64,000 nt of DNA from Candidatus Zhuqueibacterota bacterium (lineage in GTDB: Bacteria > Zhuqueibacterota > Zhuqueibacteria > Zhuqueibacterales > Geothermadaptataceae). Where the stretch lies: the NCBI GenBank assembly GCA_030950365.1, contig JAUZRQ010000040.1, positions 13,195-77,194 of the forward strand, given 5' to 3'. A program made the position numbers and the translations under genes. Under the pieces are notes generated by a model. That model was not told where the DNA came from, did not search any database, and worked only from the letters and a program-made list of their open reading frames with translations. Below are positions 1-64,000 of this stretch, in pieces. How positions within the stretch are numbered: the stretch's first letter is position 1; every line of letters begins with the position of its first letter.

Positions 1-2584
<2,584 letters not shown>

Positions 2585-2944
2585 GATCGTCTCCTGATGT
2601 TGGATCAAATGAATCTAACGGTCTAGTTCTTTCACACCATTTCTAATATAACAAAATTTCAGGAAAAAATGGCCTAATAAAATTGTAACAGTTGTCTTTT
2701 TAGTAAGGATCGATTTTTCAAGCCAGGATGGACATGGATCAAACGCGGACAGAGGGGGGCCATGGCCATGATCAGAAAACGTGAATCTCTCGCAGAAGCG
2801 CAAAACTCTCGGAGAAAGGTACCGGCCATCGTCCCTGTGGCAACCGCTCCTTGTGAGCGGTGGGAACTGGCAGAGATCACGCCAGGACACCGCCGTCATC
2901 CGCGTTCATCAAGGGCTATAAAAACGGCGCGCGTTTAACGCTGT

Positions 2945-4162
2945 TCACTCCGACACGGCTGCGGCCTCCTGCGCGGCCAGGTTTTTCTGCAGGTTCACAA
3001 CGGCATAATAACTCAACCCCGCGCAGAGGAACAGCAAAATGCCACCGCTCCAGTACGGCGCGGGAACGCCCAGCCAGTCGAAAAACCAGCCGCCCCAGGC
3101 GGGCCCCAGCACGCGCGCCAGGCTGCCCATGGATTGCGATACCCCGAGCACCCCGCCCTGTTGGTCCTCGTGCGTGTTGCGGGAAATCAGGCTTTGTAGG
3201 CTGGGGTTGCTCAGTCCGTTGCCCACGGCCACCAGTCCCAGCATGATCAGCATGGGCGGCAGGCTGTGCAGATACGGCAGAAACAGAAATCCCACTGCCT
3301 GCATGATCAGCCCGGCGGTCAGCAGCCTGCCTTCGCCATAGCGGCGCGTCAGCGGGCCGATGAGGCCGCCCTGCACGATGGCCACCAGAATGCCAATGTA
3401 GGCAAACAGATAGCCGTTGTCCTGGGCATTGTAATGAAAATTGCGTTCCGTCATGAGCGCAAACGTCGCTTCCAGATTGGCAAAGGCCAGGGTGATAAAG
3501 AAAAACAGCACCAGAAACAAACCGACCAGCGGGTGGAAGATCGCCTTGCGGAACTGGTGCCAATCAAACGCCGACAGCCGCTTGTGGTAGCGCGAATGGT
3601 TGATTGCTTCTTTGGAACGAGATTCCGGCAGTAGAAAATACGCGCCGATGAAGTTCAGCAGCGCCAGGCCGGACGCTACATAGGCCGGAAAACTCAGCCC
3701 CTTGGCGGACAGCAATCCGCCGAACGTGGGCCCGAAAATGAACCCCAAGCCAAACGCCGCGCCCACCAGCCCCATGCCCTTAGCACGCTCTTCCGGCGGC
3801 GTGACGTCGGCGATGTATGCCTGCGCTGCGGAGAGGTTGGCCATGAAAATCCCGGCAAAGATGCGGGCCACAAACAGCATGGTGAGGCTCGAGGCAATGC
3901 CGAACAGCAGTAGCGAAACCGACGACCCCAGCAGGCTCATCAGGATGATCGGCCGCCGTCCCACACGATCGGAGATGCGGCCCCAAAACGGAGCAAACAG
4001 GAATTGCATCAGCGAAAAGGATGCCGATAGCAGTCCGATCTCGAACGCGTTGGCGCCAAAGCTTTCCGCGTAAAACGGCAGGATCGGCAGAATCATGCCG
4101 AAGCCGAGAAGATCGAGGAATAGGGTGACGAAAATGATGACTAACGGAGCTTTTCGTTTCAT
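2945..4162 (-). CDS. MFS transporter
   Basis: ORF 2945..4255, trimmed to Met32 (MKRKAPLVIIFVTLFLDLLGFGMILPILPFY). Multi-TM hydrophobic pattern and MFS loop motif GRISDRVGRRPIIL. Confidence 0.85.
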   Translation of the reverse strand: MKRKAPLVIIFVTLFLDLLGFGMILPILPFYAESFGANAFEIGLLSASFSLMQFLFAPFWGRISDRVGRRPIILMSLLGSSVSLLLFGIASSLTMLFVARIFAGIFMANLSAAQAYIADVTPPEERAKGMGLVGAAFGLGFIFGPTFGGLLSAKGLSFPAYVASGLALLNFIGAYFLLPESRSKEAINHSRYHKRLSAFDWHQFRKAIFHPLVGLFLVLFFFITLAFANLEATFALMTERNFHYNAQDNGYLFAYIGILVAIVQGGLIGPLTRRYGEGRLLTAGLIMQAVGFLFLPYLHSLPPMLIMLGLVAVGNGLSNPSLQSLISRNTHEDQQGGVLGVSQSMGSLARVLGPAWGGWFFDWLGVPAPYWSGGILLFLCAGLSYYAVVNLQKNLAAQEAAAVSE

Positions 4163-4533
4163 GGCCTGTGTGGGGTTATAATGGGTTCCGAATCGTGATT
4201 CTATGGTCATTCGCTGCTGCGCGGTTAGAGGCGGCAGCATTCGATTGGCATACAAAGAAGCTCAAATATAAGAAAAATTAAATTTCCAGGCAATTGCAAT
4301 TTTGGAAATACAGCCGCTGCACACTCCCCCGCTGCGGCGAGGCATTTCTGCAGCCTGAAACAGCAACCGGTACTCCTTAAATCAATCTGATAAAATCGAC
4401 TAAACAAAACGGCTGTTCAGCGGTCTATTAGCAAACAACTATCGATACCTTAACCAAACCTTAACCAACATCCCTCGCGCCCGAATCCAAGGCCTGAAAA
4501 AAAACTCAACGTACCAACCAAAAGGAGATCGCT

Positions 4534-5793
4534 ATGACGGCAAAGAACGGCTTTCGTTTTCTGGTGATGGTTCTCGCCATGGCAGCGCTGACCGCCTGTG
4601 GCCCGCGGGAATTCCCCATGACCTCGAAATCCGATGAAGCGCGTGCTAACCTGCAGGACGCCTTGCGCTACATGGATAACTACATGAACCGGCAGGCCAG
4701 CGAGAGCTTGCAAAAAGCGCTGGCCGCCGATTCCACCTTTGCCCTGGCCTATCTATACGGCGGCCTGCTGACCAACAATGCAGAAAAACGGCAGCAGCTA
4801 TTCGAACGCGCCCGAAAGGAAGCGGCCGAAGCCACCATGGCCGAGCGCACGCTCATCGAAGCGGTGATTGCCTGGCGCAGCGATGACCACGACGCGGCTC
4901 TCGGGCTTCTGGAAACGCTGCGCAAAACCTTCCCCAACGATTTCCATGTAACTTTCACCCATGGCCGCATCCTGTTCGACAAAGGCGAGTACCCCGCCGC
5001 TGCGCAGGTGTTTGAGCAGGCCGTGCAACTGGACTCCACCACCGTCGCCGGATTTGACTGGCTGGCGAATGCCTACATCCGGTTCGGCGAATACGAAAAG
5101 GCCAGACAATTCTACCGCAAAGCGGCGGAAATCACGCCGGAGGGTGGAAATCCGACTTTGCGATATTATGGCATTGCATTTGCTGAATTATATCTCGGCA
5201 ATGTCGATGCGGCTCTGGCCGCGATGGAAGAGGGAATCCAGGATTACCTGAATCGCAACCCGAACGGCACGCCGGTGTTCGTTTACAATTCCATGGCGCG
5301 CATCAATTTAGAAAATGGCCGGCCGGAAAAGGCGATGGCGCTGTACGAGAAGGGGTACTCGCTGGTGTCTGGCAGCAACATGAGCGAAACTCAGAAGCAG
5401 CTCTGGCTCGGGCGGCTGCATCACGGCAAGGCGCGCAGCTATGCCAAAATGGGAGATTTCCGCAATGCCTGGAAACATGCCCGCATCGTCAAAAAAATGC
5501 TGGATGCCGGGGGCGAGCAGGCAAAGCGGTTCTTGCCTGCTTATCACTATCTGTTGGGCTATATCTATCTTGAAGAAAATAAACCGAAGCAGGCATTGGA
5601 GCACCTGAAACAGGCCGATCAGGAGGATCACTTCATCCGTATGCTAATGGCGCGGGCCTATGAAGCTCTGGGCCAGGCTGACCGGGCGCGTAAACTGGTG
5701 GCCGAGATCGTGAATAACCCCATTGGCGGTCTGGAACGCGCGCTGGTATATAACGAAGCCCGAAGCAAACTGGCGCAGTATGCGGCACAATAG
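4534..5793 (+). CDS. TPR-repeat lipoprotein
   Basis: The N-terminus MTAKNGFRFLVMVLAMAALTACG has a signal peptide and a lipobox Cys. The rest is helical repeats rich in A/L/Y/G, typical of TPR. Confidence 0.7.
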   Translation: MTAKNGFRFLVMVLAMAALTACGPREFPMTSKSDEARANLQDALRYMDNYMNRQASESLQKALAADSTFALAYLYGGLLTNNAEKRQQLFERARKEAAEATMAERTLIEAVIAWRSDDHDAALGLLETLRKTFPNDFHVTFTHGRILFDKGEYPAAAQVFEQAVQLDSTTVAGFDWLANAYIRFGEYEKARQFYRKAAEITPEGGNPTLRYYGIAFAELYLGNVDAALAAMEEGIQDYLNRNPNGTPVFVYNSMARINLENGRPEKAMALYEKGYSLVSGSNMSETQKQLWLGRLHHGKARSYAKMGDFRNAWKHARIVKKMLDAGGEQAKRFLPAYHYLLGYIYLEENKPKQALEHLKQADQEDHFIRMLMARAYEALGQADRARKLVAEIVNNPIGGLERALVYNEARSKLAQYAAQ

Positions 5794-6110
5794 CCAGACG
5801 CCCACGTATTCCTAATTTCTTCGGTGGCGGTTGATCGCCGGATGCCGGAATTCCGAGACGGCGAAATCCATTCGGAAACATCACGATTCAGCTATTTGGG
5901 TTTGTTGACATCTTGGCTGTCATTGCTTGCAGCCGCCGTGAGGCAGGTGCACCTCTCCGACTGCTGACGGACGTGTCCGACCGCTGGCGGATGGCGATCT
6001 CTTTGCAGATAGGGCAATGAGATCGCTACGTCGCTGCGCTCCTCGCGATGACGGCCAGGGGGCCTAATAATTACTCGGAAACAAGCGCTAAACAATAAAC
6101 AGGTGGTTGT

Positions 6111-6485
6111 ATGCCCAAAATCATGTCATCGTATCAGTTCATTCCCGAGCGGTTCAAAAAGAAATATTTCGATTTTTACCGCGAGCTGTACGATCCGACT
6201 CACAGCGTGCTGGATATGAAAACCAAGGAACTCATTGCCCTGGCGGTGTCCATTGCCACTGGTTGCCAGGGCTGTTTCAAAGGGCATGTGAAAAAGGCGG
6301 TGCGCCATGGCGCCACCCGGGAAGAGGTGGGGGAGGCCATTGCCGTGGCCATCGCCATCAACGCCGCGACCATCGTTGATCGCACCGATATTGCCAATTT
6401 GGAGGAGGACCTGGTTGCATCCCTCTGGGATCGCGAAGGCCGTAGTTCGGTCGATGAGAATGTGGATGACGAACTGACGCCATGA
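6111..6485 (+). CDS. carboxymuconolactone decarboxylase (AhpD-like) family protein
   Basis: Core KELIALAVSIATGCQGCFKGHVKKAVRHGATREEVGEAIAVA with the CxxC motif typical of the CMD/AhpD family. Confidence 0.8.
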   Translation: MPKIMSSYQFIPERFKKKYFDFYRELYDPTHSVLDMKTKELIALAVSIATGCQGCFKGHVKKAVRHGATREEVGEAIAVAIAINAATIVDRTDIANLEEDLVASLWDREGRSSVDENVDDELTP

Positions 6486-7759
6486 ATGCGGCCGATGTGA
6501 CATGGTCATCATCTGGGCGGCGATCCCGGCCGGCGTTGCATCCCGGAGCGTTTGCGCTCCTTATGAGTCTGTTTTTCCTCGGCCTCACCGATGTGCAGGT
6601 CATTCCGGTGCTGTTGCCGGCTTTCGAAAGCGGGTTTTCAGTAAGCATTGCCATGGCCGGTTCGCTGGTCACCCTGTATTCCCTGGCGGCGGCGCTATCG
6701 GCGCTGGTGGTTGGGCCGCTGTCCGATCGTTTCGGCCGGATGCGGTTTATCCGTGCCGGGGCCGGTCTGTTCGCGCTGGCTGCGCTGCTTGGCGCCATGG
6801 CGGATCGCTTCTGGGGTCTCGCTGTCGCGCGGATGATGGCCGGGGCTGCTGGCGGCATTTTTTCCACTTGTATCGTCGCGCTTATTGCGGACCGGTTCAC
6901 TTTCGAACGCCGGGGCCGCGCCATGGGCTGGGTGGCCGGGATGTATTCGCTTGCAGCGGTGGCAGGCGTCCCGACGGGCGCGTTCGTTGCCAGCGCCTTC
7001 GGCTGGCGGGTGATTTTCTGGGGATTCGGCCTGCTGGCGTTGCTGCTCAGCCTGATTTTGCCACGGATCAATGACCCTCAGCTCTATACCGGGCTGGCAG
7101 GCCCTCTTGTGCCGAGGCGGTTTGCTCGACAGCAAATAGGGCAATATCTGAATTTCTTGAAAAGACCAATACCGCGCCGCGGTTTGTGGCTGGCCATCGC
7201 CGTGGTCAGCTCTACCACCAGCCTGATCACCTACCTTGCCGCCTGGCTCGTGGACGGATTTGGCTACACAATGGCGGATGTGGCCGTGGTGTTTCTGGTT
7301 ACTGGCGGCGCCATGGTGGTCGGCTCTGTAGCCGGCGGCTGGCTGGCCGATCGCCTGGGGAAACGGTTCCTGCTAGCAGGCTGGAGCGCATTGCTGGCGC
7401 CGGTGTTGCTGACCGTGGTCGCCATCGAGAGCCGCGGCGCCGTTATGCTGTATTGCCTTACCGGTGGCTTGCTGCTATCGCTGCGCGAGGCCCCGTATCA
7501 GGCGGTCATCACCGAACTGGTGCCGGCCGAGCAGCGCGGTGCCTATCTGGCCATGCGCAGCACCATCGCCAAGCTGGCCATCGCCGCTTCAGCCCTGGTG
7601 GCCGGACAACTATTCGAACATCTGGGCTTCGTGGCCGTGGCCGGTTTTGCAGCGCTGTGCAGTGGCGTAGCGCTGGTTATTGCAGCCGTCCGGTTGCATC
7701 TGCCACCGGAAGAAACACCGGATGCTGTCACTCCATCGACAACCCAAATGCATTTCTAA
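6482..7759 (+). CDS. MFS transporter
   Basis: Multi-TM protein with MFS loop GPLSDRFGRMRFI. The start overlaps the upstream stop by 4 nt (ATGA). Confidence 0.85.
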   Translation: MNAADVTWSSSGRRSRPALHPGAFALLMSLFFLGLTDVQVIPVLLPAFESGFSVSIAMAGSLVTLYSLAAALSALVVGPLSDRFGRMRFIRAGAGLFALAALLGAMADRFWGLAVARMMAGAAGGIFSTCIVALIADRFTFERRGRAMGWVAGMYSLAAVAGVPTGAFVASAFGWRVIFWGFGLLALLLSLILPRINDPQLYTGLAGPLVPRRFARQQIGQYLNFLKRPIPRRGLWLAIAVVSSTTSLITYLAAWLVDGFGYTMADVAVVFLVTGGAMVVGSVAGGWLADRLGKRFLLAGWSALLAPVLLTVVAIESRGAVMLYCLTGGLLLSLREAPYQAVITELVPAEQRGAYLAMRSTIAKLAIAASALVAGQLFEHLGFVAVAGFAALCSGVALVIAAVRLHLPPEETPDAVTPSTTQMHF

Positions 7760-7765
7760 AAAGCT

Positions 7766-8710
7766 ATGCAAAATCAATCTACCTTCTGGCGTTGGATAAA
7801 ACGAATTCTAATGAGTGTGTTGCTGCTTTTATTGGTGCTGATTTTGATCGTCCTGCCTTACGGGATTTCATATCTAATCACGCATGCCAAAACGCGTCCC
7901 ATGGATCGCCGGTTGACCGCCATGCCATCCGATTATGACGTGCCATACCAGACCATCTGGTTCGATGCACCGGCGCTGCAATCCGGTGACACCACCAGTC
8001 GCGTGCGAATTCATGCCTGGTATTTGCCGCAAGATAGCGCCCGCGCGCTGATTGTTTATGCGCACGGATTGTTTCGCTCCCGGCACGAAATGCTCGAACG
8101 GGCAGCGTGGCTATGGCATCACGGCTTTGCGGGATTGCTGCTGGATTTGCGACGTCATGGCAAAAGTGGCGGCCGGTTGAGCGGCATGGGCTACCTCGAG
8201 CGGCTGGATGTGGAAGCGGCGGTGCGCCATGCGCGGAAGCTTCTCGGCTGGCAAGGACCGGTGGTTGCGTTTGGGGTGTCCATGGGAGCGGCGGCCGTGC
8301 TGCTGGCCGCGGCCGAGACGCCCGACATTGATGCCGTTATCGTGGACAGCCCGTTTCTGTCGTTTGAAAGCACCATTTCGCATCATTTAAAACTGGTGCT
8401 GGGGCTGCCCCGGTTTCCCATTGGCGATCTGATCATCCTGTTCTCCCGCTGGCGCGTGGGATTTCAGCCCGAGGAGTTCGATTTGCGCATTGCCGTGCGG
8501 AAGCTGGACGATCGGCCCATTTTGTTCATCGCGGGTAGAGCCGACCGGCGCATGCCAGTGGAGATGCAGCGTCGGCTGTTTGAGCAGGCGGCCACGTCGC
8601 GCAAAGCGTTCGTCGTCATCCCCGATGCCACACACGGCGCCGCGTTCCGGTCGCACCGGGAGATGTACGAACAGGCCGTGTTGCGTTTTCTGGATGAGGT
8701 AGTGCCGTGA
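7766..8710 (+). CDS. alpha/beta hydrolase with N-terminal membrane anchor
   Basis: N-terminal TM segment (ILMSVLLLLLVLILIVLPYGI), oxyanion-region HGLFRSRHE, nucleophile elbow GVSMGAA, C-terminal DATHG. Confidence 0.8.
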   Translation: MQNQSTFWRWIKRILMSVLLLLLVLILIVLPYGISYLITHAKTRPMDRRLTAMPSDYDVPYQTIWFDAPALQSGDTTSRVRIHAWYLPQDSARALIVYAHGLFRSRHEMLERAAWLWHHGFAGLLLDLRRHGKSGGRLSGMGYLERLDVEAAVRHARKLLGWQGPVVAFGVSMGAAAVLLAAAETPDIDAVIVDSPFLSFESTISHHLKLVLGLPRFPIGDLIILFSRWRVGFQPEEFDLRIAVRKLDDRPILFIAGRADRRMPVEMQRRLFEQAATSRKAFVVIPDATHGAAFRSHREMYEQAVLRFLDEVVP

Positions 8711-8720
8711 AGGTGGGAAA

Positions 8721-8827
8721 GCCGATTTTTGGGGGGGAAGCCACGGATTGATTTGAGGGAAACCGCAGAGTTCGCGGAGAGCGCAGAGTTCCCCTGCGCA
8801 CTCCGCACCTCAGCGAGAGATTTTTTT
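8721..8827. repeat. intergenic modular repeat, copy 1 (CACGGAT / CGCAGAG / ACTCCGC motif modules)
   Basis: Reads gccgattttt...ccacggattga...aaccgcagagtt...cccctgcgcactccgcacctcagcgagagattttttt. Collinear with the copy at 9070-9166. Confidence 0.8.
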
Positions 8828-9069
8828 GATGCGATTTTGCACGATCCAACACCGTTTGCAACGGTGTTTAAATTGCCTTGATTCCAGGTCTCAATGTTGC
8901 CTTCCGATATTCGCCGCTGGGATTGGGGCGAAAGATCGATAATACGTCGCATCTGAACACAAATATGCAATCGACTCGAGATCGATTCAGAAACACACGG
9001 TCAGAGACCGTATGAGATCGAAGGCTGGCTAATTCCCTTGTTAAAAGAGAGGTATGATCAGCAATTGGG

Positions 9070-9166
9070 GCGATTTTTTGAGCCACGGATTGACGCGGAT
9101 GGAACACGGATTGATTGTGGAACCGCAGAGTTCCCCTGCACACTCCGCGCCTCAGCGAGAAATTTT
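9070..9166. repeat. intergenic modular repeat, copy 2
   Basis: Reads gcgattttttgagccacggattgacgcggatggaacacggattgattgtggaaccgcagagttcccctgcacactccgcgcctcagcgagaaatttt. Same order and orientation as copy 1. Confidence 0.8.
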
Positions 9167-9207
9167 ATTCCTCATGGATTGTGCTGAAATTCAAACGACA
9201 TCCACCG

Positions 9208-10167
9208 CTACCGCTCAATCGGGCCGGGAAGGATGAACTGATATTTCTGGCCCAGAAGACGGGTTTTTAGAAAACGGTCCAACCGGCGGAAATTCAGAAA
9301 AATCGTCCAGATAAGCGCATCCTCTTTGTAATACTTGCGCACTTCGTCTTCGCCAATCGGCTCGATACCCAGCTCCGCCGCCTCGGTTCGCAATACATCA
9401 TTGACGATGCGCAATCCTGCCGGAAGGCGCTCCGGCATCTTTTCCTTGTACAAATTGGCCAGACAATCCATCAGCACGGCGCGCAAATCGTAATACCGGT
9501 CCAGCACATCCTGCAAAAAAGCCCACCGCACCAACCACACCAGAAAGGATGGCACGGCTTTGAGAAAAATTTCCGGATTCAATTTTTCCCGTCCGTGATG
9601 CCGCAAAAACGGCGTGGTGATATCAAAATACAGCAACCGATCGATGCGGCCGTTTTCGCCCTGCACGGCCCAGTTGGACACCTGCGCATCGATACCGATG
9701 AGCTCGCCCGGGCCGTCGCTGGCGTTTTTGCGCCAGATACGCAGCAAATTGGCCAGTAGCTCGCGGAAAAACCTCTCGAACGCGGTCTCAGACGCCTGGC
9801 GCAAAAACTGGTTGCCGATGCTGGCCGATGGCAGAATCGGTTGCGCGACGTACAAAATGTGCTCGCCGTCCCGGTTGTCGATGGCAATGCACTGCGATTC
9901 GATTACGGCCACATCCAGCCGGTCGCGCAGGGTTTGAATGTAAGCCTCGATCACCTGCTGGTAGGCCGCGCGCTCTTCGGGATTGGGAAACGGCGGCAGC
10001 CGTTTGAACGCCACGTCGGGCATGGACTCGATGCGGAACACCGCAGAAATTTCACCATAGCCGAGAATTTTCACCGGCTCCGTGCCCTGCTCCGGCGCCG
10101 CGGGATTGAGCTGATCTTCGAATGCCTGCAAGCGGTCCAGGTCGATGTTCATCGCCACCTCATGCAT
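9208..10167 (-). CDS. protein-kinase-like fold protein (putative small-molecule kinase), function unknown
   Basis: Motifs read by eye: Gly-rich loop ILGYGEISAVF, Lys motif VAFKRL, catalytic-loop-like IGIDAQVSNW, metal-binding-like LLYFDITTPF. A likely alternative start is Met6 at 10152, preceded by GAGGTG. Tightly coupled to the upstream aminotransferase, whose stop is at 10160. Confidence 0.5.
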   Translation of the reverse strand: MHEVAMNIDLDRLQAFEDQLNPAAPEQGTEPVKILGYGEISAVFRIESMPDVAFKRLPPFPNPEERAAYQQVIEAYIQTLRDRLDVAVIESQCIAIDNRDGEHILYVAQPILPSASIGNQFLRQASETAFERFFRELLANLLRIWRKNASDGPGELIGIDAQVSNWAVQGENGRIDRLLYFDITTPFLRHHGREKLNPEIFLKAVPSFLVWLVRWAFLQDVLDRYYDLRAVLMDCLANLYKEKMPERLPAGLRIVNDVLRTEAAELGIEPIGEDEVRKYYKEDALIWTIFLNFRRLDRFLKTRLLGQKYQFILPGPIER

Positions 10168-11416
10168 TCACCCATTGCGCTGTCAGTTTCAGCGCCTTTT
10201 CCAATCGGGTCAAAATTTCTTCGGCCAGCGCCGGCTCGATGATGAGCGGCGGCAGAAATTGCACCACCGAGGGATCGTTGCCGGCGAATACGCACAGCAG
10301 TCCTGTTTCAAAACAGGCCTTCGTCATCACCTGGCCGAGAGCAGGATCGGCCATTTTCAGGCCGATCATCAGGCCTTTCTGGCGCACTTCCTGGAACAGG
10401 GGAGTAAACGCGCTTTGCAATTGCGCCAGGCCGTGTTCGAAGATTTGCGCCAGTGTGTACACCTGGGTCAGAAACAGCGGCTCTTTCAGGATGGCCAGCA
10501 CCTCTTCGGCCACCGCACAGCCGATTTCCGCACCGCCGAAAGTGGAAATGTGCACGAACGGATCATCATGAAACACCGTTTCTAACTCTGGGCGTATTAC
10601 CGTGGCGGTCATGGGATAGATACCGCCGCTGAGGCCCTTGCCGGTGACCAGAATATCGGGCACGACGCCGTAGTGCTCGATGCCCCAGGCGCGACCGGTG
10701 CGGCCGAGGCCGGTCTGCACTTCATCGATGATCAGCAGCGCGCCGACAGCCTCGCAGCGCTGTTTGACCCGGCTGAAGTAATCCTCATCCGGGATGGGCA
10801 TGCCCAGGGTGGCCGGGATGGTTTCCACCAGCACGGCGGCAAAATCGGTATTCAGCGTCTGTTCCAGTGTGGCGGCGTCGTTGAACGGCACGCGCACGAA
10901 CTCCGGCGATTCGGCCAGAAACGGCGCGCTGAACTTAGAATCGCCGGCGGCCACGGCATAGCCGGTGTGCCCGTGATATCCGCCCTTGACGGAGAGGATG
11001 TTGCGACGGCCGGTGGCGCTCCGGGCAATTTTAATGGCGGTGTCGATGGCCTCGCCGCCGCTGACGCCGAATACGGTGTACTGCAAATCGCCGGGCGTGA
11101 TTTCGGCCAGTTTTTCGGCCAGGCGGGCGCGGTGCGCGCTGACAAAATGGTGGTTGCCGATGTCCAACTGGCGTAGCGCCTGCTCCAGCGCATGCACGAT
11201 GCGCGGATGCCTGTGGCCGAGGTTGAACACGCCGCCGTTGCAATGGCAGTCGATGAGCTGCTTCTGGCCGTCAATATCCCACACAAACGGCCCTTCGCGC
11301 CGGCCGAACACGAACTCGATGCCATTTTCCTGAAAAAAACGCGCCTTGCCGGATGAAACGTACTGCGAAAATTTTTGGAAGATATCGGATTTGGATTGTG
11401 AACCTCGTGCACTCAT
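10160..11416 (-). CDS. class III pyridoxal-phosphate-dependent aminotransferase family protein
   Basis: DEVQTGLGRTGRAWGIEHYGVVPDILVTGKGLSGG (PLP-lysine region), GGYHGHT, and an N-terminal fold typical of the acetylornithine/GABA-aminotransferase class. Confidence 0.85.
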   Translation of the reverse strand: MSARGSQSKSDIFQKFSQYVSSGKARFFQENGIEFVFGRREGPFVWDIDGQKQLIDCHCNGGVFNLGHRHPRIVHALEQALRQLDIGNHHFVSAHRARLAEKLAEITPGDLQYTVFGVSGGEAIDTAIKIARSATGRRNILSVKGGYHGHTGYAVAAGDSKFSAPFLAESPEFVRVPFNDAATLEQTLNTDFAAVLVETIPATLGMPIPDEDYFSRVKQRCEAVGALLIIDEVQTGLGRTGRAWGIEHYGVVPDILVTGKGLSGGIYPMTATVIRPELETVFHDDPFVHISTFGGAEIGCAVAEEVLAILKEPLFLTQVYTLAQIFEHGLAQLQSAFTPLFQEVRQKGLMIGLKMADPALGQVMTKACFETGLLCVFAGNDPSVVQFLPPLIIEPALAEEILTRLEKALKLTAQWVNA

Positions 11417-11560
11417 GAGAAGACTCCCTTTCTTGGTGATGCGAAAAAAATAAAGGTACAGAGGGCGTTTTACAATAAAAAATGAACGGGTGGGAAATGG
11501 CCTGCGCGATTCTATCGGTGGTGGTTTGTTTTGCGGCTATCAGACTAATTTTTCTATTGA

Positions 11561-11590
11561 CACACGAAGATACAAAGCCACAAAGTTTTT
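11561..11590. repeat. CACRAAG heptamer-array repeat
   Basis: cacacgaagatacaaagccacaaagttttt; related arrays at 55770-55815 and 55909-55950. Confidence 0.6.
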
Positions 11591-11680
11591 AGTATGACTG
11601 CGTGGTTGATGCAATTATTCATTCTTGCCAACCGGTTTTGCATGCCGTCTATTTTCGAAGGATGAAAATCCCTGAACATT

Positions 11681-11790
11681 TGCGTCATCCGCTTTATCCG
11701 TGTTCGCTTGAAAAATCAGGCCCTCTGCATTTTCTTGTTGAATCTGTCCAAATACCCTCTGCGTGCCCCGCGAGCTCTGCGAGATTTCAT
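11681..11790 (+). repeat. composite intergenic repeat (ATCCG-TTTATCCGTGTTC module plus CTCTGCG...CTCTGCGAGA module)
   Basis: tgcgtcatccgctttatccgtgttc, then a 49-nt spacer, then ccctctgcgtgccccgcgagctctgcgagatttcat. Collinear with the copies at 48032-48126 and 62219-62295. Confidence 0.8.
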
Positions 11791-11861
11791 TGTAAAAATC
11801 GATCAGGTTTATGAATTTTTTGTCAAAAAATGCTTGACAAAAAATCCTTTTATACTTATTG

Positions 11862-11886
11862 TTTGGTAAATATCAAATTTACCAAA
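11862..11886. promoter_or_regulatory. perfect 10-bp inverted repeat, candidate operator of the adjacent regulator
   Basis: TTTGGTAAAT-ATCAA-ATTTACCAAA ends at the A of the ATG at 11886, so it overlaps the translation start region of the GbsR/MarR-like gene. Confidence 0.45.
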
Positions 11887-12389
11887 TGAACGGATATTTT
11901 ATGGAATACGACTATGAGAGGAGTCAATTTGTGCAGGCGTTCGGTCAGAGTTTCTATATGGCCGGACACAAGGCATTGGGAGGACAGATTCTCGCGTTGC
12001 TACTATTGCACGATGATGGTGTAATTACGCTGGATGAAATCAAACAGCGATTGCACGTCAGCAAAGGTCCGGTGAGCCAGGTCGTGCGTGAACTGTGTGA
12101 TCAGGGACTGCTGCAAAAAACCTGGAACAACGGTAGTCGGCGGTTGTATTTCCGGCTGACCCCAAACGCATGGTCGCAATCGATTCGTTTGCTGCTCCAG
12201 CCTCTGCAAAACCGGCTCAATAGCATCCAGGAGCTTACCCAAAAGTTGCCATTGGATAAATTCGGAAATCATCCCAAAAACCAACTCGCCCGGCTGCTGG
12301 AGGTTTATAAAACGTTTACCGTTCAGGCCGAACGGCTGCTGAGGCAAACCGAACAGGCGGAGCAACGCCACATAACGAGTGGCGGTTAA
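11886..12389 (+). CDS. GbsR/MarR-like winged-helix transcriptional regulator
   Basis: ORF track starts at a TTG (11859); I prefer the ATG at 11886. wHTH region ITLDEIKQRLHVSKGPVSQVVRELCDQGLLQKTWNNGSRRLYFRL. Paralogous to the gene at 13365-13892. Confidence 0.7.
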   Translation: MNGYFMEYDYERSQFVQAFGQSFYMAGHKALGGQILALLLLHDDGVITLDEIKQRLHVSKGPVSQVVRELCDQGLLQKTWNNGSRRLYFRLTPNAWSQSIRLLLQPLQNRLNSIQELTQKLPLDKFGNHPKNQLARLLEVYKTFTVQAERLLRQTEQAEQRHITSGG

Positions 12390-12398
12390 TTTTAAAAC

Positions 12399-13307
12399 AT
12401 GTATTCTTGCTTTTGTGGAGAAAAACGATTCATGATTATTTTGAAGCGAACCGGCTGGCTAGTCTGGATGGCCGTGGTCGTTGTCGCGTGCACAGGGAGT
12501 CGAGTTATGTACAAAAACACCGGCTTTGTGGAAGCCAACGGAGTGCGTCTGTATTACGAACAAATCGGTCAGGGACCGCACCTGGTGCTCATTGAAGGCC
12601 TGGGGGTGGCTACCTGGCTGTGGGAGAAGCAGGTGCCGGAGTTGTCCCGGCATTTCCGCCTGCTGATTTACGATAACCGGGGCGTTGGGCGTTCAGACAA
12701 GCCGGGCGGGCCGTACAGCATTGCCATGCTGGCCGATGACCTCAAGGCACTGCTCGATTCGTTGGATATCCGCAAGACGTATGTGCTGGGCGTGTCCATG
12801 GGCGGGTTCATTGCGCTGGATTTTGCTTACCGGTATCCGGAGTATGTTGATCGATTGGTGCTGGTGAGTACCAGCGCCGGCGGTCCGGATCACGTGCCGA
12901 TGAGCCAGGACGTGCTGCAGGAGATGCTCGCCACCGACGGCACTCCCGAGGAGCTGGTCCGGCGCAAACTGGCGCTGGCCTTTTCGGAGGACTTTATGCG
13001 CCGTCCGGAATTTGACCATCAGGTGCAGGTGCGGCTGCAGAATCCACAGCCGCCGGAGGCGTTCATGGCGCAGGTTGCCGCTGGGGCGTCGTTCAATCTC
13101 TCGGAAGAAGTGAAGGCGATTCGCATCCCGGCGCTGGTAATGGCCGCCACGGGAGACCGGGTGGTGCCAGTGCAAAATGCGCATAACCTGGCGGCCAAGC
13201 TGCCGAACAGTCAGCTAAAAATTTACGACGGTTATGGTCACCAGTTTTTTGTGGAAATTCCGCAGGTATTTAACCGAGATGTTATTGAATTTTTGCAACA
13301 CAAGTAA
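12399..13307 (+). CDS. exported alpha/beta hydrolase (lipoprotein-like)
   Basis: Probable start Met12 at 12432 (MIILKRTGWLVWMAVVVVACTG, signal peptide plus Cys). NRGVGRSDKP, nucleophile elbow GVSMGGF, C-terminal GYGHQFF. Paralogous to the gene at 17386-18291. Confidence 0.8.
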   Translation: MYSCFCGEKRFMIILKRTGWLVWMAVVVVACTGSRVMYKNTGFVEANGVRLYYEQIGQGPHLVLIEGLGVATWLWEKQVPELSRHFRLLIYDNRGVGRSDKPGGPYSIAMLADDLKALLDSLDIRKTYVLGVSMGGFIALDFAYRYPEYVDRLVLVSTSAGGPDHVPMSQDVLQEMLATDGTPEELVRRKLALAFSEDFMRRPEFDHQVQVRLQNPQPPEAFMAQVAAGASFNLSEEVKAIRIPALVMAATGDRVVPVQNAHNLAAKLPNSQLKIYDGYGHQFFVEIPQVFNRDVIEFLQHK

Positions 13308-13364
13308 TCCCCGTGCATGCCGGCACGGTCACGAGAACAGGGAATCCGGAAAGGTGTCCATCTC

Positions 13365-13892
13365 ATGGATCGGTTAGTAGATGCCATTGTCGAAGATTTT
13401 GGTAATGGTTATGCAAGCTTCGGGCATAGCGAGCTCATGGGCCGCGTTGTCGGTCTGCTGCTTTGCGCGCACCGTCCAATGACTCTGGAAGACATCAGTC
13501 ATGAGCTACACGTGAGCAAGAGCCCGGTCAACCAGATTTGCAAACGGTTGGAGGAGCTGCAGCTCATCCGCAAGGCGTGGGTCAAGGGTGAACGCAAATT
13601 TCATTACCAAATCGTGGACAACGTGTTTTTGCAGGCAAGCATCAATCTGTCGCGGCTGAATGAGGGCAATTTGCAGATTGCCGAGCGCCATCTGGCCACG
13701 GTGGCCCGACGGCTTCAAGAGGCTGAGGGCGAGGAAAAGGAACGGTTGCGTCTGATCTGCAAGCGGTTCATCGAGATGCGAGAGTTTTACCATCACTTGC
13801 TGCGTTCGTATCGCAATTTCATCGAGGAGTGGCAGGTAGCGCGCAACCAGCTGCCGGATGTGGACACGTACCTGAAGCAATACCGGCTCTGA
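13365..13892 (+). CDS. GbsR/MarR-like winged-helix transcriptional regulator (paralog)
   Basis: ORF 13317.. trimmed to MDRLVDAIVEDFG. wHTH region MTLEDISHELHVSKSPVNQICKRLEELQLIRKAWVKGERKFHYQI. Confidence 0.7.
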   Translation: MDRLVDAIVEDFGNGYASFGHSELMGRVVGLLLCAHRPMTLEDISHELHVSKSPVNQICKRLEELQLIRKAWVKGERKFHYQIVDNVFLQASINLSRLNEGNLQIAERHLATVARRLQEAEGEEKERLRLICKRFIEMREFYHHLLRSYRNFIEEWQVARNQLPDVDTYLKQYRL

Positions 13893-14038
13893 TGGGCAGA
13901 GGGCAGTCAACCTCGCATGGGCATTGGGGATACCCCTGCTGGGAGTGGGAGGTTGGAAACATACGGGAGAAATATCGCCAGTCGCATAAACCGCCTGGCT
14001 GGCGCTAGATCACTTCATTTAAACTGCGGGAGGTTCCT

Positions 14039-16474
14039 ATGAGGTTCTTATTCAAACGATTCTGTCAGTGGGGGACTGGTCTGGTGCTGACCATGCTCGG
14101 TTTGGGCATAAATGTTTTGCCTGCCCTGGGGCAGACCGGCACCATTAGTGGCACCGTGAAAGCCAATGATACCGGGGAACCACTGATTGGGGCTAATGTA
14201 GTCATCGTCAACACCTCGCTCGGCAGCGCTACCAATACCAATGGACAATTTGAAATACAGCAAGTGCCACCCGGCCAGTACACCGTAAAGGCGGTCTTCA
14301 TCGGCTATCACAGCATGATTCAGGAAGTGCGCCTCAATGCCGGCGAAACCGTGACCGTGAATTTCGATCTCGAGCCGTCCACGGTGATGGGCGAGGAGAT
14401 CGTGGTCAGCGCCTCGCGGCGGGTCGAGAAACTGACCGAGGCCCCGGCCACGATCATGGTCGTCAATGCGGATGAGATTGCGCGCACCACGGCCTTTACA
14501 TACGGCGATGCACTGGTGAAAGCCAAAGGCGTGGATATCTACCGCACCGGCATCGATGGCGTGGGCATCAACGCACGCGGCTTTATGACGGCGTACAGCT
14601 ACCGCATGCAGCTCATGGCAGACGGCAAAAATGCCATGCTCCCGGGGGCCGGATTGGCTGCCGGCAACATTTTGCCGGTTCCAAAAGAAGACATCGCGCG
14701 CATCGAAACCATTCTTGGGCCGGCCTCGGCGCTGTATGGTCCCAATGCTCACAACGGTTTGGTCAACGTAGTCACCAAGCATCCGCGTGATTATCCGGGA
14801 ACCACCATTGCCTTTGGCGGCGGCCAAAACGCCATTTTAACCGGCCGTTTGCGTCATGCGCAGATTGTGAACGACAAACTGGCATTCAAGGTCAATGCTG
14901 AATATCTGAAAGGTCAGAACTGGACCAAGAATGATACGGTTGGGTATGACAACTCTGGCAAGGCTTATCTCGAAAATCCGGACCACGGTATTTTGAATTT
15001 TCGTACCCTGGCGGCGCTATATTATAACTTCACTCCAGAAATTGAACTCATGATTGAGGGCGGCTATAGTGTCACCAATTCGATCGGCACGACGAATGTG
15101 GGCCGGAATCAGATTCTGGGGTGGAAGTACGATTACGAGACCATCCGTCTATCCTCGCCGCATTTCTTTATTCAATTTTACCGCACCGGCAACGACGCCG
15201 GCCGGACGCACGCCATCGGTAACAAGGTGGCCATGCTTATTGCCATGGCCAATGCCGGTGTGTCCATGACGGAAGACGAAGCTATTGATAAGGTTAAATA
15301 TATCGACAAGTCCAAGCGCTATGATTTCGAGGCCCAGTACAATACCGAGCTCGCCGGTTTCAGGCTGATCGCCGGATTCAACTACGAAGACAACCGGCCG
15401 GTGAGCAATGGCACCTATCTGTCGGACACCACGGGCAATGAGCTGAAAATCCGTCAGGCCGGGTTTTACGGTCAGGTAGAGCGTGATCTGGGCGAGCGCC
15501 TGAAGCTGGTGCTGGCCGGCCGCTACGACACGCACGATAATTACAAATCGCAATTCAGTCCGCGGGCGGCGGTAGTATTCAAAGTGCCGGGCTATGGCAA
15601 TCTGCGCGTGACCTACAACCGTGCCTTCCAGGCGCCGGCGATTTTGCAGCAGGAACTGTATCTTGGCTTTGGCATGCTGCCCGGCGGCATTCCAGTGCGG
15701 TTGCGTGGCAATGGCCACGGATTCACGCTTTCCGACGGCACCGTCATCGACCCGCTGGAGCCGGAAGTCAACGAAACGTTTGAAATCGGCTACAAAGGCC
15801 TGCTCACCAAAAAGTTGTTCATTGACGTGAACGCTTATCGCAGCAAATACCAGAATTTCATCAGTCCGCTGACGGCCATCACCTCGTTTGCGGATCCGGC
15901 CAATCCAGTATTTCCGGTGAAGCAGGGCGATGTGGCCATTCCGTTCGAATACGTGCTCACCTATCGCAACTTCGGCCGGGTGAACATCAACGGCCTCGAA
16001 CTCGGCGTGAGCTACCAGATCGATCCACGCGTGAATGTGTGGTTCAATTATTCTTACATCAATCCGGTCGATCTCGAAGATCCGGAAAACGATTTCAACA
16101 AAGACGGCAAATTTGAGGAGCTGTCGTTTAATACACCGCAAAACAAGTTTAACTTCGGCGCCGGATTTGCCAATCTGCTCGGCCGGGGCACCTACCTGTC
16201 CATTGCCGTGCGCCGGGTGGATGAGTACGATTTCATCTCCGGTCGGCATCGCGCCACCAAAGCGGGCAAAGGAACCGGTAGTTTCAATTTCAAAGACGAG
16301 GGACCGCTAGGCGGCTTCACCACCGTGGATCTGGGCTTTTCCTATCAATTCAATCCGAAGGCACAGTTGAATATTTCGGCGACGAATATTTTTGACACGC
16401 CGTTGCGGGAGATGGTGGCCTCGCCGGCCACGCGGCGCCTGATCACCGCCGAAGTGCGCTATCAAGTGCAATAA
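14039..16474 (+). CDS. TonB-dependent receptor with N-terminal carboxypeptidase-regulatory-like domain
   Basis: Signal peptide. GTISGTVKANDTGEPLIGANVVIVNTSLGSATNTNGQFEIQQVPPGQYTVKAVFIGYHS is CarboxypepD_reg-like. Also a plug region (IVVSASRRVEKLTEAPATIMVV), a long beta-barrel, and a C-terminal aromatic-rich end. Confidence 0.9.
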   Translation: MRFLFKRFCQWGTGLVLTMLGLGINVLPALGQTGTISGTVKANDTGEPLIGANVVIVNTSLGSATNTNGQFEIQQVPPGQYTVKAVFIGYHSMIQEVRLNAGETVTVNFDLEPSTVMGEEIVVSASRRVEKLTEAPATIMVVNADEIARTTAFTYGDALVKAKGVDIYRTGIDGVGINARGFMTAYSYRMQLMADGKNAMLPGAGLAAGNILPVPKEDIARIETILGPASALYGPNAHNGLVNVVTKHPRDYPGTTIAFGGGQNAILTGRLRHAQIVNDKLAFKVNAEYLKGQNWTKNDTVGYDNSGKAYLENPDHGILNFRTLAALYYNFTPEIELMIEGGYSVTNSIGTTNVGRNQILGWKYDYETIRLSSPHFFIQFYRTGNDAGRTHAIGNKVAMLIAMANAGVSMTEDEAIDKVKYIDKSKRYDFEAQYNTELAGFRLIAGFNYEDNRPVSNGTYLSDTTGNELKIRQAGFYGQVERDLGERLKLVLAGRYDTHDNYKSQFSPRAAVVFKVPGYGNLRVTYNRAFQAPAILQQELYLGFGMLPGGIPVRLRGNGHGFTLSDGTVIDPLEPEVNETFEIGYKGLLTKKLFIDVNAYRSKYQNFISPLTAITSFADPANPVFPVKQGDVAIPFEYVLTYRNFGRVNINGLELGVSYQIDPRVNVWFNYSYINPVDLEDPENDFNKDGKFEELSFNTPQNKFNFGAGFANLLGRGTYLSIAVRRVDEYDFISGRHRATKAGKGTGSFNFKDEGPLGGFTTVDLGFSYQFNPKAQLNISATNIFDTPLREMVASPATRRLITAEVRYQVQ

Positions 16475-16478
16475 GCAC

Positions 16479-16515
16479 AAAGGCGTCCGGTTTTCTACCG
16501 GGCGCCTTGGTTTTT
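16479..16515 (+). terminator. rho-independent terminator after the TonB-dependent receptor gene
   Basis: AAAGGCGTCCGG-ttttcta-CCGGGCGCCTT (one G-U pair) followed by GGTTTTT. Confidence 0.7.
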
Positions 16516-16664
16516 AGATCCGGCGCGAGTGGAGCTAAGACGCTGTAGCCGCCGCTGCATACGACGGGCGAAATCTGACGGAAATCGTATGATATGCGCA
16601 TCCCACAGTGGGGTGCGATTATTGAACAATTGGATGAAAAAAATTGAAATCACAGGAATTAACC

Positions 16665-17405
16665 ATGCGTTTGCAGGGAAAAATAGCCATTGTGACCGGC
16701 GGCGCGCGGGGCATCGGACGGGAAACCTGCCTGACGTTTGCCCGTGAAGGCGCCCGCGTGGTCATTGCGGATCTGGATTCGGAAAACGGCGAAGCTCTCG
16801 TCGAAGAAATCAACCAGCAGGGCAATGCGCTGTTCGTAAGAACCGACATCACCCGGCCGGAACAGGTGGATGCGCTGATGCAGGCGACCCTCGATCGCTT
16901 CGGACGGCTGGATATTCTGGTCAACAATGCCGGCATTACCGCGGATGCCCGGCTGGTGAAAATGGACCTGGAGCAGTGGCAGCGTGTCATTGATGTGAAT
17001 TTGAAGGGAGTGTTTCTGTGCGGTCAGGCGGCGGCGCGCATCATGGAGCAGCAGGGCGAAGGCGGCGTGATTCTGAACGCCGCCTCTATCGTGGCGCTGT
17101 ACGGCAATTTCGGCCAGAGCAACTACGTCGCCACCAAGGCCGGGGTGATTGGCATGACCAGAACCTGGGCGCGCGAGCTGGGCCGCAGCCAGATCCGTGT
17201 CAATGCCGTGGCCCCGGGGTTCATTGCCACCGAGATGATTCAGACCATTCCCGAAAAGGTCATCGCCATGGTGAAAGAAAAAACGCCGCTGGGCCGCATG
17301 GGCGAGCCGAAGGATGTGGCCAATGCCTATCTTTTTCTAGCCTCCGACGAGGCGCGTTTTATCACTGGCGCCGTGTTGTCCGTGGATGGCGGGCTGGTAT
17401 TTTAG
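16665..17405 (+). CDS. classical short-chain dehydrogenase/reductase (FabG-like 3-oxoacyl reductase family)
   Basis: ORF 16644.. trimmed to MRLQGKIAIVTGGARGIG (TGxxxGxG). Also NNAG, the SNYVATKAG (YxxxK) region, and PGFIAT. Confidence 0.85.
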   Translation: MRLQGKIAIVTGGARGIGRETCLTFAREGARVVIADLDSENGEALVEEINQQGNALFVRTDITRPEQVDALMQATLDRFGRLDILVNNAGITADARLVKMDLEQWQRVIDVNLKGVFLCGQAAARIMEQQGEGGVILNAASIVALYGNFGQSNYVATKAGVIGMTRTWARELGRSQIRVNAVAPGFIATEMIQTIPEKVIAMVKEKTPLGRMGEPKDVANAYLFLASDEARFITGAVLSVDGGLVF

Positions 17406-18291
17406 CCGTAAGTTTAAAACACAATCATTTGTCGATTGGAGCAGTGGATTGGAAAAGCGAATTCGTGTCAACGGTATCGAGCTACATGTGGAAGCAGAGG
17501 GAAGGGGTGAGCCGTTGCTGTGTATCCCCGGGCTGGGCGCTGGGAATTGGTTGTGGCACTGGAACCGCGCCGCGCTGACGCGGCATTTTCGCTGCATTTT
17601 CCCCGAGCTGCGCGGCAGCGGGCGTTCGGACAAACCGGACGAGCGCTATACGATCTCCTTGTTTGCGCACGATATGAAGGCCCTCATGGATGCGCTCGGC
17701 GTCGAACAGGCGCATGTGCTGGCGGCGTCCATGGGCGGCTTTGTGGCGCAGTACATGGCGGCCAACTGGCCCGATCGCGTGGGCAAGCTGGTGCTGGCCA
17801 GCACCTCGCTGGGCGGGCAGGTGCAGGAAGGCCCCACCGGCGACGTGCTCAGCCGGCTGATCCGGCCTCGCGGCAAAACCAAAAAGGACCGGCTCGAGGA
17901 TGCTTACCCGTTGAATTTCAGTCGCGAATTTTGCCAGCGGCAGCGCCCGGTGCTGGATTTCATCACCGAGTGGCGCGTGCGGCTGCCGCAGCCGGAGTAT
18001 GCGTATTACCGGCAGCTTCTGGCCGGCAACGCCTTCGACGGCCGGCATCTGGCGCGCAAAATCAAAGCGCCAACCCTCATTTGCGCTGGTAGAGACGATC
18101 CGACGGTGCCGCTGGTAAATGCGCAGACACTCAAAAATTATATCCCGCAATCCCGTTTGCTGGTGTTCGAAGGCAAGCATCTGTTTTTTGTTGAACATGC
18201 GGATGCCTTCAACGAGGCCGTGCTGGCGTTTCTGCTGCAGGACCGCACTCCTCAGCCCGAGAAAATCGCGGCCGAAAAAGCGGTATCCTAA
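17386..18291 (+). CDS. alpha/beta hydrolase (cytoplasmic paralog of 12399-13307)
   Basis: VNGIELHVEAEGRGEPLLCIPGLGAGNWLW, LRGSGRSDKP, nucleophile elbow AASMGGF, C-terminal GKHLFFVEH. The ATG at 17386 overlaps the SDR gene by 20 nt. A TTG at 17449 is an alternative start. Confidence 0.8.
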   Translation: MAGWYFSRKFKTQSFVDWSSGLEKRIRVNGIELHVEAEGRGEPLLCIPGLGAGNWLWHWNRAALTRHFRCIFPELRGSGRSDKPDERYTISLFAHDMKALMDALGVEQAHVLAASMGGFVAQYMAANWPDRVGKLVLASTSLGGQVQEGPTGDVLSRLIRPRGKTKKDRLEDAYPLNFSREFCQRQRPVLDFITEWRVRLPQPEYAYYRQLLAGNAFDGRHLARKIKAPTLICAGRDDPTVPLVNAQTLKNYIPQSRLLVFEGKHLFFVEHADAFNEAVLAFLLQDRTPQPEKIAAEKAVS

Positions 18292-18356
18292 CCATTGGTC
18301 GGACTCTCTGTCCAGCCAGAATGGAGTAAACAGCGGATCGTGAACGAAAATGAACC

Positions 18357-19886
18357 ATGTATGTGGGTGACTATCTCGCGCGGCGGTGTTTGTATTCGCC
18401 GAACAAACTCGCGCTGGTGGATGCCACCCAGTCCCCGCCGCGCCGGCTGACCTACGCCGAGCTGAACGAGCGGGCCAACCGGCTCGCCAATGCGCTGCAG
18501 GCGCGCGGCATCCGCAAAGGCGATCGCGTGGGCATGTTGGCCTACGATGGCCTGCATGTTTATGACCTGTTTTTCGCCTGCGGCAAACTCGGCGCGATCT
18601 TCGTGCCGTTCAACTGGCGATTGCACGCGCGCGAGCTGGAGCGGCTGATCGGCAAAACCGAGCCGGCGCTGCTGTTTTACGAGACCGAGCCGCCCATGCA
18701 GGACGTGGCCGAGGAGCTGCGCGACAAAACCAGCTCTGACTGGGTGCCACTTTCGGCAGACGATGGCGATTCGCTGCGGCGCTGGCTGGACTCCGCCACG
18801 GAGGCGCCGGTAAGCTGCTACACGGTCACCGAGCTGGATACTGCCTGTTTGCTATTTACCGGCGGCACCACCGGTGAGCCCAAAGCCGCGCAAATCAGCC
18901 ACAGGCAGATCGTCTGGAATGCGTTCAACACCCACCTTGCCGATGTCCAGACCACCGACGTGTTCCTGAACATTTTTCCGATGTTTCACACCGGCGGTCT
19001 GTTCGCCTTCACCCTGCCGCTGCTGATCCTCGGCGGCACCATCGTGCAGCTCCGCCGGTTCGAGCCGGATTGGGTACTGGAGCTGATCGAACAGGAGCGC
19101 GTGACTCTGCTGGCCGGCGTGCCGACCATGTTTCAGGCGCTCACCGAATCGCCACGCTGGCCTGAGGCCGATCTCGGTTCGCTGCGGTATTGCCTGAGCG
19201 GCGGTGCGCCCATGCCGGTGCCGCTCATCCGCAAATACGCCAAAGAAAAAGGCGTGGTGTTCCGGCAGGGGTTCGGCATGACCGAATTCGGGCCGAGCGT
19301 GTTTTCGCTGTCCGCCGAGGATGCCGAACGCAAAGCGGGTTCAATCGGAATGCCCAACTTTTTTGTGGATGCGCGCGTGGTGGATGTGGACACCGGCCGG
19401 CCGCTACCACCGGGCGAGATCGGCGAGCTGGTGCTGCGCGGTCCCACGGCTACCACGGGATATTACAATGACCCCGAAGCCACTGCCCGGCTGTTCGACG
19501 TCGAGGGCTTTTTGCACACCGGCGACCTGGCCTATGTGGATGACGAGGGATATTTTTTTATTGTCGATCGCCTAAAGGACATGTTCATCAGCGGCGGTGA
19601 GAATGTTTACCCGGCCGAAATCGAAGCCGTGCTGTATCAGCACCCGGCGGTGGCGCGGTGCGCGGTGGTTAGCGTGCCCGATGAACGCTGGGGGCAGGTG
19701 GGCGTGGCGTTCGTAGTGCGCCGGACCGGCAAATCGGTAACGGAAGCCAAATTGCTAACGTTTTTGCGCGAGCACCTGGCGCGGTACAAAGTGCCAAAAC
19801 GGATCGTGTTTCGAGAGACGCTGCCGGTCTCCGGCGCCGGGAAGATTTTGAAAAAGGCGCTGCGGGAAGAGGCCCAACGGGTGTGA
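18357..19886 (+). CDS. AMP-dependent acyl-CoA synthetase/ligase (adenylate-forming family)
   Basis: LFTGGTTGEPKA, GFGMTE, TGDLAYVDDEGYFFIVDRLKDMFISGGENVYPAEIE, and PVSGAGKILKK near the C-terminus. Confidence 0.9.
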   Translation: MYVGDYLARRCLYSPNKLALVDATQSPPRRLTYAELNERANRLANALQARGIRKGDRVGMLAYDGLHVYDLFFACGKLGAIFVPFNWRLHARELERLIGKTEPALLFYETEPPMQDVAEELRDKTSSDWVPLSADDGDSLRRWLDSATEAPVSCYTVTELDTACLLFTGGTTGEPKAAQISHRQIVWNAFNTHLADVQTTDVFLNIFPMFHTGGLFAFTLPLLILGGTIVQLRRFEPDWVLELIEQERVTLLAGVPTMFQALTESPRWPEADLGSLRYCLSGGAPMPVPLIRKYAKEKGVVFRQGFGMTEFGPSVFSLSAEDAERKAGSIGMPNFFVDARVVDVDTGRPLPPGEIGELVLRGPTATTGYYNDPEATARLFDVEGFLHTGDLAYVDDEGYFFIVDRLKDMFISGGENVYPAEIEAVLYQHPAVARCAVVSVPDERWGQVGVAFVVRRTGKSVTEAKLLTFLREHLARYKVPKRIVFRETLPVSGAGKILKKALREEAQRV

Positions 19887-20176
19887 TGGGGCTTACGACA
19901 ATGGCCCAGAAGGTACAAAGGAAAAACTGACGATGGGGCGGCAATTATTCAGAATCGTGTGGTCATTCTTGATAAATATGGACATTGAAGTTGTTATTCG
20001 CGGACGAAGCAGGTTATTAAATCAAATTCGGGCATTTCAGAAACTCTTTTTCGTTCACTTTTGATAGCCAGAAGGCCAGCTCGCTGTACATACTGAATTT
20101 TTCTTGTTAATCCTTTTTTCTTGTGAATCCTGTCAAAAAGGAACAAGCAATCCATACAAATCAACATAAAAGCTGT

Positions 20177-21268
20177 ATGAAAAATCCAGAAGCCAATCAT
20201 CGGCCGCCCATTGGCATTGCCGGGCTGGGCTTTTATCTGCCGAAACAGGTGATGACCTCGGCAGACATTGCCCACGAGAGCGGCCTGCCCGAATGGGTGA
20301 TCCGCGAAAAATTTGGCATCAAGCAAAAATACATGGCCGGTCCGGATGAACACCCGAATCAGATGGCCGTGTGGGCCGTCGAAGCCTGTCTGCAGGAGGC
20401 CGGCATCGCACCGGATGAAATCGATGTGGTGCTGTGCACCACTGAGGAGTGGAAGGAGTACCTGCTCTGGACGGCCGGCATCGACCTGGCGCATCAGATC
20501 GGCGCGCGCCGGGCGTGGGCGCTGGATCTGCACATGCGCTGCTGCACCACCATCGCGGCCATGCAGCTTGCCCGCGACCTGATGTGGAGCAACGAGGACA
20601 TCCGCACCGTGCTCATCGCCGGTGGCTATTCGGTAGGCCATCGCATCAATCTGAAAAATCACCGCACCAGTTTCATGTTCAACATCGCCGCGGGAGCCGG
20701 CGCCATGCTGCTGCGCAAAGGCCACGCAGAAAACGTGCTGCTGGGCACTCACCTCATCACCGACGGTTCCATGAGCCGGCACGTCATCATCCCGGCCAGC
20801 GGCACGGTGGAGCACCCTACCGACGCGGCGGTGCGCGAGGGCCGGTTTTATTTCGATCTCGTCGAGCCCGAAGCAATGAAAGAGCGGCTGAACGCCGTTT
20901 CCATGCAGAACTGGCTGCGTTGCATTGATGAAGCGCTACGAAAAAGCGGCCCGGCACCGCACGGCCGCCCATACACCCGCGCCGATATCGATTACCTCAA
21001 CATGATCCTGGTCAAGCCTTCCGCCCACCGCGAGATGCTGAACCACCTGGGCCTGTGCGAGGAGCAATCGGTGTATCTTGATGAATTCGGGCACATCGGC
21101 GAGCAGGACAGCATCCTGTCGATGATCGAAGGCCGGCGCCGCGGCCGGCTCAAGCCCGGCGATCTCATGATCATGGTGGCGGCGGGCATCGGCTATGTGT
21201 GGGGCGCGGCCTGTGTACGCTGGGGGCCGGTGAATGCCAGTGCAGAACATCGGGAGGACGCGCCATGA
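20177..21268 (+). CDS. KAS III (FabH)-like thiolase-fold condensing enzyme, non-canonical active-site motifs
   Basis: ORF 20123.. trimmed to MKNPEANHRPPIGIAGLGFYLP. FabH-like N-terminus (GLGFYLPKQVMTSADI), candidate nucleophile in LHMRCCTTIAAM, C-terminal AAGIGYVWGAACVRW. The canonical HQAN and GNTS motifs appear replaced by KPSAH and GHIGEQDS. Confidence 0.75.
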   Translation: MKNPEANHRPPIGIAGLGFYLPKQVMTSADIAHESGLPEWVIREKFGIKQKYMAGPDEHPNQMAVWAVEACLQEAGIAPDEIDVVLCTTEEWKEYLLWTAGIDLAHQIGARRAWALDLHMRCCTTIAAMQLARDLMWSNEDIRTVLIAGGYSVGHRINLKNHRTSFMFNIAAGAGAMLLRKGHAENVLLGTHLITDGSMSRHVIIPASGTVEHPTDAAVREGRFYFDLVEPEAMKERLNAVSMQNWLRCIDEALRKSGPAPHGRPYTRADIDYLNMILVKPSAHREMLNHLGLCEEQSVYLDEFGHIGEQDSILSMIEGRRRGRLKPGDLMIMVAAGIGYVWGAACVRWGPVNASAEHREDAP

Positions 21269-22824
21269 GCGATGTTGTACCCTCCGCCTTCGTCACCGAT
21301 TGGCTGGAGAAACGCGCGCAGCTCACGCCGGAACGCGTGGCCATCGAGGACGTAACCGGCGAAACCGTGCTGACCTACCGCGATTGGAACCGCCGCGTGA
21401 ACCGCACCGCGCATTTTCTGCAGCGCCTCGGCGTGCAAAAAGGCGACCGCGTCTCGGTGTATGCCAGCAACTGCATCGAATACCTTGAAGTGCTGTTCGC
21501 GTGCGGGAAAATGGGCGCCATCCTGCACAATCTGAACTGGCGGCTCACGGTGCACGAACTGCGCGGCATCATAGATGATGCCGGGCCGCGCGTGCTGATC
21601 TACTCCAGCGAATGGCGCGAGCAGGTGAACGAGCTACGGCCGCATGCGCAGAGCGTGACCCATTTCATCGCCATGGATGCCAGAGCGCATCCCGATGATC
21701 TGGCGCTGAATGATCGCGAGGCCATGTCCGAAAACCCACCGGAACGCCCGGATCTAAAACCCGACGATCCGTGGGCGATTTTTTACACCGGCGGCACCAC
21801 CGGTCTGCCCAAAGGCGCGGTGCTCACCCACGCCAATATGACCTGGAACTGCATCAATACCGTGGTGAGCTGGGGCCTGACGCAGGACGATGCTGCGCCG
21901 TTGCAACTGCCGCTGTTTCACATCGGCGGGCCGAATATTTTCATGTTGCCGCTGGTGCACGTGGGCGGCCGCACTGTTTTGTGCAAGGGGTTCGACGTGG
22001 AGCAGACATTTGATTTGATCGATTCCGGCCGCATCAATCTGTACGTGGGCGTGCCCACCATGTATATCATGATGCAGCAGCATCCGCGCTGGGCGCAGGC
22101 GGATTTCTCGCGCATGAAGCTGGTCATCAGCGGCGGCGCGCCGTGTCCGACGCCGGTGATGCAGGCATTCTGGGACAGAGGTGTGGATTTCAAACTGGGC
22201 TACGGCCTGACCGAGGCCACCGGCAACAATTTCTGGCTGCCAGAAGCGGATGTGCGCCGCAAACCGGGTTCCGTGGGCTTCCCGCTGTTTCACATCGATA
22301 TGAAAATCGTGCGTCCCGATGGCACGGAGTGCGCGCCGGATGAGGCTGGCGAGCTGCTGATCCGCGGGCCGCACGTGTTTGCCGGCTACTGGCAAAAGCC
22401 GGAAGAAACTCGGCAGGCGCTGCGGAATGGCTGGCTGTATACCGGCGATCTGGCCCGCCGCGATGCCGAAGGCTATTTTACCATCATCGGGCGCAGCAAG
22501 GAGATGTTCATCAGCGGCGGTGAAAACGTGTATCCAGCGGAAATCGAGAGCGTGCTGCACGGGCATCCGGCCGTGGCCGAGGCCGCGGTAGTCGGCGTGC
22601 CGGATGCGAAATGGGGCGAGGTGGGCGAGGCGTTTGTGGTGCTGCAGGAAGGCGAAACGGCGGATGAGGCGTCGCTGCGGGAGTACCTGAGCGAACGGCT
22701 GGCGAAATACAAGATACCGCAGCGCATCCGGTTCGTCTCTGAATTGCCGAAAACGGCCATCGGCAAGATTGACAAGAAACAGTTGCGGCAAATGGCGATG
22801 AATGATGGGCAGGATGAAATGTGA
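21265..22824 (+). CDS. AMP-dependent acyl-CoA synthetase/ligase (second copy)
   Basis: ORF 21199.. trimmed to MSDVVPSAFV, giving a 4-nt ATGA overlap with the KAS III-like stop. FYTGGTTGLPKG, GYGLTE, TGDLARRDAEGYFTIIGRSKEMFISGGENVYPAEIE. Confidence 0.9.
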   Translation: MSDVVPSAFVTDWLEKRAQLTPERVAIEDVTGETVLTYRDWNRRVNRTAHFLQRLGVQKGDRVSVYASNCIEYLEVLFACGKMGAILHNLNWRLTVHELRGIIDDAGPRVLIYSSEWREQVNELRPHAQSVTHFIAMDARAHPDDLALNDREAMSENPPERPDLKPDDPWAIFYTGGTTGLPKGAVLTHANMTWNCINTVVSWGLTQDDAAPLQLPLFHIGGPNIFMLPLVHVGGRTVLCKGFDVEQTFDLIDSGRINLYVGVPTMYIMMQQHPRWAQADFSRMKLVISGGAPCPTPVMQAFWDRGVDFKLGYGLTEATGNNFWLPEADVRRKPGSVGFPLFHIDMKIVRPDGTECAPDEAGELLIRGPHVFAGYWQKPEETRQALRNGWLYTGDLARRDAEGYFTIIGRSKEMFISGGENVYPAEIESVLHGHPAVAEAAVVGVPDAKWGEVGEAFVVLQEGETADEASLREYLSERLAKYKIPQRIRFVSELPKTAIGKIDKKQLRQMAMNDGQDEM

Positions 22825-22997
22825 TGGCTGCATGTTTTTGCAAGCCGGTTTGTAATTGTGGAGGACGCTGAGCTCAATGCATCATTAGAGAAAGGTCTCC
22901 GCACTTTCTATGGTTTTTATTACAACTCTGCGGTTTCTCGAACGAAGACCATGCATTCGACAGTGTAATCCAAATCCATTGGATCGGAGGGAGTGGC

Positions 22998-24506
22998 ATG
23001 ACCCTGGCGTGGGCGTTGTTTCTGTTGTACATGATCGGTACGGCCTATCTGGGCTGGCGCGGTTTTCGGAAAACCACCAATTTTGGCAGTTTCGCCATTG
23101 GCAGCGGTGACTTGTCGCCGTATGTGGTGGGCATCACCATGGCCGCAAGCGTGGCCTCCGCCGCTACATTTATTATCAATCCCGGCTTCATCTATGTCCA
23201 TGGTTTGGCGGCGTTCATGCATTTTGTGGTCGCCGTTGGCAGTGGATTTTGCCTCATGCTGGTGGTGCTCTCCTTTCGCTTCCGCCGGCTGGGCGAGAGC
23301 ACGCATGCCCTTACCATGCCGCACTGGATCGGCAATCGGTTCGGTTCTCGCGGGTTCGCCGCCTTCTTTGCGCTGGTCAATCTATTTGCGCTCGCCTTTG
23401 TGGTACTCATTGTTGGCGGACTTTCCATCGTCATGCAGCAGCTTCTCGGCGTGTCCAACACCGTTGCGCTGGTGATTATGCTCACCTTCGTCACCGGCTA
23501 CATTTTTCTCGGTGGCACCTATGCCCACGTGTTCACCAACACCCTGCAGGGCACGCTGATGATCCTGGTGTCTCTTCTGATCCTGGGCTCGGGCATTCCA
23601 CTGCTGCTTGACCATTCGCCGGGCTTTTTTGAGCGTTTGGCCGCTCAGGATGCCAATCTGGTCAAATGGGTCAATCCTGCCAGCAATCTGTATAACAATG
23701 TGTTTTCCATTTACATCAGCGGCTTTCTCATTGGTGCGGCATTGGTGTGCCAGCCGCACATCCTCACCAAAGCGCTGTATTTGAAAAGCGACCGCCAGGT
23801 GCGGCGCTACCTGTTCATTGGAGTAGCGGTGCTAGCGCTGTTTTTTTTGTTGCCATTTGCAGGCTTTTATGCCCGGATCACCCTGCCACAGGACGCGCTT
23901 ATGGATCCAGTCACCGGCGTATTCCGGCAGGACCTGGCGATGACCCTGTACATCAAGCAGGCGTTCCCGGGCTGGACGTTCACGGTCATCAGCGTGGTGC
24001 TGTTGGCCGCGGGCATGTCCACCCTGGACGGCATACTGGTATCGCTGTCCACCATCACCGCCAACGACTTGTTTTTAAACGTGATCGGACGGTTCAGCAA
24101 GCGGGAGCGATCCGAAGAGGAACGGCTGGCGCTGGCCTACCGTGCGAGCCATGTAATCCTTATCATCATCGCCGTGGCGGCGTTTATCATCTGCCTGCGA
24201 CCGCCAAAGCTGCTGGGCATTTTTGGGCAGGTGGGTGTGTATGGCATGGCCGTGGCCGCCGTGCCGCCGCTTTTGGGCGGCATTCTGTTCCGCCGACTAC
24301 CGCTGTGGCTGGTATGGGCCACATCGGCGCTTGCCCTGGCGACGCATTTTTTGTTGTATTTTTTCGGCGCCGAGTGGTTCCCCGGTGCTCCGCTCACCTT
24401 CGCCAATCCGGGCGTGCCAGCCACTCTGGCGATCCTTGTCAGCATGGTGCCTACCCTGGCCATTGGTTTTTATCTGAATCGAACCCATCACCAATTTTTT
24501 GCTTGA
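22998..24506 (+). CDS. sodium:solute symporter (SSS) family transporter
   Basis: About 13 hydrophobic segments. The N-terminus LFLLYMIGTAYLGWRGFRKTTNFGSFAIGSGDLSPYVVGITMAAS is typical of the SSS family. Confidence 0.8.
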   Translation: MTLAWALFLLYMIGTAYLGWRGFRKTTNFGSFAIGSGDLSPYVVGITMAASVASAATFIINPGFIYVHGLAAFMHFVVAVGSGFCLMLVVLSFRFRRLGESTHALTMPHWIGNRFGSRGFAAFFALVNLFALAFVVLIVGGLSIVMQQLLGVSNTVALVIMLTFVTGYIFLGGTYAHVFTNTLQGTLMILVSLLILGSGIPLLLDHSPGFFERLAAQDANLVKWVNPASNLYNNVFSIYISGFLIGAALVCQPHILTKALYLKSDRQVRRYLFIGVAVLALFFLLPFAGFYARITLPQDALMDPVTGVFRQDLAMTLYIKQAFPGWTFTVISVVLLAAGMSTLDGILVSLSTITANDLFLNVIGRFSKRERSEEERLALAYRASHVILIIIAVAAFIICLRPPKLLGIFGQVGVYGMAVAAVPPLLGGILFRRLPLWLVWATSALALATHFLLYFFGAEWFPGAPLTFANPGVPATLAILVSMVPTLAIGFYLNRTHHQFFA

Positions 24507-24568
24507 AATCTGGATTTAAATTGTAGATATTGGTTAAAAATGATCAAACTTTTCATACGAGATTACCC

Positions 24569-24976
24569 ATGCCGGTCATAACCGTTGAAAAGCCTTTGCG
24601 TGACAAATTGGGCGATGATGGTGTGACGTCCCTGGTTAATCTCATCAATCAAGCCCTTGATGAACAAAAGAACAATATCATTCAATTTGTAGAAGAAAAA
24701 TTTGAGCACCGGTTGTCGGAAGAGCTTGCGAAAATCCGTGTTGAAATGGCTGAAATGAAGGCTGAGCTTCGAAATGAAATGGCTGAAATGAAGGCCGAGC
24801 TTCGAAATGAAATGGCTGAAATAAAAGTCGAATTAAAAGGCGAGATGTCGGAGATGAAGTCAGGGCTCGTTGCGGAAATTCAGTCCGTCAGAAGTGAGAT
24901 GATCAAATGGATGTTTGCGTTCTGGGTGGGACAGATTGCCGTCCTTGTTGGATTGTTGTTTGCTTTTTTTAGATAG
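24569..24976 (+). CDS. DUF1640-like coiled-coil protein with C-terminal TM anchor
   Basis: ORF 24530.. trimmed to MPVITVEKPL. Tandem 11-aa repeats EMAEMKAELRN, then IKWMFAFWVGQIAVLVGLLFAFF. First gene of the low-GC block. Confidence 0.55.
   Translation: MPVITVEKPLRDKLGDDGVTSLVNLINQALDEQKNNIIQFVEEKFEHRLSEELAKIRVEMAEMKAELRNEMAEMKAELRNEMAEIKVELKGEMSEMKSGLVAEIQSVRSEMIKWMFAFWVGQIAVLVGLLFAFFR
24743..24874 (+). repeat. 33-bp tandem repeat x4 inside the CDS
   Basis: Units 1 and 2 (24743-24775, 24776-24808) differ by 1 nt. Units 3 and 4 are progressively degenerate. They encode EMAEMKAELRN / EMAEMKAELRN / EMAEIKVELKG / EMSEMKSGLVA. Confidence 0.9.
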
Positions 24977-25749
24977 GGGAGTATCTCAAGTATCTCTTTA
25001 CCATAACATTCTTGGTCCTGAATTGATCAATTTTTCTTCTATAAAAAATTTCCTGACATTCAGAAGATTCTAAACCTTACCGTAGCGAATCAGGAATCAG
25101 AATTGATTTAATCGGTTTTATTCAACAGTACCTCGTACCTCGCCCCAAGGACGTCTTGCTTTAATGGATCAATCTGTCATGTTCCCTGGTAAGCTGAGTT
25201 GCCTGTGGAAAGAGTTGACGGATTCGACAGACCTTCTTCATGGGCAAAGATATTAATTCATAGCTTTACGCACAATTTGTTGCGGCCTGTCCTGCTTATA
25301 AATATAATAACGCACATAAGTGATCACCATAAAGCAGCAATAGGCCCCAAAAATGTTCATACGAGTCAAGGCAAACTCCTTTTAATCTTCAGACTTGCAT
25401 CATTGAATATAAACATTGTAGTTGAGATTCAATATTCTCCTGCATATTTAGTAAATATCCGGATAGTCTTCCAAATAGCGGATCATCGCCTGATCCTAAA
25501 AGCCGCTATCCCTGATTACAAACATAGCTTCATGAGTAGGATATTGTTGACTGATGGCTCGGACCAGGCGATCACCCGCATGCCATCACTGGCATGATTA
25601 GAATCATAGCTGCCAGGAGGCCCCAATTCTTTACCTTGTTAGGTGTGTGTTTTTGGTTTTTTATGTGAATAACGTAATCCTCTATAATATCATACGTTAG
25701 CCTCCAGAAAGATGTGTTAGAACTATAATCGATCCGTGTAAGTCAAACT

Positions 25750-27057
25750 TTAAGCCGCAATCTCCTCCTCGAATTGTTCTTCTTCTGTTGAACCTTTCAA
25801 CGCCGTAGTTGACGATTGGCCGCCACCAATCGCAATTTGCACCTGGTCGAAATATCCCGCACCTACAAATTTTTGATGCTTTATGGCACTATAGCCACAG
25901 GTAGTCTCGAGTTCAAATTCGTATTCCTGCAGTTTGGAGTAAGCAGCCATGCCCTGATCTTTGTACTGACGCGCAAGGTCAAACATGGCAGTGTTAAGAC
26001 TGTGGAAGCCAGCCAGAGTCACAAACTGAAATTTGTACCCCATTTCACCTAGTTTTTCCTGAAATTCTGCGATAGTTTTATCGTCTAAATTTTTCTTCCA
26101 ATTGAAAGATGGCGAACAATTATAAGCAAGCAGTTTACCGGGAAATTTTTCATGGATTGCCTGAGCGAATTCACGTGCTTCGCCCAGGTCTGGTTTGGAA
26201 GTTTCACACCAAATCATATCGGCATAAGGTACATACGCTAGAGCTCTGGCGATGGCATAATCAAGGCCGCCTTTTATTCGGAAAAAGCCCTCGGTAGTTC
26301 TTTCACCGGTGATGAACGGCTCATCCACCTCGTCAAAATCACTTCGGATCAAGCTGGCTGAATTGGCATCGGTCCGAGCAATGAGGACGGTGGGGACCCC
26401 CAGAACATCGGCTGCAAGCCTTGCCGCAACCAACTTTTGCACAAACTCCCGCTCCGGGACCAGAACCTTGCCTCCCATGTGACCGCATTTTTTAAGTGAA
26501 GAAAGCTGATCTTCAAGATGGACGGCCGCAGCTCCGGCTTCAATCATCGCTTTCATTAATTCGAACGTATTTAGTGGTCCACCAAAACCGGCTTCCGCAT
26601 CGGCTACGATGGGGGCAAACCAGGAAGTATGGCCATTGTCATTCAAATGACTAATCTGGTCTGCACGCGCAAGGGCATTGTTGATCCTGCGGACAAGGTT
26701 GGGCACACTATTTACCGGATATAGACTCTGATCGGGGTACATATGATAGGCGTTATTGGCATCGGCAGCTACCTGCCATCCGCTGATATAAATGGCTTTT
26801 AAGCCTGCTTGCACCTGTTGAATCGCCTGATTGCCTGTCAAGGCTCCCAGCGCCCGAACGAACGGTTCGGTGTTTACCAGATTCCAGAACTTCTCCGCTC
26901 CCATGCGTGCAAGTGTATATTCAATCTGAATCGAACCTCGAAGTCGAACTACATCGTCGGCCGTGTAAGGACGAACAATGCCCCGCCAGCGAGGATTCTT
27001 AGCCCAGACATTGTTTAAGGCATGAATTTGTTGTTGCTTATCCATAATTTCCTCCAT
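25750..27057 (-). CDS. aceA: isocitrate lyase
   Basis: 435 aa with the signature [13 protein letters not shown], plus [19 protein letters not shown] and TDANSA motifs. Confidence 0.95.
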
Positions 27058-27060
27058 GGT

Positions 27061-28677
27061 TTAATTCAAATGTTTATAGGCAACAATGGTTAAGAATTCG
27101 GTAAAATGATTGTTTTGCACAAGCTCAGCGAGAATTTTTCTGGCAGTTTCAAATTTGCCCTGTGCATATCTTTCTTGCCCAATAACCTCTTTTATTTGCT
27201 TTAATTCCTGTGCAAGCAATTTGGTGAAAAGCGCCTCATCAATTTTTTCACCAGTTGCCAGTTTTGCCTGATGGTGATGGAGCCATTGCCAGAGCTGGCT
27301 TCTCGAAATTTCAGCCGTGGCGGCATCTTCCATCAGATTATCAATAGCCACTGCACCAATACCACGAAGCCAGGCTTCCAAATACAGAATAGCCACGCTT
27401 ATGTTGTTCCGGAAGCCATCTTCTGTTATATGCCCCTGCAAACTTCTTACATCCAGAAGGTCATTTGCTGTGACCTGAACATCTTCCCTTAGCCTTTCTT
27501 TTTGATGAGGTCGATCACCAAGGATGGCATCAAAAGCCTCTCTGGCGATCGGCACCAGATCCGGATGGGCAACCCAGGTGCCGTCAAAACCATCACCGGA
27601 TTCCCGCTCCTTGTCCTCTCGTACTTTCGCCAACGCCATTTCATTCATCAGTGGGTCCTTACGATTCGGGATAAAGGCAGCCATACCACCAATCGCATGC
27701 GCTCCACGTCTATGACAGGTTTGCACCAGAAGTTCCGTATAAGCGCGCATGAAAGGTACCGTCATGGTAACCTGGGCTCGATCCGGTAGTAAAAATTCGG
27801 GATGGTTTCGGAATTTACGAATCATGCTGAAAATGTAATCCCAGCGTCCTGCGTTTAGTCCGGCAATATGATCACGAAGTTCATATAAAATTTCTTCCAT
27901 TTCAAAGGCTGCCAGAATGTTTTCAATAAGTACCGTTGCTTTGATGGAGCCTCGTGGCAGCCCCAGTTCATCTTGAGCTAGATTAAAGACTTCGTTCCAC
28001 AGGCGGGCCTCCAGATGATTTTCTAATTTTGGCAAATAAAAATAAGGGCCACTGCCGCGATCGATTAATTTCCTTGCATTATGAAAAAAGTAGAGTCCGA
28101 AGTCAAAGAGAGAGGCGGATATGGGCTTACCATCCACCAACACATGCTTTTCAGGTAGATGCCAACCACGTGGCCGAACCAGCAGGGTGGCAACATCATC
28201 GTTTAATTGATACTGTTTCCCCTCTGGACTGGTGTAAGTGATAGTACGGTCAACCGCATCGCACAAATTCAATTGCCCCTGCAGGCAGTTTATCCAGGTT
28301 GGCGAATTGGCGTCCTCAAAGTCGGCCATAAAGGCATTGGCACCAGAGTTAAGGGCATTGATCATCATTTTGCGATCAACCGGACCAGTAATTTCCACTC
28401 GCCGGTTTTGTAAATCATCAGGGATGGGGGCAACTCTCCATGTAGTATCTTCTCGAATGCGACGAGTCTTTTCAAGGAAGTTTGGCATGGTACCCGAGTC
28501 TATCTCAGCCTGAATTTCTCTCCGTCTTTGAAGTAATTTTTCTCTTGTCTCCCCAAATTCGCGTTGCAACTTTGCTATGAAATCAAGGGCTTCCGGTGTT
28601 AAAATACGTGCACAGTCAGAAGTAAACTCCCCGATAAGTGTTACACTTTCTAATATAGATACTGCGCTTTGTGACAT
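27061..28677 (-). CDS. aceB: malate synthase A
   Basis: 538 aa, the length and layout of malate synthase [53 protein letters not shown]. Only 3 nt upstream of aceA. Confidence 0.93.
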
Positions 28678-28793
28678 AGAACTCCTCCTTAGGCTCTCTA
28701 TCCAAATTTTTATGGGAATTGAGAGAAGTCAGAACAACGCTTTTGGCATTCTCACCTCCCAGGGAATGGACTGTTTTGATCAAGCTGGTTGGA

Positions 28794-28822
28794 AAGTTAA
28801 AAAAGGGATGAGAAAATGTCAA
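28794..28822 (-). promoter_or_regulatory. candidate sigma-70-type promoter for aceB-aceA
   Basis: On the minus strand, TTGACA (28822-28817), a 17-nt spacer, then TAACTT (28799-28794). It lies about 110 nt upstream of the aceB ATG. Confidence 0.4.
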
Positions 28823-28829
28823 GAAAAAT

Positions 28830-28843
28830 AGCGAAAATTCGCT
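28830..28843. promoter_or_regulatory. inverted repeat AGCGAA-AA-TTCGCT next to the aceBA -35 box (candidate operator)
   Basis: AGCGAAAATTCGCT. Further TTCGC half-sites at 28853-28861 and around 28895-28915 (tatttcgctgatagtgaaata), in the divergent aceB/regulator intergenic region. Confidence 0.3.
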
Positions 28844-29031
28844 AAAAAATATAAATTCGCCAATAAAGTAATTACGCAAATTATGAAAATTTTAGGTTAT
28901 TTCGCTGATAGTGAAATAATTTGTGGATTTTTGTGGCGTGGAATCTTATTTTATTGTTTAAGAATTCTGCTGAGGTGTAAAAAAGGGCAAGATACGTTGA
29001 AGATTACCAAATAGAAGTGGAGAGGATAAAA

Positions 29032-30540
29032 ATGGATGGAGATAACGTTCGTCTGATCCTCGGTTTCAAAGTGAAGCAATATCGTTTGAAACAGGGCTTA
29101 TCTTTAAAACAATTGGCTGCCCGCACGGGGCTTTCCATATCGTTTTTAAGCGAGATCGAGAAAGGGAAGAAATATCCAAAGCCTGAGAAAATTGTCCTTT
29201 TGGCACGGGCATTAGGTATTTCATTTGATGAATTGGTCTCAATGAAGATGGGAGAAGAGCTAGATTCCCTGAATGCGGTTTTAAATTCTTCTTTGCTGAA
29301 AGAATTTCCGTTTCATTTTTTTGGTATTGCACCGGGGGATTTTCTCGATTTGATTACCAGTTCACCGCAAAAAGCCGGTGCTTTCATCCGTACAATTTTA
29401 GAAATTGGCAAAGCGTATGACATGCATGTGGAACATTTTTATTTTGCTACTCTACGTTCGTATCAAAAACTCCACAACAATTATTTTGAAGAGATTGAGG
29501 TAGCAGCGGAACGCTTTGTACGCGAACAAAAATGGGATATGAATCCACCAATAAAAAAAGAACGTTTTCAAAAGATTCTTGAAGCGGACTATGGTTATGT
29601 AATCGATGAACAGACCCTAAACCAATATCCTGAATTGCAAAAATTTCGGTCGGTTTGGGTTGACTCGAAGCCCCCGAGGTTATTGGTGAATGAAAAATTG
29701 CTAGCGTCACAAAAAGCATTTATTTTAGGAAGAGAAATTGGTTACAATTATTTGGGACTCAAAGAAAGGGCTATCACGTCCTCATGGCTCAAAGTGCGAA
29801 GTTTTGAACAGGTACTCGACAATTTTAAAGCTTCATATTTTGCCGGTGCCCTCATGATAAATCGTGACCTGCTTTATGAGGATATATCAAAGTTTTTTCA
29901 AAATCAAAGTTGGGATGGGGAGGCATTTTTAGCTATGATGCGACGCTACGACGCCACACCCGAGATGTTTCTTTATCGTCTAAGCCAAATTATCCCCCGA
30001 TTCTTTGGATTAAAAGAAATTTTCTATTTGCGTTTTAATAATGCAGCAGGAAGCCAAAAATATCGCCTTACCAAAGAACTCAATATGTCCAGAGTCAATG
30101 TGCCTTACGGTATCGGCTTGAATGAACATTATTGTCGACGTTGGCTATCTATTAGTTTGCTGAACAGGTTAGCCGAGCAACAGAAACAGAGGAATGCAAA
30201 ATTTACCATTATTGCTGCTCAACGTTCTAAATTCATAGAAAGCGATGCAGAGTTCTTTACCATTACCCTGGCTCGTCCATTGGCACTAATCGAAGGGACA
30301 AATTCAAGTATGTCGATTGGTTTTTTGATGAACGATGATTTTAAACAAAGGGTACGTTTCTGGAACGACCCTAAAGTGCCAACGGTACGGGTTAATGAAA
30401 CCTGCGAACGCTGTGGTTTGAACCGTTCCGAATGCAGTGAGCGAGTGGCTCCACCTGAAATTTATCAACAGGTACAAACCCAGAAAGTGAGAGAGAAGGT
30501 TCTTGAAGAGATGCTTAAAAATTTCGACGCGATTCCGTAA
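29032..30540 (+). CDS. XRE-family regulator of the RamB/PrpR (short-chain acyl-CoA-responsive) type
   Basis: ORF 29017 (GTG); I prefer the ATG at 29032 after GGAGAGG. N-terminal HTH LKQGLSLKQLAARTGLSISFLSEIEKGKKYP, a long C-terminal domain, and the Cys cluster NETCERCGLNRSEC. Divergent from aceBA, as RamB-type regulators are in actinobacteria. Confidence 0.65.
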   Translation: MDGDNVRLILGFKVKQYRLKQGLSLKQLAARTGLSISFLSEIEKGKKYPKPEKIVLLARALGISFDELVSMKMGEELDSLNAVLNSSLLKEFPFHFFGIAPGDFLDLITSSPQKAGAFIRTILEIGKAYDMHVEHFYFATLRSYQKLHNNYFEEIEVAAERFVREQKWDMNPPIKKERFQKILEADYGYVIDEQTLNQYPELQKFRSVWVDSKPPRLLVNEKLLASQKAFILGREIGYNYLGLKERAITSSWLKVRSFEQVLDNFKASYFAGALMINRDLLYEDISKFFQNQSWDGEAFLAMMRRYDATPEMFLYRLSQIIPRFFGLKEIFYLRFNNAAGSQKYRLTKELNMSRVNVPYGIGLNEHYCRRWLSISLLNRLAEQQKQRNAKFTIIAAQRSKFIESDAEFFTITLARPLALIEGTNSSMSIGFLMNDDFKQRVRFWNDPKVPTVRVNETCERCGLNRSECSERVAPPEIYQQVQTQKVREKVLEEMLKNFDAIP

Positions 30541-31494
30541 AGATTTTTGTCATTTTCTTGATCAAACCCGTTTACGGTTTCCTTGGAAGATTTTACTTTG
30601 TTTTGAAGTATTCACATTACCATAAAATAATAAAGAGTGCTCTGATGATAGGCTAAGCGCTAAACGGTTGGTTGGTTTCAGCATTTTCACAGAAGGGCTG
30701 GATTTGAGCAAAATTTAAGGTTTTCGGGAACGATTGGCGCAGACCGATCTTGTCGACGACGAGTTTGCAGCAATGATTGAAGCGGTTCAATAATAGGGCT
30801 ATCATTGGGCTCGGGGCAAGATAGCGGTGAACGATGCAACGCTTGTGTCGGCCTGTCGGAGACCGTCGAAGGAGAATGAGCGGTCATGCTTGCAAACGGA
30901 GTCGGATGCGCGTACAGCCCCAAGGCCAGCAAATTGGATTTCGCCTAAGGGGGATATGTGGGGGGCAATGATGAGCTGGGGTTTGGAGAACACGCTTGTG
31001 TTACGGTTGCAAAGGTTTATGATTTTCAGGCGAATGATACTCGTTTGAAGGATCCAGATCAGGTAGTTTTGTCGATCTGACGAATGACCGTCCTATGCGA
31101 TTCCTGTCGTTTTACATTTGTGGCGTCCATGCAAAAAGGCTTGACCATGATGTGGCCAAAATTTTAACGCCCCTCAATGGCCTCCCAGGTTAATTGAATC
31201 GCAGAACATGGGAGCTAAAAGAAAAATAAAGAGTTCGTCAAAGCTCTTTTATGCAAGAGCCATTGATTCAGATTTGCATGAAGCAAAAATTCTGGTTAAA
31301 TTACATATTAACAAATTTGTAATTCTAACTTTTCTATTTTGTAAGAGCTGCATAGACAATTTTGAAATTTTACCGAATCGAGTCCCCAATTTTCTCCAGT
31401 TTTAAACGAGAAGTCGTAAACATCATCTACTTTATCCCACCATTATAGCCTTCTATTTTTCAAGCAATTGCCTGTCATCACGCTGAGGAGCTTT

Positions 31495-31521
31495 TGATGA
31501 ATTTCTCGCTGCATTTCATCA
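31495..31521. promoter_or_regulatory. 7-bp inverted repeat just upstream of the sigma-54 promoter
   Basis: TGATGAA-N13-TTCATCA, ending 13 nt before the -24 element. Confidence 0.3.
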
Positions 31522-31533
31522 AACGGTTTCTTC

Positions 31534-31549
31534 TGGCATTTTAATTGCT
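31534..31549 (+). promoter_or_regulatory. sigma-54 (-24/-12) promoter
   Basis: TGGCAT-TTTAA-TTGCT against the consensus TGGCAC-N5-TTGCW. GG and GC are spaced exactly 12 nt apart. It lies 108 nt upstream of the ATG at 31657. Confidence 0.7.
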
Positions 31550-31656
31550 TTAGGTACTGTGCCCAACAGGATGGACGACCAGAGCATCGTCTCAGGGAAA
31601 TTGGGGTTGTTCAATTAAGCTGTCTAACACGCACTGCAACCAGGAAAGAGACGACC

Positions 31657-33372
31657 ATGAGGAATCGTCAACCACGGAAGGATGGGATTCGATTTTTGGT
31701 TTTTGGGCTGTGGTTGCTCGGAATGATGGGTGGCCTGCAGGCGCAGGGCTATCAAATCTGGAATTCCGCTGATCGACAGTATCCCTGGTCCTCAGAGATC
31801 AATCCAGCGATTCTGCCTTTCCATAGCACGCAAATTTCGTTTGGCCTCAAGGTTTATCATTTCGGGTTTCTGCCGAATAGCGCTTTCGGTATTCGTGAAA
31901 ACCGCATCAATGCCAGTTTTCCGTTTTATTTGCCTTACGACATCGCCATTGGCGGGGCTTTGCGATATTTCAGCGCCGGACTGTATTCGGAAGTGGCGGC
32001 ATCGGTACTTTTGGGTTACGAAATCTGGCCGGCTTTGTCCATTGGCGCGAAGATCGGGCTTGAGCGTCGCGGTTTTCGTGCCGGAGATTTTGTGGGCTTC
32101 GATCCCAACGATCCCCTGCTGAAACGCGGTCTGGCCACGGTAAACCTCAACCTTGGAGTCGGGGCGTACTACGAAATGGACAACTGGCGTTTCGGGCTTG
32201 GTGTGGATCATGCCAATCGCCCGAATGTCGGACGACTGAACCAGGCCATTTATCCCCGTGAAATCTCGGCTTCGATTGCTTATCGGTACGGCAACATCAC
32301 CCCAACGTTGCTGATCCGAGATGATGGCGTGCGCTGGCGATTTGGCATGATCATCACCATGACGAAAAGCTCAGTCGGACAACTGCGCCTTGGCTACGAA
32401 CACTCCATGCCGATTAAGGTTGAAGCGCAACTTAACCTCAACCGCAACAGCCGTCTTGATTATGTCGTGGACCTGCCGAAGGAAGGCACGCGCGGTGCAT
32501 CGGCGGGCACGCAGGAATTGATTTATACACATATTCTCGGGCGGCGCCCGGAAATTGGCGAGCCGGTGATCCTGTTCACCACCAACAAGCTGGAAATTCT
32601 GGAAGAAACGGTGTACCGCAGCATGACGGCCGACCTGCGTATTGAAGAACTGCGCGCGTTTCCGGAACTTATTCCTGAATACATGAACACTACCGAACCT
32701 CATAATGAGAACATGCTGGTTGTGGTCGCCGGGCCGCTGAACAAATTTGAAACCAGAGAAGGTCGGCTCGATCGCCACCGTCGTTTGGCTAAAAGTATTG
32801 CCAAATATCTGGAAACAATCCCCACGCTTAATGCCTATCTGTTGGCTGAAGCTAGCACCTTGAAGGACGCACGTGAGATTCAGCGCGCCGTTGCGCGTCT
32901 AACAGCAGAAGCCACTCGCGTACAAATTGTCAAGCTGGTCTCCGGTAAGGGAAAATCCGATTTCCGAGGCTTTCAGCCTGGGCGAATCAGCATCGAGCGC
33001 AAAAAGCCGAAGCTATCGGCCAGCGAACTTGGAATTTATCTTGAGGTTCCAACCAAGACTCGCAAGACGCTGCACTGGCAGATGCGTATCTTAAATGCCC
33101 GGAATGAGCCTGTTGCTACCTTTTTAGGTAGCGGCAGACTGCCATATCGACTCACCTGGAACTGGCGCGACGACCGCGGCCGGCTGGTACAGCCCGGACG
33201 ATATATTTGCGATTTGCGGATTATGACCACCAGCGGCCGTGAAAGACACGTGGTATCCAAGCCAGTACAGGTTACCCTCATCCGTCGGCATGTGCGCATT
33301 CATTTCAAAGGCGACCCAGAATTCAAAACCTCCCAAACCGAGGAAGAAAGGTTTTCGTCCGGCGAGTTGTAA
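31657..33372 (+). CDS. outer-membrane protein: PorP/SprF-like beta-barrel N-domain plus C-terminal FlgD-Ig-like region
   Basis: Signal peptide (FLVFGLWLLGMMGGLQAQ). SEINPAILPF and GVGAYYEMDNWRFGLGVDHANRPNVG resemble PorP/SprF family blocks. The C-terminus LTWNWRDDRGRLVQPGRYICDLRI is FlgD-Ig-like. Confidence 0.5.
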   Translation: MRNRQPRKDGIRFLVFGLWLLGMMGGLQAQGYQIWNSADRQYPWSSEINPAILPFHSTQISFGLKVYHFGFLPNSAFGIRENRINASFPFYLPYDIAIGGALRYFSAGLYSEVAASVLLGYEIWPALSIGAKIGLERRGFRAGDFVGFDPNDPLLKRGLATVNLNLGVGAYYEMDNWRFGLGVDHANRPNVGRLNQAIYPREISASIAYRYGNITPTLLIRDDGVRWRFGMIITMTKSSVGQLRLGYEHSMPIKVEAQLNLNRNSRLDYVVDLPKEGTRGASAGTQELIYTHILGRRPEIGEPVILFTTNKLEILEETVYRSMTADLRIEELRAFPELIPEYMNTTEPHNENMLVVVAGPLNKFETREGRLDRHRRLAKSIAKYLETIPTLNAYLLAEASTLKDAREIQRAVARLTAEATRVQIVKLVSGKGKSDFRGFQPGRISIERKKPKLSASELGIYLEVPTKTRKTLHWQMRILNARNEPVATFLGSGRLPYRLTWNWRDDRGRLVQPGRYICDLRIMTTSGRERHVVSKPVQVTLIRRHVRIHFKGDPEFKTSQTEEERFSSGEL

Positions 33373-33449
33373 ATCTATTGAACTGAGCAATTATGCTTTG
33401 AATAAAAGACATGACAATTATTCCATAATCAACAATGGTGGAGAGTCCA

Positions 33450-34394
33450 ATGGTCATGAAATACTACTTTACAAAACTGAAGTGGCATTACCTGGCAATT
33501 CTGGTGGTTGCCGGTTTGATAATTGGTTCGATTTCGACCTCCCAAGCGGTCAACAAACGAAAGCAGGCGAAGGCGAAAACGACTCAGAAGGCGGAAGCGA
33601 AGCAGAATCAGGATGGGGCCGAAAAGGAACTTTCGGCGTGGGACATCATCGAAATGACCGACTGGCTTTTCTGGCCGTTCGTATTGCTTACCGGGACGGG
33701 GATTTTCCTGCTGAGTTACAAAGGCTTACAGGAATACCGTGAAAAGTCCCGGGCAAAATGGCTACTGGAGCAAAAAATCGGCTCCGGCGACATTCGGCGT
33801 GTGATTCGCATGGTGCAGACCAGCCAGCCCAACCGCGCTTCACGGCTGATGCACCAGATGATTGCGACGTTCAATAAGACCAAGCGCGCCGAGCCCATTG
33901 GCGATGACATTAACGCCTATTTGAATGCCGAACGAGACTCCTTTGAGACCTTCAACCGTGTGCTGGGCTTTTTGTCCGACACCGCCGGAGCACTAGGCTT
34001 GCTCGGAACGGTGTGGGGCATTTTTGAAACCTTCCACGCTGGCCGGCTGGATGGTCCAACCATTTTGCAAGGCATGAGTATTTCGTTAGTGACTACCCTG
34101 GTTGGTCTCATTATTAGCTTGTTTCTGAACATGGGCGCGACCGGCATCTTTGCCTTCTTCAATCGTCAGTTAAACATGCTGGCCAACCGGGCGGAAGAAT
34201 TGCGTCAGGCGTTGCTATACCTTGAGGCCAAATCCATGCGGGCGGAAAAGGTAACAGAACCCGAACCGCGCGTACGTACGGTGAATCCCGATCTGACCAT
34301 GGCAGCCGGCTCGCATCACCGCCGGCCAGCCGCGGAAGTTCCGGTCACCGAGGTGGAGTCGGCGGTGGTCGAAGAAGGAAACGGGTATCTCTAA
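33450..34394 (+). CDS. MotA/TolQ/ExbB proton-channel family protein
   Basis: ORF 33435..; ATG at 33450 after GGAGAG. Core LGFLSDTAGALGLLGTVWGIFETF...ILQGMSISLVTTLVGLIISLFLN. Unusual K/A/Q-rich insert after TM1 and an extended acidic C-terminus. Confidence 0.85.
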   Translation: MVMKYYFTKLKWHYLAILVVAGLIIGSISTSQAVNKRKQAKAKTTQKAEAKQNQDGAEKELSAWDIIEMTDWLFWPFVLLTGTGIFLLSYKGLQEYREKSRAKWLLEQKIGSGDIRRVIRMVQTSQPNRASRLMHQMIATFNKTKRAEPIGDDINAYLNAERDSFETFNRVLGFLSDTAGALGLLGTVWGIFETFHAGRLDGPTILQGMSISLVTTLVGLIISLFLNMGATGIFAFFNRQLNMLANRAEELRQALLYLEAKSMRAEKVTEPEPRVRTVNPDLTMAAGSHHRRPAAEVPVTEVESAVVEEGNGYL

Positions 34395-34420
34395 ACCACG
34401 CAGGGCGTGAGGAAAAGGCC

Positions 34421-35290
34421 ATGAAATCCATGATACAGTTGATAGCGACATCGTCCGCCGGCAGGTTGGTCCCAATCGCAGCCCTGTATGCGATGCTGAA
34501 TCTGAACGCACCGCTGTATGCCGGCAGCGAAGCGTGCAAGAGCGGCGAAACCTCGGTGGCGGGAAGTAGCGGCAATCCGCAACTCTGGATGGAAAAGCCG
34601 CAGATGGAGCTTTTGGCCGGCACCGCCTTCGAGCTGCGATTCCACGTCGGCGAGCCGAACAATCCGGTGCGCAGCCTGTTCGGCATCAGCTTCGAATTGC
34701 GCTATTCCGATGACCAGTACCTGGAATTTGCGCAGCCAACCGAGATATTGAAGGGTGATTTTCTAATGCCGGATGTGTACACCTTTATCCGCCATGAACA
34801 GGACCGCAAACTGATTTCGCTGGCCGTGAGCCGCAAACGTGGCGCACCGGGACAGAATGGTGACGGCGTGATTTTGCGCCTGCCGTTGAAACTGGCCGAC
34901 GAAGCGCCGGAAGGCTGGCAGGTATGTTTTCAGGTCAGCAACATCACGGCCAACGATTCCGTGGGCAATCGCATCGAGATCGACGCCGGGCCGATTTTGT
35001 GCCTGAAGGTCATCGCACCGGAAATCGATGTGGTGCCCAATCCGTTTACGCCCAATGGCGATGGTTTCAACGATCGCGTGCGTTTCAAGCGCGATGGCGG
35101 CATTCCGTCTGACTGGGTGATTTTGATCATGGACCGATCCGGCAGGATCATCCGTCGCCTGACCGATGGACGGGATGTCTGGGACGGCAGGGATGCGCAG
35201 GGACGTCCCATGCTGCCCGGCGCCTATCTGTATAGCATTCGCAAGGGCGATCGCGTCATCCGGCGCGGCCTTCTGGGACTGATTCGGTGA
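34421..35290 (+). CDS. cohesin-like domain protein with T9SS type B C-terminal sorting domain
   Basis: C-terminus PNPFTPNGDGFNDRVRF...ILIMDRSGRIIRRL...WDGRDAQGRPMLPGAYLYSI...GLLGLIR matches the gliding-motility-associated (type B) CTD pattern. The N-terminal module (FELRFHV...GISFELRYSDDQYLEF) is cohesin-like. Confidence 0.75.
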   Translation: MKSMIQLIATSSAGRLVPIAALYAMLNLNAPLYAGSEACKSGETSVAGSSGNPQLWMEKPQMELLAGTAFELRFHVGEPNNPVRSLFGISFELRYSDDQYLEFAQPTEILKGDFLMPDVYTFIRHEQDRKLISLAVSRKRGAPGQNGDGVILRLPLKLADEAPEGWQVCFQVSNITANDSVGNRIEIDAGPILCLKVIAPEIDVVPNPFTPNGDGFNDRVRFKRDGGIPSDWVILIMDRSGRIIRRLTDGRDVWDGRDAQGRPMLPGAYLYSIRKGDRVIRRGLLGLIR

Positions 35291-35366
35291 CGCATCGTCA
35301 TGCAGCACAAAGCAGGTACAATCCGTGGGATGATGGGAACGTGAAGGATGGCATAGGGACGACACC

Positions 35367-38282
35367 ATGAACGGCACCAATAACAAACATCGTCACCATG
35401 CGCTTGCGCGCACGTTCAACCGAAGCCGGATGGCCGCCTGGTTGGGCATCCTGGCTCTAATTTTTGGCATGACCGGTCCTGGATTGGCACAAATGGATGC
35501 CGGAATCGCTGCTGCCGGCCGGATTAGCGCGCTGTCGGGCGTGGCGAACCAGCTCAAATTGCATTATAACCGCGTGAACGCCACCGGCTTCCCGGTGATT
35601 GTTTCTTACGTGGTCGTGCAAAACGATTCTGGTTACAACATTGGTGATTTGAACGAAAACCATTTCGTGGTGCATGAAGACGGGGTCCGCGAATTGCCAA
35701 TCAAGGTCGAAGAGTTGACCGATTCCATTGGCGTGACGGTGGTGCTGGTGATTGACCGCAGCACCAGCATGCGCGGCCAGCCCATTGTGGATGCCCGGAA
35801 TGCCGCCGTGACATTTGTACAGCTCATGAATAAAAATGACGAAGCGGCCGTGGTCAGTTTCGCCAGCAAGGTGCGCACGGATTACACCTTTACCAACAAC
35901 AAGGATTCGCTGATCGCGGCCATCCAGGGCATCAATGCCAAGGGCGGCACGGCGATTTTCGATGCGTTGATTCATTCGGCCAAACTGATCGAGACGCGGC
36001 AGGGACAACGCGCCATCATTCTGCTGACGGACGGACATGACAAGGATAGCAACAGCACGTTGCAGGAGGCATTGAACGCGGTGAGGCCCACGGGCGTGCC
36101 AGTGTTCACGATCGGCCTGAATTTGGGGCGTGGCAGTCAGGAAGAACGCGTATTGCAGGACATCGCCGCCGCCACGGGCGGGCGTTACTACCGCAGCCCC
36201 AGTTCGGGTGATCTCAATGATATTTACAAAGCAATTTCGGCCTTGCTGCATCATGTGTATCGCATTACGTACACCACGCACAATCCAGCGCGCGATGGCA
36301 CGCTACGGCATGTCCGCATCACCGTCAATGCGCTGGGTTCGACATCATCCGATACGGCCAGCTACCGCGCACCGCTGGACCTGGTGACCTTTGCGCTGGC
36401 CTCCAGCGATGTGCCGGTGCCCGGCCGTACGTTCACGGTGCAATTGCGCATCCCCGACTCCAGTGTGCCGGTGTATGAGCTGCGACGGATGACATTCCGG
36501 CTGAAATTCGATGCGCGCTACCTGCGGGTGCCCAATCCGCTGGCGCAATCGGTGCGCGTGAGCAACCTGTTTGGCAGCGCCGGGGAGCACCGGGTGCAGG
36601 TCAGCGTGGATCAGCAGCGCGGCAACATCGATATCACGGTGGAGAAGACTACCGGTGGCCTTATCAATGGATTTGGCAAGCTAATGCAATTCACGTTTCA
36701 GGCCGACACCAGTCTGCCGGACCGTTTCCCGCTGGTGTTTTCGCTGCAGAATTTCCAGGCGTTCAATCGGGACAATGTGGCCATCCCAACGGAGACGGTG
36801 CCGTTGACCCTGCGGGCGTACGGCTACGTGACTTTCGCGCTGAATTCCGGGGATGTGCTGCGGCCGGGGAAGCCGTTTCGATTGCAACTGGAAATTCCGC
36901 CGGACACCAAGTCCCTGCCGGGACTGCAACATTTGAGCTTTATCATCAAGTTCGATCCCACTTATTTGAAAGTGGCCGATCCGCAAAACCAGGCGTTGCG
37001 GGGCGGCGTGCTGTTTGGCAGCAACTCGGAATTTCAACTCGATTACAGCGTGGATGCAAACCAGGGGCTGATCAATATGACGCTGTCCAGAAAGGCCGGC
37101 TTTACCATGGTGGCAGGACGTGGGGCCCTGGCCGAAATGCGGTTCGATGTCCGCTGGGACATGCCGGACAGCACGGAAGCCGCATTCGAAATTGTGAATC
37201 TGCTGGCCACGGACAGCCTGGGATGGAATTTGCCGGTGCAGTTGCGGCATTACCGCGACTGGAGCAACGGCATGACCGTCTGGCCGGGGGACACCAATCA
37301 CAACGGGGCGGTGGAGCTGAGTGATGTGAACATGCTGGGCATTTATTGGAGCATCCAGGGGCCGGGACGGCCGGATGAACCCGACCCGCTGGCCTGGAAG
37401 CCCCAGTATAGTGCCCGCTATCCAAAAAAATGGGCGGCGCACGCCGATGCCGATGGCAGTGGCAGAATCGACGAGCGCGATTTGATACCGATCGGACTGA
37501 ATTGGGGTAAAAACGTGCAGGCAGGATTTTATAAACAAAATGGAAAATCATTGTGGAACGAACCGCCCACCCCACAGGGTCGCATTGCGGCCTATTTAAA
37601 GCGGTTCGACGACAGTCGAGAATATCGCATTGTTCTCGAATATCAAACCGGAGAAAGCCAGGATTTGATGGGCATCACCTTGCGGCTACGCTATCCTGAG
37701 CGAACTCGGGTGGTGAGTGTGGAGCCCGGAGAGCTGTGGGCTTCGCAGCCGCTAATGCTGGTGCAGGATATTCCGCAGGAGCAGTTGCTGGCCATCGGGC
37801 TGATGCAGCCGGCTACGTCTACCAAGGCCATGTCCGGCGCGGTGCTGATGAGCATCGCCGTGGACCTGCCCGAAGCGGCGCTGAAAGACCTGCTAACGTT
37901 TGATTACATCGCTCTGGTCAATGCCGCCGGACAGGCCGTGGAAGTGCCCGTGTCGGAAGCCTGGCGCGATGGCAGCGCAACGGCCGTGCAGACTTTTCAG
38001 GTGTTGCCGGCTTATCCGAATCCATTCAACCCGTCCACGCGGGTGCGGTTTGCGCTGCCGCAGGCAGGAGAAATTTGGGTACGCATCTTCAATCTGCGCG
38101 GCCAGGCCATTCGCTCCGACCGCTGGCAACAGCCCATGCCCGGATTTTATGAATACCGCTGGAACGGGCAGGATCAGCACGGGCAGCCGGTAGGGTCCGG
38201 GGTTTATTTCGCCCATATTTATGTCAAACTGCGCGACGGGCAGACCTATCGGGCCAAACAAAAATGGACGCTGTTGAAATAA
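35367..38282 (+). CDS. large surface protein: vWA domain, three cohesin-like modules, dockerin-like EF-hand pair, T9SS type A C-terminal sorting domain
   Basis: vWA at aa ~122-300 (VVLVIDRSTSMRG...GGTAIFDAL...ILLTDGHD). Duplicated modules VTFALASSDVPVPGRTFTVQLRIP...FRLKFDARYLRV and VTFALNSGDVLRPGKPFRLQLEIP...FIIKFDPTYLKV. Ca-loop-like DTNHNGAVELSD and DADGSGRIDERD. C-terminus YPNPFNPSTRVRFALPQAGEIWVRIFNLRGQ...SGVYFAHI. Probable start is Met22 at 35430 (MAAWLGILALIFGMTGPGLAQ). Confidence 0.8.
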   Translation: MNGTNNKHRHHALARTFNRSRMAAWLGILALIFGMTGPGLAQMDAGIAAAGRISALSGVANQLKLHYNRVNATGFPVIVSYVVVQNDSGYNIGDLNENHFVVHEDGVRELPIKVEELTDSIGVTVVLVIDRSTSMRGQPIVDARNAAVTFVQLMNKNDEAAVVSFASKVRTDYTFTNNKDSLIAAIQGINAKGGTAIFDALIHSAKLIETRQGQRAIILLTDGHDKDSNSTLQEALNAVRPTGVPVFTIGLNLGRGSQEERVLQDIAAATGGRYYRSPSSGDLNDIYKAISALLHHVYRITYTTHNPARDGTLRHVRITVNALGSTSSDTASYRAPLDLVTFALASSDVPVPGRTFTVQLRIPDSSVPVYELRRMTFRLKFDARYLRVPNPLAQSVRVSNLFGSAGEHRVQVSVDQQRGNIDITVEKTTGGLINGFGKLMQFTFQADTSLPDRFPLVFSLQNFQAFNRDNVAIPTETVPLTLRAYGYVTFALNSGDVLRPGKPFRLQLEIPPDTKSLPGLQHLSFIIKFDPTYLKVADPQNQALRGGVLFGSNSEFQLDYSVDANQGLINMTLSRKAGFTMVAGRGALAEMRFDVRWDMPDSTEAAFEIVNLLATDSLGWNLPVQLRHYRDWSNGMTVWPGDTNHNGAVELSDVNMLGIYWSIQGPGRPDEPDPLAWKPQYSARYPKKWAAHADADGSGRIDERDLIPIGLNWGKNVQAGFYKQNGKSLWNEPPTPQGRIAAYLKRFDDSREYRIVLEYQTGESQDLMGITLRLRYPERTRVVSVEPGELWASQPLMLVQDIPQEQLLAIGLMQPATSTKAMSGAVLMSIAVDLPEAALKDLLTFDYIALVNAAGQAVEVPVSEAWRDGSATAVQTFQVLPAYPNPFNPSTRVRFALPQAGEIWVRIFNLRGQAIRSDRWQQPMPGFYEYRWNGQDQHGQPVGSGVYFAHIYVKLRDGQTYRAKQKWTLLK

Positions 38283-38294
38283 AGGATTCGGGCG

Positions 38295-38726
38295 ATGGAA
38301 CACAAACGCGAGTATGTGGAAAGCAAACGCAACAATTTGATGATCCGTCTGATCGACATCGTGTTCATCCTGCTGTTCGGATTTATCGCGGTGTCGCAGA
38401 TCAGCAATGCGGAGGCCATCGATCCGGCCAAAAGCACCGAAGCCAAGCAGGGGGCGCCCGACGGCGCGGTGATCCTCATCGTGGGCGTGCATGCCGATGG
38501 TATGTTCACGGTGGATCGGGATTCGAAAAGATTTCGCCGGTTGCGCGACCTGCGGCGCTATCTGGTGGCGCTGCAATCCGAACTGCGCGCGGAGGGGAAA
38601 GACCTCGGCGTGCGCATCCGGGCCAACTGGGACGCGCCGACCCGCTACAGCATGCAGGTGGCGCGCCTCTGCCGCGACCTCGGCATTCCCAAAGGGTTGG
38701 ATGTGGTGCGGGTGCTGGATAAATAA
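38295..38726 (+). CDS. ExbD/TolR family biopolymer transport protein
   Basis: N-terminus NNLMIRLIDIVFILLFGFIAVS (single TM typical of ExbD/TolR), with a periplasmic domain of about 100 aa. Confidence 0.8.
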   Translation: MEHKREYVESKRNNLMIRLIDIVFILLFGFIAVSQISNAEAIDPAKSTEAKQGAPDGAVILIVGVHADGMFTVDRDSKRFRRLRDLRRYLVALQSELRAEGKDLGVRIRANWDAPTRYSMQVARLCRDLGIPKGLDVVRVLDK

Positions 38727-38782
38727 CAGGACAAAAGGAGCAAGCCCATGTCCACGATCTGGATGCATGGAGGTGGTGAGAC

Positions 38783-39178
38783 GTGAATAACAATCGCCTG
38801 ATGATCCGCCTGATCGATGTGGCGCTGATCATTCTGTTGGGATTTATCGCCATCAGCCGGTTGAAAACCGAGTACGTGGATTTGCCCGCGCCCGGCGATG
38901 CGGAGCCACCACGGATGCGGATGCACATGGCGGATTTGCACGTATACCGCGCCCGTTATGTGCTGGTTGACGGCCGCCGCAAAAAGCAGGTGCGCGATCT
39001 CGATAGCCTGGAACGGCTGCTGCAACGAACCAAAACGGTCTATCGACAAAAAGGCGCGAAACTGGTGATGAACATTCAGCCGCATCGATCCAGCATCATG
39101 CAGGACCTGATCGATGTGCTGGATGTCTGTCAACGGAACCGAATTGAGAAGAACCTGAACTATGACCGCATTAACTGA
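38783..39178 (+). CDS. ExbD/TolR family biopolymer transport protein (second copy)
   Basis: GTG start preceded by GGAGGTG. NRLMIRLIDVALIILLGFIAIS. Paralog of the preceding gene. Confidence 0.8.
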   Translation: MNNNRLMIRLIDVALIILLGFIAISRLKTEYVDLPAPGDAEPPRMRMHMADLHVYRARYVLVDGRRKKQVRDLDSLERLLQRTKTVYRQKGAKLVMNIQPHRSSIMQDLIDVLDVCQRNRIEKNLNYDRIN

Positions 39179-40247
39179 ATACATCGCGAAGCAGGATCGA
39201 CTGCTGAATCTGTCGCTGGCCATCACCGTCGGCGTCCTGTTGCTGATTTTTATCATTATGCAATTGCTGTCGTTCATTCCGTTACAGATGGATGACGACC
39301 GTGAGAAGCAAATGGTGGTGCAGGAACTGGTAAAACTGCGCTTTGACAAGAAAAAACAAAAGGCGCCGGTGCAGAAATTCAGAGGCCGTACGCGGCAGAA
39401 CACCCGGCCGAAAAAATCGGTGAAGGTGTCGCGCAAAAAAGCCTCCAGGCGGTCGAAGCCACAGGTGAATGTAGAAAAGCTGTTACAGGAATTCAAATCC
39501 AAGAAACTGGTGGCCAACAAAACCACCAACCGCCGCACCGTGGTGAAAGTGCCTTCGCCGCCGAAATCCGGTGTGAGTTTGAATGTAAAGCGGCAAACGC
39601 GCGGCGTCACCGATAATTCGTTGAAGACGCCGTTCAGGAGCCGGCCGGCGCGCCGACCCAGTGGCAGAAAAGCCGTTGCCGGGGTGGTTTCGGGTGCGGC
39701 GGTGGAGGTTGGTGCGGTGTCGCCAAATCTGGCCAACGTTACCTCGGTCAACGGCTCCGGTTTTCGATCGGCCAAAGGCATGCGCGCCACGCGCAGTGCG
39801 GGCAGTGGCGCCGGCAGTGCGCAAATATCCCTGCCCACCGGCGAGGGCGGCGGCAGCGAGGCCACTATCGATCTGCATGCATTGATCAAATGGATGAAAG
39901 AACATCCCGGTCCCATTCCCAAGTTAGTGGCGCACGAGATGGGCCATGAGCGCGGCGACCTGTCCTCAAAGGTGTCGTTCCGTTACCGTGGCCGGCAATA
40001 TACATTCTTTTTGTCATGCAATGAGCACGAATTATTTTTACGTGTGTGTCTTGTGGAAGGCAACGATTTCATTTTACTCAAGGATAGCGGCATTCAGGAA
40101 GAGAGTCACTTTCTCACTATCGGTGATGTCATCCGCCGCCGCGGCCGCATCGAATCGTTGATTAGCTCGCGCAAAGCTCCTGGCGATCGCGCGGATCAGT
40201 TTTATTCGATTTTCTGGGCGTGGTGGCAAACGGTAGAGAAAAAATAG
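39162..40247 (+). CDS. TonB/TolA-position membrane-anchored protein with K/R-rich linker and unrecognised C-terminal domain
   Basis: Overlaps the ExbD stop by 17 nt. N-terminal TM (LSLAITVGVLLLIFIIMQLL), basic tract (KKKQKAPVQKFRGRTRQNTRPKKSVKVSRKKASRRSKP...), and a Ser/Gly/Ala-rich linker. The C-terminal ~130 aa has no TonB_C-like motif that I can see. Confidence 0.45.
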   Translation: MTALTEYIAKQDRLLNLSLAITVGVLLLIFIIMQLLSFIPLQMDDDREKQMVVQELVKLRFDKKKQKAPVQKFRGRTRQNTRPKKSVKVSRKKASRRSKPQVNVEKLLQEFKSKKLVANKTTNRRTVVKVPSPPKSGVSLNVKRQTRGVTDNSLKTPFRSRPARRPSGRKAVAGVVSGAAVEVGAVSPNLANVTSVNGSGFRSAKGMRATRSAGSGAGSAQISLPTGEGGGSEATIDLHALIKWMKEHPGPIPKLVAHEMGHERGDLSSKVSFRYRGRQYTFFLSCNEHELFLRVCLVEGNDFILLKDSGIQEESHFLTIGDVIRRRGRIESLISSRKAPGDRADQFYSIFWAWWQTVEKK

Positions 40248-40298
40248 CAGGTTAAATTTGAGCAACAAAAAACCGACCGGAACCGAACGTTAGCGGCA

Positions 40299-41819
40299 AT
40301 GAACAACAAAGGGATGGCGATTATGAAGGTGAGGGATTACCGCTGGTTTGCGCTGCTGAGCTTTGGTATGGCGCTTATTCTGCTGTCGGCCTGTGCTTTG
40401 CCGCTGCGGCGGCCCACGAAGCGGGTGCTGCGCGTGCCACCGGGCCTTGATAGCACCACGGTGGTGCAGGCCAATCGGCTGGCCAATGAGAATTTCGTTT
40501 CGGCACGCCGAGAAAACGAAGCCAGAAAACACGCCGAGGTCGGCAAAAAGAGCCTGAAACGCGTGGATGATTTCTGGGCGTATCTTGAGCAACGCGTCGA
40601 GCGCAATCCGATGTCTGCAAGCGAGCAGGCTCAGTTCGACCGCGAGATGGCCAAGGGCGCGCAGGCGCTGCAGCGCTGGAAAGCGCTGACCAAGAATGGC
40701 ACTGATGAACGAGCCTTTCAGCGGGCGCTACAATATTGCTTGAAAGCGCAACAGCACCTGGAAACCGCCGTGCGGCTGAATCCGTTTGACAAAAATGCCC
40801 GTCTGTTGCTGGCGGTGACCTACTACAACCTGCAAAACATCTTCGGCCAGGATCAAAACTTCAAGAAGGCCGTTGAAATTCTGGAGCGCTTAACCCGCAT
40901 TGAAAAAGGCGAGCATGACCTGTTCCGGCTGCTGGCCGAAAATTACATGCAGCTCAAAGACTACCGCCGGGCGCTGGAAAATTTCGCCCGCGCCGAAACC
41001 GTGCTAATCAAAACCAGCTTTGAAGCGCCACCGGATACCGCCACGCTGTTCTATTACGCCTACATGCAGGGCGATATGTACGCGCGGCTGTACAATGCAC
41101 CGGCCGCGGTGAAAAAGTTCGCCATGGCCAAAACTTATGCGCGCACGGAGCAGGAGCGCAAGGATGTGGAAAACTACCTTGCGTGGATCAACTGGGATGG
41201 CGGCAATATTCGCGCGTCCGAAGTCTGGGATGAAATTCTGGCGCTGGAAGCGAAGAAATCCTACGACCGCATGGCGCGGTTATGCAAAAAACTGCTGCCG
41301 AAGTTACAAACCAAAAAGGCCAAACTGGCGGTGCATCACAAACTGGCCGTGGTCGAATTTGAGTTTCTCAATCGCAAGGAAACGGCGGTGGAGCGCATGA
41401 AGGCCGTATATGAGGCGCTCGGGGCGGTGGCGCAGAGCCGAAACCGGCCGCCGGAAGTGCAGCAGTATCTGGACACCTATGGCGCCATGCTGTACCGAAT
41501 GGGCGTGGATGCGCTGGAGCGACAACAGAAAAAACTGGCGCTGGCCTATTTCACCAAATCCATCGAGTTCGACTGGAATCAGGTGGCTAAATCGTACGTG
41601 GAGATGGTCACGCTGCTCTGGAACAGCCCGGAAAAAGCGATCTATTTCGGTGAAAAAGCGCTGGCGCATGCCGAGGGCGCCTTGTCGAGCCGGGAATCCT
41701 GTGAGTTGCTGTCCCTCATGGTGAAGGCGCACAAAAGCGCCGGGCTCTACGACAAAGCGCGTGACTATTTTCAACAATGGAAACAGTGTCGCATGGAAAA
41801 CAACGTCGGGAGTGAATGA
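40299..41819 (+). CDS. TPR-repeat lipoprotein
   Basis: Probable start Met9 at 40323 (MKVRDYRWFALLSFGMALILLSACALP, lipobox). The remainder is TPR-like helical repeats. Confidence 0.7.
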   Translation: MNNKGMAIMKVRDYRWFALLSFGMALILLSACALPLRRPTKRVLRVPPGLDSTTVVQANRLANENFVSARRENEARKHAEVGKKSLKRVDDFWAYLEQRVERNPMSASEQAQFDREMAKGAQALQRWKALTKNGTDERAFQRALQYCLKAQQHLETAVRLNPFDKNARLLLAVTYYNLQNIFGQDQNFKKAVEILERLTRIEKGEHDLFRLLAENYMQLKDYRRALENFARAETVLIKTSFEAPPDTATLFYYAYMQGDMYARLYNAPAAVKKFAMAKTYARTEQERKDVENYLAWINWDGGNIRASEVWDEILALEAKKSYDRMARLCKKLLPKLQTKKAKLAVHHKLAVVEFEFLNRKETAVERMKAVYEALGAVAQSRNRPPEVQQYLDTYGAMLYRMGVDALERQQKKLALAYFTKSIEFDWNQVAKSYVEMVTLLWNSPEKAIYFGEKALAHAEGALSSRESCELLSLMVKAHKSAGLYDKARDYFQQWKQCRMENNVGSE

Positions 41820-42469
41820 TGAAAGGAATTCGTTGTTTGATTCTGGTGTTGATCGGCACGGCCGTGGCGCCCATCGTCTCCGCGCAGACACAATCGGGAG
41901 TGCTTGTGGATCAGGTGCTCATGCAGAACGCCACGGTCACGAATCCACGGCTGATCCGCTTTTTCGCCGAGGATTTCATGATCCCGGAAGAAAAAATCGA
42001 CAAGATGGTGATCTACGATCTCACCGGTGACGGTTTCGGTGAAGGAGATCTGGCGCGCACGTTCCCCGGTGGCAAGTTTTATCTGATCACGCCGACCGAA
42101 AACGCCCAGCGCATCATGAACGGCTGGAGTTTCGGCGGCAATGTCAAGTTTACGGCGGACAGCGATGATCCACCAGAGCTGTTCGAGAATGCGCCGGATT
42201 CTGTACGCGCCATGGGCGGTATTTTTGCCGCCTTGCTGCGGGGCCTGCGGCGCAATTACAAAGGCCAGCCGATCAAATTGCATCTGGAACAACGCAACGG
42301 CGTGACCTCGGTGGAACTGTGGGGCTACGATCCGCGGTTGATGATCTATCAGCCGCCGCCGGTCAACAAAGTCCCCGAGCAGGTGCCGGTGATGAAGCTG
42401 ATTTACCTGGAAAAGTCCATCGTCGATTCGGTGTTTACTGGCGAAGTCCGGCCGAAGGGTGGATTTTAG
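41816..42469 (+). CDS. secreted hypothetical protein
   Basis: 4-nt overlap with the upstream stop. Signal peptide MMKGIRCLILVLIGTAVAPIVSAQ. No recognisable domain. Confidence 0.6.
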   Translation: MMKGIRCLILVLIGTAVAPIVSAQTQSGVLVDQVLMQNATVTNPRLIRFFAEDFMIPEEKIDKMVIYDLTGDGFGEGDLARTFPGGKFYLITPTENAQRIMNGWSFGGNVKFTADSDDPPELFENAPDSVRAMGGIFAALLRGLRRNYKGQPIKLHLEQRNGVTSVELWGYDPRLMIYQPPPVNKVPEQVPVMKLIYLEKSIVDSVFTGEVRPKGGF

Positions 42470-42590
42470 TGAAAATTCTTTGAAGCCATGAATTCACGCG
42501 GGCCAGGCACAGGATGTGGCCAGCGTGTTGGCAGCTACGATTTTTCCCAGGCAGCTCCCGTACTATTGTTGTAATCCCTCCCCCCATGCG

Positions 42591-42620
42591 AGCGAGCCCG
42601 GAACACGGGCTCGCTTTTTT
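42591..42620 (+). terminator. rho-independent terminator closing the 31.6-42.5 kb operon
   Basis: AGCGAGCCCG-gaaca-CGGGCTCGCT followed by TTTTT. Confidence 0.85.
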
Positions 42621-42633
42621 AATAGGTGACAAC

Positions 42634-42667
42634 CACGCTGGCAGGGTTCCCAGTCCCTGCCAGCGTG
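42634..42667. terminator. 13-bp perfect hairpin between convergent operons (possible terminator of the response-regulator gene)
   Basis: CACGCTGGCAGGG-ttcccagt-CCCTGCCAGCGTG, 29 nt beyond the stop at 42696. No U-tract on either strand. Confidence 0.45.
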
Positions 42668-42695
42668 AATCAATGCCATTCCAGAAACCGGTCCA

Positions 42696-44063
<1,368 letters not shown>

Positions 44064-44176
44064 GTTGACTCCACAACAAGATTGGTTTTCGTTTCAGTCC
44101 TCGTGTCCTGGCCAAAAACGCTCCCGCTCTCCCGATATCGACGTTTGGGAGTGCGAATGGTAAGGCCGGATTGGCG

Positions 44177-45685
44177 CTATCCCGTTACCGGCAGGCGGAT
44201 TTCAAACCGCGTCCACTCGCCGGGCTGGCTATCTACCGCAATATGCCCGCCGTGTTCCTCGATGATGCGCCGCACGATGGCCAGGCCCAGGCCCATGCCG
44301 TGTTTTTTGGTGGAAAAATACGGCTCCCAGATCTTCGCCCGGATGTCTTCCGGGATGCCGGTGCCGGTGTCTTCGATCCACAAAAGCACCTGGTCATCGG
44401 CCATGCGCGTGGTGATGCGGATGGCGCCGCCGCCTTTTTTCTCCAGACTCTGCAACGCATTTTCAATCAAATTGATCAGGACGCGGCGAAGCTGATCGGG
44501 ATCGAAGCGGAAGCGAGGCACGTTTGCACCAAGCTGCATTTGAATATTCGCATCCGGATACAGGCGGATGATGTCGTGGATCAGCTCGTTGAGATCGCCA
44601 TCGAGGCGCTGCAGCTCCGGCATGCGGGCAAATTCCGAAAACGCGCGCACCAGGTTCTGCAGCGATTTGATCTCGTCGTTGATGATGGCGCTGCATTCCT
44701 GCAGCAGTCTGCGGTACGACTCGTCATCACCGGCGTACTTGTCGCGAAGCTGCTGGATGGTCAGTTGAATCGGAGTAAGCGGGTTTTTGATTTCGTGCGC
44801 CAGCACCCGCGCCATTTCTCGCCACATGGCCATTTTTTCCAGCGCAATGACCTGCTGCTGCTTCTCGTGCAAATTCTGCACCATGAGGTTGAACGATTCC
44901 GCTAACTGGCCCAACTCATCGCGCGATGACACGCTGACCCGGTGCTCCCAGTTGCCGGCGGCGACCTCCTGTGTTGCGGCGGCCAGTTCCCGGATCGGCC
45001 GTGAAATCCGCCGCGACAGCGCGATGCCCAGACCGATGGAAATCAAACTGATGGGAATGTAGATCACAAAAAAGGCCATCAGAAAGCTGCGCTGCAAATC
45101 CTCGCGGAAAAAGCCGAGGGTTTTGAACATCTGGTTGACATCCACAATCTGTTGAAAACGCGAGGTGAAGCCAGCATCCAGTCCGCGGGTTAGCACCAGC
45201 AGGCCGGCACCGTTGCGAAGCGGCACTGCCGCGGAGATGAACTGTGGCTGCTGCGGATGGTCGATGATCTGCGGCCGGGCTTCCTGCAGCAGTGGATGGA
45301 TACGGTTCATGAACAGCGACGGAAAGCTCGCCGATTCGGTGGCGCGCTCGAAGACCAGCGTGCCTTTACGGTCATAGAGCTGCACGCGCATTGGAAGCGA
45401 ATCGGGCAGGGCACCTGCGAGGGCTCCGGTCATCGACCAGTCGTTGCCGCGCGCGCCAAAACGCTCGGCCACCATTTCGGCCTGCCGCAGCGTCTGCTGT
45501 TTGTATTCCGAAAGCAGCCTGCGGGACAGTTGTGTGGCATTTTCCAGCGCCTGTTCGACTTTGGCGTTGAAGCCCACCTCGAGACTTTTCTTAAAAAAAT
45601 CATTGACTACGAAATACAGCGGCAGCACCGGCAACAGCGATACGAACAGAATGGCCAGAATGAGTTTGGTTTGAATGCGAATCAT
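44177..45685 (-). CDS. sensor histidine kinase, NtrY-like (2 TM, HAMP, HisKA, HATPase_c)
   Basis: N-terminal TM, a periplasmic segment, a second TM plus HAMP (ALSRRISRPIRELAAATQEVAAGNWEHRV). H-box LAHEIKNPLTPIQLTIQQL is NtrY-type. G-boxes DTGTGIP and GMGLGLAIV. Confidence 0.9.
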   Translation of the reverse strand: MIRIQTKLILAILFVSLLPVLPLYFVVNDFFKKSLEVGFNAKVEQALENATQLSRRLLSEYKQQTLRQAEMVAERFGARGNDWSMTGALAGALPDSLPMRVQLYDRKGTLVFERATESASFPSLFMNRIHPLLQEARPQIIDHPQQPQFISAAVPLRNGAGLLVLTRGLDAGFTSRFQQIVDVNQMFKTLGFFREDLQRSFLMAFFVIYIPISLISIGLGIALSRRISRPIRELAAATQEVAAGNWEHRVSVSSRDELGQLAESFNLMVQNLHEKQQQVIALEKMAMWREMARVLAHEIKNPLTPIQLTIQQLRDKYAGDDESYRRLLQECSAIINDEIKSLQNLVRAFSEFARMPELQRLDGDLNELIHDIIRLYPDANIQMQLGANVPRFRFDPDQLRRVLINLIENALQSLEKKGGGAIRITTRMADDQVLLWIEDTGTGIPEDIRAKIWEPYFSTKKHGMGLGLAIVRRIIEEHGGHIAVDSQPGEWTRFEIRLPVTG

Positions 45686-46356
45686 TTTTGCACATCAGAC
45701 AAAGTGAAGGTGGTCTCGACCCACCGGGACGTTCGACCGCGGCCCGGACGGTTGCCCATGAAAAAGGAAATTAGCCGGCTGATGTTGAACTTGAATCCGC
45801 TGGCGCGCTCTTCGGAGGTGATGTCGTCCTCTTTCTCCGAAGCCTCGAGCCAGCCGGACAACTTCTGGTTTTGCCGGAAGGATACCGGCAGCACTGTCGC
45901 GCGTAGCTTTACCGTGTAGCGCGCCAGCCGGTCCAGCCGATGGAGTGTGGTGATCAGCATATCGGTGCAGCGGCTGATGCGCGCAAGCATGGCGTCGAAG
46001 CGGGTGAAGACCTCGGTGGTGTCCTCGTACCGGATGGCGTAGCGTTCGGACCAGATGTCATAGGTCAGGGTGCGGAAGAATGTCTTGCGCAAAATTTCGC
46101 CCCTGCCGCGCAGCAGCCGGATTTCAAACTCCACCGCCGCCGGCAGGCCGCTCTGGATGATGCCTTTGATTTTCTCGTTGATCAGGTTGTCGGCGCGAAA
46201 TTCCAGCACCAGATGGCCGTCGTTGGCGCGCACCCGCAGGTCCCGAATCTGAATTGGCTGCTTCGTTTCGCCGGCGATCGCCTCGCCGAACAGGGACAAC
46301 ACTATCAGACACAGTGCGAACCGCCGCAGCCTGTAGCCATGTGTTTTAGAAGGCAT
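45682..46356 (-). CDS. DUF4390-like periplasmic protein
   Basis: Signal peptide (FALCLIVLSLFGEAIAGE). IRDLRVRANDGHLVLEFRADNLINEKIKGIIQSGLPAAVEFEIRLL resembles DUF4390, a family often encoded next to ntrY. 4-nt ATGA overlap with the kinase start. Confidence 0.5.
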   Translation of the reverse strand: MPSKTHGYRLRRFALCLIVLSLFGEAIAGETKQPIQIRDLRVRANDGHLVLEFRADNLINEKIKGIIQSGLPAAVEFEIRLLRGRGEILRKTFFRTLTYDIWSERYAIRYEDTTEVFTRFDAMLARISRCTDMLITTLHRLDRLARYTVKLRATVLPVSFRQNQKLSGWLEASEKEDDITSEERASGFKFNISRLISFFMGNRPGRGRTSRWVETTFTLSDVQK

Positions 46357-47698
46357 GTCCTAGCGAAAGGTGGAGTTTGAAATCCTTGTCTTCGAATTTA
46401 TTCAACGGGAATGCAAAATCGAACCGCATCAGGCCGATGATTGGCAGCTTGAAGCGGAAGCCAAAGCCGACGGAGCGGAACATGGTTTCGTAGCGAATGG
46501 CCGCGCCGGTTTGCCAGATGCCGCCGATATCGAAAAACAGCACGCCCACCGCGGACGGCCGGCGCACGCGGCTGCCGGAAAAGGGCAGACGCAGCTCGGC
46601 CTGGCCAAGCAGCAACGTGTTGCCGTATCCCACCGGAGTGAGGCGGCGTTCGGAATAGCCGCGCAGCGAATTGGCGCCGGCAAGATAGAAACGCTGGTAA
46701 AACGGCGCGTCATCGCTGGCGTGGGTGAAGCGGGCATGCAACGCCACCACCGCCATGCCAGCCATGCGCTGATAAAACCGCACGTCCGCCAGATAGCGGT
46801 TGAAATTGACATCGCTGCCGAGTTCTTCATGCGCCTTCTCGAACGCCAGCGCGCCCCACAGCCCCGAGGTCGGATAGTGAACGTTGTCGCGGAAATCGGC
46901 CTGCAGGCCGAGGGCAAACGCGGCCACCCGCGTGGCCTGCAGATCGGCACGCAGCGCGCGCGGAAAGCGGTTGGCTGTGAGCACGGAATCGAACTGCGTG
47001 TAGCGCGCCTGCGTGCTGGGAGTGTACGTGGCTCTGCGGTATTCGAAAAAGAAATAGCGCAGCAAGCCGTGGTTGCCGCCCAGGCGCAATTTAGAACCGT
47101 TCATCTCGACCTGCTGCACCAGTTCCTGCGCATTGATGTAATGAATGAAATCGCGACTGCCGCCGTATAGCTCAATACCCAGATTCAATGCATCATCAAA
47201 AATGGATGGATGGGAATAGGTAAGACGGAGCTTGCTCACGCGATCGCCGAGGACGAATTGAATGCCCCAGAGCTGGCCACGCCCCAGCATGTTGTCAAAT
47301 CGGACGCTCAGCGGAACGAAATACCAGCCGTCGAGATCACTGTGGCCGCCCTCAAACTGCACATATGGCCAGCGCCGTTCCTCGACTTCCACTATCACAA
47401 TGATTTTGCCACGCGCACTTCCGGGCCGGGTGTAAATTTCCACCTGTTTGAAAAAGCCGGTTTGCATGAGCCGGGTCCAGCTACGCTCGATGTCGGCGGC
47501 GGTGATGCTATCGCCGAGGCTGAAGGTGAGGTAGCGGTAGATGACCTGCGGCCGGGTTTTCTTGCGGCCCAACAAGTCGATGCGCTCGACCTCGAGTCGC
47601 GGGGCGGTTGTGGGACTCTGCGCGCCGGCCGGGCCATTTGTTGCCAGTAGTAGGCCGGCATACAAAAAAAAGGAGAGCAAAACCTGTTTGAACATCAT
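46346..47698 (-). CDS. BamA/TamA (Omp85) family outer-membrane protein with one POTRA domain
   Basis: Signal peptide. POTRA-like RLEVERIDLLGRKKTRPQVIYRYLTFSLGDSITAADIERSWTRLMQTGFFKQVEI. Beta-barrel with alternating pattern, and a C-terminal HLSLGHAF beta-signal ending in Phe. Confidence 0.8.
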   Translation of the reverse strand: MMFKQVLLSFFLYAGLLLATNGPAGAQSPTTAPRLEVERIDLLGRKKTRPQVIYRYLTFSLGDSITAADIERSWTRLMQTGFFKQVEIYTRPGSARGKIIVIVEVEERRWPYVQFEGGHSDLDGWYFVPLSVRFDNMLGRGQLWGIQFVLGDRVSKLRLTYSHPSIFDDALNLGIELYGGSRDFIHYINAQELVQQVEMNGSKLRLGGNHGLLRYFFFEYRRATYTPSTQARYTQFDSVLTANRFPRALRADLQATRVAAFALGLQADFRDNVHYPTSGLWGALAFEKAHEELGSDVNFNRYLADVRFYQRMAGMAVVALHARFTHASDDAPFYQRFYLAGANSLRGYSERRLTPVGYGNTLLLGQAELRLPFSGSRVRRPSAVGVLFFDIGGIWQTGAAIRYETMFRSVGFGFRFKLPIIGLMRFDFAFPLNKFEDKDFKLHLSLGHAF

Positions 47699-47848
47699 CG
47701 ACTCGGAATTGCGCGGTTCAGAACTATTGTGGTTTTTTATGTTGCGACAAAGTTTTTGGGATTTTATAAAATCGATTGCATAGCATCACAACTTATAGAA
47801 AACACTGTAGCGCCGACCAGTGATTGAACTGATAGGCATTTTCTATAA

Positions 47849-47960
47849 CCGCTGAGAACGCGGAGATCGCAAAGAGGCCTTTTCTGCGGCCTTTGCGCAC
47901 TCCGCGGTGATTGCAATGGATGCCAAAACCATTCATCCACGATCCGCGTTGATCCGTGGC
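47849..47960. repeat. intergenic modular repeat (inverted arrangement of ACTCCGC and ATCCGTG modules)
   Basis: ccgctgagaacgcggagatcgcaaagaggcc / gcggcctttgcgcactccgcggtga form an imperfect hairpin. They are followed by catccacgatccgcgttgatccgtggc, the reverse orientation of the 9083-9110 module. Confidence 0.7.
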
Positions 47961-48031
47961 TTAAATCAAAATGACCAGCGCAAAAAGTGCAAATAATTTC
48001 AAATTCCCCAAAATGGACATCCGTGCTCATC

Positions 48032-48126
48032 TGCGTCATCCGCTTTGTCCGTGTTCTATTGTAAACCGTCGCCATTGAAATTCCCCTAAATCCCCCCTGC
48101 GCGCCCTGCGAGAGAATGATTTTTTC
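48032..48126 (+). repeat. composite intergenic repeat (same family as 11681-11790)
   Basis: tgcgtcatccgctttgtccgtgttc, then a spacer, then cccctgcgcgccctgcgagagaatgatttttt. Confidence 0.8.
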
Positions 48127-48304
48127 TTCACAGCGATTCACAACCCGAAATCCGGTTCAAAGTAAGCAAAAACAATCCAACGAGCAAGAAAAAGCTTGCG
48201 TGGCCTACAAAACAGCGCAACCCGCCAGGCCGCATAGACCTGGCAGGTTGCAGAAAACGCGTCGCAAGGTTACGCCTTCGAGGAGCAGAGACGCTGTTGC
48301 CAAT

Positions 48305-49711
48305 TTACATGCCCCCGGCCGAGCCATCCGGGCCGACCGTGACCGATTGTTCCTGGCCGTTTTCGGTGACCGTGCCTTCGCCCGAACCGTCCGGATTGAA
48401 GTTGATCATGCCGCTGACGATGGGATCCTCGCCACGATCATAAGCCGCCCGCGATTCCCAGATCTGAAACTCGAGCCGGGCGCTGCCGTCAGCGAAATAA
48501 TCGATCTTGAATTTGGTGTAGGTGCCATCCGGGTCGGTCCATTCGCCACTCACGCGGTCGATATCCAGCCCTTCCTCGATGACCAGAATACCGTGGCTGC
48601 CATCACTCTGGTTAATCTCCAGCCGGGTGATTTTCTTGCCGTTCTCGTAGGATTCATCGAACTTCACCGTTTCCGACAATTTGCTGCCATCTTTGAACTC
48701 CACGGTTTTTTCGAATGAGCCATGCATGGTCGAATCGGCGAAATCGAGCGTGAAATTGCCGGTCTCGTAAATTGACTTCGGATCGCTTCCCTCCGGGAAG
48801 GTGGTGCGTTTGGTGAAGCTGCCCACGCCGTCATCCTCGGGGCTGTCAAACGTGCCTTCGATACGGGTGCCAAACCGGCGCACTTCTTCGAACGTGCCCT
48901 TGCCATCCGCGGTGAAGGTAACCTTCTCGCTGCTCTGCGTGCCGTCGTTGTACTTCACGACCTTGGACCACTCGCCTCCCTGATCCGTCGTCAAGCGGGC
49001 ATGCTCGACCGTCTGCTGAATCAAACTGGATTCGGCATAATCGATGCGCTTGTCGAATTCGCCGCCCGTGGGTTCGGTGCCGGGAGCGTAATCATCGAGC
49101 TGTACGCGTGCCCATTCTTCCACCATGTGGTGGCCCACTTTGTACTGCTTCAGCTCTTCAAATGACTCGATGGTGTCATCGGACTCATCATCCAGGGTCT
49201 TGTTCAAATCCAGCTTCACCGTCGCAGAATCGTATTTGATCTGGTGCCGGTCGTCGAAATCGAATTTGATGGCTTCGAAGCGCGCTTTGCCAGTGTCGAA
49301 ATCATAGTACAGGCGAACGCGTTCGGTATAGCCGGCCATTTTGTCCTTTTGGGTGATTTCCCAGATCAGCGAATCGGACATAGCGCCCAGAACTTTGTTG
49401 CTGCGGCGTTGATTGAGTTGGTACGCCCGCAGCACATGCTGTTTGACCTGTTGCGCCTGTGCGGATAGCGAGCCGATGTTCTGCGCCCCGGGCTGATCCA
49501 CCTGCAAAATGGCATTTGGTCCGCGCAATACCTCGGTGACTTGCTTCACTGTGCTAACGGTATTGTAAATCTCGGCGCTGTTCTGAACGGCCTTGCTACT
49601 CAAATCAGAATCGTTGACGTTGGTAGGATCGGTGGGATTGGTTTCGCATCCCCAGATCACTCCCAGCGCCAGCAGTATTCCGGGCAACAGGGGGTGTTTC
49701 ATCTTCAACAT
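48305..49711 (-). CDS. hypothetical lipoprotein, D/E/T/G-rich
   Basis: ORF 48305..49765 trimmed to the ATG at 49711, 7 nt after GGAGG. MLKMKHPLLPGILLALGVIWGCETNP has a lipobox. No recognisable domain. Confidence 0.65.
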   Translation of the reverse strand: MLKMKHPLLPGILLALGVIWGCETNPTDPTNVNDSDLSSKAVQNSAEIYNTVSTVKQVTEVLRGPNAILQVDQPGAQNIGSLSAQAQQVKQHVLRAYQLNQRRSNKVLGAMSDSLIWEITQKDKMAGYTERVRLYYDFDTGKARFEAIKFDFDDRHQIKYDSATVKLDLNKTLDDESDDTIESFEELKQYKVGHHMVEEWARVQLDDYAPGTEPTGGEFDKRIDYAESSLIQQTVEHARLTTDQGGEWSKVVKYNDGTQSSEKVTFTADGKGTFEEVRRFGTRIEGTFDSPEDDGVGSFTKRTTFPEGSDPKSIYETGNFTLDFADSTMHGSFEKTVEFKDGSKLSETVKFDESYENGKKITRLEINQSDGSHGILVIEEGLDIDRVSGEWTDPDGTYTKFKIDYFADGSARLEFQIWESRAAYDRGEDPIVSGMINFNPDGSGEGTVTENGQEQSVTVGPDGSAGGM

Positions 49712-50003
49712 GGTAACCTCCTGCAAGGTTATGGGTTCAACACTGAATTGGCTTACCGCGGTCAAGCATTACTTCCGAACCGCTTATATATCAAGAACGG
49801 TGCCAAAAATGAGGAGACGGTGTAGATGATTGAAAAACAAAAGGATAAAGCGATCTGATTTGATGCAAGAGGCTCCCGAAAAGCGTGAGAAATCGCTACA
49901 GATGTAGTGAAAACACCACAGTACGCTTCCAGCACTTCTGGCTATAGGGCGTTTTCCCAGTCAAATACACAGCCCCTAAAGATACCCTGGAGTTGTTGGA
50001 TAC

Positions 50004-50037
50004 AAATAAAAAGGCCGGAGTCCATGGACTCCGGCCT
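50004..50037 (-). terminator. rho-independent terminator of the mla operon
   Basis: Perfect 26-nt palindrome AGGCCGGAGTCCATGGACTCCGGCCT, followed on the minus strand by TTTTTATTT. It lies 26 nt beyond the mlaD stop. Confidence 0.85.
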
Positions 50038-50062
50038 GGGAAAGTTCTCGACGATGAATAGG

Positions 50063-50986
50063 TCAGAACAAGCGAATAATGCTGAGTTGCAGATATTTGC
50101 CCGGATGCTTTTTGATGTCGTTCAAAATCGTTTGCGCTTCATTCAGGGTGGAATTCAGTTTTTCGTACAGTTCCTGGCTCTTGATCGCTTTGCCGACCGT
50201 GCCGTTTTCGTTTTCCACCTCGGCCAGCAACCGGCGGGTCACCGTCAGCACGCTATCGAGATTGGACAGGGTGTAGCGCATTTGCGAGGCCAGCGAGGCC
50301 ACATGGATGGTCGTGCTGTCGATGGCCACCCGGTTGCGCTGCCAGTAGCCGCGCAGTTCGGTCGTAATCGCATCAAAGTTGCGGATCGAGCTCTGCAGTT
50401 CATTCATGTTGCGCCGCAGCCCGTCCTGAATCTGCGCCGAAATGTTGCGCGCGAATTCCAGCGTTTCGGCAAAGTGTTTTTGCGTTTCGCGACTGAACGC
50501 CGAATCCATGGCGGCATTCACTTTGTGCAAAAGGACATTAAGCTGGGCAATCAATTCCGATACCGGTCCGCCCATATCCGCGATGTCGTTGATGTATTCG
50601 CCTTTGATCACATCGCCTTCGCGCAGGGTTTCTTCCGACACACCGGGTTTGAGATCGATGTATTTTTCGCCAATCATGCCAATGCTGCGGATAGCGGCAC
50701 GCGAGTCTTTGGGGAAGGGGATATCGCCGTTGAGCCAGGCCTTGACCCGGACATAGCCGTTGTCCAGCCGCATTTCCCGCACCCGTCCCACCTTCAATCC
50801 GGACACGGTGACCATATCTCCGCGCTCCAGTCCGGTGATGTCCTTAAACACCATGTACACATGAAAACCTTTCTGGCGAACCGGAATTTCGCGCAGAAAA
50901 ATGTAGCCATACACCGAAACCACGATGGCGACGATGATGACCAGGCCAACGATGACCTCGTTGGTAAATTTTCGTTTAGTTGCCAT
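50063..50986 (-). CDS. mlaD: MlaD/MCE-domain protein (ABC lipid-transport substrate-binding component)
   Basis: N-terminal TM NEVIVGLVIIVAIVVSVYGY, then the MCE domain FHVYMVFKDITGLERGDMVTVSGLKVGRVREMRL...IRSIGMIGEKYIDLKPG. Confidence 0.8.
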   Translation of the reverse strand: MATKRKFTNEVIVGLVIIVAIVVSVYGYIFLREIPVRQKGFHVYMVFKDITGLERGDMVTVSGLKVGRVREMRLDNGYVRVKAWLNGDIPFPKDSRAAIRSIGMIGEKYIDLKPGVSEETLREGDVIKGEYINDIADMGGPVSELIAQLNVLLHKVNAAMDSAFSRETQKHFAETLEFARNISAQIQDGLRRNMNELQSSIRNFDAITTELRGYWQRNRVAIDSTTIHVASLASQMRYTLSNLDSVLTVTRRLLAEVENENGTVGKAIKSQELYEKLNSTLNEAQTILNDIKKHPGKYLQLSIIRLF

Positions 50987-51046
50987 TGGAACCTTCCCTC
51001 ACTACCTTATTGGGTCTTTAGCTTCAACAATCGCACCTGCCGATCT

Positions 51047-51805
51047 TTAAGCCGGGTTGGGCAGGTTGAATAGAAGTTCATGCCCCCGTGCGGCTATCAG
51101 GAAACTGCGCACAGTGGGTTCAGAACATTCCAGTAACTCCATTGGAGTGCCGTAAAAGCGAATCGTGCCTTCCAGCATGGCCACCTTGTCGGCAATGCGG
51201 AAGACGCTATGCAAATCGTGGGTGACCACGATGGATGTAATTTGTAATTTTTGGTTGAGTTCAATGATCAGTTGATTGATGGCGTCGGCGCGCGGTGGGT
51301 CCAATCCCGTGGTCGGCTCGTCATACAACAGCACCTTTGGCCGAGTGATGATGGCGCGGGCTATGGCCACGCGCTTTTTCATGCCACCGCTGAGTTCCGA
51401 AGGATACTTGTCCTCCACATTTTTCAGCCCCACCAGCTCCAGCGATTCGATCGTGCGTCGTTCGATTTCCTCTTCGGGATAGTCGAAATGCCGGCGCAGG
51501 CCCATCGACACGTTCTCGCCGATGGTCAGCGAATCGAACAGCGCGGCGCTTTGAAAGACCATACCCATTCGCTTACGCACATCATTGAGCTGCTGTTTCG
51601 ACAATTCTGCAATATTGACGCCGTTGATTAAAATTTTGCCTTCGTCCGGCTTCAAAAGCCCGATCATGTGTTTGAGCAGCACGGATTTGCCGCAACCGCT
51701 GCCACCGATGATCGCTGTGGTCTTGCCCTTTTCGATGTGCAGGCTGACCCCACGCAGCACCGGCTGGTCGTCGAAGCTCTTTTTTACATTGATGATCTTA
51801 ATCAT
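51047..51805 (-). CDS. mlaF: ABC transporter ATP-binding protein (MlaF-like)
   Basis: Walker A GGSGCGKS, signature LSGGMKKRVAIARA, Walker B VLLYDEPTTGLD. Confidence 0.85.
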   Translation of the reverse strand: MIKIINVKKSFDDQPVLRGVSLHIEKGKTTAIIGGSGCGKSVLLKHMIGLLKPDEGKILINGVNIAELSKQQLNDVRKRMGMVFQSAALFDSLTIGENVSMGLRRHFDYPEEEIERRTIESLELVGLKNVEDKYPSELSGGMKKRVAIARAIITRPKVLLYDEPTTGLDPPRADAINQLIIELNQKLQITSIVVTHDLHSVFRIADKVAMLEGTIRFYGTPMELLECSEPTVRSFLIAARGHELLFNLPNPA

Positions 51806-51844
51806 TGCATTCGATCTCTGACCGTTGATCCCAATTCTTTCGGG

Positions 51845-52618
51845 TTACGAAAGTATGATTTTGGCCATGACGTAATCCAGCGTCAGGATCATTAAACAGG
51901 CGATGACTACGGCTTTGGTGGTGGTGCGGCCGACGCCCGCGGCACCCTGCTCGGTATTAAATCCTTGATAGCAGGCAATCATAATGATGGAGAAACCAAA
52001 AATGAACGCCTTGGACAGCGGCAGCGCAAAGTCCTTCCAGGTGGCGTACAATTTGGCGCCTTTGAAAAACTCGAACGTCGTCAATTCGGTGAGGTTAATG
52101 GCGGTCAGCCAGCCCGATACAAACGCAATCAGTGCCGAAAACACCGTGAGCACCGGCATCATAATGAGCCCGGCTAACAGGCGTGGCACCACCAGGTACG
52201 AAACCGGATTAAACGCCATAGCCTCGAGGGCATCAATCTGCTCGGTGACCTTCATGGTGCCGATTTCCGCCGCGATGGACGCGCCCACCCGTCCGGCCAG
52301 CACCAGCGCAATCATGGCCGAGGACAGCTCCTGCATCACCGCCTTTTCTACCACCGTACCGGCAATATACAGCGGAACGGTCTGCGTAAACTGGGTTACG
52401 GCCTGTAATGCGATAACCATCCCCATGAAAATTGAAATGTAAACGACGATCGGCAGCGACATTACGCCGATGTGCATCATTTGCGGAACAACATGGCCAG
52501 AATAGGTGCGGACGTCCGTAATGGAGATGATGGTCTGGTAGACTAACTTGCCGAAACAGCCCACATGATACAGAAAATTGTATGTCGTATAGGTGATAAA
52601 CCTGGGAATTCTTAACAT
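51845..52618 (-). CDS. mlaE: ABC transporter permease (MlaE-like)
   Basis: 257-aa polytopic protein of the MlaE/YrbE type (GRVGASIAAEIGTMKVTEQIDALEAMA). Confidence 0.85.
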   Translation of the reverse strand: MLRIPRFITYTTYNFLYHVGCFGKLVYQTIISITDVRTYSGHVVPQMMHIGVMSLPIVVYISIFMGMVIALQAVTQFTQTVPLYIAGTVVEKAVMQELSSAMIALVLAGRVGASIAAEIGTMKVTEQIDALEAMAFNPVSYLVVPRLLAGLIMMPVLTVFSALIAFVSGWLTAINLTELTTFEFFKGAKLYATWKDFALPLSKAFIFGFSIIMIACYQGFNTEQGAAGVGRTTTKAVVIACLMILTLDYVMAKIILS

Positions 52619-52891
52619 GGTTTCTATTAGCTAGCATTTCTCTATGGTTCGCCGGCATCCGACCGGAATACACACGCAGATCGACATTTGCATAGTGTAA
52701 CATCCAAAGCTAACTAAAATATAGACAATCTGTATGTTTTGCAAGTAAAAATTCGTACAAAGAAATATTTTTTAAGTTTTTTTAATAATCGTCGTGTCTG
52801 GCATGATATTTTAGCCTTTTTCATTTGCCATTTAGGAACTTCCCTTTTTATATTCAAACCTTACAATCGTCAATCTATTTCGGAGCACGCT

Positions 52892-53803
52892 ATGCCGTTG
52901 CAGATTTATGACGAACACGTTCATCTGCGTCCGCATCAGGAACCGCTTCCCGCGCATCGACTGCAGCCCATGATAGACGCCGCCCGCGAACAGGGCGTGA
53001 TTCTTGGCGTGCGCGAACACGCGCCACTGCCGGAAAAATATCAGGTCGGGCCCAACCGTGATTACTTTTTTGCCATGTCGCCGGATGAGCTCGATGGCTT
53101 TTTGTTGCAGTTTCACGGCACTGATGTGGCCTTCGGCCTCGAAGTCGATTATTTCCCGGACGCCTTCGACGAAATCCGGCAGACGGTTGAGGCCATTCTC
53201 GACCGCGCGCGCAGCATGGGACTGGTCATCGGTGGTCTGCACGGCTCGGTGCATCTCCTACCCGGCGAGATTGACGACATTCCCGGCAAGCCGCCGGGTC
53301 TGGGCGTGGTGATGTGGGACGACACCCGGGAGCATTTCGAACAGCTCATCGAAGCGCGCGGGCTGCCGGCGATCATCGAGGACTACCACGATTGGCTCAT
53401 CGGGCTGATCCGCACAGGCTTTTTCCAGACCCTGAGCCACATCGACCTGCTACGCAAGTTCGACCGTGCGGATGAGCGTGGGCGCAGTGTGTATTTCGCC
53501 GATTACGAAAACCTGTACGAAGAATCCATGTTCGACGTTCTGGCCGCCGCGGCGGAGTGCGATATGGCCGTTGAGCTGAACACCCAGGGCCTCGACCGGC
53601 CGTACGGCCGTCCGTTTCTATCGCAAAAGGCGCTGGTCTATTGCCGTCAGAAACAGATTCCGGTGGCGTTTGGCTCCGATGCCCACCGCCCGGCTGAAAT
53701 CGGACGGCATTTCGAAACCGCCGCGCAGATGTTCGCCGAAGCCGGCATCGAACGGCTGGTGTATTTCCGGGATCTTCGACCTCATTACTGGACGTATGCC
53801 TGA
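52892..53803 (+). CDS. PHP-domain phosphoesterase (HisJ-family histidinol-phosphatase-like)
   Basis: ORF 52739.. trimmed to MPLQIYDEHVHLRPH (DxHxH-type start). Also LHGSVHLL, SHIDLL and FGSDAHRPAEIG metal-ligand motifs. Confidence 0.6.
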   Translation: MPLQIYDEHVHLRPHQEPLPAHRLQPMIDAAREQGVILGVREHAPLPEKYQVGPNRDYFFAMSPDELDGFLLQFHGTDVAFGLEVDYFPDAFDEIRQTVEAILDRARSMGLVIGGLHGSVHLLPGEIDDIPGKPPGLGVVMWDDTREHFEQLIEARGLPAIIEDYHDWLIGLIRTGFFQTLSHIDLLRKFDRADERGRSVYFADYENLYEESMFDVLAAAAECDMAVELNTQGLDRPYGRPFLSQKALVYCRQKQIPVAFGSDAHRPAEIGRHFETAAQMFAEAGIERLVYFRDLRPHYWTYA

Positions 53804-53805
53804 GC

Positions 53806-54900
53806 ATGAAATTAATCCGCTGGACAGGGCTGTGCGCAGCGGCTGCCGTGCTGCTAGGTGCGTCGATGGTGAGGGCGCATCAGATGTACACCTGCTATAC
53901 CGGCATCACCATGCGCGGGGATACGCTGCATCTCGAGTTGATTTTCGATACCACCGATCTGCAGCGGGTGTTCGGTCTGGCCGGGGCCGACTCGCAGGCC
54001 ATTGCCGCGGGCGCATGGGCACAGGATTTTGTGCGCATGATCGACTATATGCAATCCCGGATCGAAGTGCGCGTGGATTATTTGCCACTGCAGATGGGCT
54101 TTATCGACCATGCCGTTTCCCGCGATGGGCAGGGCAATGTGTTCGTGCACTTCCGGTTCCGTTCGCCGCCACTAAAAAATGCCACAGCCCTTAACGCAAA
54201 GTTTCTCTTCTTCGACGATTTCGGGGAGCGCTTCAAGAACCTCATCAAAGTCGTTCACGGCGAACAGTTGCATCAATACGTGACCTTTGCCGATCTGCCG
54301 ACCATCCGGCTGCAGCTCGGCGACGAGGTCGATCTTGGCCGGCAAATTGTCACGTTCATCCGGCTCGGCATCGAGCATATTTTCATCGGCATCGATCACA
54401 TCCTGTTCCTATTTGGATTGCTGGTGCTGGGCGGGCGTTTCTGGCATCTGGTGAAAATTGTCACCTCTTTCACGGTGGCGCACAGCCTGACTTTGATCCT
54501 GGCGGCGCTGGGTTGGGTAAATCTGCCAGTGAAGCTGGTGGAATCGGCCATTGCACTGAGCATCGCTTATGTGGCCGCGGAGAATTTTATCGCCAAATCC
54601 ATCGACCGCCGCTGGCTGCTCACCGGCTTTTTCGGGCTGGTTCACGGATTCGGTTTCGCCAATGTGCTGCAGGAGCTCGGGCTGCCGTCGCGCGGACTCG
54701 TGTCGTCGCTGCTGGCGTTCAATCTGGGTGTGGAGCTGGGGCAGGTGGTGATCGTGGCGCTGTTTCTGCCAATGCTGTGGTTCATCAACCGATCGGCGCA
54801 CCGCACTGCATTCGTCTGGACGACCTCGGCGATCATTTTTTTGTTTGGCATAACCTGGTTTCTGGAGCGCGCATTCAATCTTCCAGTGGCTATCATTTAG
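53806..54900 (+). CDS. HupE/UreJ-family membrane protein with N-terminal periplasmic domain
   Basis: Signal peptide. IEHIFIGIDHILFLFGLLVLG, TVAHSLTLILAALG and GLVHGFGFANVL are motifs typical of the HupE/UreJ_2 family. Confidence 0.6.
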   Translation: MKLIRWTGLCAAAAVLLGASMVRAHQMYTCYTGITMRGDTLHLELIFDTTDLQRVFGLAGADSQAIAAGAWAQDFVRMIDYMQSRIEVRVDYLPLQMGFIDHAVSRDGQGNVFVHFRFRSPPLKNATALNAKFLFFDDFGERFKNLIKVVHGEQLHQYVTFADLPTIRLQLGDEVDLGRQIVTFIRLGIEHIFIGIDHILFLFGLLVLGGRFWHLVKIVTSFTVAHSLTLILAALGWVNLPVKLVESAIALSIAYVAAENFIAKSIDRRWLLTGFFGLVHGFGFANVLQELGLPSRGLVSSLLAFNLGVELGQVVIVALFLPMLWFINRSAHRTAFVWTTSAIIFLFGITWFLERAFNLPVAII

Positions 54901-54911
54901 GTTGAAATTCC

Positions 54912-55715
54912 ATGCTGAATCACAACGAATTCCGTCGCCGTTTGCAGGCCATCAAATGTTTCAGTCTCGACCTGGATGGCACATTTTATCTGGGCGACAC
55001 CCTGTTTGACTTTTCCATCCCGTTTCTGCATCATCTGGAGCAGACCGGCCGGTCGTATCTGTTTACCACCAACAATTCGTCGCTATCGCCGCGGGAGTAT
55101 GTGCAAAAATTTGCACGCATGGGTCTCGAGGTGCCCGTGGAACGCATCTACACCTCGGCCGATGCCACGGCCGAGTATCTGCTCAATCACGGTCCCGGGC
55201 ACCGGCTGTTTGTGCTGGGCACCGAGCCGCTGATCCGGTTCTTTGAGCGCAAGGGCTTCATAATGGAACCGGATTCGCCGGACGCGTTGGTGTTGGGTTT
55301 CGATCTCGATTTCGATTACAGCCGACTGCGCCATGCCGCGCGGCTGCTGCACCGGGGCGTGCCGTTTTACGCCACGCATCCGGACTTGACCTGCCCGGCG
55401 GAAAACGACGAGTGGATGCCGGATTGTGGATCGCTGTCCATGGCGCTCACCGCGGCCTCCGGCGTGCAGCCAATGTTTCTCGGCAAACCGTACCGACCGA
55501 TGGTGGAAGGTATGCTGCGGCGTGCGGGGGTGGGGCGCGAGGAGTTGGCGGTGGTCGGCGATCGGCTGCAAACGGACATCCGCACCGGCCGGGATAACGG
55601 CTTGCTATCCATCCTGGTGCTCACCGGCGAGACCCGTCCGGAAGACCTGGAAAAATCAGACGTGCAGCCGGATTTCGTGGTCACCTCGCTGGGCGAGTTG
55701 ATGGAATTTCTGTGA
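54912..55715 (+). CDS. HAD-IIA family hydrolase (NagD-like sugar phosphatase)
   Basis: FSLDLDGTFYLG (DxDGT), TNNSS, KPYRPM, GDRLQTDIRTG. Confidence 0.8.
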   Translation: MLNHNEFRRRLQAIKCFSLDLDGTFYLGDTLFDFSIPFLHHLEQTGRSYLFTTNNSSLSPREYVQKFARMGLEVPVERIYTSADATAEYLLNHGPGHRLFVLGTEPLIRFFERKGFIMEPDSPDALVLGFDLDFDYSRLRHAARLLHRGVPFYATHPDLTCPAENDEWMPDCGSLSMALTAASGVQPMFLGKPYRPMVEGMLRRAGVGREELAVVGDRLQTDIRTGRDNGLLSILVLTGETRPEDLEKSDVQPDFVVTSLGELMEFL

Positions 55716-55769
55716 CGACCTGGTGAAGGTTTTCAAAAGTAGCCCGCGCCCCGTGTGAGCCCGGAGCTG

Positions 55770-55815
55770 AAAAATTTTTTTCACCACAAAGCCACAAGAA
55801 CACGAAGGAAACCAC
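55770..55815 (+). repeat. CACRAAG heptamer-array repeat
   Basis: gaaaaatttttttcaccacaaagccacaagaacacgaaggaaacc. Confidence 0.7.
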
Positions 55816-55908
55816 GGTTCCAACCACCGATCCTACACCGTCTCTGACGGTGTATGGTTGACCAGATAACCGCTTGATGTGGACTTCCATTGGATGTTCA
55901 TGGCCGTA

Positions 55909-55950
55909 AAATTTTTTAACCACAAAGGCCACGAAGCACGCGAAGAAAAA
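55909..55950 (+). repeat. CACRAAG heptamer-array repeat (second copy, about 140 nt downstream)
   Basis: aaaattttttaaccacaaaggccacgaagcacgcgaagaaaaa. Confidence 0.7.
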
Positions 55951-56111
55951 CAACGCACCAGCAATCATTCTGAACCAGTCGCAACGCGGCAAAACAAATA
56001 CAGACCAGGACAACGCCCTGGCATGGCAGGCCACACCATTTCATCCACCCTGAAAGGGCCGGATCATTCGACTCAGGGCGAAATCACAACAGTGTAACCG
56101 AGGACCACATT

Positions 56112-57440
56112 ATGATCGGCTGGAACAAAAGCTGGTGGCTGGAAACCCTGCCCGGACCGATCACGCCCAACCCGGCGCCAGAAGGCACGGTCAAAACCGA
56201 CGTGGCGGTGATCGGCGGCGGTTTCACCGGACTGAGCACGGCGTATCATCTCAAAAAGCTCGATCCCGGGCTCGAGGTGCGGCTACTGGAGAGCCATATC
56301 TGCGGCTACGGCGCCAGCGGCCGTAACGGCGGCTTCTCCATGACCCTGTTCGGCCTGACCAAGGGCATCACACGCTTCCGGTTCGGCGACGTCAAAGCCC
56401 GGACGGCGCATGCCTATATGGAGCAGGCGGTGGATTACCTGCACCAACTCGTGCAGGAGCACCAGCTCGACTCCGATTATGAGGCCACTGGCTACCTGCT
56501 GGTGGCCACCAGCAAAGCCCAGGAAAAACGGCTGGAACACGATTTCAAACTGGCGGAACAATGGCAGCTCGAAGGCATCGAGCGCTGGGATCGCGCGCGG
56601 CTGAGGCAGGAATTCAATGCCGATCTGTACCGCCTGGGCTGGTTCGAACGGCGCTGCGGCCTCCTCAATCCGGCCAAACAGGCCCGCGCCATGAAGGCGC
56701 TGGCCGAGCGCGAGGGAGCGATCATTCACGAGCAATCGCCGGTGACTCGCATCCGGCGCGGTGCAGATCGGCGGTTCCTGATCAAAACCCCGGAAGGCGA
56801 AGTGCAGGCCGAATATCTCGTACTCGCCACCAATGCCTATTCCATCGCTTTCCCGGAGCTGCGGTCGAAGCAAACGCCGGTGTTCACGCATATCGTGCTC
56901 ACCGAGCCGCTGACCGACGAGCAGATGCAGGCCATCGGCTGGCAGAACCGCGCCGGCGTGGAAGATGCCCGCAATTTCATCCACTACTACCGGCTGACCC
57001 GCGACAACCGCATCGTCATGGGCGGCGGCGATGTGACTCTCACCTACGGCACCAATTTGAACCGAGACCTGAACGAGCGCACGTTCCGGCATCTGGAGCA
57101 ACACATTACCGAGATTTTTCCGCAGCTCCGCGGCATTCGCATCACGCACCGGTGGGGCGGTCCGGTGTCCATTACCACCGACATGGCGCCGGTCATCGGG
57201 TTTCTCGGCGCCGACCGCCGGGCGGTGTTTTCCGTTGGCTGCATCGGCCACGGCGTGTCGATGACGCATTTGAACGGCCTTACCATTGCGGAGCTGATTT
57301 GCGGCAAGAAAACTGAGCGCACGGAGCTGTTTTTCGTCGGACGTAAGGTGATCCCCTGGCCGCCCGAGCCGATCCGCTTTGCGATCGGCCATCTCATTCG
57401 CGGTTACATGCGCCTGGAAGACCGGTTGCTGTACAAATGA
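56112..57440 (+). CDS. FAD-dependent oxidoreductase (DAO family)
   Basis: Dinucleotide-binding DVAVIGGGFTGLSTAYHL plus GASGRNGG. Length and layout resemble glycine/D-amino-acid or gamma-glutamylputrescine oxidase-type enzymes. Confidence 0.8.
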   Translation: MIGWNKSWWLETLPGPITPNPAPEGTVKTDVAVIGGGFTGLSTAYHLKKLDPGLEVRLLESHICGYGASGRNGGFSMTLFGLTKGITRFRFGDVKARTAHAYMEQAVDYLHQLVQEHQLDSDYEATGYLLVATSKAQEKRLEHDFKLAEQWQLEGIERWDRARLRQEFNADLYRLGWFERRCGLLNPAKQARAMKALAEREGAIIHEQSPVTRIRRGADRRFLIKTPEGEVQAEYLVLATNAYSIAFPELRSKQTPVFTHIVLTEPLTDEQMQAIGWQNRAGVEDARNFIHYYRLTRDNRIVMGGGDVTLTYGTNLNRDLNERTFRHLEQHITEIFPQLRGIRITHRWGGPVSITTDMAPVIGFLGADRRAVFSVGCIGHGVSMTHLNGLTIAELICGKKTERTELFFVGRKVIPWPPEPIRFAIGHLIRGYMRLEDRLLYK

Positions 57441-57515
57441 TGCAAACCATCCTAAGCGCCAGGCTTCTTAAAGGTGTCTGGCGTTTCAACGGAAGATTGA
57501 AAAAACGGAAATCTC

Positions 57516-58601
57516 ATGCCAGAAAAACAGACATCCGAGCCGCGCTCCGAATGGCATACTCCTGAGCCGCCGCTATACTTGCAGGAATGCGTGGACATCG
57601 GCGCCGATACAGGGACCGGCAATTTGCTGGGAATCCAGCCGGTGATGACCGTGGACGATTATCACCGGCTCGAGTATTTCGAGCACAAACTCGGTGGCTA
57701 CCTGGATGAAGCGGCCCGCCGCGGATGGATCAGCGACAAAACGGTGGTCGTGTTCCCGGAGTATATTGGTACGTGGTTGGTGGCCCTGGATGCGCCGCAA
57801 CGTGTTCTGCGCGCGCGTTCCCTGACCGTTGCCATGCTGCACCTGATTTTGCGCCGGCCGGCCGGTTTTGCACAACAGCTTTTTCACGCTCGCAGCAGGG
57901 ATCGCATCAAAGACGCGCTGTTTCGCATGCACGCCGATCGCATCGCCGATGCCTATCAGCAGGCGTTTTCGCGTCTGGCGAGCCGCTTTGGCGTCACCGT
58001 GGTGGCTGGCTCCGTGCTGATGCCCGGGCCGACAGTCGAGCAGGGCATGCTGCGGACGGGCGACGGACCGCTGTACAACATGGGCGCGGTGTTTCATCCG
58101 GATGGCCGGCTGGATGAACGCCTGATCAAAAAAGTGCATCCGATTCCTCTGGAAGAACCCTACACCTGCGCCGCGGATCCGGCCGAACTGCCGCACTTCG
58201 ACACCCCGGCAGGGCGTATGGGCGTGCTCATTTGCGCGGATTCCTGGTATCCCGACACCTACGCGGCGCTGCGGTCTCAGGGCGTGCGGTTTGTGGTGGT
58301 GCCGTCGTATCTGGTGCCGGCGGGCATCTGGGAGAGTCCCTGGCGCGGCTATGGCCGCGACCGCACACCGGACGATGTGGATCTCCGCGATCTCAAAACC
58401 ATTACGGAAAAAGAGGCATGGTTGAAATATGCGCTGGCCGGACGGGTGGGCCTGGCCGGCTGCCTCGCCGGCATCAATGTGTTTCTGCGTGGCACTCTAT
58501 GGGATTTTGATTCGGATGGCAGTTCAATAGCAGTGTGGGAGGGTGGGCATTACCTGAGCCGCACCACGGATGCGGCGGCGCTGTTGAATCTCTGGTTGTG
58601 A
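57516..58601 (+). CDS. carbon-nitrogen hydrolase (nitrilase superfamily) protein
   Basis: Candidate E-K-C triad contexts VVVFPEY, KKVHPIP and VLICADSWYP. Confidence 0.7.
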   Translation: MPEKQTSEPRSEWHTPEPPLYLQECVDIGADTGTGNLLGIQPVMTVDDYHRLEYFEHKLGGYLDEAARRGWISDKTVVVFPEYIGTWLVALDAPQRVLRARSLTVAMLHLILRRPAGFAQQLFHARSRDRIKDALFRMHADRIADAYQQAFSRLASRFGVTVVAGSVLMPGPTVEQGMLRTGDGPLYNMGAVFHPDGRLDERLIKKVHPIPLEEPYTCAADPAELPHFDTPAGRMGVLICADSWYPDTYAALRSQGVRFVVVPSYLVPAGIWESPWRGYGRDRTPDDVDLRDLKTITEKEAWLKYALAGRVGLAGCLAGINVFLRGTLWDFDSDGSSIAVWEGGHYLSRTTDAAALLNLWL

Positions 58602-58603
58602 GG

Positions 58604-58644
58604 AAAAAAGAAACCAGGCCTCTTATAAAGAAGCCTGGTTTTTT
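58604..58644. terminator. bidirectional rho-independent terminator between convergent genes
   Basis: AAAAAAG-AAACCAGGC-(13-nt loop)-GCCTGGTTT-TTT. It has an A-tract on one side and a T-tract on the other, and sits between the stops at 58601 (+) and 58678 (-). Confidence 0.8.
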
Positions 58645-58677
58645 AGTATCGTACGATGCCAATTCCCCGGGCGAGGA

Positions 58678-61263
<2,586 letters not shown>

Positions 61264-61301
61264 GATCGTCATCCTCAAACGTTAATCCATGATGTTTCAA
61301 T

Positions 61302-61607
61302 CTATTCTTGCGGGGGGTCTTTTTCTTTGGACTTTACCTCGGTCAGGGGCTCGAGATTTTGCTTGATGGTCATAAAGCGGCGGAAGCCGGTGTATAGCAC
61401 CAGGGCGGCCACCGGCACAAAACCCCAGCCGATCCAGTACAGCACGCGTGCCGGGTAAAAATGAATGAAGGATACGCCAGCGATAAATAAGGTCAGCGCT
61501 GTACGCGCATAAGCCAACAGGGTGCGCTCATTGGCCAGCACCGTCCGATCGACGGCCAGCAGGTCTCGTAGAATCAGGTCCTGTTTTCGGAATTTTTTGT
61601 AGTACAT
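61302..61607 (-). CDS. DUF202 (YidH-like) small membrane protein
   Basis: LAVDRTVLANERTLLAYARTALTLFIAGVSFIHF plus a second TM. Start taken at Met6. Confidence 0.7.
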   Translation of the reverse strand: MYYKKFRKQDLILRDLLAVDRTVLANERTLLAYARTALTLFIAGVSFIHFYPARVLYWIGWGFVPVAALVLYTGFRRFMTIKQNLEPLTEVKSKEKDPPQE

Positions 61608-62159
61608 GTATGACCGCTCCAAACTACCGGGTTCGTGTGAAAGGTTCCTGTTGATATTAGGCGCTCACGGAATGCGCCTGGCTCACAGAGGGATGAACAA
61701 TTTGCAAATGTCTCTGCCATCTCGGCGCCCGTGACAGGCGGTGCATCCGCCAGCAGCGTGACTGCGCTGGCGGATGAGGGCGTCAAAAGTTCCGTTCAGC
61801 TTTAGCCGGGCACTTCAATGCAGCAATCAATCAGTCCGTTGCCGGCTATGACGAATCCGCTCCATTGGCCGGACGGGCTTATTCATTCCTGCAACGGTGC
61901 GGAAATAGGCCTCGCGGAGCTCCAGCCTGGCACCGCTGAACATGCCGCAAATGCATGATTGAAATTGATTAATTTAAAAAAAATATGCCGCGGAACCAAT
62001 ATTTATTATGAAAATTTTATGGATTTATTGGAATGCTGTCTGCCGCTGATCGCGCCCGGTTGGCATTTTGGGGAGTGACTGCTGAAAAGCGGCTGTGTCT
62101 CTGGCTTCTATTTTTCGTATTTCACATGAGAATAGGCCCATTTTGTCAATGCAGCTTAT

Positions 62160-62190
62160 CCTCCTTCCCAAGTTAAACTTGGGAAGGAGG
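62160..62190. other. perfect 13-bp stem hairpin followed by a purine-rich GGAGG tract
   Basis: CCTCCTTCCCAAG-ttaaa-CTTGGGAAGGAGG, then aaagagaaaaggaggaaggag. Confidence 0.6.
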
Positions 62191-62218
62191 AAAGAGAAAA
62201 GGAGGAAGGAGCTAAATC

Positions 62219-62295
62219 CACGTCCATCCGCTTTATCCGTGTTCTATGCCATGGAACCCTCTGCGAACCCGACGTCTCTGCGAGAGACTTTTGAT
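62219..62295 (+). repeat. composite intergenic repeat (same family as 11681-11790 and 48032-48126)
   Basis: cacgtccatccgctttatccgtgttc, then a 14-nt spacer, then ccctctgcgaacccgacgtctctgcgagagacttttgat. Confidence 0.8.
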
Positions 62296-62473
62296 TCCAA
62301 CCAATAGCGGAATCGGTGCTTTCGGCTTAAACAATTTCACCGGCCCATCGTCCTTTTAGCGTGAGAGGGAGCGCCGATGCAGAATACGCTGCCCCGCCTG
62401 AAAAACGGTTAGCCTTCTTCCGATTGGCCTCGCAAACGATCCAAAACCATTAAACCAACATGAGGGACCCTTT

Positions 62474-64000
62474 ATGAAGCGATCGTCTGTTGTGATCCGG
62501 AGTATGCTTGTGTTGCTCCTGTTTGTTGCCATTCAACCGGGATGGAGCCAGACTGCCCCGGTGATCGGGCTGCATGAGAACACGCCCAATGTGCTGGCGC
62601 TCACCCATGCGCGCGTGGTGGTGGCGCCGGGACAGGTATTGGACGATGCCACCGTGGTCATCCGCGACGGCATCATCGATGCCGTGGGCACGCGTGTGAT
62701 CATCCCCAAAGATGCGGTGGTGAAAGATCTCAAGGGAAGAACCCTTTATCCGGGATTTATCGACTTATACACGCATTACGGGTTGCCTTCAGCCAAAGGC
62801 AATCAGCAGCAGCAAAGCGGCATGCGCGGCCGCGCATCCACCAAAGCCCAAAAAGGCGCACACTACTGGAATCCGACCGTGCGCCCCGAAGTGGATGCCG
62901 CCGAGCTGTTTCAGCCGGATCAGAAATCTGCCGAGGCCCTGCGCAAGGCCGGCATCACGGCGGTGCTGACCCTGCCGAAAGAGGGCATTTTTCGCGGTAA
63001 AGGCGTGCTGGTGCTGGTGGCCGATGGTCAGCCCAACGAGCTGATTCTGGCCGAAGACATGGTGCAGGCCATGTCGTTCAGCAAAGGACGGACGTTCCGG
63101 GGCCGCGGCGTGAGCGGCTATCCGGGCTCGCTCATGGGCGCCATCGCGCTGATCCGGCAGGCATTTTTGGATGCCGGCTGGTACCGCGATGCCTGGCGGG
63201 CATACCGGGCGGCCCCTGCCGGACAGGATGCGCCGGAAGTCAATCTGGCGCTGGAAGCGCTGCAACCGTACCTCGCCGGTCGCAAACCGGTGCTGATGGA
63301 AGTCAGCGATGAGTTGGACATTTTGCGGGCGGCCAAAATTGCGCGCGAGTTTCGCCTCAACATGTGGGTGCGCGGCACAGGCAGCGAGTACCGCCGCCTG
63401 GATGCCATCAAAGCCACGGGCTTGAAGCTGGTGGTGCCGGTGAATTTTCCCAAAGCACCGGATGTGTCCACCCCCGAGCGGGAAATGGATGTGAACCTGC
63501 GCGAGCTGCGGCACTGGGATTTCGCGCCGGAGAATCCTGGCCGGCTGGCCCGGGCGGGGGTGCCCTTTGCGCTGACTTCGGCCACACTAAAGAACAGCGC
63601 CGATTTTCTGAAGCAGTTGCGCATGGCGGTGAAGCGCGGCCTGCCCAAAGACGCCGCTCTGGCGGCCGTCACCACCACGCCGGCGCGCTGGCTGAACATG
63701 GCGGCGGTGCTTGGCAGCATTCAAAAAGGCCGGTTGGCCAATCTCATCGTCACTGACGGTGATTTATTTGATGACAAGACCAAAATTCTCGATACCTACG
63801 TGCAGGGCAAACGGTACGAAATCACCCCGGTGCCGGACGTGGATATCCGCGGCAAATGGGCGTTCCGCCTGAACACCGCTGGCCAGACCACTGAAGCCAG
63901 CGTGAACTTCAAAGGCGATGCGGCGAAACCCTCGGTGGAAATGAAACTGGCAGGCAAAAAAGTCCGCGGCGCCAGGGTTACCCTGGACGGCCGGCTGCTG
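62474..64000 (+). CDS. secreted amidohydrolase-family protein (partial; the 3' end is beyond the right edge)
   Basis: Not in the ORF track (no stop before the edge). I translated all 509 codons without a stop: MKRSSVVIRSMLVLLLFVAIQPGWSQ (signal)...VVIRDGIIDAVG...GRTLYPGFIDLYTHYG...GVPFALTS...GSIQKGRLANLIVTDGDLF, an amidohydrolase-type layout. Confidence 0.75.
   Translation, partial: MKRSSVVIRSMLVLLLFVAIQPGWSQTAPVIGLHENTPNVLALTHARVVVAPGQVLDDATVVIRDGIIDAVGTRVIIPKDAVVKDLKGRTLYPGFIDLYTHYGLPSAKGNQQQQSGMRGRASTKAQKGAHYWNPTVRPEVDAAELFQPDQKSAEALRKAGITAVLTLPKEGIFRGKGVLVLVADGQPNELILAEDMVQAMSFSKGRTFRGRGVSGYPGSLMGAIALIRQAFLDAGWYRDAWRAYRAAPAGQDAPEVNLALEALQPYLAGRKPVLMEVSDELDILRAAKIAREFRLNMWVRGTGSEYRRLDAIKATGLKLVVPVNFPKAPDVSTPEREMDVNLRELRHWDFAPENPGRLARAGVPFALTSATLKNSADFLKQLRMAVKRGLPKDAALAAVTTTPARWLNMAAVLGSIQKGRLANLIVTDGDLFDDKTKILDTYVQGKRYEITPVPDVDIRGKWAFRLNTAGQTTEASVNFKGDAAKPSVEMKLAGKKVRGARVTLDGRLL

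Follow-up and report, generated by a model that had tools for sequence, protein, structure and literature searches.

The window analysed here, a stretch of 64,000 nucleotides, contains an operon set of roughly 12.6 kb (11859-24506). The original prediction described five consecutive genes in this region, encoding an SDR, an alpha/beta hydrolase, a ligase, a KAS III-like enzyme and a second ligase, followed by an SSS transporter. All of these open reading frames were recovered on the plus strand where they had been placed, and their family assignments, together with that of the TonB-dependent receptor at 14039-16474, were confirmed by Pfam and NCBIfam. The predicted ATGA overlap between the KAS III-like stop and the second ligase start was found at 21265-21268, and the gap at 19887-20176 is 290 nt long with a GC content of 0.39, against 0.59 for the cluster. 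The five-gene arrangement is real, being far beyond chance and seen again in dozens of genomes that span several phyla. The five genes stand as part of a longer unit than first proposed, which reaches upstream to about 11859, since genes for a MarR regulator, a secreted hydrolase, a second MarR regulator and the TonB-dependent receptor are co-conserved with them. Isocitrate lyase and malate synthase genes adjoin the operon and are not co-conserved with it. The features of the locus are:

11819..11885, no strand: two perfect 8-bp-arm palindromes (sequence analysis)
11859..12389, plus strand: MarR-family regulator 1 (Pfam MarR/MarR_2)
12399..13307, plus strand: ABH1, exported alpha/beta-hydrolase esterase (Pfam Abhydrolase_1)
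13317..13892, plus strand: MarR-family regulator 2 (Pfam HTH_24/MarR_2)
14039..16474, plus strand: TonB-dependent outer-membrane receptor (CarboxypepD_reg, Plug and barrel domains)
16480..16508, plus strand: strong terminator-like hairpin (12-bp stem, 8 G-C pairs, T run)
16665..17405, plus strand: classical FabG-type SDR, 246 aa, ATG start (NCBIfam and PDB matches)
17386..18291, plus strand: ABH2, cytoplasmic alpha/beta-hydrolase, 301 aa (family match, leader absent)
18357..19886, plus strand: LIG1, ANL-superfamily acyl-CoA synthetase, 509 aa (Pfam AMP-binding and AMP-binding_C)
19887..20176, no strand: AT-rich LIG1/KAS intergenic gap (GC 0.39)
20177..21268, plus strand: KAS, KAS III-fold enzyme of family NF005308/PRK06840, 363 aa (family match, fold, active-site alignment)
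21265..22824, plus strand: LIG2, acyl-CoA synthetase, 519 aa (NCBIfam PRK06187, ATGA overlap with KAS)
22998..24506, plus strand: sodium:solute symporter (SSS), 502 aa (Pfam SSF)

MarR 1, which probably begins at an ATG near 11886, has a GbsR/CudC-type regulator as its best NCBIfam match, at a weak 40 bits. MarR 2 matches a CudC-like NCBIfam model over almost its full length, yet weakly, and has orthologs of 46-66% identity in FCB-type loci. The palindromes TTTGTCAAAAAATGCTTGACAAA (11819-11841) and TTGGTAAATATCAAATTTACCAA (11863-11885) overlap a sigma-70-like promoter match at 11834-11862 and are candidate MarR operator sites. The half-site TGTCAAAAA was found again at 20131, inside the gap between LIG1 and KAS. 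This gap has conserved blocks in common with a relative (L088, 93% identical), gave no match in an Rfam search and probably contains an internal promoter or operator; it is also a variable junction, and in 8 related loci a TonB-dependent receptor gene lies exactly there. The hairpin at 16480-16508 stands between the receptor gene and the enzyme genes.

The TonB-dependent receptor is kept within the cluster in 19 loci, in variable positions that include before the SDR, between LIG1 and KAS, and after LIG2. The SSS symporter, a predicted inner-membrane importer, is PanF/PutP-like against NCBIfam, under the cutoffs, and its orthologs in FCB-type loci are 64-76% identical. Its place is taken in KSB1 loci by an MFS transporter resembling aromatic-acid/H+ symporters (nearest family members MhpT and PcaK) and in Chloroflexota and Acidimicrobiia by Liv-type ABC systems. 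Monoderm-type lineages have, in place of the receptor, Liv-type ABC importers that include a Peripla_BP_6 binding protein, whose closest solved relatives are presumably Rhodopseudomonas palustris proteins. Regulators across loci are of MarR, TetR or MalT/BTAD types.

ABH1 carries a lipoprotein-type leader (MIILKRTGWLVWMAVVVVAC), and hydrophobic, signal-peptide-like leaders were present in 13/13 ABH1 orthologs examined from related loci. Its best NCBIfam match is PcaD-like (163 bits, under cutoff) and its best PDB match is Est1 (6EB3/8V16, 4e-48), which is also the best PDB match of ABH2 (9e-46). ABH2 is 39% identical to ABH1 and is predicted to hydrolyse an ester or thioester; neither it nor its examined orthologs have a leader peptide. 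The hydrolases match PHA depolymerases weakly, with top scores to PcaD/Est1-type esterases.

The SDR scores 303 bits against NCBIfam FabG (PRK05653.1-3, cutoff 296) and has FabG 4NBU as its best PDB match (4e-80), with further matches including the (3R)-hydroxyacyl-CoA dehydrogenase 2ET6 and BbsD. An acidic residue, mostly Asp, closes beta2 in almost all tabulated orthologs, a signature of NAD(H) use that indicates an NAD(H)-type enzyme, predicted to act as a (3R)-hydroxyacyl/3-oxoacyl thioester dehydrogenase.

Both ligases group with ordinary acyl-CoA synthetases. Feruloyl-CoA synthetase (8WEV/8WEU) is the best PDB match of each at about 410-415 bits (8WEV at 3e-121 for LIG1, 8WEU/8WEV at 5e-123 for LIG2), the similarity being roughly 45% identity by eye and at subfamily level only, and is followed in both by FadD13, MatB and MenE, and in LIG1 also by FadD5, LC-FACS and 4CL. 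LIG2 passes the curated NCBIfam long-chain-fatty-acid--CoA ligase model PRK06187 (505 bits, cutoff 476). The two are paralogs, 42% identical and each conserved separately (53-67% identity among LIG1 orthologs), which makes the earlier suggestion that two different acids are activated plausible, whereas the accompanying suggestion that these acids are joined is unsupported. LIG2 is predicted from the ATGA overlap to be translationally coupled to KAS; a ligase lies immediately beside KAS (gap <400 bp) in 32/80 loci, and in FCB-type loci KAS is followed by a LIG2-type gene.

To our knowledge no member of the KAS subfamily (NF005308/PRK06840) has been characterised, and a literature search on this subfamily found no paper. 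Placement against FabH and OleA, as originally suggested, puts KAS nearest to FabH among solved relatives in both sequence (phmmer, 8e-24) and fold (Foldseek, 2.7e-27, TM 0.75-0.88), with 106 bits against the FabH model TIGR00747, far under its cutoff of 292. OleA was not found among the phmmer matches at E<=0.01 and stands 48th in the Foldseek ranking at 16% identity. HMG-CoA synthase matches the N-terminal half only (E 3e-11), and KAS, judged from its sequence, is not an HMG-CoA synthase. Cys122 of KAS aligns with the catalytic Cys112 of FabH, whereas the His and Asn needed by FabH and CorB are replaced, the FabH His244 position being Ile/Leu/Val in the KAS family and the Asn274 position being His306 in KAS. 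ACP or fab genes are absent nearby.

The acyltransferase triad of ChlB3 consists of Cys113 with His296 and Asp301 (PMC9573744). Residues 302-347 of KAS match 292-337 of ChlB3, and as these segments are equal in length the alignment is presumably ungapped, which would place His306 on His296 and Asp311 on Asp301; the same two residues also fall on the corresponding positions of DpsC. Cys122-His306-Asp311 is a candidate catalytic triad, and the active site appears to be of the acyl-transfer type, with Cys-His-x4-Asp as in CerJ/ChlB3. The G-H-x4-D motif and K-x-S are retained in KAS relatives to about 26% identity, and the nucleophile of the relatives is either Cys or Ser. CerJ, ChlB3 and DpsC share with KAS the KAS III fold, a nucleophile at the FabH Cys position and the loss of the FabH His244 equivalent, and have a Cys/Ser-His-Asp 'sequential' triad. 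Their sequences are remote from that of KAS (E about 1e-7 to 1e-9, with CerJ and DpsC matching mostly the N-terminal half), and they act on ACPs or sugars in the antibiotic biosynthesis of Streptomyces, whereas the KAS family occurs in importer-linked operons with CoA ligases and is marked by a conserved insert of its own (at about residues 198-238) and a subfamily-specific TTEEW loop. This loop, with invariant Glu90/Glu91, occupies the place of the dimer-interface loop of FabH.

The module is present in at least 8 phyla, between which KAS is 61-73% identical. The set ABH1-MarR-SDR-ABH2-LIG1-KAS-LIG2 with a TonB-dependent receptor, and often SSS, occurs in KSB1, Calditrichota, Longimicrobiales, Rubricoccaceae and 'Cytophagia' MAGs. 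Among the 35 loci flanked by 6 kb or more on both sides, 94% have a ligase (57% have two), 89% a hydrolase, 66% an SDR, 54% a transporter and 34% a separate thiolase. Chloroflexota have class III PhaC in 7 loci and class I PhaC in 4, plus a PhaR/PhaE-like protein beside KAS, in the order phaC(I)-phaR/E-like-phaC(III)-KAS-SDR-LIG; a PHA synthase beside KAS is confined to 7 Chloroflexota loci. Versions from this phylum also place an archaeal-type thiolase (NF053570, 434 bits, under the 600-bit cutoff), a DUF35 protein and the KAS III-like protein side by side, the first two weakly resembling BbsB and BbsA. This resembles the trios of the archaeal thiolase/HMG-CoA synthase complex, PhlACB and the Streptococcus Muc complex, from which the window differs in lacking thiolase and DUF35 and in the identity of its KAS. 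A Bacillus relative has LIG-MaoC-KAS, in which MaoC is an (R)-hydratase-like protein, and in some loci acyl-CoA dehydrogenase and EtfBA adjoin KAS (LIG-SDR-KAS-ACAD-EtfBA).

The co-conservation of importers, repressors and a signal-peptide esterase with the enzymes supports a catabolic role for the locus, in which an exogenous ester or acid would be imported and activated with CoA. The original prediction had offered this as its alternative, and its interpretation as a whole is borne out in part. We put the probability that the operon serves the CoA-dependent catabolism of an imported ester-linked carboxylic acid at about 0.55. On this reading the five strongly co-conserved genes would form the centre of a widespread, uncharacterised operon that takes up and degrades an ester or acid from outside the cell. 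In the pathway that we infer, including its catabolic direction, step order, KAS reaction, substrate and every catalytic step, the compound would cross the outer membrane through the TonB-dependent receptor and be cleaved in the periplasm by the lipoprotein esterase ABH1, and the acid or acids would enter the cell via the SSS symporter. LIG1 and LIG2 would each form the CoA thioester of a different acid. KAS, coupled translationally to LIG2, would be acylated on Cys122 and, with its CerJ/ChlB3-type Cys-His-Asp triad, would carry out an acyl-transfer or thiolytic step, being neither decarboxylative nor a head-to-head Claisen condensation. The NAD-type FabG-like SDR would oxidise a (3R)-hydroxyacyl thioester to its 3-oxo form, cytoplasmic ABH2 would cut the leftover ester or thioester, and the two MarR proteins would repress the set until substrate is present.

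The leading guess at the substrate is (R)-3-hydroxyalkanoic acid esters or oligomers (PHA-derived or acyloxyacyl esters), ending in acetyl-CoA. The link to (R)-3-hydroxyacyl-CoA is suggested because PHA synthases, MaoC, acyl-CoA dehydrogenase with EtfBA, and thiolase with DUF35 adjoin KAS according to lineage. The PcaD/Est1-like character of the hydrolases, with their weak similarity to PHA depolymerases, speaks against this guess, as do the confinement of the PHA synthase neighbours to 7 Chloroflexota loci and the ligase and MFS similarities that favour an aromatic substrate. The cluster has no hydratase or acyl-CoA dehydrogenase and the window no thiolase, leaving the path to central metabolism incomplete on paper. 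Further observations run against the leading reading: the phaC-KAS-SDR order mimics phaC-phaA-phaB, fitting a thiolase-like or anabolic KAS, the invariant Glu90/Glu91 could be the base for non-decarboxylative Claisen chemistry, and the adjoining isocitrate lyase and malate synthase genes lack co-conservation with the operon.

Ole-like, beta-lactone or PpyS/MxnB-type pyrone biosynthesis, in which KAS would join two ligase-activated acids head-to-head, the SDR reduce and the hydrolase process the product, would account for the presence of all four OleABCD (also Lst, Nlt) superfamilies (thiolase fold, alpha/beta hydrolase, ANL ligase and SDR) and for two conserved ligase paralogs; the replaced decarboxylation residues and the invariant Glu-Glu loop are also compatible with non-decarboxylative condensation. 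This reading, the main one originally proposed, is largely refuted because the ligases group with ordinary CoA synthetases and KAS with FabH, the very placements that the original prediction had set against it, and we regard it as highly improbable. No protein of the cluster is of an Ole-type subfamily: OleA is remote from KAS in sequence and fold, the Cys-His-Asn triad required by CorB is missing, the hydrolases are PcaD/Est1-like, one of them secreted, and the SDR is classical and NAD-type. The added ligase, the secreted esterase, and the co-conserved importers and catabolic-type repressors set the cluster apart from OleABCD, as does its phylogenetic distribution, and KAS identity of 61-73% over at least 8 phyla is not the pattern of a cluster for secondary metabolites. 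The same catabolic architecture acting on an aromatic acid ester (hydroxycinnamate or phenylpropanoid) is a more tenable, though still doubtful, alternative. Esterases would free the acid for Fcs-like ligases to turn into its CoA thioester; the side chain would be shortened via a 3-hydroxy/3-oxo intermediate, with KAS as a C-C cleaving or acyl-transfer enzyme. Feruloyl-CoA synthetase 8WEV as the nearest solved relative of both ligases and the MhpT/PcaK-like MFS of KSB1 favour such a substrate; hydroxycinnamate operons typically have MarR regulators, the BbsB- and BbsA-like partners agree with it, and the Bacillus LIG-MaoC-KAS order fits enoyl-CoA hydration. Weaker PDB matches of the Peripla_BP_6 protein include 4EY3 and 4EVQ, which we take to be aromatic-acid binders. 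Set against this are the subfamily level of the Fcs similarity, the absence of an enoyl-CoA hydratase or hydratase/lyase from the window and all FCB-type loci, the absence of ring-processing genes, and the PHA synthase adjacency, which would go unexplained.

It is rather unlikely that KAS and the SDR are surrogates of PhaA and PhaB in a cluster serving the PHA cycle, where KAS would make or cleave 3-ketoacyl-CoA reversibly in a thiolase-like, non-decarboxylative manner, imported acids would supply monomers and released 3-hydroxy acids would be re-activated. The cluster shares with that cycle (PhaC, PhaA, PhaB, PhaZ, PhaG and 3-hydroxyacid CoA ligase) a logic around (R)-3-hydroxyacyl-CoA, a FabG/PhaB-like SDR, alpha/beta-hydrolase esterases and CoA ligases, and a ligase with an alpha/beta hydrolase parallels PhaG with 3-hydroxyacid CoA ligase. 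In some Chloroflexota loci KAS is immediately preceded by true PHA synthases, and the LIG-SDR-KAS-ACAD-EtfBA loci hold all beta-oxidation activities but thiolase. Glu acts as the base in HMG-CoA synthase or OleA, a role open to the invariant Glu90/Glu91 beside Cys122. The His/Asn clamp with which FabH, CorB and HMG-CoA synthase stabilise the enolate is, however, missing from KAS, relatives of KAS include some with a Ser nucleophile, a separate thiolase is already encoded in 34% of full loci, and the SDR is of the NAD type, not the NADPH type. PHA synthase, phasin and canonical thiolase are all absent from the window, and its secreted esterase and TonB-dependent receptor, with the other uptake genes, point to exogenous material.

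The five consecutive plus-strand genes of the original prediction, the sodium:solute symporter (SSS) that follows them, the ATGA overlap and the AT-rich gap were all recovered by ORF listing and translation, and Pfam and NCBIfam backed every family assignment. The extent was drawn too narrowly, as the unit is larger and includes the upstream same-strand genes MarR1-ABH1-MarR2-TBDR.

Genes and features of the cluster in the window
11859-12389, plus strand, MarR1, a MarR protein with an annotated TTG start
12399-13307, plus strand, ABH1, the second alpha/beta hydrolase
13317-13892, plus strand, MarR2, a MarR protein
14039-16474, plus strand, TonB-dependent receptor (TBDR)
16480-16508, strong terminator-like hairpin directly 3' of the TBDR gene
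16665-17405, plus strand, FabG-type reductase/dehydrogenase (SDR) of 246 aa (ORF listing, translation)
17386-18291, plus strand, ABH2, alpha/beta hydrolase (ORF, Pfam, NCBIfam)
18357-19886, plus strand, LIG1, adenylate-forming (ANL) ligase (ORF, Pfam, NCBIfam)
19887-20176, intergenic gap of 290 nt between LIG1 and KAS, GC 0.39 against 0.59 for the cluster
20177-21268, plus strand, KAS III-like protein (KAS) (ORF, Pfam, NCBIfam)
21265-22824, plus strand, LIG2, adenylate-forming ligase starting within the ATGA overlap with the KAS stop
22998-24506, plus strand, SSS symporter (ORF, Pfam, NCBIfam)

In its working the cluster is closest to a short catabolic operon that depends on CoA. A catabolic import locus had been offered beforehand as the alternative to an Ole-like, beta-lactone or pyrone pathway, and it is supported by the importers, the predicted exported esterase and the CoA ligases.

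KAS passes NCBIfam NF005308 (PRK06840, '3-oxoacyl-ACP synthase') with 432 bits against a cutoff of 315 over nearly the full model length, and no paper on this family was found in the literature. Its nearest solved relative is FabH, both in sequence (8e-24) and in fold, with FabH, PqsD and BioZ at the top of a Foldseek search (TM 0.75-0.88) made with an AlphaFold model of mean pLDDT 79.6; a conserved insert and a Glu loop are of low confidence in this model, so that it is unable to settle the active-site geometry. KAS differs from FabH in falling below the curated cutoffs (TIGR00747, 106 bits against 292; PRK09352, 120 bits against 249) and in replacing the His and Asn of the FabH Cys-His-Asn triad. 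In the alignment, Cys112 of E. coli FabH corresponds to KAS Cys122, which is invariant in the subfamily, the FabH His244 column holds Ile, Leu or Val in the members examined, and the FabH Asn274 column is occupied by His306, a His in all members examined, with Asp311 five residues C-terminal to it.

With phmmer, KAS 302-347 matches ChlB3 292-337; the two ranges are equally long, and the ungapped alignment inferred from this sets His306 on His296 and Asp311 on Asp301. A match to DpsC sets His306 on chain position 300, which we take to be native His297, allowing for a tag offset. KAS therefore carries a CerJ/ChlB3-type pattern, composed of the Cys122 nucleophile and a His306-x4-Asp311 dyad at the C-terminal GN(T/S) position. 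ChlB3 and CerJ share the acyltransferase triad Cys113-His296-Asp301 (PMC9573744), and the CerJ triad is 'sequential', like that of cysteine proteases, in contrast to the Cys-His-Asn clamp with which CorB performs pyrone-forming head-to-head fusion and of which Cys, His and Asn are all required (PMC5506619). The pattern argues that the KAS machinery is that of an acyl-enzyme transferase and not of a decarboxylating or CorB-type condenser; the CerJ/ChlB3 class is the closest in active-site pattern, whereas KAS itself belongs to the uncharacterised NF005308.

The motifs G-H-x4-D and K-x-S are kept in KAS relatives down to about 26% identity, where the nucleophile is Cys or Ser. Specific to the subfamily are a highly conserved insert (approximately residues 198-238) and, where FabH has its dimer-interface loop, an invariant TTEEW loop (Glu90/Glu91). 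The Glu pair could still allow KAS some non-decarboxylative C-C chemistry. An HMG-CoA-synthase-like reading of TTEEW was rejected, as the Glu pair is confined to the KAS subfamily and the HMG-CoA synthase His position is not conserved; HMG-CoA synthase models match only the N-terminal half of KAS (best E 3e-11, 43 bits against a cutoff of 244).

LIG1 and LIG2 are paralogs (42% identical) that are conserved separately in related loci, with orthologs of 53-67% identity to LIG1 and, in FCB-type loci, 55-70% to LIG2. The best solved relatives of both are the feruloyl-CoA synthetase (Fcs) 8WEV and its twin 8WEU (E 1e-121 to 1e-123, approximately 410-415 bits, roughly 45% identity by eye), followed by FadD13, MatB, MenE, FadD5, the Thermus LC-FACS and 4-coumarate ligases. 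LIG2 passes the NCBIfam long-chain-fatty-acid--CoA ligase model PRK06187 (505 bits, cutoff 476) and LIG1 just misses it (470 bits); both match Pfam AMP-binding (302-312 bits) and AMP-binding_C (78-90 bits) and carry GKI(L/D)KK with the C-terminal catalytic Lys. Judged on these features, which are those of ANL acyl-CoA synthetases, both appear to be ordinary acyl-CoA-synthetase-type enzymes. An OleC-type identity had been proposed for them, but all best matches were CoA ligases in this comparison with PDB and NCBIfam, made without an OleC reference sequence.

For the SDR, one FabG model is passed (303 bits, cutoff 296), and its closest structures are the FabG entries 4NBU, 4NBW and 4NBV, with (3R)-hydroxyacyl-CoA dehydrogenase and BbsD also matched. 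NAD(H)-type SDRs classically have an acidic residue at the end of beta2; this position is Asp in the window and acidic, mostly Asp, in nearly all tabulated orthologs. ABH1 and ABH2 are 39% identical, and their best matches are PcaD-type lactonase/esterase models (135-163 bits, below cutoff) and the solved esterase Est1, with weaker likeness to PHA depolymerases and meta-cleavage hydrolases. Nothing usable on 8WEV/8WEU or on Est1/6EB3 was found in the literature, and hence no substrates for the closest solved ligase and esterase. The N-terminus of ABH1, MIILKRTGWLVWMAVVVVAC, is a lipoprotein-type signal, and hydrophobic leaders occur in 13 of the 13 ABH1 orthologs examined, whereas ABH2 orthologs begin directly in the catalytic domain. 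This points to one esterase, ABH1, acting outside the cytoplasm beside the TBDR, an arrangement that fits uptake readily and biosynthesis poorly.

The Ole, beta-lactone or pyrone reading fails on KAS, the hydrolases, the SDR and the context, and probably on the ligases as well. When the thiolase-fold protein was compared with OleA and FabH, FabH was nearest and KAS fell outside the OleA clade: no OleA chain occurs among the 56 PDB phmmer matches of KAS at E<=0.01, and OleA 5VXD ranks 48th in Foldseek (16% identity), behind about 45 FabH, PqsD and BioZ chains. From the Cys-His-Asn triad of OleA/CorB/MxnB/PpyS-type condensers KAS retains Cys122 only. OleB is haloalkane-dehalogenase-like and cytoplasmic, unlike ABH1 with its lipoprotein leader, and ABH1 and ABH2 give only 54-63 bits to haloalkane dehalogenase models. 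OleD is extended, 3beta-HSD-like and NADPH-dependent, in contrast to the 246-aa classical FabG-type SDR of the window with its NAD(H) signature.

KAS has more than 3500 database relatives, the best 120 of which are 63-93% identical. A scan of one genome per species found 432 stretches encoding KAS relatives, and the best 80 (61-73% identity) derive from KSB1, Calditrichaceae, 'Cytophagia', Longimicrobiales, Rubricoccaceae, Ignavibacteriaceae, Acidobacteriota, Chloroflexota, Acidimicrobiia and Bipolaricaulota MAGs. Among 1.84 billion 50%-identity representatives there is a single full-length KAS match above 50% identity and the next relatives reach at most 42%, indicating a tight and distinct subfamily that has thousands of members despite its single full-length representative. 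In the plasmid collection, relatives of at most 36% identity only were present, in haloarchaea, Bacillus and Brevibacillus, which were informative on gene context but not on function.

Three arrangements emerged when the proteins of the window were mapped onto 85 loci. The FCB-type layout is ABH1-MarR-SDR-ABH2-(thiolase)-LIG1-KAS-LIG2 with a TBDR, placed before SDR, at the LIG1/KAS junction or after LIG2, and often an SSS. The Chloroflexota layout keeps KAS-SDR-LIG-ABH, with frequent extras including a second KAS-like gene, LIG1, a larger hydrolase, an archaeal-type thiolase, DUF35, a Liv-type ABC importer and a MalT/BTAD regulator, and the Acidimicrobiia layout is TetR-KAS-LIG-ABH-ABC-LIG. 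Across the 35 loci flanked on both sides by at least 6 kb, a ligase lies on the same strand within 6 kb of KAS in 94%, a hydrolase in 89%, an SDR in 66%, two ligases in 57% and a transporter in 54%; a separate thiolase is present in 34% of these full-flank loci, often with DUF35 and a second KAS-like protein. In one KSB1 genome (L004/L005 11094-11458), KAS and LIG2 are separated by an insertion on the other strand, which consists of a HicA toxin gene with a small partner ORF and breaks the KAS-LIG2 translational coupling of the window.

Seven Chloroflexota loci carry a class III PhaC (362 bits, just under the 365.3 cutoff) directly before KAS-SDR-LIG; four of the seven also have a bona fide class I PHA synthase upstream (662 bits against a cutoff of 623), and several have a PhaR/PhaE-like protein. 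Several Anaerolineae and Ardenticatenales loci show the order LIG-SDR-KAS-acyl-CoA dehydrogenase-EtfB-EtfA. The KAS relative of Bacillus sp. N5-665 (L086 6454-13301; 36% identity, PRK06840 555 bits, Ser at the nucleophile position) is encoded in the order TetR/FadR-like, PRK06839 ligase, 138-aa MaoC-type hydratase, KAS, 621-aa NHL-repeat ScyF-like protein and ABC binding protein. The name of PRK06839, 'MenE' or 'o-succinylbenzoate-CoA ligase', is probably misleading. The consecutive numbers PRK06839 and PRK06840 fit two families that adjoin in Bacillus genomes. On the Halomicrococcus plasmid NZ_CP100466 (L087 3824-10029), a Liv-type ABC importer operon ends with a KAS homolog of 36% identity, whose start is overlapping and which has no ligase in its vicinity; many Halobaculum plasmids carry similar homologs.

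Each of PhaC, the PhaJ/MaoC-type hydratases and the FabG-type SDRs forms or consumes (R)-3-hydroxyacyl thioesters, so that (R)-3-hydroxyacyl-CoA appears to be the common currency around KAS. The second KAS III-like paralog of Chloroflexota loci (L003 4622-9994; L031, L034, L036, L043, L056, L057, L073) keeps Cys, carries Thr and Tyr at the positions of the catalytic His and Asn, and nevertheless passes a FabH subfamily cutoff. It lies beside a ligase, a 356-aa hydrolase, an archaeal-type acetyl-CoA acetyltransferase-like thiolase and DUF35, and the trio of thiolase, DUF35 and KAS-like protein is reminiscent of PhlACB and of the archaeal thiolase/HMG-CoA synthase complex.

The analysis establishes which parts are present, their residue patterns and their co-conservation; the direction, step order, KAS reaction and substrate that we infer would be as follows. 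The TBDR would import a compound across the outer membrane, ABH1 would de-esterify it in the periplasm and the SSS would carry it across the inner membrane, after which LIG1 and LIG2 would each activate a different acid with CoA. The LIG2 product would acylate Cys122 of KAS, with an acyl-transfer or thiolytic step next, the SDR would oxidise a (3R)-hydroxyacyl thioester in an NAD-dependent reaction, and ABH2 would hydrolyse an ester or thioester in the cytoplasm, the gene set being controlled by the MarR proteins.

The leading guess for the substrate is (R)-3-hydroxyalkanoate esters or oligomers, on whose uptake, in the case of 3HB oligomers, nothing usable was found in the literature. Since the FCB-type cluster has the dehydrogenase but neither a hydratase nor an acyl-CoA dehydrogenase, the acid should carry its 3-hydroxyl group on arrival. 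The main rival is an aromatic ester, which would fit the Fcs-like ligases, an aromatic-acid-symporter-like MFS in KSB1 and, more weakly, binding-protein matches. We tentatively propose, at a probability of about 0.3, that PRK06840-type KAS III-fold proteins form a catabolic Cys/Ser-His-Asp acyl-enzyme class, which in haloarchaea and at least eight bacterial phyla is linked to importers and CoA ligases and whose reaction in degradation would be new to the fold. If so, KAS could catalyse, for example, CoA-dependent thiolysis or transacylation of imported (R)-3-hydroxyacyl esters, saving ATP, or a His/Asn-independent cleavage of 3-ketoacyl-CoA, and would define a widespread and hitherto overlooked way of using polyester or acyloxyacyl necromass in sediments and soils.

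As a rule, thiolase-fold KAS III enzymes are interpreted as condensing enzymes of biosynthesis, and genome miners take them as a natural-product signal. This subfamily departs from that, being found in importer-linked, repressor-controlled operons, and such loci should not be mined as ole-, beta-lactone- or pyrone-type clusters. The interest lies in a widespread, tightly conserved, importer-linked KAS III-fold enzyme with a Cys-His-Asp pattern, in mostly uncultured hosts (KSB1, Calditrichota, Gemmatimonadota, Rhodothermales, Chloroflexota, Acidimicrobiia, Bipolaricaulota). Solving its reaction and substrate would give function to a 'FabH-like/FadD-like/FabG-like' block common in sediment and soil metagenomes and could uncover a new role for the fold in catabolism.

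Two perfect palindromes at 11819-11885, TTTGTCAAAAAATGCTTGACAAA and TTGGTAAATATCAAATTTACCAA, are candidate operators for the MarR proteins. Their overlap with the best promoter-like match and with the annotated TTG start of MarR1 suggests autoregulation of MarR1 and a true start at the ATG near 11886; the promoter scan as a whole found eight matches against 10.3 expected from shuffles, showing no enrichment. The gap at 19887-20176 is the exact junction that holds the TBDR gene in eight relatives, and it contains conserved blocks common to the window and a 93%-identical relative (L088); Rfam found no RNA element in window 11000-26000, gap included. A carnitine or quaternary-amine substrate, prompted by the weak GbsR/CudC similarity of the MarR proteins, was rejected, as the ABC binding proteins of relatives are Liv-type and not ProX/OpuAC-type.

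Genes surrounding the cluster in the window
6482-8710, plus strand, MFS transporter and third alpha/beta hydrolase, upstream of the cluster
9208-11416, minus strand, class III aminotransferase and DUF6206, divergent pair
24530-24976, ORF of 148 aa directly after SSS, with weak apolipoprotein-like and coiled-coil matches only
25750-27057, minus strand, isocitrate lyase, just downstream of SSS
27061-28677, minus strand, malate synthase, just downstream of SSS
29017-30540, HTH_3-domain regulator adjoining the isocitrate lyase/malate synthase pair
31657-33372, PorP/SprF-like protein, type IX secretion-related
33435-34394, MotA/ExbB-family protein
34421-35290, CHU_C-domain protein, type IX secretion-related
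35367-38282, VWA-domain protein of 971 aa

None of the MFS, third hydrolase, aminotransferase and DUF6206 genes (6482-11416) was found near the cluster in related loci, and neither was the 148-aa ORF, whose weak matches suggest amphipathic helices and a phasin-like character. Window 25750-30540 has a GC of 0.40-0.49 against about 0.58 and may be a horizontally acquired glyoxylate-shunt island; a link between the shunt and the cluster was discarded, as the adjacency is not conserved and malate synthase occurs in one related locus only. The genes of window 31657-38282, including those related to type IX secretion, place the organism in or near the FCB group.

Follow-up and report, generated by a model that had tools for sequence, protein, structure and literature searches.

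The 64,000-nt window analysed here (part of a contig of a Candidatus Zhuqueibacterota bacterium) contains nine forward-strand genes, g1 to g9, which span 31657-42469 and are tightly packed, with intergenic gaps of 12-76 nt, a 17-nt overlap between g6 and g7 (39162/39178) and an ATGA overlap between g8 and g9 (41816/41819). Features and their coordinates are collected in Table 1. The first-pass annotation, made from the letters and their open reading frames, had already described this packing, a -24/-12 promoter at 31534 and a strong terminator at 42591, and each was recovered here: the ORF coordinates give the same overlaps, the σ54 pattern, represented upstream of g1 by TGGCATTTTAATTGCT, has two matches in the window with 0.41 expected, and the terminator, called at 42590-42616 (42590-42622 in Table 1), ranks top among the sites in 30500-43000.

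Table 1. Genes, domains and regulatory elements of the nine-gene operon.
Feature	Position (nt)	Strand	Residues	Description	Support
σ54 promoter	31534-31549	+		-24/-12 element, TGGCAT-N5-TTGCT; g1 ATG 108 nt downstream	
g1	31657-33372	+	571 aa	PorP/SprF-type barrel with C-terminal tail	profile search, alignment
g1 barrel	31744-32526		~aa 30-290	PorP/SprF-type outer-membrane barrel	
g1 middle domain			aa 291-465	conserved, no assigned fold	
g1 C-terminal domain	33052-33336		aa 466-560	FlgD-Ig-like, motif W-x-W-R-D..G..V.PG.Y	
g2	33435-34394	+	319 aa	MotA/TolQ/ExbB-family proton-channel subunit	PF01618, 51.4 bits
g3	34421-35290	+	289 aa	cohesin-like module and T9SS type B CTD	TIGR04131, CHU_C
g3 cohesin-like module			~aa 58-195		
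g3 type B CTD			aa 205-289		
g4	35367-38282	+	971 aa	VWA/cohesin-like/dockerin-like protein with type A CTD	profile search
g4 VWA	35739-36230		aa 125-288		88.3 bits
g4 cohesin-like module 1	36384-36776				
g4 cohesin-like module 2	36819-37241				
g4 dockerin-like pair	37272-37526			Ca-loop repeats GDTNHNG (aa 641), DADGSGRID (aa 694)	
g4 cohesin-like module 3	37599-37976				
g4 type A CTD			aa 880-971		
g5	38295-38726	+	143 aa	ExbD/TolR paralog 1	PF02472, 35.3 bits
g6	38783-39178	+	131 aa	ExbD/TolR paralog 2	PF02472, 36.4 bits
g7	39162-40247	+	361 aa	TonB/TolA-like topology	AF2 model, alignments
g7 TM helix			aa 3-37		
g7 linker			aa 38-233	disordered, K/R- and G/S-rich	
g7 CTD	39861-40244		aa 234-361	novel α/β domain (~125 aa), motifs LIxWMK and SWW	
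g8	40299-41819	+	506 aa	TPR lipoprotein (TPR at aa 144-236 and 398-425)	TPR_12, TPR_19 and related models
g9	41816-42469	+	217 aa	signal peptide and conserved domain without family	motifs DGFG..D, NY
Terminator	42590-42622	+		intrinsic; 11-bp stem, 8 G-C pairs, 5-nt loop, T-run	

Components of the operon

The g1 product has a signal peptide followed by a barrel that matches PorP_SprF (PF11751) at 35.1 bits (GA 22.3) and scores 44.8 bits against TIGR03519, under the cut-off of 90.55. Compared with ordinary PorP proteins it carries an additional C-terminal tail of about 280 residues, presumably periplasmic, which ends in a FlgD-Ig-like domain with weak FlgD matches in the PDB (E 0.04-0.07). Both parts of the earlier assignment, PorP/SprF-like barrel and FlgD-Ig-like tail, stand, since among the 23 family members compared PorP_SprF was matched in all and FlgD_ig in 13, and the C-terminal extension was kept in 23/23 in an alignment spanning four phyla. 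PorP-like proteins hold type B CTD cargo at the cell surface, as in the SprF-SprB and PorP-PG1035 pairs (PMC9143113).

Such cargo is encoded by g3, where a signal peptide and a single cohesin-like module precede a type B CTD that exceeds the TIGR04131 cut-off (40.1 bits against 35) and matches CHU_C at 35.8 bits. Its N-terminal domain is homologous to the cohesin-like modules of g4 (BLASTP 1e-7 and 3e-5), in agreement with the first-pass reading. The large g4 protein, with a signal peptide N-terminal of its VWA domain, fared less uniformly: the VWA domain, the cohesin-like modules (Cohesin, 38.9 bits against GA 24.1 over two stretches, with aa 342-645 scanned alone) and the type A CTD (TIGR04183, 23.4 bits against a cut-off of 23, with the C-terminal segment scanned) all lie above threshold, whereas the dockerin-like pair reaches 19 bits, under the Dockerin_1 GA of 22.9. 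The C-terminus of g4 also matches that of PorU (1.4e-9).

The proposed MotA/ExbB stator with two ExbD genes was upheld by the profile scores in Table 1, and the catalytic motifs are present. The g2 protein starts with a signal/TM segment and a Lys-rich extension, and has LGTVWGIF in TM2 (aa 190) and SLVTTLVG, including the TT pair, in TM3 (aa 217), with invariant columns in the family alignment. It scores far under the cut-off of every ExbB, TolQ and PomA equivalog model, and its family profile favours none of the solved ExbB, PomA and TolQ proteins, reaching only some 20 bits with each. Both g5 and g6 have a conserved Asp in the TM helix (RLIDIVFILL and RLIDVALIIL, respectively), and g5 forms a distinct ortholog group, with 50-57% identity to its orthologs and 25-30% to g6.

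In the TonB/TolA position, g7 is indeed a membrane-anchored, K/R-rich protein, with a TM helix, a disordered linker (pLDDT <50 in the AF2 model) and a globular end domain (pLDDT ~85) that is its most conserved portion and is kept across four phyla. It is not a canonical TonB: there was no match to Pfam, NCBIfam or PDB sequences, TonB_C or TolA was found in 0/32 family members at E≤1 in Pfam, Foldseek returned nothing below E=0.1 from the PDB, and matching clusters number only 218 among 1.84 billion representatives. The remaining two genes encode, as annotated at first, a TPR lipoprotein and a secreted protein without family. In g8 the lipobox LSAC is followed by a conserved PPGLDSTTV motif, and a Cys after the signal peptide is found in essentially all 30 orthologs. 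The g9 domain is kept in four phyla; none of 22 members matched Pfam or NCBIfam, PDB sequences gave no match, and the AF2 model of g9, from a two-sequence alignment, has a pLDDT of 34.

The order ExbB-ExbD-ExbD-'TonB'-TPR resembles the Ton clusters of Bacteroidota and Fibrobacter, such as Fibrobacter FSU_2400-2403, which adjoins TPR and OmpA proteins (PMC6851124), and the FadL family of 14-stranded barrels includes PorP and PorV (PMC9143113). The operon could hence serve energised uptake, with the g1 barrel as a channel gated by g7 as TonB gates a TonB-dependent transporter (TBDT), and with surface VWA, cohesin and FG-GAP proteins capturing substrate in the manner of SusD-like or surface-glycan-binding proteins. 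We consider this distinctly unlikely, as TonB_C, a TonB box, a plug domain and a TBDT are all missing from the cluster, and its cargo consists of adhesion and protein-protein interaction modules. To our knowledge no PorP/SprF protein is a transporter, and we know of no VWA, FG-GAP or cohesin domains acting as nutrient binders. Elsewhere in the window a canonical TBDT is encoded at 14039-16474, and a separate, ordinary Ton system is therefore to be expected.

Conservation and variant loci

The operon set is conserved in at least four related phyla. Loci with the order g1-g2-[cargo]-g5-g6-g7-g8-g9 (type 1) number 22, come from KSB1, Calditrichota and Zhuqueibacterota and share 40-60% protein identity, so that a check of gene neighbourhoods, suggested at the outset, found the genes together and not scattered. 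The σ54 element is phylogenetically conserved as well: it is present at the orthologous site in all 22 full-order loci, and in the 21/21 related type-1 loci examined TGGYAY-N5-TTGC lies 90-210 nt 5' of the g1 ortholog with GG and TTGC invariant, while the strict pattern has only 22 occurrences in 1.25 Mb of type-1 loci.

In a second order (type 2; ~15 loci), found in Rhodothermales, Gemmatimonadota and as second copies in the same KSB1 genomes (MAGs), the genes run type-B cargo, PorP-like, ExbB, ExbD, g7, TPR, g9; the type-B cargo is thus shifted upstream of g1 and every core gene is retained. The separation of the stator gene from its ExbD partners by cargo, which had been highlighted in the first-pass annotation, consequently holds in the window and its clade but not as a general rule. 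The g7 relatives of type-2 loci have Pro/Glu-rich linkers, resembling that of TonB. Cargo swaps among loci around a constant core, and includes VWA/cohesin proteins (in the window VWA-cohesin-dockerin with a cohesin-type B CTD adaptor), proteins in which VWA is joined directly to a type B CTD, present in one to three copies (L003, L008 and L011), and FG-GAP/Ig/CARDB proteins with a type B CTD (L024 and L036). Cohesin and dockerin modules are not essential, given the sister loci with VWA-type B CTD fusions or FG-GAP cargo, and the deeper invariant is PorP-like protein, ExbB, ExbD, g7, TPR protein, g9 and an adhesin with type B CTD. The motor cluster was linked to a PorP-like gene and type-B cargo in 34/37 loci; in L025 and L034 no g1 match was found beside the motor at E<1e-4.

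One locus in a closed genome (L054) has PorP-ExbB-VWA followed by unrelated genes, with the downstream partners absent within 10 kb, which means either that the two halves are separable or that this copy has decayed. If separable, the PorP/cargo module and an orphan motor cluster might be functionally independent neighbours; this appears highly improbable in view of the synteny, which has persisted in four phyla whose proteins are 20-45% identical and has survived a rearrangement in which the cargo changed place and all core genes stayed, and of the two gene overlaps, single conserved promoter and single terminator.

Several genomes have paired copies, each with its own PorP-like gene and cargo (L007/L029, L005/L030, L006/L031, L025/L032 and L034/L035), which matches one motor per anchor-cargo module and not a housekeeping role. 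This bears on the parallel between the gene order and tolQ-tolR-tolA-tolB-pal-cpoB, from which the operon might be a Tol-Pal-like system for envelope maintenance in FCB-group bacteria, with unrelated cargo inserted, g7 corresponding to TolA, g9 to TolB and g8 to Pal/CpoB. Canonical Tol-Pal is absent from Bacteroidota, where PorE, a partner of PorP, has been proposed as a compact analogue, perhaps with a TolA/TonB-like transducer (PMC12204202), which would suit such a role. Nevertheless, we give this reading little credence: there are at least two paralogous copies per genome with different adhesin cargo each, g8 and g9 lack TolB, OmpA/Pal and TolA domains, the σ54 control suggests conditional expression, and a link of the cluster to PorP-like genes and type-B cargo in 34/37 loci is unlike random insertion.

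A proposed machine and its relation to known systems

On balance we think it somewhat probable that the operon encodes a PMF-powered machine that spans the envelope and is dedicated to an adhesin anchored by a PorP-like protein. The nine genes would then form one self-contained, σ54-transcribed unit, in which g2, g5 and g6, with the proton-binding Asp in the latter two, may assemble into a proton-driven inner-membrane motor of the 5:2 type. Its force would be carried across the periplasm by g7, with its helix, ~200-residue linker and end domain, and the g1 tail, g8 and a periplasmic g9 would together provide the docking site for that end domain. At the surface, g3 would be held by g1 through its type B CTD and serve as an adaptor for the large adhesin g4, which would exit via the T9SS using its type A CTD; tethering of g4 through g3, possibly by cohesin-dockerin pairing, is suggested by domain-fusion logic because direct fusions of VWA to a type B CTD exist. 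By pulling or turning the g1-adhesin complex, the motor could set the adhesin in motion, put it under tension, expose it or release it. The first-pass annotation had likewise proposed a PMF-energised machine that displays or remodels a surface assembly; profile searches, synteny and the promoter support the machine, while display or remodelling would be its presumed effect.

The motor always adjoins a PorP-like gene and CTD-bearing cargo, and this could also mean that it does not work on the completed surface complex but is a cargo-specific helper which, alongside GldLM/PorLM or as their substitute, energises the export from the periplasm and correct mounting of the type-B cargo or of the PorP-like barrel itself. 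The translocon is believed to pass type B cargo on to PorP-like proteins (PMC9143113), and TPR lipoproteins and periplasmic proteins such as g8 and g9 are often assembly factors. We regard this as fairly unlikely, since in Flavobacterium type B cargo such as SprB is exported with no more than the general T9SS and the PorP-like protein that belongs to it (PMC9143113), profile searches showed no homology to GldL or GldM, and the long TonB-like linker of g7 fits force transmission to the outer membrane better than chaperoning.

The first-pass annotation knew of no described system of such composition, and our literature search likewise found no paper joining PorP/SprF-like proteins to ExbB/ExbD. 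The pairing of an inner-membrane proton motor with an outer-membrane adhesin anchor may be a new way to pull or move adhesins. The trans-envelope machine proposed here would be grouped with the Ton/Tol/Agl-Glt class, although the His of the SHLS helix motif of TonB and TolA is absent from g7, which counts against a role as force transducer. A similar logic is found in Myxococcus, where the TolQR-type motor AglRQS acts via the TonB-like GltG/J on a platform in the outer membrane by which the VWA adhesin CglB is controlled.

Operon layout, conservation and promoter

The nine genes on the plus strand (g1 to g9) were found exactly where the first-pass annotation had placed them, with intergenic gaps of 12–76 nt and start/stop overlaps at 39162/39178 and 41816/41819 (ATGA), and the strong terminator that it had proposed was recovered as the best-scoring site between 30.5 and 43 kb (see table). 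The g2 protein is 100% identical to a GenBank protein (P0001) from a MAG named 'candidate division KSB1 bacterium', on a contig of 80 kb, and g1 likewise matches P0173, which places the window in an uncultured KSB1 (FCB-group) bacterium. The order of the products is a PorP/SprF-like barrel (g1), an ExbB-like stator (g2), two surface proteins with T9SS C-terminal domains (CTDs), termed cargo (g3 and g4), two ExbD/TolR paralogs (g5 and g6), a 361-aa TonB-shaped protein (g7), a TPR lipoprotein (g8) and a secreted protein (g9).

A profile built from the ExbB-like relatives was scanned against one genome per GTDB species, which gave 53 loci, L001 to L037 being the relevant ones, and the nine window proteins were mapped onto the loci by tblastn. 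The 22 loci designated type-1 come from MAGs of KSB1, Calditrichota/Caldithrix and Zhuqueibacterota, some of them mislabelled as Deferribacteres or Cytophagia, and have the order g1-g2-[cargo]-g5-g6-g7-g8-g9 with protein identities of 40–60%; as the ExbB-cargo-ExbD-ExbD order singled out by the first-pass annotation is kept in all 22, the interruption of the motor genes by cargo is a stable feature of that clade. About 15 further loci, designated type-2 and found in Rhodothermales, Gemmatimonadota and as second copies in the same KSB1 MAGs, are rearranged to TPR - [large type-B-CTD protein] - g1 - g2 - g5 - (g6) - g7 - g8 - g9, with identities of 20–40%. The single operon layout claimed at the outset therefore holds for the type-1 loci, but the unit is broader, with two arrangements in four phyla. 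The conserved core thus comprises a PorP-like barrel with a long tail, a stator of the ExbB type, one or two ExbD proteins, g7, a TPR lipoprotein and g9, always together with a type-B-CTD surface protein. The system is present in several copies per genome, and every copy comes with an anchor and cargo of its own.

There is one clear break in synteny: locus L054, on a closed 5.2-Mb chromosome (CP070762.1, 8213-11870), encodes a PorP-like protein of 575 aa, an ExbB-like protein of 306 aa and a bare VWA protein of 312 aa followed by unrelated genes, and has no ExbD, g7, g8 or g9 within 10 kb. In L025 and L034 tblastn gave no match to g1. Two other loci (L012 and L013) are the same 29,941-bp contig present in two MAGs, labelled KSB1 and Phycisphaerae, which looks like a binning duplicate.

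With regard to the -24/-12 promoter proposed upstream of g1, the sigma-54 pattern has 2 matches in the window versus 0.41 expected, and this count alone is weak evidence. The element is conserved, however, as TGG[T/C]A[T/C]-N5-TTGC at 90–210 nt upstream of the g1 ortholog in 21/21 type-1 loci examined, with GG and TTGC invariant, and the strict pattern has only 22 occurrences in the 1.25 Mb of L001 to L037 (both strands), about twenty of which are at the position upstream of g1. Judged on this conservation, the predicted promoter is real. An upstream scan of the type-2 loci found no sigma-54 element at a consistent position, and no convincing enhancer-like repeat was seen upstream of the window promoter. 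The second exact match in the window (TGGCAY-N5-TTGCW, 5169-5184) lies inside a TPR gene (4534-5793) and is probably due to chance.

Features of the window in and around the nine-gene operon, in window positions
Feature	Position	Strand	Remarks
Isocitrate lyase	25750-27057	-	
Malate synthase	27061-28677	-	
HTH_3 + Peptidase_M78 regulator	29017-30540	+	
AT-rich non-coding stretch	30541-31656		1.1 kb; contains the sigma-54 promoter
Sigma-54 element	31534-31549	+	TGGCAT-N5-TTGCT; 108 nt before the first ATG
Terminator	42590-42616	+	11-bp stem, 8 G-C pairs, T-run
NtrC-type sigma-54 response regulator, HAMP histidine kinase, DUF4390 protein, Omp85/POTRA protein	42696-47698	-	Convergent operon just past the terminator

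The NtrC-type regulator and kinase past the terminator (42696-45685) were considered as a dedicated activator of the operon, which is not supported, the adjacency being absent from other loci. Upstream, positions 24000 to 32000 have a GC content of 0.41–0.47 versus 0.55–0.60 elsewhere in the window, and this stretch may represent a glyoxylate-shunt island gained by horizontal transfer. The window gave no matches when scanned for Rfam families and tRNAs.

Motor genes and the transducer-like protein g7

The assignment of a MotA/ExbB stator and two ExbD proteins by the first-pass annotation was borne out by the profile searches: g2 matches MotA_ExbB (PF01618) with 51.4 bits, and g5 and g6 match ExbD (PF02472) with 35.3 and 36.4 bits, respectively (GA 25.4). 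The motifs LGTVWGIF (TM2) and SLVTTLVG (TM3) are invariant in 22 g2 relatives, and both ExbD proteins have an aspartate in their single TM helix (RLIDIV in g5, RLIDVA in g6). Against the equivalog models g2 reached only 32.7 for TolQ (cut-off 221), 16.3 for ExbB (206) and 18.6 for PomA (341); it is far below every cut-off, and therefore not an ortholog of ExbB or TolQ. The family profile is also equidistant from solved ExbB, TolQ and PomA, with about 20 bits each. Within the MotA/TolQ/ExbB family, g2 is a deep branch of its own. The g5 and g6 proteins form two distinct ortholog groups that are kept in both locus types, while Gemmatimonadota have one ExbD only. The Zorya anti-phage system, which is marked by a long-tailed ZorA plus ZorB and effector genes, was rejected as an identity, since the match of g2 to ZorA was a generic one of 22.8 bits in the MotA region and there were no other PADLOC matches.

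In several type-2 loci (L024 at 9587-11671, and L022, L023, L025, L026, L029, L030 and L033 to L035) the ExbB-like ORF is 520–690 aa long and has C-terminal Big_1 / Invasin_D3 Ig-like domains. Such a predicted fusion is unusual for a stator subunit, and would imply either that the membrane is crossed once more or that the gene was called separately.

The g7 protein occupies the TonB/TolA position, as the first-pass annotation had noted. It is without the canonical TonB C-terminal domain: at E≤1, matches to TonB_C, TonB_2 or TolA are absent from all of 32 family members. An AF2 model made from an alignment of 32 sequences predicts a TM helix (aa 3-37), a disordered region (aa 40-230, pLDDT <50) and a confident alpha/beta end domain (aa 234-360, pLDDT ~85), with two helices and six strands besides a long C-terminal helix. 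A Foldseek search of the model against the PDB gave no match with E below 0.1; TonB and TolA were not among its matches, nor among the PDB sequence matches of g7. The histidine of the SHLS motif is likewise missing, since the TM helix contains no His in any of the 32 + 12 aligned members, in which only Ser18 is nearly invariant. The part of g7 that is conserved in all four phyla is the end domain, which contains the motifs LIxWMK and SWW, and the linkers of the type-2 proteins are Pro/Glu-rich and TonB-like. From sequence and model g7 thus appears TonB/TolA-like in its build and position, but it does not belong to the TonB/TolA family, and a canonical TonB identity was rejected.

All 52 g7 homologs found are annotated as 'hypothetical' and are without a Pfam domain. 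Among 1.84 billion representative proteins there were 218 matching clusters at E≤1e-3 (139 at E≤1e-10), nearly all of proteins of 330–370 aa with the domain at the C-terminus; it is also C-terminal on the much longer chains of P0200 (1330 aa), P0317 (632 aa), and P0261 and P0313 (about 560 aa).

Two other identities of g7 were considered and rejected. An HExxH metalloprotease in the end domain does not agree with the orthologs, many of which have Tyr in place of the first His of AHEMGH. All PDB sequence matches of g7 were to antibody light chains or scFv (best E 3e-5), and these were judged spurious: they rest on the similarity of WMKxHPGxIPKLV to WYQQKPGxAPKLLIY plus a G/S-rich linker, and the resemblance was taken as coincidental because the AF2 model has helices there and not Ig strands. 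In window positions this is seen at the start of the end domain (39861-40100) as a short local likeness of WMKEHPGPIPKLV to the light-chain framework WYQQKPGKAPKLLIY, with many weak PDB matches.

Anchor, cargo and the products of g8 and g9

The PorP/SprF-like identity proposed for g1 stands, with 35.1 bits against PorP_SprF (PF11751, GA 22.3) and matches to the same model in 23/23 relatives. The score against the stricter NCBIfam model TIGR03519 is 44.8 bits, below its cut-off of 90.55, and g1 is therefore a divergent member of the family. A type-B-CTD gene is always nearby, two genes downstream in the window (g3) and directly upstream of g1 in the type-2 loci. The barrel carries a C-terminal extension of 280 aa. 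The FlgD-Ig-like tail described initially was not significant for the window protein alone, but was detected in 13/23 family members, and solved FlgD structures match the tail weakly.

Of the two cargo proteins, g3 has the type B CTD predicted for it (TIGR04131, 40.1 bits, cut-off 35; CHU_C 35.8 versus 27), and its N-terminal module is homologous to the cohesin-like modules of g4 (BLASTP 1e-7), as the first-pass annotation had read it. For g4 the outcome was mixed: the VWA domain is clear (88 bits), Cohesin (PF00963) reached 38.9 bits versus GA 24.1 over two stretches when aa 342-645 were scanned alone, and the C-terminal segment just passes the type A CTD model (TIGR04183, 23.4 bits, cut-off 23), whereas Dockerin_1 (PF00404) stays below its threshold (19 bits, GA 22.9, E 0.0017), although two Ca-loop-like repeats are visible. 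The third cohesin-like module of g4 and the module of g3 were assigned through BLASTP similarity. The g4 C-terminus also matches the CTDs of PorU (1.4e-9) and PorZ, with just 17.8 bits for the Pfam model Por_Secre_tail.

The cargo slot varies between loci. It holds g3 and g4 in the window and its closest relatives, while L003, L008, L011 and L014 to L016 have one to three VWA proteins fused directly to a type B CTD, and, along with these, a DUF3344-SdrD_B protein bearing a type A CTD, and the type-2 loci have a protein of ~1050 aa with FG-GAP, Ig and CARDB domains and a type B CTD. By their predicted domains, all of these are adhesion-type modules. The cohesin/dockerin-like set claimed earlier is thus one cargo option, but is not essential. 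The direct VWA-CTD-B fusions suggest that the window VWA protein may be tethered indirectly to the PorP-like anchor with g3 as adaptor, by cohesin-dockerin pairing between g3 and g4, as had been guessed from the sequence.

The last two genes were also described correctly as encoding a TPR lipoprotein and a secreted unknown protein. The g8 protein matches TPR only (several models) and has the lipobox cysteine in nearly all orthologs, in nearly all of which PPGLDSTTV follows 12–20 residues past that cysteine (window 40389-40450, g8 aa 31-50). The g9 protein has a signal peptide and motifs conserved across the four phyla; no Pfam or NCBIfam family was matched among 22 members, and no PDB relative was found. 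Neither a TolB beta-propeller nor a Pal (OmpA-like) lipoprotein, the marks of the Tol-Pal system, was found in g8 or g9.

Proposed mechanism and comparison with known systems

Motors of the ExbBD/TolQR class, with a 5:2 stoichiometry, pass force to the outer membrane by means of a membrane-anchored protein with a long linker. To our knowledge there are only a few forms of 5:2 motor that run on protons and have a coupling to the outer membrane (Ton, Tol, Agl-Glt and GldLM), and we know of PorP/SprF-type anchors only as passive T9SS partners. In the mechanism proposed here, g2, g5 and g6 would drive g7, the end domain of which would engage the presumably periplasmic tail of g1, together with g8 and g9, and this engagement would pull on or move the g1-g3-g4 adhesin assembly. 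The presence of copies with their own anchor and cargo, the conditional sigma-54 control and the variation of cargo around a fixed core argue against a housekeeping Ton or Tol function and favour a separate motor for each adhesin module. The dedicated PMF-energised envelope machine with surface cargo that the first-pass annotation had claimed is supported, as a reading, by gene content and conservation, and all physical contacts and the motor output are what we infer.

The system is rated here as a probable PMF-driven trans-envelope machine of a known class, which brings with it three unannotated protein families. We suggest tentatively, with the balance somewhat against it, that it represents a previously unrecognised 5:2-motor family beside Ton, Tol, Agl-Glt, GldLM and Zorya, in which the g7 end domain is a new kind of periplasmic force transducer that pulls PorP/SprF-anchored adhesins independently of the canonical T9SS motor. 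If true, there would be a motor-per-adhesin system in KSB1, Calditrichota, Rhodothermales and Gemmatimonadota, serving surface movement, force-dependent adhesion or regulated unmasking. What would be new is a conserved operon in which a dedicated motor of the ExbB/ExbD type and a new transducer domain are tied to an anchor of the PorP type and its adhesin; such an operon would add a member to the class of these motors. It would give a genomic handle on the mechanical driving of type-B-CTD adhesins, provide a function for three families now without one (the end domain of g7, g9 and the tail of g1), and offer a direct test of the recently suggested use of a TolA/TonB-like transducer by PorP/PorE modules (PMC12204202). 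There are cultured species in both Rhodothermales and Gemmatimonadota, so that genetic tests of the idea are feasible, and it should be of high interest to the T9SS, gliding and Ton/Tol-type motor fields. Our search of the full-text literature found no paper linking PorP/SprF-like proteins to ExbB/ExbD.

The Ton system shares with the window a MotA/ExbB stator, two ExbD proteins, a long-linker membrane-anchored protein encoded downstream, a TPR gene and the proton-binding residues, and exbB-exbD-exbD-tonB-TPR clusters are present in Bacteroidota and Fibrobacter (PMC6851124). In contrast, the window system has no TonB C-terminal domain, SHLS histidine or TBDT partner (profile searches found neither Plug nor TonB_dep_Rec in the nine proteins), its stator falls a long way short of the ExbB equivalog scores, and the PorP-like protein and T9SS cargo are integral to it. 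The window has a single TBDT, at a distance of 15 kb (14039-16474), which is canonical, with a CarboxypepD_reg N-terminal domain and Plug, so that the genome should encode an ordinary TonB system elsewhere. In the FCB group, GldLM/PorLM is a PMF-driven motor that works on T9SS components of the outer membrane and cell surface, as is proposed for the window system, but no sequence relationship was detected (the GldL and GldM profiles matched none of the nine proteins), and GldM is a rigid periplasm-spanning dimer whereas g7 has a TonB-like disordered linker.

As in the SprF-SprB and PorP-PorE-PG1035 modules (PMC9143113), a PorP/SprF barrel adjoins a type-B-CTD surface protein and presumably serves as its anchor, with several pairs per genome; proteins with a type B CTD are bound and retained at the surface by PorP-like barrels, and PorP also binds the periplasmic PorE (PMC9143113). 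Those modules have no motor of their own, the movement of SprB being powered by GldLM, whereas the window modules come with their own ExbB/ExbD-type motor, transducer, TPR lipoprotein and g9; the window barrel further differs by its C-terminal extension, and its cluster by having no PorE-like gene. Inner-membrane-tethered vWA 'force transducers' of unknown function, encoded next to tolQ, tolR and TPR genes in several phyla including Bacteroidetes and Rhodothermaeota (PMC12204202, section 8), similarly show a genomic association between VWA proteins, TolQ/TolR-like motors and a gene for a TPR protein. There, however, VWA is the end domain of the transducer itself, whereas in the window a separate protein with another end domain (g7) is in the transducer position, and the VWA protein is a secreted surface protein, on account of its signal peptide and T9SS CTD. 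PorE has been speculated to use a TolA/TonB-like transducer (PMC12204202), and the window arrangement is matched by neither of these two cases.

The closest functional parallel is Agl-Glt, the gliding and focal-adhesion machinery of Myxococcus xanthus, which has in common with the window system, in composition only, one TolQ-like and two different TolR-like proteins, a protein of TonB topology, TPR proteins, one or more outer-membrane barrels and a VWA surface adhesin (work on the Myxococcus VWA adhesin is cited in PMC12204202). Its ancestral 'core complex' (aglRQS + gltCDEG), of unknown function, is encoded by a single operon outside the Myxococcales as well, and is present in Fibrobacter too (PMC3169522). 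Unlike in Agl-Glt, a T9SS barrel of the PorP/SprF type is the outer-membrane partner in the window, where the adhesins have T9SS CTDs; TonB_C is found in GltG and GltJ and not in g7, and the cytoplasmic MglA/MreB-linked parts are not in the window cluster. Both are alike in being one dedicated machine that is neither Ton nor Tol.

Follow-up and report, generated by a model that had tools for sequence, protein, structure and literature searches.

How is the nine-gene envelope operon of an uncultivated KSB1 bacterium switched on, and does the sensor-regulator pair encoded just beyond it take part in this control? An earlier note on the stretch of DNA analysed here, which is 64,000 nucleotides long and which we call the window, had read a sigma-54 type promoter ahead of the operon and had assigned the activation of this promoter to the convergent two-component system encoded after the last operon gene. 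The answer we favour, with a probability of about 0.75, keeps the first of these proposals and departs from the second: the sigma-54 promoter would be genuine and would drive a message covering the genes g1 to g9, an activator other than the neighbouring regulator would act through a conserved element at 31316-31345, and the neighbouring module would activate its own expression.

The operon extends from 31657 to 42469 and consists of nine co-oriented genes separated by short gaps (Table 1). A protein 100% identical to that of its first gene, g1, is recorded under candidate division KSB1, which places the window in a metagenome-assembled genome of that group. Judged by its sequence, the g1 product is a divergent relative of PorP/SprF with an extra C-terminal half; it scores 35.1 bits against the Pfam model PF11751 (cut-off 22.3) and 44.8 bits against TIGR03519, which is below the cut-off of 90.55. 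The C-terminus of g4 gives weak matches to the PorU and PorZ models. The g7 protein combines a TonB-like topology with a long, basic linker that is rich in Lys and Arg and contains some Pro; it has no match in Pfam or NCBIfam, and no TonB_C domain was detected in it. Its matches among the PDB sequences, which were antibodies aligned with the low-complexity linker, were discarded as spurious. The last protein, g9, has at least 122 homologues, none of them with a Pfam domain among the matches listed. A search of the PDB sequences with g9 gave nothing below E = 0.2, and its AF2 model, which is mediocre (pLDDT 69.5, pTM 0.38), found no fold match at E <= 0.001 when compared with the PDB by Foldseek.

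Table 1. Positions in the window of the features discussed, with the basis of each assignment
Feature	Position	Strand	Basis
Conserved 30-bp element TTTGTAATTCTAACTTTTCTATTTTGTAAG, consensus TTTTGTAATTCnAATTTCAAAyTTGTGA	31316-31345	+	k-mer comparison, alignment
Inverted repeat TGATGAA-N13-TTCATCA	31495-31521	.	present in the window
Predicted sigma-54 type -24/-12 promoter TGGCAT-N5-TTGCT	31534-31549	+	sequence, window statistics, conservation in 14/14 loci
g1, divergent PorP/SprF-like outer-membrane protein, 571 aa, signal peptide, C-terminal extension of ~280 aa	31657-33372	+	PF11751
g2, MotA/TolQ/ExbB-type proton channel	33435-34394	+	Pfam PF01618
g3, secreted protein with T9SS type-B sorting domain (CHU_C)	34421-35290	+	PF13585; TIGR04131, 40.1 bits against a cut-off of 35
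g4, 971-aa secreted VWA-domain protein, C-terminus resembling T9SS C-terminal domains	35367-38282	+	VWA and FlgD_ig matches
g5 and g6, two ExbD/TolR-type proteins	38295-38726, 38783-39178	+	PF02472 for both
g7, 361 aa, one N-terminal membrane helix, conserved C-terminal domain	39162-40247	+	sequence, hydropathy
g8, TPR lipoprotein	40299-41819	+	TPR families; lipobox-like LSAC
g9, highly conserved exported protein	41816-42469	+	homologue search
Intrinsic terminator of the operon	42590-42616	+	stem of 11 bp, 8 of them GC pairs, then a T run
NtrC-family response regulator / enhancer-binding protein, intact GAFTGA	42696-44063	-	REC, Sigma54_activat, HTH_8
HAMP histidine kinase	44177-45685	-	Pfam
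DUF4390 protein	45682-46356	-	PF14334, 61 bits; 4-nt overlap with the kinase gene
Omp85 protein	46346-47698	-	Pfam
Predicted lipoprotein, first module gene (ORF listed to 49765, likely start M19 at 49711)	48305-49711	-	N-terminus
Second sigma-54-like promoter TGGCACCGTTCTTGAT, GA for GC at -12, ahead of the regulator module	49790-49805	-	conservation
Dyad TCACTACA-TC-TGTAGCGA, 88 bp upstream of the second promoter	49893-49910	.	unique match in the window

Comparison by tblastn shows that the order g1 to g9 is kept across the orthologous loci, the centre of the operon varying in how many VWA and CHU_C genes it contains. The transcription of the nine genes as a single unit is plausible in view of this conserved order, of the short gaps, of the lack of a consensus sigma-70 promoter on the + strand between 31200 and 31656, and of the strong terminator that follows g9 and that lies, as the earlier note had placed it, before the convergent regulator gene. 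This envelope gene set occurs in KSB1, Calditrichaeota-like and 'Zhuqueibacterota' genomes, alongside several paralogous sets.

The putative promoter, on the + strand at 31534-31549, reads TGGCATTTTAATTGCT, that is TGGCAT-TTTAA-TTGCT, exactly as first described, with the GG at 31535-36 and the GC at 31547-48 separated by 12 nt. It shows a single mismatch with the consensus TGGCAC-N5-TTGCW, a C to T change at -21, and it is intergenic and on the sense strand, the distance to the g1 ATG at 31657 being 107 nt instead of the 108 nt given previously. As sigma-54 transcription usually starts ~12 nt downstream of the GC, a transcription start is predicted near 31560. The scan of the whole window against Rfam at the gathering thresholds gave no matches; no known RNA element accounts for the long upstream region.

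Within the 64-kb window, the exact pattern TGGCAY-N5-TTGCW is observed twice for 0.41 expected, a count reached in 3 of 100 shuffles of the window. A weight matrix for sigma-54, the scoring which the earlier note had recommended, ranks the site second among ~128,000 window positions; this matrix is an approximation of the Barrios 1999 consensus, and the pattern counts are independent of it. One has to consider that the match could be accidental, or an element other than a promoter, and that the operon could be transcribed from elsewhere. Indeed, the other exact copy, at 5169, is an equally good motif situated within the coding region of a TPR protein, and with one mismatch allowed the window shows no excess of matches (5 observed, 7.2 expected). 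Taken alone, the window statistics make the site suggestive, not compelling.

The comparison of related loci is what decides against an accidental match. When genomes were scanned with aligned g1 homologues, 11 orthologous loci (at 38-70% identity) and 8 paralogous ones (at 20-27%) were obtained. L021 (84% g1 identity) and L028 (41%) were added to the orthologues through an exact-protein look-up; L029, where a run of N directly precedes g1, was left out as uninformative. Each of the 14 informative loci, which span 38-84% g1 identity, carries TGG[CT]A[CT]-N5-TTGC upstream of the orthologous g1, at the same place and on the sense strand; the sites read TGG(C/T)A(C/T)-N5-TTGC(A/C/T). Their alignment leaves TGG.A......TTGC invariant amid intergenic DNA that is unalignable between distant loci, and the consensus for the lineage is TGGTAT-N5-TTGCC followed by TGA. 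The loss of the GG or GC elements in orthologous loci, which had been named beforehand as an observation that would speak against a promoter, is not seen in any of them. The distance from the site to the g1 start is ~84-160 nt in the 11 genome loci, by our own arithmetic and after correction for the start of the tblastn match, and 273 nt to the annotated g1 start in L028.

On both strands of 13 orthologous loci, this strict pattern has 15 matches in 546,604 positions, and 13 of them are the g1 site; in L028 the g1 site is the sole match in 18.9 kb. The two matches outside the g1 sites amount to ~0.001 per 250-nt stretch, and about ten independent lineages carry the motif at the identical place and on the identical strand. 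In the 8 paralogous operons, no site reaches a score of 10 or more. A strict motif present at one place in all 14 loci, rare elsewhere and missing from the paralogues is a strong footprint argument that the sigma-54 promoter is genuine, and a coincidental or non-promoter origin of the match appears extremely improbable. The sequence at 31534-31549 is thus very probably the real sigma-54 promoter of the nine-gene envelope operon in this uncultivated KSB1 bacterium. A search for rpoN with the RpoN-box peptide gave no match in the ~465 kb of sequence covered, too little for this negative to be informative; the occurrence of an enhancer-binding protein with an intact GAFTGA points to the presence of rpoN in this genome.

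This enhancer-binding protein, with a Sigma54_activat domain at 257 bits, belongs to the convergent module, and its domains and its uniqueness in the window agree with what the earlier note had stated. The order Omp85-DUF4390-kinase-regulator is also found in L022, L023, L024, L030 and L032, and orthologues of the lipoprotein, which has no Pfam match, head the module in L022, L023, L030 and L032, L024 having no lipoprotein gene. The association of DUF4390, kinase and regulator characterizes the PlrP-PlrS-PlrR/NtrYX subset (PMC13001219). As in that subset, the gene of the DUF4390 periplasmic protein lies immediately 5' of the kinase gene and overlaps it, the kinase combines a periplasmic and a HAMP domain with two membrane helices, and an NtrC-family regulator gene follows. 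The module described here differs in that it is found outside the Proteobacteria, in that it is preceded by Omp85 and a lipoprotein and not by RsmB, and in that no PAS domain was detected by Pfam in its kinase. Furthermore, the regulator scores below the NCBIfam cut-offs for both NtrX (480.9 for 600) and AtoC (496.9 for 714), the best NCBIfam match of the kinase is the LIC_11548 family (272.6 for a cut-off of 750), and no NtrY model is among the best 25 kinase matches. The qualification of the kinase as 'NtrY-like' in the earlier note is consequently sustained by the gene neighbourhood but not by the curated family models.

Is this module the dedicated activator of the operon? The proposal was that the kinase-regulator pair binds upstream of 31534 and drives the operon, and it has its attractions: the window holds no other enhancer-binding protein, L021 and L022 share the convergent arrangement with the window, and the Omp85 protein and the lipoprotein of the module fit the envelope theme. 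These three genomes are, however, the closest ones and the only ones in which the module adjoins the operon. Once g1 identity falls below ~70%, none of the operon loci reaching past g9 shows the adjacency: L002, L009, L010 and L011 extend 0.9-1.6 kb beyond g9 and contain no regulator there, where it would be expected ~230 nt after g9. Among the 19 operon loci, the flanks covered, up to 10 kb upstream of g1, contain no match to an enhancer-binding protein, a kinase, DUF4390 or Omp85. Reciprocally, the regulator orthologues (64-70% identity) keep the order of the module, and those of L024, L030 and L032 are found beside unrelated genes, without the operon; the contig of L023 stops 1.5 kb past the regulator, with no operon in that stretch. 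The regulator of L031 is a paralogue in another context. An argument from homologue counts, according to which the regulator is commoner than the operon, was dropped, the contrast between at least 122 homologues for g9 and 21 for g1 reflecting the sensitivity of the search. The separation of operon and module outside the close clade leads us to conclude from gene order that they are independent units that abut in one clade.

The module also possesses regulatory sequences of its own. Its promoter lies 78 nt before the probable start of the lipoprotein (M19, 49711), and the pattern TGGCAY-N5-TTGAW is kept ahead of the module in L022, L023, L025, L026 and L027 and ahead of Omp85 in L024, with the variants TGGCAC-N5-TTGAC in L030 and TGGTAC-N5-TTGTG in L032. 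The -12 element of this promoter is therefore GA or GT across the loci, not the canonical GC. The dyad at 49893-49910 is the sole match to TCACYACA-N2-TGTRGYGA in the window; L022, L025, L026 and L027 retain it, its core CCACA..TGTGG is found in L024 and L030, and L032 has a degenerate copy. In a metagenome scan with an alignment of the lipoprotein, three short loci were obtained, all three with the module promoter and two or three with the dyad. Classical NtrC-type promoters such as glnAp2 have their GG and GC 12 nt apart, a leader of ~100 nt and a dyad enhancer more than 100 bp upstream. The promoter at 49790-49805, with its dyad ~90 bp upstream, closely matches this layout, from which it differs by the GA or GT at -12. 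The dyad is likely the binding site of the module regulator, as predicted from its position and conservation, and the simplest inference, drawn solely from motif placement in this NtrC-type arrangement of promoter and dyad, is that the regulator would positively autoregulate its own operon.

No copy of this dyad within 3 mismatches is found upstream of g1 in 13 loci, and no core occurs there at an equivalent place; the only matches to the core pattern upstream of g1 are at -421 in the window, inside an inserted island, and at -193 in L002. The 7-bp inverted repeat at 31495-31521, which the earlier note had described next to the promoter, is indeed present but gives no help to the proposed activator: both of its arms are broken in the two nearest relatives, L021 and L001, and by our own estimate ~0.5 repeats of such a size would occur by chance in such a region, so that it is probably fortuitous. 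With these observations, a dedicated role of the convergent pair becomes quite unlikely, and the pair is probably not the operon's own activator. Within the close clade, where the upstream DNA is uninformative because it is ~80-90% identical throughout, the adjacent regulator may have been recruited to the operon promoter.

If an activator other than the module regulator is at work, its site should be sought in the DNA upstream of the operon promoter. Relative to L021, the window carries a 6.3-kb low-GC insertion from 24983 to 31305, with genes for isocitrate lyase, malate synthase and an HTH/M78 regulator; its end at 31305 restricts the conserved control region to 31306-31656. When the 400-nt stretches preceding the operon promoters were compared by k-mers, one shared block emerged, the element at 31316-31345, which the insertion leaves intact, stopping 10 nt before it. 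Nine of the first 13 loci contain its 16-nt core TTTGTAATTCNAAYTT, each a single time, on the promoter strand and ~170-220 nt ahead of the promoter; no further copy occurs in the 415 kb searched. L028 contains a variant of the element ~193 nt upstream of its promoter, and L002 has a variant as well. The most conserved part of the element is the TTTGTAATTC block. The earlier note had surmised that the AT-rich DNA of this region could hold an enhancer or IHF sites and had advised a search for conserved repeated dyads; a conserved element does exist, but it is made of direct TTSWAA-like repeats and not of a dyad, and a reading as an IHF site was rejected by eye for its wrong spacing or symmetry, together with the NifA-type TGT-N10-ACA, CRP and ArcA-like readings.

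Compared with glnAp2-type promoters, the operon promoter shares the GG and GC 12 nt apart, the leader of ~100 nt and a conserved element more than 100 bp upstream, whereas this element consists of direct repeats instead of a dyad and most of the orthologous promoters read TGGTAT instead of TGGCAC. The element could be an enhancer, the site of another transcription factor, or part of a second promoter, these candidate roles being suggested by its conservation and position. It may not be an enhancer, as it has no dyad, is located further out than most characterised enhancers and varies in distance by ~45 nt.

The possibility of tandem promoters, in which the element would be a second promoter of the sigma-70 family or the site of some other factor and not an enhancer, deserves attention. 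The remFG-sprCDBF gliding operon of Flavobacterium psychrophilum encodes the SprB adhesin and SprF; its sigma-54 promoter has been mapped and verified by mutagenesis (PMC9723704), and a TAnnTTGY box marks a second promoter of this operon. In the element, the window, L021 and L001 show TATTTTGT or TAATTTGT, L002 shows TACATTTG, and the repeats are direct and not inverted, as such an interpretation would have it. On the other hand, most loci show AAACTTGT, which does not have the conserved T, and the conservation culminates in the TTTGTAATTC block and not in the box. Moreover, the spacing between TTTG and the box is 13-15 nt by our own count and not ~20, the Bacteroidetes-type -7 box (TAnnTTTG) is not enriched upstream of the window genes (2 for 1.5 expected), and a sigma-70 consensus was not found there. 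We regard a tandem promoter as a doubtful interpretation, though one of some weight, and continue to prefer an activator acting through this element at the sigma-54 promoter.

The F. psychrophilum operon is also the closest known parallel in content. In both cases, a -24/-12 promoter precedes an operon for a PorP/SprF-family protein and a surface protein with a T9SS type-B C-terminal domain, the host belongs to the wider FCB group, the activator is unnamed and a second regulatory element is nearby. The control by sigma-54 of a T9SS-linked surface operon containing PorP/SprF is already known from F. psychrophilum, and the operon presented here would be a further instance of it. The differences are nevertheless numerous: the KSB1 operon has a TolQ/TolR/TolR motor, a TonB-like anchor, a TPR lipoprotein and VWA proteins and is without SprB, SprC, SprD and the Rem proteins; its second element lies upstream of the sigma-54 site and fits the Bacteroidetes -7 box poorly, while that of F. 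psychrophilum lies downstream; and its promoter is predicted from sequence, whereas the other was mapped experimentally.

Two other kinds of machinery come to mind. Clusters of TolQ/TolR with VWA and TPR partners have been proposed to be force-transducing systems, whose function is unknown (PMC12204202), and they resemble the present operon by the association of one TolQ-like and two TolR-like genes with a TPR gene and a VWA protein. The Agl-Glt gliding machinery of Myxococcus (PMC11761067) likewise combines an outer-membrane barrel with a TonB-like anchored protein. In contrast with the VWA transducers, the VWA protein encoded here carries a signal peptide, ends in a T9SS-like C-terminus and is without the N-terminal motor-binding helix; the barrel, for its part, is PorP/SprF-like, and the likeness to Agl-Glt is seen in gene content. 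The operon combines features of these systems and is a member of no characterised one.

The model we propose builds on the observed motifs, their conservation and their synteny. The sigma-54 RNA polymerase would bind 31534-31549 as a closed complex, whose ATP-driven remodelling by an enhancer-binding protein would allow transcription from near 31560. One message of ~11 kb would then cover g1 to g9 and end at the terminator at 42590-42616. For the activator of the operon, the foremost candidate site would be 31316-31345, ~220 bp upstream of the promoter. The DUF4390-kinase-regulator module would most likely activate its own operon through 49790-49805 on the - strand and the dyad at 49893-49910, its position beside the envelope operon being probably a lineage-specific accident of gene order. 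The products of the message would be the PorP/SprF-like barrel, the TolQ/ExbB and two TolR/ExbD motor proteins, the TonB-like anchor, the TPR lipoprotein and g9, and the operon would also supply, from a variable cassette, VWA and T9SS type-B-CTD proteins for secretion. We further consider, very tentatively, that the promoter and the non-dyad element control a gliding or adhesion machine driven by TolQ/TolR/TolR and switched on by a sigma-54 activator that recognises direct repeats. If this were true, a motor and a TonB-like anchor would be coupled via a PorP/SprF-like barrel to swappable T9SS-secreted VWA adhesins, in a device distinct from those of Flavobacterium and Myxococcus.

In conclusion, our analysis documents on solid grounds a sigma-54 regulatory signal in an uncultivated phylum, for which a limited literature search found no published sigma-54 work, and suggests TGGTAT-N5-TTGCC as a lineage-specific promoter consensus. 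It also cautions against naming an activator by adjacency, the neighbouring regulator having its own promoter and candidate enhancer. Two by-products, the conserved non-dyad upstream element and the conserved sigma-54-like promoter with a non-canonical -12 element, are both testable in vitro. Above all, the operon would tie sigma-54 to T9SS-linked surface machinery beyond the Bacteroidetes, a connection of which Flavobacterium is the one validated case.

The regulator module that adjoins the nine-gene envelope operon g1-g9 convergently is itself preceded by a second sigma-54-like promoter of the window, in which GA replaces GC at the -12 element, and by an NtrC-type dyad, both lying 5' of the lipoprotein, Omp85, DUF4390, kinase and regulator genes. 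This promoter and its dyad are kept in eight further loci, Calditrichaeota-like genomes among them. The highest-scoring sigma-54-like site of the window is a perfect TGGCAT-N5-TTGCT at 5169-5184 (+); it falls within a TPR-repeat gene (4534-5793), outside the stretch spanned by any of the related loci, and is presumed to be a chance match. Within the module, the 125-aa ORF matches no family and lacks a counterpart on the same strand of L022, another locus carrying the regulator module; it is probably not a gene, and a gap of about 600 nt would therefore be present within the module.

Features of the operon, its upstream region and the adjoining module (window positions)
Feature	Position	Strand	Remark
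Insertion, 6.3 kb, low GC (41-47%)	24983-31305		by comparison with locus L021 (90% identical)
Short leader motif ACGCACTGCA	~31623-31635		about 20-30 nt ahead of the start codon
Hairpin GACGACCATGAGGAATCGTC	31650-31669		g1 start codon inside
g9, exported protein, 217 aa	41816-42469		
ORF, 125 aa	47764-48141	-	between lipoprotein gene and Omp85
Second sigma-54-like promoter	49790-49805	-	TGGCAC-N5-TTGAT
NtrC-type dyad	49893-49910		88 bp upstream of the second promoter

Upstream of the operon, the insertion ends 10 nt ahead of the conserved upstream element (31316-31345, +). Besides small ORFs, it holds genes for isocitrate lyase, malate synthase and an HTH_3/peptidase-M78 regulator, and it resembles a glyoxylate-shunt island gained by horizontal transfer. 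The hairpin around the start codon of g1, the PorP/SprF-like gene, has the same sequence in the orthologous operons L021 and L001. The leader motif occurs in the window and in L001 as well as in the leaders of the distant loci L003/L004; its version in L021 is TGCACTGCA.

In five orthologous operons (L004, L005, L007, L008 and L028), the interval between g2 (the MotA/TolQ/ExbB channel) and g5 (ExbD/TolR) is occupied by a cassette of varying content, with one to three VWA genes, CHU_C type-B sorting domains fused to them or following them and, in some cases, a Por_Secre_tail protein, which suggests an exchangeable secreted cargo. The exported protein g9, more conserved than g1, retains 50-94% identity across at least 122 homologues. 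This conserved, uncharacterised component has neither a Pfam domain nor a match to a PDB fold.

Paralogous sets of PorP-like, ExbB, ExbD, g7-like (TonB-like topology), TPR and g9-like genes are found at L012-L019, and a Caldithrix MAG has them too. One MAG holds three loci (L005, L014 and L019), and the gene sets number up to three per genome. Since the sets at L012-L019 possess neither the sigma-54 promoter nor the TTTGTAATTC element, the operon belongs to a multi-copy machine family whose members differ in their regulation.
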